This document shows positions 1 to 42,633 of a DNA stretch of 42,633 nucleotides, piece after piece (position 1 is the stretch's first letter; the number at the start of each line of letters is the position of its first letter). Under the pieces are notes generated by a model. It did not search any database, was not told the origin of the DNA, and saw only the letters and a program-made list of their open reading frames with translations. The position numbers and the translations under genes were made by a program. Origin of the DNA: Eremomyces bilateralis CBS 781.70 (taxonomy: Eukaryota); the NCBI GenBank assembly GCA_010015585.1, contig ML975149.1. The stretch is one strand, 5' to 3'.

Positions 1-213
1 GTCACCAAACGCATTGCCCGCGCCGTCGGCGCCGAGAACTTCAACGTGCTGCAGAACAACGGCCGGATCGCGCATCAGATGGTCGATCATGTGCATTTCC
101 ACATGATCCCGAAGCCGAACGAGGAGGAGGGGTTGGGAATCGGGTGGCCAATGCAGGAGCCGGGGACGGAAAAGCTGAAGGCATTGGGGGAGGAGATTAA
201 GGCGAAGATGTGA
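1..213 (+). CDS. HNT1: HIT-family nucleotide hydrolase (Hnt1/HINT-like), 3' end only
   Basis: Frame 1 reads VTKRIARAVGAENFNVLQNNGRIAHQMVDHVHFHMIPKPNEEEGLGIGWP...KAKM*, with the histidine triad HVHFH; TGA at 211-213; 5' part lies outside the window. Confidence 0.9.
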   Translation, partial: VTKRIARAVGAENFNVLQNNGRIAHQMVDHVHFHMIPKPNEEEGLGIGWPMQEPGTEKLKALGEEIKAKM

Positions 214-299
214 GGAGCATGCGATAGGTGGGACATGGGGTGGTGGGACATTGCATGGCATGATGTATATGATGCTACGTTTGATATATAATAACAGAG

Positions 300-1384
300 C
301 TATCTCCAGCTCCATAAAGATGCCTTAGACTCAGAATTCGCGTAGCAGCGGAACTCATTGCCTAGTTCCTTCGCGTGCTTCGGCTCAAACGACGTGGTTC
401 GGACGCCGGATGCGCTGTAGAGCTTGAGGATGAGTTGCTCCATCCGTTCCCCCGTACAGATGATCAACTCCGGTTTCCACGCCTCACTGGCCGGTAGACC
501 TCTTCCAGGCTCCGGCGAAGTGCTTGAGAGCCACCGAGCGGTAATGGCAGCTGGATGACCGTGTCAGCGTCGCCTTTTAGTCGTAAGTAAAAACGTACTC
601 CGTGTTTGACAATCATCGCTGAGGAAGGGGGGATCGCATATAATGCGGTGGTATTTCCCTTTCATCTCCGCTGCATTGAATTAGATTGAGGGATCATGAA
701 TGGGATCTCTAGGATCCGCGAACCTGGTAACACGAAAGGATACTTGAAGTCGTATTGAACGAACTCCTTGAACACAGCAAATCTGTCGTCATACTCGAGG
801 AGGGAGATTGTCGGATGGGTGTTGGCATATTCCGTAGCCTTAAAACCCACATTAGATAGTCCAACAAGAAATATTCATGATTCGCCAAATTTGAAGGCTG
901 TTTATGACCCCTAGATTCGTTTCAATCAGTATGGAGAGAACTACGTTACCTGCAGATTCTTGAGCTGGATAAACACACTTGGCGCAGATACGACCGCAAT
1001 GCAAGTCTCATCTGTCGCATCCTCCAGGAGTTCCCTCGCTAAGGCTGTAGCGGTAGGATCATCGTACTACAGTAAGTCGTAAGTTGCTGGACTTCAACCA
1101 AAGACAGTCGATTCAGTCGCCACCGTACCCAGAATTGACTGGCATTCCAATCTTCCGTAAAGAGTTCCATTGACAAAGGGTTATCCTTGTCAAATTTCAA
1201 CTCCGATTTGGTTTTTAGGTCTTCGAATCGAGCTTCTTGGGCTTCGCGATCGTCGTAGAACTGTTCCAGAAGCGCGAGCGTGGCGGCAGGGAGCCGTCTA
1301 TGCTTGGTTAGAACGGGAAATCTGACGATAGTACTGAACATAAACGTACAGGACATCTTCTTCATCCTCGCCATGTGAGGCCAT
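300..1384 (-). CDS. EFM5: Protein-lysine N-methyltransferase Efm5/N6AMT2-like, multi-exon
   Basis: Exon pieces: LPAATLALLEQFY...ELFTEDWNASQFW, IAVVSAPSVFIQL, LLEYDDRFAVFKEFVQYDF, RIICDPPFLSDDCQT (DPPF motif), LIICTGERME, FEPKHAKELGNEFRCYAN. GT-AG introns; boundaries inferred. Confidence 0.85.
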
Positions 1385-1709
1385 GAAGGTCTCGGATCTC
1401 GAATAGTAAGATCTTTGAACTTTTCAAGTCATATAAAGATGGTAGGGCTGAGTCCTTTTTTTGTCAGCCAAGTGAGCCACCAACGAAATCTCCAATTCTC
1501 CATATCGGACCCACTAGACCCGATTCGGACGTGGGGTAGATCTCGGCATCCCCCACTTGACCCTTCGCCCAACCGCAACGTTCCCGTTACCAACCCCGGT
1601 CCTCTATTCCGTACCTCGGATATAAATTATGAAGGCGTGCTATAATGTTTCCATGGCTCAAAGGTCTTGCACTTATCATGACGTGAATTGAAGGATACAT
1701 CGCTTAAAC

Positions 1710-2674
1710 ATGAATGCAGCTTGGCCACATATTCCGGAGGTCGAAAGACTGAGCGCGAGAGTCATCCGCATACTGGGAGGTAACCCGGGCAAGGTGAGCA
1801 CGCAATCTAGATGAATCACTAGATATGGACTGACTGTGATAGTTCACGCTACAAGGTAATTGCTCCTGTGAATAGCCGGCGAGACTCGAAACTCAGACAA
1901 CCAGGCACGAACACATACCTCATCGGTCAAGGACCTCGCCGTATCCTCATCGACTCCGCCCAGGGCATCCCCTCCTGGATCCACGCGTTGAAGAATGTCC
2001 TCGCCAGCGAGAATGCCACCATTGAGCGCGCCATCATCACCCACTGGCACCCCGACCACGTAGGCGGCATCCCCGACCTCCTCGCCCTCTCCCCGACCAC
2101 CCTGATCCACAAGTACGACCCGAACGAAGGCCAAGAAGACATCCGCGATGGCCAGAAGTTCTCCGTGCAGGGCGCCACTCTCCGCGCGTTCCACTGCCCG
2201 GGCCACACCACCGACCACATGGCGCTGGTCCTTGAGGAGGAGGACGCCATGTTCACCGGCGACAACGTCCTGGGCAACGGCACCTCGGTATTCGAGGACC
2301 TCGCGGTCTACATGGGCTCGCTCGACCGGATGGCGACCCAGTTCAAGGGCCGAGGATACCCCGCCCACGGCACGCTGATCGACAACGGGCCGCAGCGGAT
2401 CGCCGAGTACATCGCGCATCGCCAGGAGCGGGAGAACCAGATCTTGGGGCTACTCGCGAGCGACAAGACGGCGGTGGGGATGGAGCCGGGGCATGGCTGG
2501 ACGAGCAAAGAGTTGGTGCAGGTGATTTATAGAGATCTGGTAGAGCATATGCACCAGGCGGCGGAACGAGGCGTGCTGCAGGTGTTAGAGAAGCTGCAGT
2601 CTGAAGGCCGCGTGGCGCACGAGGAGAGTACGAACGAATACTCCTTGACTGGATATCCACGGTCAGCATTGTAG
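1710..2674 (+). CDS. Metallo-beta-lactamase fold protein, LACTB2-like
   Basis: RVIRILGGNPGK / FTLQ / GTNTYLIG across introns ~1794-1842 and ~1856-1903; metal-binding THWHPDHVGG, PGHTTDH, FTGDNVLG, YPAHG. Confidence 0.9.
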
Positions 2675-2908
2675 TTCTTATCCATCATCTAATAGACCAT
2701 ATTGCACTTCATCACTCTTGCACTGTATCCTGCACAGATTGTGTGGAGACTGACCGATCACTAGGTGAACGTTATGACCAATCCGATTTCATAGTATGAT
2801 TTGTCACGGTAATTTAATGAGTGTGACTATTGCAGTCTCACATGCAGATACGATCCCTTTCTGCTTTTTTTTAATGCGCAATGAATGTAGTTACGAACCC
2901 AGACCAAT

Positions 2909-5485
2909 TCAAGCCTGCTTCTGAGTGCCCTTTGTGTCGTCCAACGCGAAACATCTCTCCACCGAGTCCTTGTTATTCATGAACCAATTCGGCATGGCAA
3001 TCTTCTTCCCAGCACTGAAGAACAGGAAGAGTAGAAGTTGGTTGATACTGAAGCCCGCATCGAACGCCGCGGCAACAAGGTTGTTGTAACGTTCCCACTT
3101 GACGGGGCAACGTCGCTTCGTCCAGAACATCGAGTAGAATCCAACCGCCAGGCGTGATAAGTATCCGGTCGATACGTTCCCGCAAAACCAGCCCATAGAA
3201 GAGAGTAGGATCGTGGTGTTAAACAACTCGAACCGAGCCTTTTTGAACGTTTTGTGAAGAAGAAAAACGGCAATTGGAAGTATCGCACCAAGCAGGAACC
3301 CATATGGAAGATATTTGTAGATCTTCTCTTCGAACATGCGCCGAGGCCCAATGAGCACGTACTGGACCGCCAGGCTATTGTAAGAGTTGATCTTTTGTGC
3401 ACTCCACTGCCGCAATGGGTCCACTTTGACGCCAGAAAGGTACTCTCCCTTGGTCCTGAGCATCCAAAGGATGACTGCGTAGTTGATCGGGATCCCGAGC
3501 AACTCCCCGAAGATCTGGCTGAAGAAGGTTGCACGAGGTGGAATGTGCATGAAATGGCCAATCTTCAGGTCCTGCAGCATGAATTGAGCGCGATACCACG
3601 AGGTTCCGGCAAGTGCTCCATAAACAGACGCCCCCACAGGATGTCGATGCTTTTGTGCGTGGTTTCCGTCCCCATGATTGATCAGGCAGCCATAGACGAG
3701 CTCGTTGAACGTTCCGGTACTGATTTGGTACGAGGTGAGGGCATACAGCCATGAGAACGGAACTATCACGACGACCGCCGAGAACAGAGCCACTAAAAAT
3801 GCCCACCAGGGGGCGAAGAACTGGTCGCTCCCTAGGATACTGAGAATGGTGGAAACGGAACCGAGGAAAAGGAGAATATACCACCACCAGGGGACTTCTT
3901 TGTAGGACCGCATCAGGAGATTCAGTCTGTCGGTGTATGGCTGATGAAATGAAATGAAACTCCGCCTGATGTCCTTGAAGCCGAAGAATACCATCCAGAC
4001 AATGCCAGAGACATAGGCGGCATAATCGAAGAATATGGTGGAGACAAAATGAGCTCCCATATACACCGGGCCGTATTCTTTATAGGCAGTTGAATTGAAA
4101 GTGCCATTCGATCCGATGAGTTCCTTCGCTGGGTATCGAGTCCCGTTGGCAAGGAAAACTCCATTCGACATCAAAGGGGCGTTCCCATTCCCAATAGCTC
4201 CTCCTCGCATCAAGGGTAGAAATACCCAACATTGAAGGGCATAGCCGGCCACAATGAGCATAGTTGTGGTAAATGGTACAATCATTGGATTGCACCAGTG
4301 GCTCGCGACGTTGGCCCAATTCAAAGAGATGTTTCCATAGCCTGCACCACCCAATCCTGAAGCCATGAATTGCACATCGGGTTGGCGAGGGAAAACCCAA
4401 CAGAAGAATGCCAACGAGCTGAGCATCGGGGCCGCATACTCAGGGAAGACCTGCCACGACAGCATTCCAGCGAGGCAAATAAAAAACACTCGTCTCTTTT
4501 TGCTGCTGAGTTGCTTGTCCTCGGTGTCGTGACGGAAGGCTTCAAATAGCTGTACCTGCATCCTTGCGCTCTGCCAGGGATATTTCGGATCGTAGAGCAC
4601 AAAGTTCCGCGCCAGGGCAGCCAGTGAGTAGCCAAGGAAGACGTTCGCGAACATGAACGCAATTGCTATGGCCGGATGAATCGTCTCGCCATAGAGTAAG
4701 CTTGCGAGGGCGATTGGAATGCCCATCATGCTGCTGGTGGCCCCTGAAGCAGCCGTAACGGTAACCAACACATGCTCTTTGATGCTCCAAGGTCCCGGGT
4801 TCAGGCTAAAGCCATATTTCGTGAATGGAATCCTGACTCTCCAGGCAGGAAGTACGTTAGCCAGCCACGTTCCCGCATAGTGGCAAGCGATCTGGACGAA
4901 AAGTGTTGAGTACGGCGCCGAAGTCGTCCGAAACATTGACATCTGCGATATGATGGCTCCAGGGATGACGAAAAGTATAGAGAGTACGAAGTAGCGGAAG
5001 GTAATGGTGGACAGGCTCGGATCGTCCTCCAGGCTGACCGTCTCCCGGATTTCCTTTGGAATTGTTATTAAATCCAGGGGAAGCTGCCCTCGTTCCAATG
5101 CCGGTTCTCCTTCATCCACTGCTGTTACAAATGGAATATTCCCAGCTGTTCCACGGTGCACAGGATGAGAGCTATCCCCGCTATCGTATGATGAAAGTGA
5201 CGGTGGGCGTTCTTCTTCATCTACAGCTGTTAGGGACGAATCGCTCCACGCAGTGCGGCGACGCCTTTGCCGGAGACGATGCACCTCGTCCGGAGGGTCA
5301 ATTGGGAGAGTTAATTCGGTTTGCTCATCGACTGCCGGTGAGGAGGACGCTTCCGCTGACGGGCTCGGTGTATCGCGGCCGTTCGTCAAACGAGGACGCC
5401 ATGTTAAGAATTGACGCAAATTATATCGCCTTGTGTCCCCCGTGTCCCTTACTTCGGGAAACTCAAGATGGTGAGATTCGCGCAT
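2909..5485 (-). CDS. OPT-family oligopeptide transporter
   Basis: 858 aa ORF with many hydrophobic segments and OPT motifs (DDPSLSTITFR, FSLNPGPWSIKEHVLVT, YKEVPWWWY, QDLKIGHFMHIPPRATF). Confidence 0.92.
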   Translation of the reverse strand: MRESHHLEFPEVRDTGDTRRYNLRQFLTWRPRLTNGRDTPSPSAEASSSPAVDEQTELTLPIDPPDEVHRLRQRRRRTAWSDSSLTAVDEEERPPSLSSYDSGDSSHPVHRGTAGNIPFVTAVDEGEPALERGQLPLDLITIPKEIRETVSLEDDPSLSTITFRYFVLSILFVIPGAIISQMSMFRTTSAPYSTLFVQIACHYAGTWLANVLPAWRVRIPFTKYGFSLNPGPWSIKEHVLVTVTAASGATSSMMGIPIALASLLYGETIHPAIAIAFMFANVFLGYSLAALARNFVLYDPKYPWQSARMQVQLFEAFRHDTEDKQLSSKKRRVFFICLAGMLSWQVFPEYAAPMLSSLAFFCWVFPRQPDVQFMASGLGGAGYGNISLNWANVASHWCNPMIVPFTTTMLIVAGYALQCWVFLPLMRGGAIGNGNAPLMSNGVFLANGTRYPAKELIGSNGTFNSTAYKEYGPVYMGAHFVSTIFFDYAAYVSGIVWMVFFGFKDIRRSFISFHQPYTDRLNLLMRSYKEVPWWWYILLFLGSVSTILSILGSDQFFAPWWAFLVALFSAVVVIVPFSWLYALTSYQISTGTFNELVYGCLINHGDGNHAQKHRHPVGASVYGALAGTSWYRAQFMLQDLKIGHFMHIPPRATFFSQIFGELLGIPINYAVILWMLRTKGEYLSGVKVDPLRQWSAQKINSYNSLAVQYVLIGPRRMFEEKIYKYLPYGFLLGAILPIAVFLLHKTFKKARFELFNTTILLSSMGWFCGNVSTGYLSRLAVGFYSMFWTKRRCPVKWERYNNLVAAAFDAGFSINQLLLFLFFSAGKKIAMPNWFMNNKDSVERCFALDDTKGTQKQA

Positions 5486-6980
5486 AGTGAAGTTTTCGAT
5501 AACGAACGAATAATATGCGACGAGGAAGAATATATGCTCTCAGTCAACGACAGACATAGCCGCTTTTCGGAGAGAAGAAAAGGGATCCGATAAGAAAAGA
5601 GCAATAAGACATTCCTCTTGGTGCGAATGCTAGCAAGTACGTCCGAGATGAAGTAATTGCCGTCCAGGTGTTTTCTAATCCGTGAAGCGCTACTAAGTTC
5701 GACCGCAACCGAGATCTACTTAGAAGGGTGTTTCTCATTGCGACTTCCATATTCGCCTTGACTTCGCTAACAGGAACAATTATAGCAGGACAGCCGTATC
5801 AAATCTTTCAACCCTTCCACAACAGCTGCTATATGGCGTGGAAGATCTGCATATTGGTCTCGCTTCGATGTCTCTGAGAGACCAGATGATCAAATAGGAA
5901 TGACTATGCCTAGGCCAATACTGGTTGACTGACCTGAATCTGAGTAGAAACGAACTTTAACTTGTTGCATCATCGATCGAGCGGTTAACCAAAAGCAGTG
6001 ACGAAGAAATAATGGCAAATGGGCTGGATGGATTCACTTGATTTTCCTACGGAAAGGGCAAGTGAAGCGGGTGCCTCGTACATATGAGGCGCCACATCGT
6101 AGTCGTAATGGTCCATACCAGTAGACAGGCCTTCTGTATAAGTGACTGTATGGATTGGGACGTTTGAAGCGATATCAGGAGGAATACAGCTGCGTATGAA
6201 GACCTGCCTTTCAAGGCGCGTTTCACAACATTAATCGTCTATGGCAGCCATTTCCGACGATGCGAGCAGATACAGCTGGTCATTGTCGGCGGATACCTCA
6301 CTACTACCGTTGGCCCTTTCTCAATCTGACCACATGAGACATATGCCGAGGTTACTTCATCCTTCAAAGGTGATGCAGTAGATAGATGACTGATGTTGTC
6401 AGTCATGATTCTCGGATTCAACATCAAGTTTGAGATGCGTCGTCTATGGTCCCTACAGTTGACTAGAAATTTTCAACGTCTATCAAAATTCAAAAACATG
6501 CCAGTCTCATTAAGCGCCAGCTTTCTCCTCTTTATTGGCGGGGCTTCGATACTACTATTTTTACACTTAAGTCCTGCAGTTAGGATTTCATGCATCTATT
6601 CCCGTTTGACTCTGAAACAAGAGCCTACAAAAGCCCTGCGGCTACGCAATGCCCCCAATTCGCCCTCCATCCATGTTGCAGACCCAATGCTGAGCCGCAA
6701 TATTATCGGTTCTGGAGAGTGGGGATAGTATTGAATTCGAGATTCTGTTGAACTTCTCTAGCCAATAATTTGGCGCCATTCCAACTTATCGTAGAGTAAC
6801 AGGATTGATATGGGATTTGATAACAAGTGGAGTTTGCCAAGTCGATTACTGTTGTGCTCTAGGTCAATGTCTTGAAGAATTTCAGATTCTCTCCTTTGCA
6901 GATGTTCCTTTTCTGCTGTTCATCGTCCTGTCATTGTACAAGTCCATCCTTTACATTGTTTTCTGTGATTACCGACTCCC

Positions 6981-9119
6981 ATGGTACCCAATTCAGCAGC
7001 ACCAGTCGCCAGGAGCGAATCACCTCCAAGTCATGAGAAATACACATACGACGAGAAACCATTGCCCCGGATACCGATACGAAGATTTTCCACAGAGGAT
7101 ACACTATGTCCAGAATCGCCAGGGGCACCGGAGATCCAAGGGGCTGTCCGGCCGCAAACGGTCACGCAGATAATAGGAGGAAGAGCTATCAATTTTGTCA
7201 CAATCACCCAGTTTTTTACGGAATGGTGGGCGTGGGAACTGGTAAGCTTGGCAATGTCAGCGTTCTGCATGGGCGCGATAGTGGTCCTGCTCGTCGTGCA
7301 CAATGGCCAGTCCATCCCAACGCTTCCATTCGGCATTACTCTCAATGCGGCCGTTTCAATCCTTGCGAGAGTGGGTGGAGCAGCAATGCTGCTTGCTACT
7401 GCGGAAGCCATGGGACAGCTGAAATGGAACTGGTATAAAAAAAACTCCAAGAAATTGGTCGACTTTGAGATGTTCGACTCTGCTAGTCGCGGCTTATGGG
7501 GTTCATCTTGGCTCCTCTTTAAAATGAAGGGGAAGTGAGTAAATCTTCCAAATACATTTGTCTCCAATTGCTCACAGATATGAAGGATATTGCCGACACT
7601 TGGTGCAATCATTACACTTCTTTCGATCGCGATTGAGCCGGCTTTTCAATATATCTTGACCTCTCATGAAATACCAGTCTTTCAAGGGAATGGCACTGTG
7701 GCTCGAGCGTTCCGATACCAACCTATAGATTCGACAGTATCTCTAGTCGATGGTGTGATGCAAGCTGCCGTCTCACCTTTGTGGTCTAGGGACCAGATAA
7801 CTACTAGAGAGCGTGTCTCTTGCCCGACAGGTAACTGTCGGTACGAATTCGATTCATTGGCGGTTTGTAGTGCCTGTGAGGACATTTTCGCGGAGCTTTC
7901 CTTCGGATGCTTCGATACTGGCCTCGAATGGTATCGAAAAGGCCCTCTGGAAGACTCGTCTACGGCTCCCTCTCGGACCGCTTGTGGCTATTGGCTAAAC
8001 GCTACATCCGCTGAGCCATCTCTGGTTTCCGGCTATGTAGTGCAGCCGAATACAACAACACCCGGCGAAGCATTGCAGGGCCGGATTTTTTCGATGTACA
8101 ATTATACCCATGAGTCCTATTTCTATTACAATGGATCTCTAAGGTTTAAAGACGCTCCGGATCCTCTTATCGACTTTATGGTCTTCTCGTTGCCTGACAG
8201 TGCCTCAGTCTATGCCAACAAGACTCCAGCAGCCCACGAGTGCATGCTTCGCTTCTGTGGCCGGTCATATACTTCTTCGATGATAGACGGTATATACGAG
8301 GAAACTGTCACCGAGACATACTTTGATAACCGCACCAACGCTGGTGGTTGGCTTCCTAGAGCTGAGTTGGAGGAAGACGTTCAGGTTTTAACCCGATATT
8401 ATGATCGTCTCCTAAGCATCGACAACCCAGCAAGGAACACTAGCTTTGAGGTCGGAAACATCAGCTTCATCATCGCAACGACCCCATTTGATGAGTTTAT
8501 GCCCGGTTGGGTTACTGTTGAAAATTCATCTTCGCGCCCGCAACTAATTCACCAATGGTGGCAAGGTATCTCAAAAGAAGAGGATCTGAAGAACAGTCCA
8601 TGGATGCTTCCAAACAACGTCACGAAATTCGTTGAGAAGATTGAAAAGGCTATGACAAATGTCATACGATCAGATCCAGTTAATATGAAGCTGGTGCAAG
8701 GCCCTGCGTGGGCCTTTCAGACCGTCGTCTTTATCCGCTGGCAATGGATCACACTCCCAGCCACACTTTTACTAGCTAGTTTCGCCTTCCTCGTTGCGGT
8801 TATTCTCCAAACAGACAAACAGAAGGACCATGTGGGCATCTGGAAGAACGCGGCACTCGCTACCCTGCTTCACTGCTTTCAGGGTGATGTTCGAAAAGCC
8901 ATGGGCGAAGGATGGAGGATGGGAGACGCCACTGCTCGAGCTAGCCGATTAGATGTCAAGTTCTCCCCAGACCATGGTTGGCTAATCTCACATGAAAGCA
9001 GTCCAGAGACACTACCAAATACATCACGCAGACTTTCTCAAATATTCAAAGAACCTGCATCAATGACCTCATCAGCGATGGAGGTTTCTGACCGTAAGAG
9101 AATGCCGGACTGGATCTGA
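6981..9119 (+). CDS. DUF3176-type fungal membrane glycoprotein (copy A)
   Basis: WWAWEL...GITLNAAVSIL...EAMGQLKWNW...DFEMFDSASRGLWGS; intron ~7535-7585 (gtgagt...ctcac...ag) joins the 509 aa ORF with CPTGNC, SLAVCSAC, C-terminal TM and IWKNAALATL. Confidence 0.8.
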
Positions 9120-9681
9120 ACCCTCTAAATACCTGTAACTAAGTTATATGGCTCCCGATGTTCCTTGCGCCATCTTTCATTCTCGTTCCTTCAAATTCTT
9201 GAATGTCTCTTTCTTAAAGTGATGAAATACAGATAGCCTAACGCATTCCGTCACCAACGGTGCTTCAATTGTAACATCGATATTGAATTTTATGGTACGT
9301 TCAAAACTGTGAAAATCCCGGAAAGTACAGCTTCGCGTTCTTTCTTTGGGCGGGCAGTTTCGTCATTTGAAAGTATTGAATTCATCACATGTGTATAGTC
9401 AGGTCAAGGAAATATATGCTCTCAAGTTTGCTAGGTCTGGTTGCTCTCAGCTTAGTCTTCAGTGTTCGGAAAATTGCTTAACAAATTCCAGAAGATATTA
9501 TTTAAATACAACCAATCAAGACAAGGATACAGAGGCAGAGGAAATTGGTTCACAGGTCTTAAATGACGGGTTCTGAGACTTGGTCGCTTTCAGGGACGGA
9601 TCTTGGCTTAGCCAATCAATCGTCACCTCCTTTGTCGTAACATCCCTTCAACATTTGGAAAAGAAAGTGGGTAGCGACTTT

Positions 9682-12337
9682 CTACCTCTCCTCAGTAACC
9701 TTTATTCCGAAATTTGGATGAATCTCAGGACGAGAGGATGAGAACCCTGGATTCGGGGATCTGAGCAGCATCGTTGTGTTGCTGTCAAGTTCCTTCCCTG
9801 ACAGTCTCCAGTCCTCCTTATTCGGTCGCAGCTTTACATTTGTCTTAGCAGCTTTCGCAAATGCATCGCCCATTTTCCAAGAAGAGCCCATTTTATTTCG
9901 AGCTTCTTCGTCAAGGCCATGAAGGAGAATCGCCAGTGCAGATGTTTTCCAAATACCAATTTCTGCCTCCTCTTTAGAACTCCGGATCACTGTTGCGATT
10001 AAGAAGAGGAGACCAGACATGAGCAACAGTGCAGGAGGCGTGACCCAAGCCCATCTGATTTCGACTATTGTCTCGTTTCCCCAAGATTCCCCAGCAATCG
10101 TTTCAGAACTGTCGGGATCCAATCGTACGACAGCCGTCATTGCCTGGGCAAGCTTATCCACATGATCGGAAACGTTGTAGGAGTGCCAAGGGTTAATTGG
10201 CATCGATCGATTGAACGGCATGGAACTAAAGAGGTTTCTAAGCCACCGATAATTTGAGGTGGAATTCCGAGCGACAATAATGCCAGGCAGATGCATCCAG
10301 AAAAGTTTGTTTGTGATGTAAGCTGTCTCGTTATTTAATGAAAACGTGATGTTTCGACCGGGCGGGCGAATGTCAATATCCTGGATATAATCCAACACAG
10401 TGTCGTTCTTGAATGGTTTGTACGGAAATTCGCGGGGTGTCGAATTGTAAAATATATCCACGACACGCTCTTCATAACGCCCATCAATGTAGGTCGATGA
10501 AAACGTCTTGACGCACCAACTGAGTATACACTCATTAGCCACTGGAGTGATGTTCGCATATACGTTAGCAGGATCGCCTGGTACATTGGTAATGAAGAAG
10601 TCGGCAATGGCGTTTTGGATCGTGGGAAACATGAGTGAGCCCCCGTATAAAGTATGCAGAGTAGTCATGTCCCATGTAGGCAGCATACGCATACCTAGGC
10701 TGAGCCCAGGAGAGCCGTCGGGATTTAGCATGTATCCGGACATCAGTATCGGATTTAGTGAGGTGGCATTCATGAAATATCCGCAAGCTGTGCCGTTCCG
10801 AACCGTCTCTGGGGACAATACCCCATGGATCGTGATCCAATCGAGCCGGGAAGGTAAGCATGAAAATGTCAGAAACTCCGACACTGGCTTACAGGAACCG
10901 CATACAGCGAGTGAATCGTAATTCGCCCAGGTGCAATTATTGGTGGGACAAGACGGGCGGATGTCCCCTGCGGTGCCATTTCCTTCCAGATAAGGCATGA
11001 CGACCGATTCCATTAGGACGTTGGAGCTGAGGCCATCGCCACCAGATCTGAAGGTGAGTCTGTCGGGTTTTGGAAGGTAGTTAACACTGCGAGGGAGAAG
11101 TCCTTGGCCTTTGCGGACAGGCACTTCCGGGTAAACAACGATTTGTTGAAATGAAGGCTCAATAGCGAGTGACAAAAGCATCAAGCCAGCACCTAATGAT
11201 GCTAATGATCTATTTTTGGAGTTAGCATGTCCTACCATAGTAGATATTACACGAGTATCATGCTGAGTATGGAACTGCCATGAATGGTGTTATCTCGTAC
11301 CTGAATCTGACTCGTATGAGAAGAGCCAAAGAGCCCAACATTCCTCTACTCGCCCAATCAAACATTTCGAAATCGATCATTCTTTTCAAATCACTCCGAA
11401 ACCAATTCCATTTCAACTGGCCGAGTGCTTCTGATGTTGGGAAAAGAAGAGAGGCGGAAGAAATCCTAGCAAGGACTGAAATAAAGGCGTTCAATGTGAT
11501 CCCAAATTTGAACTCAGGTATAGGTTCCCCGTCGTAGCACGCTAATGTGGTGATGATGGCTCCCATACAAAATGCACTGGCACACAAACATAGGATTTCC
11601 CAAAGCCACCACTCGGTCACCCACCGTGTGAAGATGAGGTTCCAACTCTTCTTGGGCTTCTCGGGCCGGTTTGTCGATGGAACCAACCTCCATGCTGCCT
11701 TTGTCTCGGTGGTTGGCTTGGATTCCGATAGTTGCACTAGCGTCGGTAGCTTCCTTCGCAGTTTAGGGTCCAAGGGAGCCAGTCGAGGTCCCAGATAGGG
11801 CTTTGATAGTTTATCTGTGGAACTCGGCGGAGAACCATAGCTCGGGGGGAATGGTTGCGACGTGCTTCCTCTTGTTTGTTCTTGAGATGGTGTTCCAGCT
11901 CTTTGCGTGCTGGTATCTATATGGGTGATAGCAAGCCCCAAGTGCTCGTTAGACTGCCGACGCGTAAATCTTGCATCAAAGCCATGATTTATAGGGTAGT
12001 CGAAAAGTAGGCTTCTTGGTTTTGCCACTCGCACACAAGTTGCAAATTTTGGTGGATTAGAAGCGGAAGGAAGAAATCGAACTTTCGAAGTCTCTGTGTA
12101 ATCGTTGGACTGCTGATGTTTTGTTCTCGGTGAAGATTTTCTCGTCCGCTCTATTCGTAATGGTATCGCAGCCTTAGGGGCAGCAGATTGTTTTTGGTTA
12201 TTCCAGTGCAATATGTTGGAGGGTCGTTGTACTTCGGTCCGTGATTGCAAGTGCGGTTTATAGTAAGCCGATATCGCGGCAAGATTCGTCTTCTCGTTGT
12301 CTTGGAATGGAACAGTTGGGAGAGGCTTTTGCGACAT
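9682..12337 (-). CDS. DUF3176-type fungal membrane glycoprotein (copy B)
   Basis: EWWLWEI...GITLNAFISVL...EALGQLKWNW...DFEMFDWASRG; intron ~11210-11300; second exon with CPTNNC, SLAVCGSC, IWKTSALAIL; long low-complexity N-terminus. Confidence 0.8.
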
Positions 12338-13285
12338 GACAACAGACCAGCTGTATTTATCTTTCTTTTACTCAAAAGACATGCAAATATCGGAAAGAAC
12401 GGACAGCGAAACTGAATATTAAGATGCGGACAGCAAAGAATATCAGAATTATGCGTACCTTCGACCAAGAGACCTGAACAATGTGACCAGGCTGCATCTA
12501 CGATTGCCTGATCTTGCGCATATATCCATCTTATCCGAAGATGTGAACGGTCGTCAGCCAGTGTCCTGTTCAACCCTGTTAGCGGTAAGCGCAGTAGCTC
12601 TAGAGGCTCAATCAATGGATCGCATGCGACAGTATCTCAACCAACAGTATCTCGCCCGGCGGCTTGGGTTCTAGCCTGTCGTCCACAAATGGATATGAAA
12701 CCAGGCACTTCGAACAGTGTATCGAATCATAGAAACCCTTACCGTAGAAGAATATACTGCCGGCAGGTTAGCCGGCGGTTACTCCGACTTACCTACTGCT
12801 GTGATTTCAGACCTGCATGCGGCGAAGTCTCTCTCCTTCTTGATGTATGGATATCCAACCTATGTTGGCCAGCACACGCCAACAGGAGGATGCGTTGGGG
12901 CGATGTTGAGCAGCCAGAGTGCCAGGTTACCGTAGTCAAATCTCGGCTCCAGTTTAAGCGCCATCTGGAACACGAATAGCCATAAGCGCCCAAGGAACGG
13001 CTCGCGCAATAACACCGAATCGCTTTGAAATGCAATATGCAAGCCACGACTGTGCCTCATTAAGACCATGCCATGTCTTGGGTTCTATTCAAGTTAAGCG
13101 CCCAGATCCTGCAGCTCAGATGTACGACTGAGGCGCAGATCGTATTTCAATCAGCAAAGCTACGGGAGAATGAAACTGTTGTCAGTGCGACGTATAGAAA
13201 TGTGGAAATTATTGAGTCGTATCAAGAACGATGCCTGGGCTCCGTAATGGTGGTGATAACCGGAAGGCGGAAGTTGAAGTGAAGA

Positions 13286-13325
13286 TGTCGTTAAATTTAG
13301 ATGTTTCGTCGCCTCTGATGATTGG
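13286..13325 (+). repeat. Direct repeat, copy 1 (other copy 15588-15627)
   Basis: tgtcgttaaatttagatgtttcgtcgcctctgatgattgg versus tgtcgttaaatttagatgcttcgacgcctcggataattgg: 36/40 identical. Confidence 0.85.
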
Positions 13326-14139
13326 TCGCTCCGGCTTCCAGCTCCAGTTTCCAGTTGCGGACTAGCCCAATTCGGACCAAAACAGTTCGACCGTATCAGC
13401 GGACGCTGGTTCAAGATCTTCCACATCTTCTCATCACTATCATCGCGTTCTCAAGGTCTCGCAAATATGGCTTCAGGAACTTTCCTTGTCTCTAACAAAC
13501 TCTTCCCTATCAGCGATCTTATGTCAGCCGTTTTACGAGTAGGAATTATGGCTGTTGCTCTCAAAGACGCCGCTTATTCGATGATAGGCGGTCTTGTTTT
13601 TCTCGTTCTTATAACTTTGTATAATATTTCTAGATCGTGGTTATATGACGAGACAGACAGGCATCTATATGCTCTGCCATCTGAGGGTCTAAATGTTTTC
13701 CAGGGCTGGAAAGAGATTCGTCTGAAAGGCCCATCGGCCATCGCTCTGTAGGCTGAGGCCATTTGCGGGGACTATTCTGGAGCCCTTCCCGAGATTAGGG
13801 CACTATGATTGCTTAGTTACACATCATTTAGTCAATCCTACCAATAACGATAAGTCTGTTACCCTCGTCGAGCGTTTAATAGTTCGCCCTGAAATCGATG
13901 TGAAGACTTCGATGTCTAATGAAGGCACCCGGCAAATGGAAACGGATTATGCTAATCACCGGCCTCAGCTTCGGTGTCTTGAAATAGTTAGGATCTGCAA
14001 TGCCTATATCGCAGTCTGAACGTCTGATTGCAAGTCCCATGCCAACCAGTTGTTATTTAACCCGAAGTTCCTGCCACTAAATTTATGAAATTTCTGCATT
14101 TGCTCATTCATGCTCTTCAATATCCGGCTAATCTAAAGG

Positions 14140-15386
14140 ATGTCTGAATTCGACGATCTACTTGCCAAGTTCACCGAAAAGGGGCACGCAAAAGTCCATG
14201 GCGCACTTTTCCAATGCGTGGATAAGCATGGTAGGTTGCCACTCGATCGAAAATTTGTAGTGAGCTCAAGTTGACTGAAACAGGGAATGAGATATACAAC
14301 AAAATCTCAGGCTATGACTCCTTAGGAGGAGACGCGGCACCCCTTCGCGAGGATTGCGTTCTCAAGATGACGAGCGGCAGCAAATTGATGGCCAGTATCG
14401 CATTGCTCCAATGCGTCGACAAGGGTCTCATTGGTCTTGATGAACCAATCGCTAAGGTTCTCCCGGAGCTTGAAGACAAGGAAATTCTGAAGCTCGGATC
14501 CGAGTCGGAACTGATATCTGAACCGAGCAAAACCAAGATCACCGCCAGACATCTCCTCACGCATACCTCTGGTCTGGCATATCGATTTCTGAACCCGCTA
14601 CTCATCAAATGGGCCACAACTCCGGCAGCTCAACAAGACAAGATTGGCGTCTCCATCGCGGAGAAATACAACGTACCGCTTGTATTCGAGCCTGGAGATG
14701 GGTGGGCTTACGGAGTGGGGATAGACTGGGCAGGGTTGGCTGTCCGCCGCCTACACGGGGGAATGTCCCTGGAAGACTACATGAATGAGAACATCTGGAG
14801 CAAAGTCGGCCTCTCTGCTCCATTTCCAACTTTCCAGATTTCGAAAGATCCCGAGTACAAGTCGAGACTGATGAAGGCAGCCGAGCGCACACCAGACGGA
14901 CTCCTTCAACCGTTCGAATTCTGGCAGGGCGACAATCCAAACGAGCAAGACGGCGGTCATGGATTGGTGGCCACGGCGAAAGACTATCTCGCTGTACTCG
15001 CAGATTTGATTTCGGACTCGCCAAAACTGCTGAAGCCAGAGACCATCGCTTTAGCCTTCGAACCACAGATTGCCCCTGGCTCACCGGCGATGACGATGTT
15101 GCAGCAACTCCGACCTGCTTGGGAAACCATTTCTGGTCCCGTCTCAAACAGTGAGGTAAACCACGGCTTACTTGGATTGCTGTTGACGGGCAACATGCCG
15201 GAAATTGGCCAGCCAAAAGGTATTCTGGGGTGGGGAGGTGCTGCTGGTACGATTTGGTTTGTTTCCAAGGAGTCGGGCGTTGCGGGCATCTTCGGAACGC
15301 AAATTTCGCCTTTTGGGGATGCTGCAGTCAAGGAGCTCATTAATGCTTGGAAGAAAGACTTCTGGTCTGGATTCAACGCGGCTTAG
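14140..15386 (+). CDS. Serine beta-lactamase family hydrolase / LovD-like transesterase
   Basis: ATG 14140, intron ~14231-14284; SxxK motif (MTSGSKL), ITARHLLTHTSG, PLVFEPGDGWAYG, WGGAAG. Confidence 0.88.
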
Positions 15387-15587
15387 GTTGCGGTCTCGGG
15401 ATCGAGAGCAAGTGAGTCAATGGATATCTGTGGCGTAGTTCGGTTTCGGAGTGCAACTTCTTTTGTACATTGTTTCTAGAACAATCGCTAATACGGCGCT
15501 TAAGCCCGCATAGACATGTGGAAATTGTCGAGTGCGATCAAGAAAGATACTTGTAATCCCCCAGGTGACTCAAAGTAGTAGTTACGC

Positions 15588-15627
15588 TGTCGTTAAATTT
15601 AGATGCTTCGACGCCTCGGATAATTGG
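15588..15627 (+). repeat. Direct repeat, copy 2
   Basis: Matches 13286-13325 at 36/40 positions. Confidence 0.85.
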
Positions 15628-15826
15628 GCCGCTATAGCGCGCTAGTCCAAATCGGGTTAATACACGCCGAGGTCATTCAGACATCTGAATTCTGAAGATC
15701 ACTGATCAGGAAAGTTTTGGTATAGAATATATTGTTATATCTGAAATTTATCGCTCCTAGTAAGCTTCCAGTTGAAAAGAAATCCATTCTCAATAGCAGT
15801 AATCGAAGAACGGAGAATCCCGAGCC

Positions 15827-16888
15827 ATGAGCGTCGCAGAAGGCGCCCCGAAGCATGGCCAAGTCGCCCACCTCCTCCCGCAGACGTACAAGCGCCTGGT
15901 CGCCGAGTGGCTGGAAGAAGACACCCCGAGTTTCGACTACGGTGGCTTCGTTGTTGGCGAAGAGATCTCCGAAGCCAAGTTATTGGGTAAATCGAAAGTA
16001 CGCCATGTCTTAGTCGGCCACCACTTGAAATACCAATCCAGCTCACTGGGAATCGACTACTAACTGTCCCGCATTATAGGGCGTGGTGGCCGGTGTCCCG
16101 TTCTTCGATGAAGTGTTCAAGCAGCTGGACTGCAGGTGGGTTAATTGCCCCTTCCTCGCGCGTCCGCCACTGACTTCTGCCCAAGCGTGCAATGGCATGT
16201 CCAAGAGGGGAAGTCATTCGAACCAGTCACGCACTGCGCCACCGTCCGCGGACCAGTGCGTAAGCTCCTCCTCGGCGAGCGAGTAGCGCTCAACACGCTT
16301 GCCCGCTGCTCCGGCATTGCCACCAAGTCTGCCGACCTGCTGGCGCTGCTACGGAAGGCTGGCTACCAGAACACCCTCGCCGGGACCCGCAAGACCACGC
16401 CTGGCTTCCGTCTCGTGGAGAAGTACGGCATGCTCGTGGGCGGCTGTGATCCTCATCGTCACGATCTCTCCGCTATGACGATGCTGAAAGACAATCATGT
16501 CACGAGCGCGGGGAGCATCACGTCTGCCGTCGCCTCGGCCAAAGCAGCGGGTGGCTTCGCAGTCAAGGTGGAGGTAGAGTGTCAGACGTTCGAAGAGGCA
16601 GACGAGGCGATCTCGGCCGGGGCGGATGTGGTCATGCTTGATAATTTCACTGGGGAGGGGGTCAAGGTGTGTGCGAAGCAGCTGAAAGAGAAGTGGGGGA
16701 GGGGAAAGGCGCTGGTGGAAGTGAGTGGCGGGCTGACGGAGGAGAATGTGGAGGCATATGTGTGTCAGGACATCGATGTGATCAGCACGAGCAGCATCCA
16801 TCAAGGTGTGAAACATGTAGACTTTTCATTGAAGATAGTTCCGAAGTCCGGAGGGGGACCAGGAAAGGGAGAGTCGACGGAAGTATAG
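15827..16888 (+). CDS. BNA6: Nicotinate-nucleotide pyrophosphorylase (quinolinate phosphoribosyltransferase)
   Basis: [71 protein letters not shown]; two introns (~15998-16079, ~16136-16186). Confidence 0.95.
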
Positions 16889-17073
16889 CGTGTACAATAG
16901 TGTCAGAAGTACTCCTGAAAGACCACCGCCTGCCACAAGTGTCGCAGCAATTGTACACCAAAGCATTTCGGATCCCGACTTAACACCAAACGCCCCTTCA
17001 AAGTCTTCATGGGCCCTCAATAAACGCCGTACACGATGCTCAGAAGGAAACAGAAGTGGATGAGAGCATCACG

Positions 17074-18822
17074 CTAGTGTTTGCTCTTCTTGTGCTTCTT
17101 GCCCTCGTCATCATCATGCTTCCTCTTCTTCTTATCCTTCTTCTCCTTCTTCACCTCCTTCACCTCCTCCTCAGCCTCGGCATCATCCTCATCAACAGCG
17201 GACTTAGACTTCCGCTTCTCCTTCTTCTCCTTCTTGTCCTTCTTAACCTTGCTGCGCACTTTCTGATCGGTCGCTTGGGCGGTGACACCATCCGCCATCT
17301 CGACATCCTCGTCGGCAGTAGCGGTCGGGTCGATCTGAATCTCAGACAGCACGGAATCCATAGCCGTTTTCTATGCGCGAATTAGATGCAGGCACTCTGA
17401 ATGCAGGGGAATGAGGCTTACCATAACATCGGCATTCTTGCTGGGCGCGGCACCAGTGTTGTAGAAGTCGATTCGCTCCTCAACCTGTTTCCTCAGCGCC
17501 TCACCGAACGCCCGCGTTGGGGCATCGGAAAAGTTATCGATACGAGCTGCAACCGACGTCTTGTTTGCCAAGAACCGGGATATCCTTCCCTTGTTCTTCG
17601 GGCCAGCTTTCTGGATGAAAGATGAGTGGTAAATGAGACCGTATTTCGGGGTCGCTCCCTTGGTCTTCAGAGCTCGGAATAGCGCTTTCTCAGCTCCCAG
17701 GATCTGCACCGTCGATGCGGCGCATTTGGCAAGGTTGGTCAAGCTGCCTGCCTTGGCGATGAGGCGCGCGCCAACGGTGTCGCCAATAAGAGCGGCCACG
17801 TTAGGAGCCACGATGGACATCTTGGAAATGAGGTAATTCTGGAGGCTCTTGCGGAACTTCGAAAGTTGCACCGCCCTCTTGGCGAAGTTCATGACATGGT
17901 CCATGTCTCCTTCAGACATGTCGCGTCCCATGCTGACCTTTGCCGCATTGATGATGCTCTGCGCCACCGCTTCATCATCGTCAACAAGAGCAGCGAGTTC
18001 ATGCAGCTTGTCGTCGGACAGTGACTTCTTGTCGCCAATGAAAAGGGCCACAGTAGCATATTTCTGGTTCTCTGAAACGAGGCGGACAAGCTCGGGGAAA
18101 TGCCACGAATACCATTCTCGGACGCGCATGGAGAACGTATTGACAGCCTTCTCGAGATGGTCGAGGGTCGCAATCGCCTGGATGATATGGTTGTCGTTCT
18201 TCTGCACGCTGAACTTTACCCTCGCGCGAGAGTATGCGTGACCCAAACCAAGCTGAGCTTGACCGATGTCGGTCTCCTGCAGCTGCTTCAGGAGCTTGGG
18301 AGCATGCTGGCGGAGTCCGCGAAGGAGGTCCGCAACGACTTCGCTGGTCTCCGACGTCTCGCATTCGATGTAGGGGAACGACGACTTGATGCTCGACGCA
18401 AGATTCTTGTCGGAGACACCGAGGATGGATTTCTTCGATTTAGACTTGGGAATGTTCGCTTCGACAACGGCCATCAGGAAATTGGATGCAAGGCCTTCCG
18501 AAATCTCGTTTGCGTTTTCGAGGGCTTGGCTGGCACCTTGGAATGGCGCGAAGGACACAAGGTCGACCATTTTCCCTTCATCGAGTCAGTATTTAAGACG
18601 CCCATCGTGATGATGGAATGTGTACCGAAGGTTGCCAGGTTTTGGGATCGCTCCTGCACCTCTTTAAGCCTGTTGCCGACACTATCGGCCTGCAAGGCGA
18701 CCTTGAAGATCTACTCGAAGTCAGCTGTGTGAACTTTTGCTACGAACTTTTGCGACGAGGCATTGTGCAACACATACCGAGTAGCCCACACTGGACTCAT
18801 AGAGCAAGTAGTCGGCCGTCAT
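17074..18822 (-). CDS. NOP56: Box C/D snoRNP protein Nop56
   Basis: MTADYLLYES..., SVGNRLKEVQE, AQLGLGHAYSRARVKFSVQKNDNHIIQAIA, STVQILGAEKALFRALKTKGATPKYGLIYHS; last exon has the KKE/D-rich tail. Confidence 0.95.
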
Positions 18823-19181
18823 CTTGACGGATATTTTGTCTCACAATGGTTCTCGAATTCGAAAGATTGGGAAAGAGGACGATCGCACTTTCGTTGAGAT
18901 TTTCCGTAGAAGTGAAGGTGAAGTGCAGCTTGAAGCAAAATTTCGAGCGGAGCAAAATGGGCGCATGTGATTGGTTGGGAGCCAGGGTGAAATATTTAGC
19001 CGACGCCGACGTTTGGAAGGAACGCGAATCAGGAAGCAGCCATCGCGGGTCCGAACTTTTGGCAAAAGTTCACCGTGCAGCACCTGTGTGAGAGACTCTC
19101 AGAGACAGAGCTACAGCATTTGGCTGTATCCCACAACTTCGTCTTGAATCATTTCCATTTCTTCCTGTTATTCTCGCAATC

Positions 19182-21202
19182 ATGTCTGCTGCACAGCTAT
19201 TGAACCCCAAGGCCGAGTCGAGGGTATTTGGATATCCAGCTCCTATTACCGTCCAGAGCTAACAGTCCTGCAGAGGAGAGGAGAAGCCCTCAAGGTCAAC
19301 ATCTCCGCTGGAGAAGGTCTACAGCAGGTATGGAGAGCTGGTTCATATATCGAGCTTCTAAAGCTAACCAGTCGGGAATATAGGTCTTGTCATCAAACTT
19401 GGGACCACTGGGAACGCTGAAGATGTATGTCCTGTGATGCTGCCTGAAAGGACGATGAGCTAATTCATTCTATAGGTTGGTTGATGGATCAGGAAGCGTT
19501 CGTCTACCTATGCAAGCGTGATGATATGAACTGAACGTCTCTAGATCAAACTCACAAAAGATGGCAGCGTCTTATTAAAAGAGATGGTATGTCCATTTCA
19601 GCCTCCAGCCTAGACCACGAGCTTACAGTCCTCAGCAAATCCAAAATCCCACCGCCGTCATGATCGCCCGCGCCGCTACCGCACAAGACGAAATCACCGG
19701 CGACGGTACCACCTCAGTTGTTCTCATGGTCGGCGAACTCCTCAAGCAAGCGGACCGCTACATCTCCGAAGGGCTGCACCCTCGAGTGATCACGGACGGC
19801 TACGAGCTCGCGAAGACGGAAGCGCTCAAATTCCTCGACGCTTTCAAGCTGAAGCGTGAGGTCGACCGCGAACTCCTGCTTTCCGTTGCCCGCACATCGC
19901 TCGCTACCAAATTGAACAGCTCGCTTGCCGAGAAGCTGACTCCTGATATCGTGGATGCGGTGTTGGCGATCTACCAGGCGCCTGCGAAGCCGGATTTACA
20001 TATGGTGGAGATCATGACGATGCAGCATCGGACGGCGTCGGATACCCAGCTGATTCGTGGGCTGGCGCTGGACCATGGAGCGAGACATCCGGACATGCCG
20101 AAGAAGGTCAAGAATGCGTTCATCCTAACACTAAACGTGAGCTTGGAGTACGAGAAGTCGGAGATCAACTCCGGATTCTACTACTCGAGCGCCGACCAGC
20201 GGGAAAAGCTCGTCGAGAGTGAGCGAAAATTTGTGGACGCGAAGCTGAGGAAGATCGTGGAGTTGAAGCAGCATGTTTGCGGTGATGATCCGAAGAAGGG
20301 ATTCGTCGTCATCAACCAGAAAGGAATCGATCCTCTGAGCTTGGATGTGTTGGTCAAGAACGGGATCTTCGCCTTAAGAAGAGCCAAGCGAAGGAACATG
20401 GAGAGGTTACAGCTCATCTGTGGAGGCATCGCTCAGAACAGCGTTGAAGATCTGTCACCGGACGTTCTTGGGTGGGCTGGGCTGGTTTATGAGCATCAGC
20501 TCGGTGAAGAAAAGTTCACGTTCATCGTAAGTACCACGCCTACACTCCGACTCCGCATCTGACTCTTGCATAGGAGGAGGTCAAGGACCCCAAATCCGTC
20601 ACACTCCTGATCAAAGGTCCCAATCAGCACACCATCACGCAGATCAAGGATGCTGTTCGTGATGGCCTCCGCAGCGTGTATAACATGATCGTCGACAAGA
20701 GCGTGGTCCCTGGTGCCGGAGCCTTCCAGGTCGCCTGCCACGCCCATCTGACCGGCGAGAAGTTCCGCAAGGAAGTCAAGGGCAAGGCGAAGTACGGAGT
20801 AACCGCATTCGCGGATGCGCTGCTTGTGATCCCCAAGACCCTCGCCGCCAACGCTGGCCATGATGTTCAGGATTCCCGTAAGTTTCGAACGATTGAATGG
20901 GCGTGGTTGCTAGTGCTAATGGCGTCTAGTTGCCGCACTTCAGGATGAGCAGGCGGAAGGCAATGTCGTTGGTCTGGACCTCATCACCGGTGAGCCGATG
21001 GATCCCGTCCAAGAAGGTGTATTCGACTCTTTCCGAGTGCTGCGAAACTGCATAGCATCAAGCTCGGGCATTGCCTCGAACTTGCTGCTATGTGATGAGA
21101 TGCTCAAAGCACGGCAGATGGTAAGTGTTGATAGCCGCCTTTCATCCCGTTGATTTACTAATCCTTCAATAGGGCGGTGGAGGACCTCCAGGAGGAGACT
21201 GA
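19182..21202 (+). CDS. CCT6: T-complex protein 1 subunit zeta (chaperonin CCT6), multi-exon
   Basis: [13 protein letters not shown]..., [17 protein letters not shown]-type [53 protein letters not shown]; final exon GGGGPPGGD* ends at 21202. Confidence 0.95.
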
Positions 21203-21676
21203 TGACCATACCTTTGGTGAAGGACTTCGAGTCGCTGCTGAAGGACCAACGTTGAAAGACGACCATTAGAGTATACCCAAAAAACATTGCGGCACTGTAC
21301 AGTAATGAAAATGCCTGTTATCATCGGCGACAGGGCGCTCTGGTCTATAGGTCCATTAGAAATCAACTTCAGGGGTACAGCATCAAATCTCTGCAAATAG
21401 GCCGGTGCCTCATCGTTCTTGATATCCTCCGACTCTGGTCTCTATAGTATGCGGGCAATAATACGGTCGTTCCATCGCCTACCGACTGCTAGCCTCATAC
21501 CCAAATAACCCAATGTCCTGTCTGACCAAATTCACCCCAGTCCTCCAAAGAATTCCAGTCCATGTGAATAATAGAACATCCATGATGCACCACACAGTAA
21601 CCATTTGTCCTAACCGCTTTTCTAAGCTCGAATCCCGCCCAAATAAAAAAATATAGATCAGAAGCCAAAAACAAAA

Positions 21677-21795
21677 ACATACAGCAATGGGAGTTCCCAC
21701 GTGGTCACCCACCGTAGTACTATTCCATCTCTAACCTGCTTGAGTACGGCAGAGCGGACGGGATGCCCTATATTCAGGTTGATGTGGCCGTATGT
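21677..21795 (-). rRNA. 5S rRNA gene, intact (119 nt)
   Basis: Reverse complement ACATACGGCCACATCAACCTGAATATAGGGCATCCCGTCCGCTCTGCCGTACTCAAGCAGG...TAGTACTACGGTGGGTGACCACGTGGGAACTCCCATTGCTGTATGT; pairing ends, T-run terminator (TTTTGTTTTT), ATATT at -27 to -23. Confidence 0.95.
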
Positions 21796-21863
21796 AGCAT
21801 TAAGTGAAACTTTTCACAATATCAACCTAGCAATCTGCAAAATTCAACAAAACAAAAACAAAA

Positions 21864-21898
21864 ACATACAGCAATGGGAGTTCCCCTATGGTCTCCCA
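21864..21898 (-). pseudogene. 5S rRNA 3' fragment (about nt 85-119) of a second, disrupted tandem copy
   Basis: acatacagcaatgggagttcccctatggtctccca matches 21677-21711 with a few substitutions and has the same terminator flank; similarity stops after 21898. Confidence 0.9.
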
Positions 21899-22010
21899 GC
21901 GGTATAAACGAGGTCGAAAACAGAGGGCCAATACCGCCGAAAGACGAGGGCCCGTCGAAAATACACTCTGGTAAGGATCGTAAAGATGCCCATTCTCCCT
22001 AGTTTTCCAA

Positions 22011-22089
22011 TCTCGCTCTCAGTCAGGAGTCCTGTTCGCAGTTTCTACAGTCTCGCCCTCAGTCAGGAGCTCCGTTCGCAGTTCTACAG
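22011..22089 (+). repeat. Two-copy ~40 bp tandem repeat upstream of the captain
   Basis: tctcgctctcagtcaggagtcctgttcgcagtttctacag followed by tctcgccctcagtcaggagctccgttcgcagttctacag. Confidence 0.85.
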
Positions 22090-22194
22090 TACCCTTCTTC
22101 AGTTCCAGTTCCATCAGGTTCGGAGGTAGTCGACGCTATCAACGCTCCACGCAGCCAAAATCCTCGACGCCTATTCCAAGATACGTCTTTGACT

Positions 22195-24678
22195 ATGGCG
22201 CCACGACGCACTATTAAAAAGGGCGAAGCCGGAGAACAAGAGGCAAAGGAGCGTCTAGCTGGCTTCCAGAGCAAGCCCCTCGACGATACGGTCCCAGTGT
22301 CGGACAGAACTACCTACAAGCGCGGCTACGCCATGTGGCTCTTCAAGGAGTACGAAACACCTGGACTTATCATGCCTATGACCTACACTCACATCCTCTA
22401 GATACGTTCGCGACGTCCTACACCGCGAGCCGGACGATACCTGGTTATCCCTTTGCAGCTCTTCACCAGTAGAGGTAGCCTTGGCTCAGGATACATGTCG
22501 TGCCTTTCTCCAGACCTATGTCTCCGACTCTTCGGTCTCCCGGGTTGCGTTGGGAGACCAAGAATCCGAGGAGGTCCGACAGGTGAATCGAGTATCAAGC
22601 GTCCTGACAGTGTGGAGAGCTCTTGTGCAGGAAGGAGACGAAGCAGTCCTTGCCCCCAAAAGAAGAGAGAACAGGTGCGCCGCGAGGCAATGGAGGCTCG
22701 TCAATCCAAGTGGAAAACTGATTTCAGGGCCCGTATGGGAGGTTTCCAATGTGAGGTCTGCCCTCTATTTATGCGGGGAAGGATACTAACGTCCCCGTAG
22801 TGGATTGTCCACGACCTTCCTTCGCTTACCGGTATCTCTAACGAACTCAAGCGCCAAAAGCGGGCTGCGACTGCTCAGGATATAGTGGTCATTATGCAGG
22901 CTCTCCTGAATCGATATCGAGATATCCTCTACTCTACGGCACAACTTAGCGACTTTGCCATGATCGTGCTCTATATGGCTATTGGCGGATTCCGGACTAA
23001 CTGTCCTAGAAACCTGAAGTATGCAGACGTCAGGATAGGACTCGCCAACGTTGACGGGAAAACGAACGTATTCGTACGAATCCGAATGCCAGAAAACAAA
23101 CTGCGAGTGGCTTCCCTAAAGCCTGCGAGCCCCGGGCGCGAGTTTGCCGTGGCCATTTTACCATGCCGACTGGTCTGCCTTGCGAGTCACGTCATTGGCC
23201 GCGCTCTAGTACGGCGTGCTTTCAGGGCCGGATATACGTCCTTTGATCAAGTTTTGACCCGGCCCAGCCTTCGAGGTTGCAAAGTCCTTTTCCTTCCTTG
23301 GGCACAAGGCCTGGGCGATCTCCCATTCGTCGATATCAGCGGGTCGCAGTTCTACAGGATATGGTATCGCTGCCGCGAAGTCGCCGGCATGGAGGATCCT
23401 CCGATCCCCTACTCTATGCGAGTCGGTTCCGGGGGCAAAATTATTGGAATTCTCGGCGAGTTGCTTGGGAATTGGATGCTTATGCACAAATCGAATACTC
23501 ACCAGGAGTATTATTTCCCGGATTACGTGTCTCAGAATCTAGCGCGTGTCACGCTGGGCGTGCTCGCGCCTCCTGAAGATGCCCTTTTCTCCCTTCTGTC
23601 GGACTTATCATCCACGGTGGATCCCTTTGCCCCATGCCACCTGAGTGAAGAAGAGTTTAAAAAGCTGCTTAAGAGACGAGATGTCCAAGCTCTTCAGGAC
23701 CATAAGACAGGACAGCGCAACCTATTAGATCAGTTATCCTACTTGGCTATTCGAGAGAAGCGGGAGAAATACTTTCGCAATATGGAAGATGCACGGGCGC
23801 TGGGAGGCAATATTACCATTACCGAGCCGCCGATTTCGAACAGCGACGTCATCGTTGATGTAACCCCCGTTGATGAAGAAGGCCGGGCTTCATTTATTGA
23901 GTTACTGGCTAGCTACTCCCGCCTTTTGAAGAGAAGCAAAAAGAATGACTCTAACCGAAACGTTCCAGATCTATGTCCTCGGTCTATCTGCGTCCTTTGC
24001 GATCCGACTGGGAAGGCTTTATCTTTCTCACAACATTCATCTCTTACTAGGCACTATCGGATCATATATTTGCGGCATGGTCACCTAGACGAAATACGCG
24101 AATGCCCAGTTCCTGGCTGCGGCTTGGCTATTGACGCTGGCGTATCTCCGTGTTACTGTCACTTAGAACGCCAGCACGGCAAATACTATACGCCCGCTGC
24201 TCATCGACATATCGAACGTTCAATCTGCGTCCTCTGCGATCCGACTGGCCGTCGGTTGTCCTTTTCCTAGCGCCAGGATTTGATAGCACACTTTAAGGCT
24301 GATCATCTACCCTTGGGACATCTCGATCAAGCTCGTCAATGCCCAGTTCCTGACTGCGGGTCAAAGATTCAAGCTGGAATACAACCATTTTGCGATCACT
24401 TGCAGCGCACGCATGGGAAGCATTACACGCCTCATCTATACAATAATGGGTTAAAGCAGCGTGAACATCATCGATTGTATAAGCGAGTTCAACCAACATC
24501 CGAATTTCAGAAAAAGAGCGCAGTTGCAATTAGAGCAAAACGGAAAGCAGATGATGATATCGGGAGGCCCGACTTTGATCTGCTCGAGCAAACGCTCCAG
24601 GACGAAATCTTTACTGTAGATTCGGATAAAGACCCGGTTGCGAAGAAACGAAAGCAAAACGTAGTTGCAGATTATTAA
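22195..24678 (+). CDS. Starship captain-type tyrosine recombinase (DUF3435-like) with C-terminal C2H2-like fingers; in-frame TAG at 24268-24270
   Basis: ATG 22195, introns ~22350-22401 and ~22751-22800 keep the frame; YR-like residues GGFR, ENK, YSMR, LMH, QEYY in order; ORF 24280-24678 continues in the same frame after one stop. Confidence 0.8.
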
Positions 24679-25080
24679 AGAGTTCTAAGTTGGGCAACAG
24701 TTGATATGTTTAACAGCATCAGAATCATTCGGCTCGTCAATGAATTTAGATACAACCTAGGAGAAAATTGCAGCGTATCTCATTTCCTTCCAACCTTCGA
24801 TGCTATGTATTTATAAATCATCATCGGAGAGTTGCTGAAACGCCTTCATCTGCAAATACGTGATGTCACGATGTTGTTCATGAGAAGAACCCATCTCCCG
24901 CGAGGAGATCGATGTACAAACTGACTTAGCCTCCCCTCCATTTACGGGAGGACACTCGGTTCTATTGGGGAACTTGCCAAAAATTCAATACCATGGCTTG
25001 CCTTCTCTTTCTTCAAGCACTATTCATACAACAGCTCTCACCGCAAATATCTCCGAGTATCCATACCTCATGATAGTCTT

Positions 25081-25337
25081 CTACATTAATAGTCGCAGAG
25101 CCCAGGTCACAGTGTTCGCCTCACACTTCGTACCATCCGCCATCGTCATCAGCGTCGCGCATCCCCAGGCGCATTGCCCAAACGTCGTCCCATCGATGCA
25201 GTAAAATCCGGTCTCCGAGCATGGGACCTGGCCGGCTGCGCATGAACGTTGCGGATTAGCGACAGGGGCGACAGGAACAGGCTTGGCCGGAGCAAGTGGC
25301 GGTTGGGCTGCCGCAGGCGAAGGCTTTGAAAGAGATA
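25081..25337 (-). pseudogene. C-terminal fragment of a secreted-type protein: Pro/Ala linker plus Cys-rich, CBM19-like carbohydrate-binding module
   Basis: PSPAAAQPPLAPAKPVPVAPV then CAAGQVPCSETGFYCIDGTTFGQCAWGCATLMTMADGTKC; 5' end abuts a solo LTR and no native start or signal peptide is present. Confidence 0.6.
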
Positions 25338-25523
25338 TGTTGAACGTTTTGGCGTGTCGATCAATCACGGAAGCAATAGGATACCTGTTCAGAGGCAGTG
25401 AGATGCTTGTATTCGGTCAGAAGTACATAGTTTACCTTGGAGGGTATATATATCCCCAGGCTTATGTAATCTTATGTAATCTACAAGATGCGGTGACTAA
25501 GTAATAGCCGCGGATTTCCGACA
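25338..25523 (-). mobile_element. Solo LTR (186 bp), no matching target-site duplication
   Basis: Minus strand TGTCGG...TCAACA; reverse complement of 35847-36031 at roughly 90% identity by eye; flanks AGATA and CACCC differ. Confidence 0.85.
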
Positions 25524-26067
25524 CACCCCCCCAGATCTTTTCTAGATCTGTATATCATAACCGTATCGCGGAGTTATCCTTCTGAATCACTTACGTTCGT
25601 TTCGGTGACAGATGTAATCATATCTCGTGGGATTGTGATGAGATGCTGAATAGATCGCATATTCAGGTGCTCGAGGAATTTCCGATGGTGCGTAGGGCAC
25701 GCGTACTACGTATTGCAAAGTCGAGGAAGGCGACACACCCAAAGACAGGAGACGTTCTCGGATTTGATAGATTGGATGGCGCATGCAGTCTAACTCATTA
25801 TGTCCCGCACAAACTACCTCACGCAGCCTTAAATTAAAGTGGACGTGAATATCTTGCGCCACCTAATTATATGCTGCCACCAACTTACATGCCTGCTGTA
25901 GGTAGTGCTTGTATTTCTCGTCTTGTACTACTGGTCCAGTCTCCGCTGCGCAGTTACATTGGTCGCAACCGCGGCGAGGAAATGTGCTCAAGAAACATGC
26001 TCAAGAAACATGCTCATGAAACAAGGGCAGATATGTATCTGGATAATTTCCTTCTGAATGTGATGGT

Positions 26068-27746
26068 ATGCCTTTTTTGCATTCGTTCTTCGCCACAATG
26101 TCGCTTCTTCCGTACTCGATGTCTCTTGCAAACTGCTCTTCTCTAGCAATTTCACTTCCTACCGTTTTTGGAGCCAAGTTATTGTCATTGGAAGCATATC
26201 CTGTTCGGAACTATTCAAAATCTGTTTCAATTGAAAGCAATTTCAACCATGACAGTCTCGAAGTCACTAATATCAGCGTCTGCAATGTCACGGTGACTCA
26301 TACACATCCAGGCCAAGGCGACACTCTAACCACACAGATTTGGCTACCGGTTCAGCCTCAATGGAACGAGCGAATGCAAGCGATAGGTGGAGGAGGCTGG
26401 TTAGCTGGAGCGTCAGAATACCAAGAGCCAGGCATGGCGGCCGCAGTTTTTGACGGCTACGCTGCGATAACCACCGATGGTGGAGTGCCCGGAGACGGCA
26501 TGAGTACCCCTTGGGCGTTGCTGAGCCCGGGTAACGTCAATCTCTATGCCCTTCAGAATGTCGCATCAGTCTCGTTGAACGATGCGGCTTTGATTGGGAA
26601 GAGCGTTATTCAGAGCTTCTACGGCAAGCGACCGACGTTCTCCTATTTCAGCGGATGCTCACACGGTGGCCGCCAGGGCCTCATGCTCGCACAACGGTAT
26701 CCCACAGCATTTGATGGCATTGCTGCCTCTGCCCCGGGAGTCAATTGGCCGAATTTCTTCGTTGCGAATTGGTTCCCTCAGCAGGTGATGAATGAGATGA
26801 AACAATATCCACATCCTTGCGAGCTGGAGGCGCTTACCAAAGCGGCGATCAAAGCATGTGATCCGAACGACGGCCTGACGGACGGTCTGATCTCAGACCC
26901 AGACTCATGCCACTTTAATCCGCAGACTCTCGTCGGAACGGGTCTGAATTGCAGTGCCACGGGGGGACCGAAAGCAATATCAGAGGCGGCGGCGGCTGTA
27001 GCCAACGCGGCATGGACTGGCGCCAGGAGCTCGAACGGTTCGATGTTGTGGTACACGCTCGGATACGAAGCGGACCTCACCACCATGATGAGCATCGCTT
27101 CGACCATGTGCTCGGAAGGCGGGATGTGCATGCCCGGAGAGCACAATTCCCTATTCTCGAGTTGGATCCAGCAGTTTGTAAAGAAGGACGAGCACTTTGA
27201 CCTGTCGAGCATGTCGAGGTCGGACTACGAGCGGGTATTCCGGGCCAGCGTTCGGGAGTATGAGTCGATCATCGGCTCGAACTTCGCGGATCTCTCGGAA
27301 TTTCGCGAGAGTGGAGGCAAGATCATTACGGTTCATGGACTTGTGAGTGGGCTTTTGTTTTAGACGTTCAATGAGAGGCCGCTGGGCGGCCGCACTAACT
27401 CGCGAACCATCAGGCGGATGAGACGGTGCCATACCAGAATACACGGCACTACTACGACGCGGTAACAGCGCTGGATCCCGAGGTCCACGACTTCTACCGT
27501 CTCTTCGAGTCTCCAGGTCTGGCACATTGTGCCCCTGGCGCTGGTGCATACCCAGCAGGCACTTTCAAGGCGTTGGTTGAATGGGTGGAGCATGGGGTCG
27601 CCCCTAGAACATTGCTGGGGAAATTTCAGAGAAGCCCGCAGGCGAACCAGACAAACCAGCAGCCAAATGAGACGAGGATTCTCTGTCCATATCCGCAGAG
27701 GGCTCGTTATCTCGGCGGGGGGTCTGTGCGTTTCGCTTGCTCTTAG
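26068..27746 (+). CDS. Tannase / feruloyl esterase family hydrolase
   Basis: IWLP..WNERMQAIGGGG, nucleophile motif YFSGCSHGGRQG, YPTAFDGI, CDPNDGLTDGLIS, GGKIITVHGL|ADETVP (intron 27343-27413), FESPGLAHC, LCPYPQRARY. Confidence 0.92.
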
Positions 27747-27989
27747 TAGTAGAGAACATTCTCGTTAGCATCGTGAGATTTTAAGTATCTCATGATGGTT
27801 TCTCAAAGGCGTAACCTAAATTACGGAACCTTTGGCTGAGTAGTTGATTGATTGATTGCTTCATGCACCTGTTCGGGCCAACATCGGTCGCCTATATGGG
27901 AACTGGCTGACTAATCTACATTGTGTGAGGCGTTCTGCTCCTGCTCTGTTCTTATTCTCCCTGTTCCAATTCATGTAGCCGAGAACAGA

Positions 27990-28320
27990 TTCGAGAGCCC
28001 ATGCAGAGCATTCAAAGGAAACAGGGTCATCACGCTAGAGAAAACGGTACATGGACGGGTTCGTGGTTTTACAAGCTAACAGAAACGCATATTCCGGAGC
28101 TTGTGCCTCCATCACTTATTGGTATGATGTCCCAAAGTTGTTGAATAGAAGGGTCCATATTCCTAATCCGATAGTATTCCATCGCGAAGCGAGGCAGAGA
28201 CTATCTATCTGCTCTTGGAGTTCAGGGGGTAATGATGAGAAAGCGAACCCGGCTTCCGGTTGTTTGTGTGGCTGACGGCGCTGTTTCGCTATGCACGACA
28301 TTTCAGATGTAGAGCCCATG
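27990..28320 (-). pseudogene. Possible decayed F-box-like (2EXR-type) gene fragment
   Basis: FAFSSLPPELQEQI resembles the F..LPPELR..I start motif; after an in-frame stop the frame continues ...FLLACK. Weak support. Confidence 0.3.
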
Positions 28321-28651
28321 ATAGATGGACGCTGGACGAAAGAAATCAAACAGGCGGGTGGATATACGAAGAAAGAAAAAGGTACGGCGATGAAAAGAGG
28401 ATGAGGAGGGGCGAATATTATATCGTCGTAATTATGGCCAATATCCCGCAAAGTCCTGTGCCTGGGGGCGGAAGGCAGAGCTTGGTGAGAGAATGAGCTC
28501 GATTTAAGGAGCTCAAGTCAAATGCAAACAGAGGGGTGGGAGAACCAATAAGAGGAGGCCACGTGTCATCGACCTTAATGTCTCACCTTTTCACTGCGAT
28601 AATCTTTTACAGAACCTGCTGCTCAGCAATTTGGTGCTCTTGAACGACCAA

Positions 28652-31222
28652 ATGGCCGACACAAGCCTGAAGCTAACATCCAGAAAGTCATCGACCCCTC
28701 AAGGACCCCTTGATGTTAACCCAGCAGACCAAAACCCTGGATTCAAATACTCGTCACTGCCAGAGAAAGAGGCAGTGATTCGTCTTCTCAAACTTCTTCC
28801 GGGCGAACCTGAGGACGATATCCGATGTGTGCTCAATGACTACAACCTTGAAGGTGCTGATCAAAAGCCATATGAAGCAATCTCTTATGTATGGGGGACA
28901 GAGGAACACTCGACTAAGATTATTGTCAACAACGAAAGGGTGAAGGTTCGACAGAATCTGCACTTAGCATTGCAATGCCTTCGACACAAATATTCGGCTC
29001 GAACGGTTTGGGTAGATGCGATATGTATTAACCAGAACAACAATAAAGAGAGAAGCCATCAAGTGGATCTGATGAGGAACATCTACCAAGGAGCAGATCA
29101 GGTAGTCGTCTGGCTTGGAGCAAGCAAAAAGCAAACCGATATTGCCATGGACTCTCTAGAGTATATGAGATATATGCTTAATAAATGTGGCGTAGGACAG
29201 AAGGAAGAATTGAAAAGGACGTCTCTTTCAAGGATTAATATCCATCATCAAGAAGCAATTGAAGGTTTTCAAGACCTTCTTCGGAGGCAATGGTTTCAAA
29301 GAGCCTGGATCATCCAGGAGATTGCTCTTGCGCGCGACGCTACCATTATGTGTGGGAAGAAGTCAATCCCAGCAGGGATATTCTCCTCTCTGTCCTGGAT
29401 GCTTGGGAAATCTTTCGAAATATCTCCAATCGAGCCCGTATTGAATGTTATGCCCGGATTCTCGAAAGACACGAAAGAGTCCTGGTGGAACATGGAACGG
29501 GACCTCTTTGCGCTTCTTCTTAAATTTCGTAACAATGAAGCAACTGAATTGAGGGACAAGATCTATGCTTTTCTTGGTATTGCAAGCGACATTAAGGATG
29601 GGAACTTTGAAGCGAGCTACGAGATCGGTGATGAAGAGCTTGTTCAAGACGTTGTGTCCTTCCTTTCCTTTGGAGTCAAGATTGATCGCTCCCTCTTCAG
29701 TGCTCCGCGATGGACATTGCATGATTTCTTCAAGAATTTAGCCTTCCTTCCGTTCATTGTTTCGGACGGAGTCAATCAATCGACCACCGTGTCGCCAGAA
29801 GCATTGAAGATTCTTTGTACAACGCGCTCTACAATTGTTGATCACGCTCACGCTAGAAGGACGCGCATCTCGACCGGTGGAGAAATTGAAGCATTTATAA
29901 CCCTTTCGAAGAACTCTAAGGAGAGTCACAGTATTCAAAACGGTACTAGGACAGTGTGTCAAGTTATCTTCAGTCATCTCTTCGAATCAAATTACCCGAG
30001 CTGGAATAATGATGGTGGATTTGAGCTTCTATTAAAAGCAGCAAAAGAGGGACACGTAGTAATCACGAGGCATTTGCTTTCAACCATAATTGTTGGAGGT
30101 AACTCGAAGGGTAACGACGGCCGAACACCGTTGTGGTGGGCCGCTGCGAACGGGCACGAGGCCATCGTCAAGTTGCTGCTCGACACAGGCAAGGTTAATG
30201 TTAACTCAAAGGATAACTACGACCGGACGCCACTGTCGAGTGCCGCTGAGCACGGGCACGAGGGTGTTATCAAACTGCTGCTCGAGACAGGCCAAGTCGA
30301 CGCCAACTCGAAGGATAACGACGACATGACACCGCTGTCGAGTGCCGCTGAGCATGGTCACGAGGGCGTCATCAAGCTGCTGCTCGAGACAGGCCTAGTT
30401 GACGCCGACTTGAAGGATAAAGATGGCTGGAGGCCGCTGTGGAGGGCCGCTGCGAACGGGCACGAAGGCGCCGTCAAGCTGCTGCTCGAGACAGGCCAAG
30501 TTGACGCCGACTCGATGGATATTTATGGGTGGACAACGCTGTCGAGGGCCGCTGCGAACGGGCACGAAGGCGTCGTCAAGCTGCTGCTCGAGACAGGCCA
30601 AGTCGACGCCGACTCGAAGTATAACTATTATGGCTGGACACCACTGTCGAGGGCCGCTGAGAACGGGCACGATGGCATCGTCAAGCTGCTGCTCGGGACA
30701 GGCCAAGTCGACGCCGACTCGATGGATATGTATGGCATGACGCCGCTGTGGAGGGCCACTGCGAACGGGCACGAAGGCGCCGTCAAGCTGCTGCTCGAGA
30801 CAGGCCAAGTCGACGCCGACCCGAAGGATAATGATGGCGGGACGCCGCTGTGGAGGGCCGTTACGTGCGGGTACGAGGGCGTCGTCAAGCTGCTGCTCGG
30901 GACAGGCCAAGTCGACGCCGACTCGAAGAATAGCTTTTTTGGCGAGACACCGCTGTCGAGGGCCGCTGCGAACGGGCACGAGGCCATCATCAAGCTGCTG
31001 CTGGACACGGGCCAGGTCGACGCCAACTCAAAGGGCATGTGCGGCCGAACACCGCTGTGGTGGGCCGCTGTGAACGGGCACGAGGCCATCGTCAAGCTAT
31101 TGCTAGACACTGGCAATGTCGACGCCGACTCGAAGGATGACTACGGCCGGACGCCACTGTCGATGACCGCCATGAACGGACAAGAGGCTATCGTCAAGCT
31201 GCTCCAACAAAAAGGCTGCTAA
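28652..31222 (+). CDS. HET-domain plus ankyrin-repeat protein (heterokaryon-incompatibility / NLR-like)
   Basis: HET motifs IRLLKL, YEAISYVWG, VWVDAICINQ..ERSHQVDLMRNIYQGADQVVVWLG, WFQRAWIIQE, RDKIYA; 11 near-identical ankyrin repeats plus one degenerate repeat. Confidence 0.93.
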   Translation: MADTSLKLTSRKSSTPQGPLDVNPADQNPGFKYSSLPEKEAVIRLLKLLPGEPEDDIRCVLNDYNLEGADQKPYEAISYVWGTEEHSTKIIVNNERVKVRQNLHLALQCLRHKYSARTVWVDAICINQNNNKERSHQVDLMRNIYQGADQVVVWLGASKKQTDIAMDSLEYMRYMLNKCGVGQKEELKRTSLSRINIHHQEAIEGFQDLLRRQWFQRAWIIQEIALARDATIMCGKKSIPAGIFSSLSWMLGKSFEISPIEPVLNVMPGFSKDTKESWWNMERDLFALLLKFRNNEATELRDKIYAFLGIASDIKDGNFEASYEIGDEELVQDVVSFLSFGVKIDRSLFSAPRWTLHDFFKNLAFLPFIVSDGVNQSTTVSPEALKILCTTRSTIVDHAHARRTRISTGGEIEAFITLSKNSKESHSIQNGTRTVCQVIFSHLFESNYPSWNNDGGFELLLKAAKEGHVVITRHLLSTIIVGGNSKGNDGRTPLWWAAANGHEAIVKLLLDTGKVNVNSKDNYDRTPLSSAAEHGHEGVIKLLLETGQVDANSKDNDDMTPLSSAAEHGHEGVIKLLLETGLVDADLKDKDGWRPLWRAAANGHEGAVKLLLETGQVDADSMDIYGWTTLSRAAANGHEGVVKLLLETGQVDADSKYNYYGWTPLSRAAENGHDGIVKLLLGTGQVDADSMDMYGMTPLWRATANGHEGAVKLLLETGQVDADPKDNDGGTPLWRAVTCGYEGVVKLLLGTGQVDADSKNSFFGETPLSRAAANGHEAIIKLLLDTGQVDANSKGMCGRTPLWWAAVNGHEAIVKLLLDTGNVDADSKDDYGRTPLSMTAMNGQEAIVKLLQQKGC
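30116..31219 (+). repeat. Coding tandem array of ~102-105 bp ankyrin units (11 copies)
   Basis: Recurrent gggcacga.ggc..cgtcaagctgctgctcgagacaggccaagtcgacgccgactcg core; GC-richer than the HET half of the gene. Confidence 0.95.
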
Positions 31223-31930
31223 GCCGAAGAATGCCCAGACCAGCGCTAACTGCCAGACATCCTCTAGAGTACTTCTGCTAAGTCCGTGGTTGGAGAAGAG
31301 CTTCATAATCAACTTAGTTTGGTTTCCGTGAGAAGATACAAGTTCATGCTTATTATAATCTATTCATCTTTTCACTTCCGAATCTCTATTCTATAGAGGG
31401 ATCCGAGGTAGCGGGTTCTTTAATAGCGAAGGCAAAGTTCGAATAAGGTTATTTCTAGCATCTTCTAGAAGGGCTGAGCAAAGATCGCGTGGTAGCTCAA
31501 GAACTCCGATTTCAACCACCTCTAGAGCATCAGCAAGAAGAGAAATGAAAAAAAAAATTGTAGGTATAAAAGAGAAAGGTCTGTTACGGCACGGTAGCTG
31601 GATGCACACAACATACACGTAGTCAAAGATATTCTTGATTAAGCTAAAGAAGAGAGCAAGAAGGGGAAGCCGTCTTGTTTATATCGAAGAGGGTTGGACT
31701 CTGATTCAACCCTTGACCTAATCAGGCTTAGGCTCGCAGCCCTAGCCAACCAAGGGTTTCAACCCATAACATTACCCACAGTACGCAGCTAGATCTCCGT
31801 TTTCACTCGTTAAAAACAGCAGTGTTACCATGTTTGCTTTTCTGATAACCCCTATGCAATCCACCAGCCACATCTCTGTGGCAATCAGCCACACCCAAGG
31901 GCCCAGGCCACAGGCCTGGGACCATAACAG

Positions 31931-32053
31931 CACCCGCGGAAAACCCCAACCCGCGGGTTCCCCCGGGTTTCTTGGCTGCGGTTGCGGTTGGGTTGGGGTG
32001 CCAAGGCCCGCGGTTGCGGTTGGGGTTGGGGCCTCAGAGCAAGCCAGACACTG
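31931..32053. repeat. GC-rich quasi-palindromic repeat patch, possible DNA-transposon end remnant
   Basis: aaccccaacccgcgggtt, repeated gcggttgcggttggg(g)ttgggg, ending ...ccagacactg; no partner TIR with TSD found. Confidence 0.4.
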
Positions 32054-33147
32054 TACACACATTGATATTTCTAAAGTTTTGTTTAATTCGTGCGATGTAG
32101 CCATTCCTTAACTTCAAGACCACTTCTACTTAAAAAATTACGTTGGCATCGCCGCCTTCTCGCCTGATTCCCGGAGAGTCTTCTTCCATACCGTAACAGA
32201 ATTATTCAGCCAAAGCACCACCATCGTACCCTTACTACGTTTAAAACTCATTAAAGGCCCTTATCCGAGTCTTAGAGTCCTACAACGATGCTAGGCATCA
32301 TCATCACTCTTGAGGCTGGAGTCGGGTGCAAATTTGCACAAGTTCGCCATGCAGATCACTACTTCAATTCCAAACGATGAATGATTCTGGCTAGCGCGGA
32401 ACAATATCCACGTAACATATACACAACCGTGATATAATTTGGCTGGGGACAAATCTCACCAGCCAACCTCTGATCTCTGACAACTTGTTTAATCATCATC
32501 CTCGCGAAATGCGTCAGTTCCGGCTCCCAGGATCAGAGTTGTGTAAAGCGCACGTTTTTGACGACCACCTTTTGAAGAGCAAGTTTGAGGCCTTTTCTGA
32601 TGATGGATCATGTCATGCCTCGAGTTACTTAAATATAATCCAATGCCCTACAACCAGTCACATCCTCTCCTAAGACCTGGGAGGCCCTGTATTGGCCAGC
32701 CAAGCATTTTAACCATGCCTCGGCACAGAGCTAAGCAGCTTGGAGGACATGGTCCTGTCGCATTACGCGGGGGTAATGATTAAGCAAGTTCGCTGCTTAA
32801 GCTCAGTTACTGTGTAGACACAGCGCATGTTGATATTGACGATTCCCATTGTATAGAAGAGTGTGTTCCAGCTAGCTAAACCGTTGAAGATAAGCAAATA
32901 CATAGGAAAAGAGTGAGCAGTCCTAAATAGGCTTAGCCTAGGGGTAATGGGCAGAGAAAGGAATGTTGCCTGGTGGTAGAAACGAACAGGGGCATCTTGC
33001 GACAGGTCCTCCCTGTTGGTTGGATGGAAGGCCTTGAGACGAAGATATATATGCTCTGCTGCTTGTCCGGATCCCGAAACAACGGTAGCTAACTCTGAAC
33101 TTTGTCTTGCATTTCAGAACTTCAACAGCACGCGAAAGATCGTCGTC

Positions 33148-35081
33148 ATGGACCACGGACCAGTGGAAGTCGCAGACTGGTATGCAGCGCTCCCTCTCTC
33201 TGACCCTCGATGCCGCAACGACTCCTGCATCGAGTTTTACGCGGACCATAATGCCTCGCAGAAGGCGATCAGTTGGGACTCGCAGTTCCGGTACGGGCAC
33301 TTGGTGTTATGGTACTACACCATCATACTCGCATTCTTCGTCGCGGTACACTTCACATATGTCGTTATAGATAGGACGCCTTGTCCTAGCGCAGAAAGGA
33401 ATCCAAGTACATTGGACAAATCCGTGGCCATGGTCCGAACCATCTCGTACCGGAGAATACCAGGGAAGCTGGGAGAGTACTTGGGCGCTCCGGGGTTGGG
33501 TGTCAGCCTTCTTGTATTTCTGTCGGTGCTTACAGTAACGATCATGGCATTTGTGCAGCATCCGTACTACCGCCCTTTCCGAGCGTACGGATCTCCTCCG
33601 CTTGGTGTCCGGACGGGATTAATGGCCAACGCTGTAATTCCTCTGACCGTTGCTCTCGCTGGGAAGGTGAACATTGTCACTCTCTTGACCGGATATGGTC
33701 ATGAGAAGTTGAACACGATTCATCGCTGGGCGGGGTGGATATTGTTTTACTTGTCGATGCTTCACACCATCCCTTTTCTGATCCAGTCGAGTTCTGCCAA
33801 AGAAGGAGGCGCTGCTAGATTACGCAAAAAGTTTTATGCTCCAGGTGCACTTGAGGTACGATCGACCACGCTCCGCATCAGACATTCCGACTCACAATGA
33901 GACCCCAGTACAATGGCACTCCTCCCCTTGGTATGCTCGCGTGGCTCGCTCTCCTATCTCTTCCCATCGTCCGTCGCCTCGCGTATGAGCTCTTCGTTCA
34001 TACGCATGTGATGGCCGCGATCGTGTTCCTTGGCCTCATGTACTGGCACTGCGGGAACTTGGGCGATAGTTGGGCTTATCTATGGGCCACAACGGCGCTG
34101 TGGCTTGCCTCGATCCTCGCCCGCTTCTTCTGGAAGATGTCCGCTTTCAAGCTCACGGGGCATTGGCTTCGCGGTTGCCCGACGACAGTCCGTGTCTTGG
34201 AACCGGGCAAGAACGGAATGGCAAGACTCGATGTCGTCGTACCGGGGGACTGGACATGGAAACCGGGTCAACACTGCTTTCTACGATTTCCACAGCTTCG
34301 GCTATTCGATCATCATCCGTTTACGATCAGCTCCCTCCCGGTCCACTTTGGTTCCTCTTTTGGAGGCATCCAGGTGAAAGTCGAACAGGTGAATGTGCTC
34401 ACATTCTTCATTCGTTCGCAGAAAGGATTCACCCGTCGACTGCTGTCCGAAGCCAGCAAGTCGCCCGACTACCAGGTTTCCGCGATTGTGGACGGCCCGT
34501 ATGGGACGCGGATGCGTACCCTTCAGCATGTCTACGAGGATGTAGTGCTGGTTGCAGGCGGTGCCGGGATAACGGCGGTGTTGCCATGGCTTTTGCATTT
34601 GGCACAGTGCATACGTGGAAACTGCGACATTGTGACAAAGCGGGTGGCGCTTATTTGGATGGTGAGGAACGAGTCTAGTGTAACGTGGATTCGGAACGAA
34701 CTCAAAGGGCTACGAGATCTCACTACTAGTGGCCATTGTGTAGTCCATGTCCATGTGACAAGGAGCAGTGAAAACGGTAGCCCAACGATCGAGGCCAGCA
34801 CAGATTTAGAGGTCAAGGAGAAGGAAGTAGGCGAAGCGATCACGGAGGACGGGTCCAGCGGAAACGGCAGCGACTTGCCAATCGAGAAGCGATTTGACGG
34901 GCGCCCGAACCTGGGAGAGCTGATACCCAAGATGGTTGGCAAGACCCGCACCGCTGTGCTGGGTTGTGGCCCGGAAGGTCTGAAGATCGACTTAAGCAAT
35001 GCGGTGGCTGGCCTTCAGCGGACGGTGCTTCGAGGCGAGGCAAACGAAGTCATGCTTCACACTGAGGCGTTTAATTGGTAA
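33148..35081 (+). CDS. Ferric reductase-like transmembrane protein (FRE/NOX family)
   Basis: PLGVRTG, ALAGKVNIVTLLTGYGHEKLNTIHRWAG...MLHT, YELFVHTH...YWH (heme His pairs), WKPGQH, HPFTISS (FAD), VDGPYG, VLVAGGAGIT, CGPEGL, LHTEAFNW; intron 33856-33908. Confidence 0.93.
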
Positions 35082-35383
35082 GCCTTGGTCGCTCAGAGCA
35101 TGATAGACTCCAAGATATGATTTGGTTAGGATGTAATCAGATATCAAAATGTACGTACATAGTGTTGTAAATACGTGAAATTCTCTGGTCTCATAAACGC
35201 CTCGAATCCAACAGAACTCTACTGCTGCTTCCGTTGGTTCGGATCTAGATTCGTGGTAGACAGGCGATGCCGACGTTATGTTGGTTGACTTGTCCGTCCA
35301 CACTTCTAAACTTAGAACAGCTGGCTTGTGGAAACAGGAGGGTACGGGCCCTGACGACGAATGACAAGGGTTGCATTACCAAT

Positions 35384-35432
35384 TCAGAACGGGCTTCTTT
35401 GCTTGGAGTGCAAGCAAAGAAGCCCGTTCTGA
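35384..35432. repeat. Perfect 22 bp inverted repeat with 5 nt loop
   Basis: tcagaacgggcttctttgcttg-gagtg-caagcaaagaagcccgttctga. Confidence 0.95.
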
Positions 35433-35846
35433 TTTTGTGCAGTTTCAGAGCCTTCTTATGGTATAGAAACTAGCGAAATTGGCTTCCGGTTTTTGCAGCT
35501 CCAGAAACTTTTAGAGCACAGCCTCCTTTTAGGTCTTGGCGTAAACTACATTCATGCATCGATTCTTAGTGATCTGTGCGCCACAGTATTGTTTCAGATT
35601 TCAGAATTCAGGCTTTCAGGGCTCAGGCTTTCAGGCTTTCAGGGCTTTGTGCCTGGTGGTATCACAGGTTCCCTGAGGTTACTTTTCGAATCTCCTCTCA
35701 GATCGCTGATGATGGGCAAAGTGAGGCCCTCGATAATGGCCCAGCCATAGGCAGGTACGTTGGGCCTCTCCGGCCCAATTTTTAAGGACTGTAAAAGCCT
35801 GTTCTGGGGCGTTGGGAGCCCGATGTCCACGCAGGTACTGTCTATC

Positions 35847-36031
35847 TGTTGGAACTCCGCGGCTATTACTTAGTCACCGCACCTTGTAGATTACATAAGA
35901 TTACATAAGCCCTGGGTATATATACCCGTCAAGGTAAACTATGTACTTCTGACCGAATACAAGCATCTCACTGCCTCTGAACAGGTATCCTATTGTTTCC
36001 GTGATTGATTGACACGCCAAAACGATCAACA
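35847..36031 (+). mobile_element. Solo LTR (185 bp) with 5 bp target-site duplication CTATC
   Basis: Starts TGTTG, ends CAACA; CTATC at 35842-35846 and 36032-36036; internal gggtatatataccc TATA-like palindrome. Confidence 0.92.
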
Positions 36032-36180
36032 CTATCTGTTCACCCCTGCAACCCATTCACACTCCTTCTTATGCCTATTGTCTGAGAGTAGAAGCAACCA
36101 ATTTTGTAGGGGCAAAAGTAGTTTTCGTAGGGTCTTGCCCTCACGAAATGAATGGTACTTGCTCCGTCGTCCTCGTTTTG

Positions 36181-36203
36181 TTCAGGTTGATATGGCCGTA
36201 TGT
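36181..36203 (-). pseudogene. 5S rRNA 5' fragment (nt 1-23)
   Basis: ttcaggttgatatggccgtatgt matches 21773-21795 at 22/23; ATATT at -27 to -23 (36226-36230), the same offset as for the intact gene (21818-21822). Confidence 0.85.
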
Positions 36204-36984
36204 ATTAGAAAACGAACCATTTAGAAATATGTACTCAAGCAGGCAATGAATAGGAACTTGCATTCTGCTTCCAGTTTTCTTCCTCTCTCGCATCTGGATT
36301 TCAGTCAAAGAGGATTAGAGGATGCCTGCTATTTCCTCTTCGCCATTTTCCCGCCTTCGACTCATTCCTGTAACGGGTCTTAGTGCACACCATTCTGATT
36401 GATCTTCCCGCCTTCCATTCATTCCTTATAGACTATAGTACTGCGATATCATGCGGTCTTGCTACAGATTTCTCTCTTCCGCCCTGTAGAACCAATCTCA
36501 TATGCGATCTTTCTGTATGAGTCTATAATGGACAGTTTCCATGAACCGCGGGCTGGTGGCCGCTCTCTTGGCCTTCCTCTGTAGGAAAAGTTCAAGTTTT
36601 TTACCTCCAATTTAAGTCAAAGTTTTCGTTAATTGGTACGCAGCTGGGCGCCTGTGGCATTGTGTTCATCCTTGCTAGGCTTCAGTTGGCGTCGTTTGGG
36701 TGTGTTGCAACGAGTACCGCCCGAATTGCCTGATAGGGATATTAGCCAGAATATTGCACACTGTGGGCCACTCAAGAAGTGGAGGGCCTTCACTTCCCTC
36801 CCTCTTTGATGTCGCTTTCTAAGTTTCTTAACTCAAGCTCCGCGTGTCGCTGCTTCTCTCCTGATCTCAACTCTCCTACAGAACCTCGTGGCTCATTGGC
36901 CCAACGGTTCGAGCCTTATGATACGCGAAGTAACAGTAGCTCTAGAATACTCTGCGCCATTTATATAGCCCCGAGTCGCACAAT

Positions 36985-37645
36985 CGAATACAAGCGCGTG
37001 GAAGTAACAACCGAAGATATCGCTGTTATTGTGAAGACTATATGGGATTGCTTTCAAGATATCCGTTATACACCACAAGTCCGGACTTCTTTCCATACAG
37101 TCATGTTACTTACTGGGATAGGAGGTTTTCGACCGGATTCATTAACCACGGACATTCTCTTCAAGCAGGTCACTTCATCAGTCGTTAGAAACCCTTGCGA
37201 CGGTATCGTAAAGATCTCCCTCGTAGCTAAGATCAGCATCGGGCGGGCGAAAATAAGAGCGACCACTAGTACTTATGGTCATACCGCGATAATATCTACC
37301 TCAGTCCCTACTTCGAGCGCTACTAACTCTGTCTCAGTGTTACCTTCTACACCACTTTAGTCCCATACAAGCCATTCTGCCTTCTCAGTTTGATTGTGGC
37401 CGAAGCCATTGCACAAAATGCCTTCCAGACAAGTTTCAAATCCTTAAAGACATTCTTTCTCGACCACTACTTAAGGACATTGACTATCTACCATTGCCAT
37501 AGGCATCTAAGATGATGGAGAGACCGCTATTCCATGTTTCTCCGAGCCGTCTACATGAAGTGTTCAGAAAATGTTGCACGGTGGCCGGATCTCGGGATGA
37601 GCCCCGACTGTACAGCCTTCGCGTGGTCGCAGTGGCCAGACTCAT
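36985..37645 (+). pseudogene. Second captain-type tyrosine recombinase, decayed and truncated
   Basis: KRVEVTTEDIAVIVKTIW...LLTGIGGFRPDSL; intron ~37269-37337; LVPYKPFCLLSLIVAEAIAQNAF; frameshift ~37447; ILSRPLLKDIDYLPLP*; CCTVAGSRDEPRLYSLRV. Collinear with the first captain, ends before the His/Tyr motifs. Confidence 0.8.
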
Positions 37646-37650
37646 AGTCA

Positions 37651-38952
37651 TTACGGATCCATCTTTTCATCGACTCTCCTTTTGGAGTCAGGACTGCCAC
37701 CCGGTTGGTCCAATACTGACTCACGGCTCTTATTGCCCCCCCAGCTGCCTGGATTATTCAAATGAGTGGCTCTGTTCTGGCTCTGTTCTGGCGCTGTCCA
37801 CTCCTCGTCTCGTTCGCTGTGGCTCTGTTCTGACGCTGTCCACTCCTCGTCTCGTTCGCTGCGGCTTTGTTCGAGATCATCGGTTTCCTCTTTCTTTTGG
37901 GCTCGGCTCAACTGCCATATCCGAGACTGAACGCCGCTGGTAGATACGTGAGACTCGCCACGGGCCGGAATCAAGTGCCATTTCCTTAACCAGCCTTCCA
38001 TAGGTGCTTTAAGGAATGGAGCACAAGCAGCGATAATCCCTGTCGTCATCTCCGCCCATGCCCAGGACGCCCACAGGTGTCCTTCGTATATTGGATCCTT
38101 GGATTTTTCAATGCGACTTGCGATGACGAGTTTCACAACCGCAATGGATGACGTGATTAGTCCCAAGCCCATCAAGCAAGAAAGCAGGATCCTTTCTAAG
38201 AGACTTCTGTTGATTGTGCGTATAAATATTATTGGCACAAGGGAAAGGCCGATGTCAATCAAGATGTGGATGGCTGAGGCAATCATTATAATCAGTATCA
38301 CAAAGGTCATTGCTGCGGGTCAAGATGGCGGGACTTACTGGAGTACACCAGACTCTTTCGGAATACCTTTTTATAACCCATACAGACATCGCCAGTAATG
38401 CTTGCATCCCAAAGAGTCTGCACAGGGCGACAATAGGAAACATCCCACAGAAAGATACCCAGAACAAATAGCAATTGAAATATGATCACTGCATACAGGC
38501 CGATGCGCCACGGGCCTGTCTTCTTCACTCGCAGTATCATGAAAGCGATGGACATCCTGGTGAGTGCCACGGTCCAGAACCATAACCAGGTGCTGATCAC
38601 AAGGTACATGCGCAATATCATTATTTGCTCCTTTGTAAGGAACAATATGGGGGTTCCGCTTCCATATTGGTAGCTGAGAACTTGTACAACGCATAATCCG
38701 ATTATGATCGGCTATGCGTGCCTAGTTAGCTTATTCTGTTGCACAATGGTCTTCATGACTGAGTGGACATACAAATGCGATGGCCACAAGAGCATCGTCC
38801 CACCAAATCCTCCATGCTGGTCGAATGTGCACATACAGTCTTAATAAGATAAAGATTCCAGATACGCACATGCAAGAAATTATTGTTGCTCGGAGTGGAT
38901 CTTCCTTCGATACTCCGGGAGGAACGGTATCGCTGACCTTGGGAACACCCAT
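37651..38952 (-). CDS. Pth11-like fungal rhodopsin-domain integral membrane protein (GPCR-like)
   Basis: LLRLYVH...WWDDALVAIA, LTRMSIAF..LRV, CRPVQTLWD, IDIGLSLVPI, LMGLGLITS, WAWAEMTTGIIAACAPFLK; two inferred introns. Confidence 0.85.
37781..37872. repeat. 42 bp coding tandem repeat (~2.2 copies) in the GPCR C-terminal tail
   Basis: ctctgttctg(g/a)cgctgtccactcctcgtctcgttcgctg(t/c)gg twice; encodes EQS(R/H)SERDEEWTA(S/P). Confidence 0.9.
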
Positions 38953-39929
38953 AATCAAAATACATATATACAAGGGTGCCTCGGAAACCCATGGCTTGGA
39001 AGAGACCTTCCAACGACAGTCATTTTAGGGAACGAGATATTGAAGAGAAGCAAGTTAGAGGTTGACAGACGCCTGCTCCCAATACTCATTCGTCACGGCG
39101 GGATTTAGAATCCGATCTCAGATGATCGCAAGTCACTCCATCTACAAATATTCCGCGGAGATCTGCGGGACAGCTGATGTTCAAGTTTGGGACCGTCCTA
39201 GTGATGCCCTAGCTGATGGTAGGAAAATTCTTAAGATGATTAAAGAAATCCTCACGATGTACGGAGTAACGTTGTGTGCTACCGAAATTGCCTCGAAAAA
39301 CGGCGTCAGAAACCGCCGTTTTTGGAGGGGTTTCCGCTTAGGCGAAATGCTCTCGTTACAGTTACCGGCGGTGCCCCAAAGCTCCCTGCCACTGTGCCAA
39401 GGCCTTCCACGTTAAGGACAGGGAGTAGCGAGCGAGTAATACGGGGAAAGAAGTGAATAGTTAACCTTAGCCGCTCTTCGTCACTTGTGAGTACTGGTGA
39501 CCATGCTCACCTCCTTCAACTCATTCCTTATTATTGAGATTGGAATATCTAAGGAGGCTCAATCTACACAGTGAGGAAACATTATAGATGATTAAAGGGA
39601 GGTAAGGAGGTAAGAATAAAGCTTTCGGTCACTATTTGTCTCTCCTGATGACTGACCAACTTCTGTAGATGTTGCGTAAAGAGAGAAGGAAAACAAGATG
39701 AGTCGAGAGACACTGTTTCCTCCTTATATCTACCGGTTGCTACCTTTTGCTTCCTTAACATATTCCAGCTATTTCGGCGTCAATGACCAACCAGCTCTGA
39801 AACATAGACAATTGTATATTGTTGTAAATGACCGTGCAAATACACCACCTCAATCTATTGGGGCTTGGGTGCTGAGAGAACGTTCGCAGAATAATAGGAA
39901 AGACAGTAACTGGCAACTAGTCTCAACTT

Positions 39930-40304
39930 CTAGACATGGTCGCGCACAAGGATGTGGAAATTGAACGCTCTTCCATTCTTCACCAGGGTGAAGTTCCACT
40001 TCTCTCCCTTGAGAACATTAGGTCGTTCCTCCGGGTAACGCTCCTCGAACCAACTCTTCAGCTTGTCTCCATCGCTCTTCACAAGTACTCCCGTCTCGTC
40101 TGTGTCAGGCGGAGTTTTGAAGTCAATGTTGGCGCCGCAGTTGAAGTAAGGACTAGAAGTCGCGTGCCAGCGACCATTGCCGGTCGACGTAACTTTCACC
40201 GGTCCGAGCTGGCCGGTCTCTAAACGGGGAGGACCAGCTGAGAAGATCACTTCTAGATCCATAATGGCCTGGGAGGCCCATTTAAAATCGACTACGAAAG
40301 CCAT
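39930..40304 (-). CDS. Hypothetical small protein (124 aa)
   Basis: ATG-initiated ORF with globular-looking composition; no family recognised; may have upstream exons. Confidence 0.4.
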   Translation of the reverse strand: MAFVVDFKWASQAIMDLEVIFSAGPPRLETGQLGPVKVTSTGNGRWHATSSPYFNCGANIDFKTPPDTDETGVLVKSDGDKLKSWFEERYPEERPNVLKGEKWNFTLVKNGRAFNFHILVRDHV

Positions 40305-41148
40305 TCTCTTTCCAAGAGGTCCGCGTTCGCAACGTGGATGATCTGCTTGCCGTTATGGGTTAGTGATACTGCGAGGCAGAGGGAAAGGTGGCATGTGAAT
40401 AACCCGAAGACGATGGTATTGTAATTTGGAAAGGACCTTGAATATTGTGAAACTATACTACCGTCCGGGGGGTGGAGGGGGGGGTTAGTATATGAATGAG
40501 GCTGATGAAGGGAGACAGGCGGAGGAGACGGTGCGGCAACAGGCGGCTGAGAACCAGCACTGATAATACACCACAGTAATGATGACAAGTGGAATGAACC
40601 CTGGAGCAAGAAAATGAGACAAGGGGATTATCCGCGATATCGAGTATCGAGATAGGGTCTTCGCCAGTTCTTATTTGAGTCATTCAAAGCTTTAACTAGT
40701 CTTATGCGATCCGATCCTCTCGTTACGCGTACAATCACGACGTCTACGTCCTTAAACGACCTCGCAGTCGCTGTTAGCAGCATTCCAAACCTCAAGACGC
40801 AATCAGATTAGCGCCCATAGATTGCAGCCATTGAGGTTCACGTAAAACGAGTTGAAGTCTGGGATTATGTTAGTCTAGATAGTCAAAAGGAATTTGTTCG
40901 TACGGAGATCCCTGAAAACGAAGAAGTATACGTTACTCTCGAAGAGTTCAGAAAGAAGCGCCTCACATATAACTGTTGACATGGCTGTCTGCAACGACAA
41001 GCCATTTGTTTGTTTTCCAACTGGCGGTTGCAAAATGTGAGAGAACGCTTGGCGTTTTTTTGAGTGTGTGTGTGTCCCGCCCGCAATTCCACCAGAAAAC
41101 GCGATATCGCCCATTTTATGACCACAACGCGCTGAATTCGGGGCTCAA

Positions 41149-42375
41149 ATGTCTGAAATGTATATATTCCTAGAGAACTAATATAGTTTAAATTACTGAC
41201 GCGATTTTAGCCAGCCTTTAGAGCTGCAGTATGACTACCATGGCGTAGAAGACACGAAACGCGCTCAATGCATTAGATATTTCCTCCTAGGTTGGTCACC
41301 ACAAGCTATTGCAGCGGAAACTGGCCTAGGAGTTTCTACTATCTACCGCTATCGTGCACATCTTGTTCGATATGGCTCTCTTCGTGCCCCATACCGCCGG
41401 AAACGGGGCCGTCCTTGTTTATTGTCGCAAGCAGACGAAGACGCGCTCTTCGAGAAACTACTCCAGGAAGGGTGGCTATATCTTAATGAACTCGTATTCT
41501 GGTTGGATATAGAAAGAGGCGTACACGTTAGCGAGTCTACGGTATGCCGCGTGATTAAGCGGAGACGCTGGTCACGAAAAAGAATGAGGTAGATCTCGCG
41601 GAATCGGTCACAAGAGATGCGGGAAGCGTATCAAGCGGAGCTTCGTCAGTTTGACGCCGATGATATGGTCTTCCTTGACGAGTCGATCTTCAATGAGAAG
41701 ACGGGCTGGAGATACCGTTGTTATTCGCCCATTGGGCATGAATCCCGCGGTTTCAGGAACATGCATCGGGGAAAGACTTGGGCTGCTATCGGGGCGTATA
41801 CGATCAGAGGCTTAATTGCCTATGGCATACGCCAAGGCTACTACAGTCGAGAGCATTTGATTCAGTGGCTACGGGACGTCCTGCTTCCGTCTTTGGCTAG
41901 AGACTCTCCTCGTCCACGCGTTATCATACTTAATAACTGTTCGACGCATGTTTCAGAGGATGTTATAAGGCTTCTCGAGGAAGCAGGACATCTTGTACGT
42001 TTTACGCCACCCTACTCCCCAGACTACAACCCCATCGAGATGGTCTGGTCGGTCCTTAAAGCTTGGATTAGACGTAATCACGTCTATACGCGCCATCTAT
42101 GTAGCAACTTTGGCGAGTTCCTCGACTTTGCTATTACGCGCAGTCAATGTGACCGCTTTGGGCTCGAGCATTTTGCAAACGCAGCTCACGGGATCTATAT
42201 CTCTGACCAGCGATATGATGAGCTTCGTGTACAACTCCGTGGGTTTGAAAATGGGAGGGTAGGGTATCAGGAGAATCTTGTTCTCGAGGACGACGTTCTG
42301 GTCTATGACGATATTGACGAGCGAGTAGTTGATAATGGTGAACCCTTCCAGGAAGATGAGGAAGATGAGGAGTAA
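41149..42375 (+). mobile_element. Tc1/mariner (IS630-like DDE) transposase, inactivated
   Basis: Possible ATG 41149 with intron 41160-41210; HTH GWSPQAIAAETGLGVSTIYR, GRP, VSESTVCR; in-frame TAG 41590-41592; FLDES, ILNNCSTH (second Asp replaced by Asn), PPYSPDYNPIE. Confidence 0.9.
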
Positions 42376-42633
42376 CTTTAGGTAATAAGGAAGTAGTGAG
42401 ATCGAAGATATATATAGGCCATAATGAGTAAAGAAATAAGGCAAAATGGTAGAGAAAAAGGTCGTATCCCGTGAAGATCTTAATCGTCAGCTTAACATCG
42501 CTCCAGCTTCCGCCGAAGGGCTTCCAGAGGAATGTTTCTTGCGACTTCGAAAGACCTGTTTAAACTGGCGGAGGTCGTTTTGGAGGCTGCGTGCTATCCC
42601 ATCGCTAATGCCCATATCTCTCGCCTGCCTATA

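Follow-up and report, generated by a model that had tools for sequence, protein, structure and literature searches.

A segment of 14,273 bp (21906-36178) within the window, i.e. the whole 42,633-nucleotide stretch of Eremomyces bilateralis DNA analysed here, is best read, with a probability of roughly 60%, as one copy of a multi-copy Starship of the Arwing family that has its own captain as the first gene and carries a copy-specific cargo of tannase, HET-ankyrin and ferric reductase genes. A sequence-only reading had taken the segment for a complete, small Starship. The captain in first position, the 5S rDNA at the edges, the inverted repeat and the cargo agree with that proposal, but the word "complete" finds no support in view of a stop codon at captain residue 658 of 793, junctions that share no direct repeat, 55 nt missing from the 5S gene and two LTR-like copies inside the element.

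5S rRNA gene fragments at both edges

An intact 5S rRNA gene on the minus strand (5S-A, 21676-21795) neighbours the split copy and matches positions 1-120 of the Rfam covariance model RF00001 with 85.1 bits (cut-off 38). It is followed on the same strand by a 5S 3' fragment (21853-21901), which comprises 10 nt of terminator flank, 5S positions 120-98 without a mismatch and positions 97 to about 79 with 11/16 matching bases, the similarity fading out at about position 79-81. The fragment is one half of a 49-nt repeat (21666-21714 and 21853-21901, 90% identity) that extends 10 nt downstream of the 5S gene, and its exact part (21863-21885, positions 98-120) agrees with 5S-A at 23/23 bases (blastn-short, E 6e-8). 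At the other edge, a 5' fragment on the minus strand (36181-36203) corresponds to positions 1-23 at 22/23 bases (blastn-short, E 1.5e-5). The motif ATATT (36226-36230) lies at -27 to -23 on the minus strand and is common to this fragment and the intact gene, and both fragments are co-oriented with each other and with 5S-A. Two features of the sequence-only reading, namely the co-oriented minus-strand 5S ends 14.3 kb apart and the ATATT at the same offset in the 5' piece and the intact copy, were therefore found again. Both fragments were identified by sequence identity alone, because the covariance model finds neither of them (21863-21885, 36181-36203).

The further claim that the two pieces represent one split gene holds only in part: co-oriented 3' and 5' pieces indeed occupy the two edges, but 5S positions ~24-78 (55 nt) are absent at the junctions, and thus the pieces are non-adjoining parts of a 5S gene. 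That the missing middle is hidden in the element ends was ruled out, as the scores obtained there were matched by 130 to 468 of 500 shuffles. A possible, strongly diverged 5S piece (positions ~80 to 21) lies at 36272-36335 on the minus strand, just left of the upstream region of a second captain; its score was equalled by 6/1000 shuffles and 8/1140 window segments, and it was not detected as 5S by Rfam. The upstream spacer, from 21802 or 21820 onward, recurs at no fewer than two other 5S loci of the source organism (joints 36208-21802 and 36202-21820).

Termini of the element

Directly inside the 5S pieces, within 2-5 nt of both, the element is bounded by an inverted repeat, the left copy of which (AAACGAGGTCGA, 21906-21917, plus strand) matches the complementary right copy (36167-36178) at 11/12 positions, as had been noticed from the sequence alone. 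When 60-mers were drawn at random from the window, 2/1000 pairs contained a match of this quality, as did 10/1000 shuffles. A longer, gapped terminal inverted repeat was not significant (37/1000 shuffles, 47/1670 window 100-mers). Terminal inverted repeats are frequent in Starships, though not universal. The right junction is situated at 5S position 23/24. Reading of the sequence around the two junctions (21890-21905 versus 36165-36195) revealed no shared direct repeat; according to published work, Starship direct repeats can be degenerate.

Several observations concern the junctions in other sequences. An exact-pattern scan of metagenomes with the left junction gave 0 matches, and among the joints listed for the source-organism contigs (15 of 53) none skips the 14 kb. 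A joint 35735-36340 is present in another single-copy contig, which hints that the sequences left and right of the putative right edge are contiguous elsewhere. Five contigs match from 21854 rightward and have unlike sequence to the left, and these may simply represent ordinary 5S ends.

The captain gene

In Starships, the gene nearest the 5' end characteristically encodes a DUF3435 captain, with transcription directed into the element. The gene at 22195-24678 (plus strand; exons 22195-22349, 22402-22750 and 22801-24678, two GT..AG introns) has these features: its ATG at 22195 lies 289 bp inside the left repeat, in accordance with the tyrosine recombinase that had been proposed about 290 bp inside the left edge, it precedes all other genes of the element and points into it, and the profile search with the spliced protein that the sequence-only reading had suggested gave a DUF3435 (PF11917) match of 5.8e-15 and 55.6 bits (cut-off 25.8). 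The protein of this splice model is identical at 763/793 residues (96%) to E. bilateralis P152DRAFT_347678 (erebil1_347678), while the nearest non-self relatives have 31-34% identity.

The reading frame is interrupted by a nonsense TAG at 24268-24270 (CAG>TAG, Q658 of 793), which cuts off the last 135 residues and takes out the second C-terminal Cys/His (zinc-finger-like) module, sparing the catalytic domain. The residues R233, K268, Y372, R375 and Y406, which we take to be catalytic on the basis of tyrosine-recombinase motifs, are retained and form invariant or nearly invariant columns in an alignment with 24 relatives. In 19 of the 30 amino-acid differences from P152DRAFT_347678 the window copy has undergone G:C>A:T changes, 14 of which are in a CpA/TpG context, a mutation bias that appears RIP-like. 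The captain upstream region contains two copies of a 40-nt tandem repeat (22011-22090, plus strand), whose number differs among paralogous copies (joints 22025-22083, 22026-22119 and 22043-22110). Among the RNA-contig variants listed for the captain region, all or most of the depth supports letters that differ from the window copy, so they give no measure of the expression of this copy.

Cargo genes and internal repeats

All three cargo genes named in the sequence-only reading were recovered by Pfam matches, and all are on the plus strand. The main ORF of the tannase/feruloyl esterase gene spans 26047-27363 (intron 27343-27413; Pfam 2.4e-62), a 904-aa ORF encoding a HET domain and ankyrin repeats spans 28508-31222, with an array of 102-nt repeats at 30102-31203, and the ferric reductase gene (domains Ferric_reduct, FAD_binding_8 and NAD_binding_6) spans 32980-35081 (intron 33854-33906). 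Contigs from a run presumed to be RNA, with which their GT..AG joints agree, span the tannase (25655-28466, 0 differences), HET-ankyrin (28592-29740) and ferric reductase (32978-35061) genes with 0-3 differences. In the HET-ankyrin protein, Pfam places the HET domain at residues 122-271, with ankyrin repeats beginning near residue 537, and reports no NACHT or NB-ARC match with E values up to 0.01. In NOD-like receptors (NLRs), by definition, a central nucleotide-binding domain of the NACHT or NB-ARC type separates the effector domain from the repeats, and therefore the gene is not assignable as an NLR. The ferric reductase gave no sign of recent horizontal transfer, the best of its 95 matches being 39% identical.

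The element also contains repeats of other origin. An LTR-like dispersed repeat with TG...CA ends (25338-25523, plus strand) lacks a target-site duplication and coincides with a loose contig end at 25338, and a second, inverted copy (35847-36031, minus strand) has a 5-bp duplication at its borders (GATAG when read in the direction of the repeat), and seven contigs have loose ends at 36031. The pair forms an inverted repeat of 186 nt and was considered as the ends of a different transposon; this was rejected in favour of two dispersed LTR-like copies because contigs end at 25338 and 36031, the ends are of the TG...CA type and one copy has the 5-bp duplication. A further, high-copy dispersed repeat occupies approximately 31580-31930 (loose ends at 31771, 31885 and 31929), with a summed depth of 16352 compared to ~233 for single-copy sequence.

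Copy number and a second captain

The single-copy depth in contigs of the source organism is ~233, and it should be noted that summed contig depth does not equal copy number when it is read for the captain 5' part (3777), the captain 3' part (729-997), the tannase gene (237) and the ferric reductase gene (213). In the right terminal region (36037-36180), the variants at 36071 and 36119 occur in 6-8 other contigs, and these variants together with the indels at 36114, 36153 and 36156 occur in 1 to 8 other contigs each; at the left end, the variant at 22010 occurs in 8. Multiple copies exist of the captain and of both termini, whereas the tannase and ferric reductase genes are single-copy and transcribed. 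The similar depth of the right terminus and the captain suggests that both belong to the same family. In a run from another organism only 5S and ankyrin repeats were matched.

A truncated captain-like gene fragment at 36749-37652 (plus strand), 0.55 kb to the right of the element, matches residues ~40-385 of related recombinases in tblastn and has a weak match to DUF3435 (E 0.26). No similarity was found between the upstream regions of the two captains. As this second captain adjoins the element, the locus resembles a small Starship hotspot associated with 5S.

Proposed history and alternative explanations

The preferred reading implies that captain-mediated site-specific recombination would have put the element, as a single unit, into a member of a small cluster of 5S genes. 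The captain-side junction would later have lost some 55 nt of the gene thus split (positions 24-78), two copies of the LTR-type repeat would have landed within the element, and the captain would have acquired its RIP-like G:C>A:T changes, including the CAG>TAG stop. The window copy is probably not autonomous, as judged from this stop, which spares the catalytic domain, and the premature stop and the unclean insertion together make it probable that the element is inactive. An intact paralog such as P152DRAFT_347678 might still move it in trans. It would be a considerable, and rather improbable, extension to assume a minimal Starship family of ~14 kb, some 6-10 copies strong, whose members have both termini in common, differ in cargo and are each located in a 5S gene, the nonsense copy being movable by the intact paralog; in its bolder form, integration would rebuild a working 5S gene from a promoter and 5' end borne by the element, in the manner of bacterial islands at tRNA genes.

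The locus might instead be rearranged, so that a captain remnant with its left end lies beside resident or separately acquired genes, the 5S pieces stem from different genes of a decaying tandem cluster or from different insertions, and the block from tannase to ferric reductase was never cargo of the captain. The non-contiguous 5S pieces with positions 24-78 missing would be expected in this case, as would the combination of single-copy cargo with a multi-copy captain, and the left LTR-like copy without target duplication would fit an event between captain and cargo, either recombination or deletion. The adjoining second captain fragment, the possible third 5S piece and the joint 35735-36340 in another contig point in the same direction. 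Nevertheless, a rearrangement is unlikely, because it leaves unexplained that an inverted repeat found in only 2/1000 random pairs sits next to both 5S pieces, that the right terminal sequence (36071-36156) is multi-copy with a depth similar to that of the captain 5' part, and that ferric reductases are among the conserved Starship-associated genes of Macrophomina elements.

Two further explanations place the boundaries differently. Integration could regenerate the target gene, as known for bacterial islands in tRNA genes: an element of ~21796-36180 would carry a 5S promoter and the first 23 nt, recombination at 23/24 would have rebuilt the 5S gene at 21676-21795, and the native 5' piece would have ended up at the right edge, with these 23 nt serving as the direct repeat. 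This would require no deletion, an intact 5S gene indeed adjoins the element, 21773-21795 and 36181-36203 form a direct repeat with 22/23 identity, and the spacer shared by at least two other 5S loci from 21802/21820 would be accounted for. However, on the left the inverted repeat would then begin only 110 nt into the element, no role would be left for the 49-nt 3' fragment within it, published 5S direct repeats are 6-16 bp long and internal, with insertions that disrupt the gene, and the five contigs that diverge left of 21854 fit downstream flanks that differ from copy to copy; we thus regard gene regeneration as quite improbable. Still harder to accept, and very improbable, is an insertion at 5S position 79/80, in which a unit of 21902-36271 would consist of the element, the 5S 5' piece and its upstream flank of 68 nt, carried along from an earlier 5S site, and 36272-36335 would be the other half of the target, already hit at position 21 by a second element. 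The left piece does end at ~79, the diverged piece spans ~80 to ~21, and the second captain begins ~0.3-0.4 kb past it, but that piece is weak by the shuffle, segment and Rfam results given above, related recombinases would need two different target positions, and identity drops from complete at positions 120-98 to ~65% in the rest.

Significance

The boundaries of Starships are usually called only by comparing individuals, whereas here the split 5S target supplies them from a single genome. If these boundaries hold, the element is among the smallest cargo-carrying Starships and has a handy size for transposition assays. If a family of ~14 kb is real, it represents a size class below the current survey cut-off, which surveys that discard small candidates would miss. 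The gain is incremental, because 5S targeting by Arwing was already known and the copy is probably dead.

Comparison with known Starships

Among the papers searched, none mentions Eremomyces bilateralis together with Starship in the main text, and a Pyricularia preprint mentioning Arwing contains no passage on 5S or target sites. The one published survey to include this species lists erebil1_347678 under fam09, and its family 9 bears the name Arwing (Gluck-Thaler and Vogan 2024, PMC11162782); this 96%-identical paralog would place the captain described here in the same family. Arwing is one of three Starship families that insert mostly into 5S rDNA, and its direct repeats have the core motif CCCG/GGGC, usually within 5S rDNA (PMC11162782). 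The element resembles Arwing in its 5S context and in its inward-reading captain in first position. In contrast, CCCG/GGGC (5S positions 28-37) falls into the segment that is missing here and is at neither junction, and there is no direct repeat. With its lost 5S segment and lacking repeat, the insertion departs from the 5S insertions described in the literature, which are clean. The survey discarded elements under 15 kb, the smallest one kept having 15,020 bp, and found 15 recombinases and 0 elements in E. bilateralis (PMC11162782); at 14.3 kb, the present element is below both values.

Voyager of Macrophomina phaseolina belongs to family 10 of the same clade 3 and is inserted 20 bp from the start of the 5S gene, with the direct repeat GCCCTGTATTCT. 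When mapped on the 5S gene of the window, GCCCTGTATTCT appears to be the reverse complement of positions ~21-32, and the right junction at 23/24 is within 3-4 nt of the Voyager site. The 5S gene is on the strand opposite to the captain here and would be so in Voyager too, as far as the geometry of Voyager can be deduced from the direct repeat as written. Ferric reductase and NLR-type genes are among the conserved accessory genes of Voyager, and a ferric reductase is also carried here. However, Voyager has ~97 kb, a clean 12-bp direct repeat, resolved empty sites and a captain of family 10, not family 9. Starship-1 of Aspergillus niger targets 5S, has 75 kb and a curated direct repeat ACATACAACAGAAGG, which, compared with the 5S gene of the window, seems to resemble the reverse complement of the 5S 3' end; here, too, the final 23 nt of 5S, oriented in the same way, flank the captain side. 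Unlike this 75-kb element, the 14.3-kb element has no second copy of the 3' end at its right edge.

A parallel at the level of the locus is a 5S-rich hotspot on chromosome 3 of Aspergillus fumigatus, in which several Starship insertions fragment several 5S copies (10.1101/2024.06.28.601215). That hotspot has 6-8 intact 5S genes, contains elements of 47-152 kb and was characterized with population data, whereas the present locus comes from a single genome and has much smaller, decayed elements. Nevertheless, the 5S cluster with two captains at one locus, comprising one intact 5S gene and two or three fragments within 16 kb, echoes the 5S-linked hotspots of A. fumigatus.

The captain gene and its decay

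The sequence-only reading had placed a tyrosine recombinase just inside the left edge of the proposed element (21906-36178), and a search against the captain profile bore this out, the main exon of the gene matching Pfam DUF3435 at 5.8e-15. The frame 22195-24678 (+) contains three in-frame stops, the first two of which fall within GT..AG introns (22350-22401 and 22751-22800), and the protein encoded by the three exons aligns collinearly and gap-free with a paralog of 793 residues from the same organism, P152DRAFT_347678 (erebil1_347678), at 763 identical residues. The third stop is a true nonsense codon, a TAG at 24268-24270 where the paralog has Q658; of two Cys/His modules conserved at the C-terminus, it removes the second. 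The columns that are invariant or nearly invariant in an alignment of 24 relatives, R233, K268, Y372, R375 and Y406, are all retained.

Nineteen of the 30 amino-acid differences from the paralog are accounted for by G:C>A:T transitions in the window copy, 14 of them in a CpA/TpG context; the remainder comprise six opposite transitions, four transversions and one difference that needs more than one change. The captain thus carries a mild RIP-like signature, to which the nonsense change CAG>TAG belongs. An exhaustive phmmer search with the captain gave 328 matches at E up to 0.001, the best non-self relatives being 31-34% identical; beyond Eremomyces bilateralis the lineage is isolated.

The 5S rRNA gene pieces and the edges of the element

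The only full 5S gene in the window lies on the minus strand at 21676-21795 (85.1 bits, Rfam). When it was compared with the window by short-word BLAST, strong matches were found on the same strand at both edges, as had been proposed: a 3' piece at 21863-21885 (positions 98-120 of the gene, 23/23 bases) and a 5' piece at 36181-36203 (positions 1-23, 22/23 bases). The left piece and 10 nt downstream of the gene form part of a 49-nt direct repeat with the intact 5S (90%), and its similarity fades toward about position 79; the right piece is preceded, at -27 to -23, by ATATT, in the same way as the intact copy. The sequence-only reading did not point out that the two pieces do not adjoin each other, positions ~24-78 being absent and not recognisable within either element end. 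The covariance model detected neither fragment.

An inverted repeat of 11/12 bp was confirmed at both edges, with AAACGAGGTCGA at 21906-21917 and its complement at 36167-36178, the copies lying 2-5 nt away from the 5S pieces. It was equalled by 2 of 1000 random pairs of 60-mers from the window and by 10 of 1000 shuffles, and a longer gapped terminal repeat at the element ends was non-significant.

The interior of the element

All three proposed cargo genes were matched by domain: a tannase/feruloyl esterase (2.4e-62), a gene with a HET domain and an ankyrin array, in whose protein the domain search found no NACHT or NB-ARC domain, and a ferric reductase with FAD- and NAD-binding domains. The nearest relatives of the latter are at most 39% identical (95 matches), and thus there is no sign of a recent transfer. 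A near-perfect hairpin with 28-nt arms and a 5-nt loop lies at 35378-35438, about 300 nt past the ferric reductase stop; its sub-threshold matches to microRNA models are taken as chance resemblance.

The interior also contains dispersed repeats. A 186-nt inverted repeat (25338-25523 and 35847-36031), the copies of which are 93-95% alike, consists of two copies of an LTR-like repeat with TG...CA ends, and other contigs break at the copy ends 25338 and 36031. The right copy is accompanied by a 5-bp duplication and the left copy is not, which could reflect an internal deletion that shrank the element. Between the HET-ankyrin gene and that for the ferric reductase come two short dispersed repeats, at about 31580-31930 and 32814-32978, which have many loose ends, with very high summed contig depths of 16352 and 3526, respectively, versus ~233 for single-copy sequence.

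Copies in the source organism

In two sets of contigs from DNA sequencing runs the flanks were matched without differences; a third set behaves as RNA, as judged from the GT..AG joints that it shows in the genes for the chaperonin, the tannase and the ferric reductase. In the first DNA set, the summed depth falls along the captain from 3777 (22036-22669) through 2227 (22670-23303) and 1325 (23304-23937) to 729-997 (23938-25205), and is 237 for the tannase and 213 for the ferric reductase; since summed depth does not measure copy number, these values are taken to show no more than that the captain and both termini are present several times and the cargo, for the tannase and ferric reductase, once. 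Variants at 22010 occur in eight other contigs, and at the right terminus a variant at 36071 occurs in six, one at 36119 in eight, and a deletion at 36156 in five. RNA contigs over the tannase (25655-28466), HET (28592-29740) and ferric reductase (32978-35061) genes show 0-3 differences.

None of the 15 joints listed, of 53 in total, skips the whole 14 kb. Contigs of single-copy depth from both DNA and RNA runs connect 33002 with 28592 and, across opposite strands, 21886 with 29955, and no internal repeat in the window accounts for these joints; they imply that a close paralog of the HET-ankyrin gene exists elsewhere among different neighbours, with a 5S 3' end beside one of these. One further contig of single-copy depth joins 35735 to 36340 with 33 other letters between, crossing the proposed right edge.

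Surroundings of the element

Housekeeping genes on the left encode a quinolinate phosphoribosyltransferase, a Nop-domain protein and a TCP-1 chaperonin (19.6-21.3 kb). A second, truncated captain-like gene fragment (36749-37652, +), matching residues ~40-385 of relatives, follows on the right at a distance of 0.55 kb from the 5S 5' piece. A tblastn search with 150 proteins gave 416 segments, 203 of them outside the first captain, and the 60 of these that were listed all fall within 36749-37384; the stretch 37371-37652 is matched by the captain's paralog itself. The fragment has a weak Pfam match (E 0.26), shares 30% identity with the first captain and is single-copy at an 85% threshold. It runs up to a minus-strand gene with a fungal-rhodopsin domain (37651-38708).

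Adjoining the upstream region of the second captain on the left, a possible diverged 5S stretch (36272-36335, -) resembles 5S positions ~80 to 21 and terminates in CTATTTC, at a site of the type described for the Starship Voyager; its support is modest, as high a score being reached by 6 of 1000 shuffles and by 8 of 1140 segments from the window. A further possible 5S trace lies 27 nt from the 5S 5' piece, in a 13-mer (36231-36243, +) that on the opposite strand repeats 5S positions 49-61 exactly (E 0.058 window-wide). Given the second captain fragment and the possible diverged 5S, the locus looks like a small 5S cluster that was hit more than once.

Farther out, a Tc1/mariner-type transposase occupies 41200-42375 (+), with a helix-turn-helix (HTH) ORF (41200-41589) followed by a DDE_3 ORF (41593-42372, 1.1e-30), and two divergently placed genes at 6969-9116 (+) and 9682-12364 (-), each with a DUF3176 domain (8.8e-25 and 2.9e-24), adjoin beta-lactamase-fold genes.

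Possible histories of the locus

We favour, at a probability of roughly 60%, the reading of the element as a decayed copy of a multi-copy Arwing-family Starship. It would have entered a 5S gene at position 23 or close by, 55 nt of the target 5S would later have been lost at the captain-side junction, and LTR elements and light RIP would afterwards have struck the element. What the sequence-only reading had observed is confirmed, and its interpretation as a complete, small Starship was right in kind, but "complete" is unsupported, the captain having a nonsense codon and positions ~24-78 of the 5S being missing.

It is unlikely that the locus is a rearranged one, its cargo never having been mobilised by this captain. 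Quite improbable is an integration that regenerates the gene, in which case the insertion itself would have produced the intact 5S, with the first 23 nt of 5S as the direct repeat. Least credible is an insertion at 5S position 79/80, where the similarity of the left piece fades, with a former 5' flank having been carried along. All four readings differ in the ends that they predict for other copies in the genome.

Relation to known Starships

In the supplement of the survey by Gluck-Thaler and Vogan (2024, PMC11162782) this species is entered with 15 recombinases and 0 elements, and the captain's paralog is placed in fam09, family 9 being Arwing according to Table 1. Published paralogs are located on erebil1 scaffold9 (~802.6 kb), scaffold1 (~2.372 Mb), scaffold3 (~1.182 Mb) and scaffold6 (~1.493 Mb). 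As described there, predicted elements below 15 kb were dropped, the smallest element reported being 15,020 bp. What sets the present element apart is chiefly its small size, together with boundaries that are legible from a single genome; it is a new member of an already known kind.

The survey describes a CCCG/GGGC core as the insertion point of Arwing, with both directions possible, whereas in the window element this core falls within the missing 5S segment and is at neither junction. According to Gluck-Thaler et al. (2022, PMC9156397), Voyager always goes in at a point 20 bp from the beginning of the 5S gene, its direct repeat being GCCCTGTATTCT, and ferric reductases and NLRs belong to the conserved accessory genes. 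Mapped on the window 5S, this published repeat is the reverse complement of positions ~21-32; the 5S would then lie on the strand opposite to the Voyager captain, as it does here, and the right junction of the window element (5S position 23/24) is only a few bases from the Voyager site. The locus also recalls the 5S-rich Starship hotspot described in Aspergillus fumigatus (10.1101/2024.06.28.601215).
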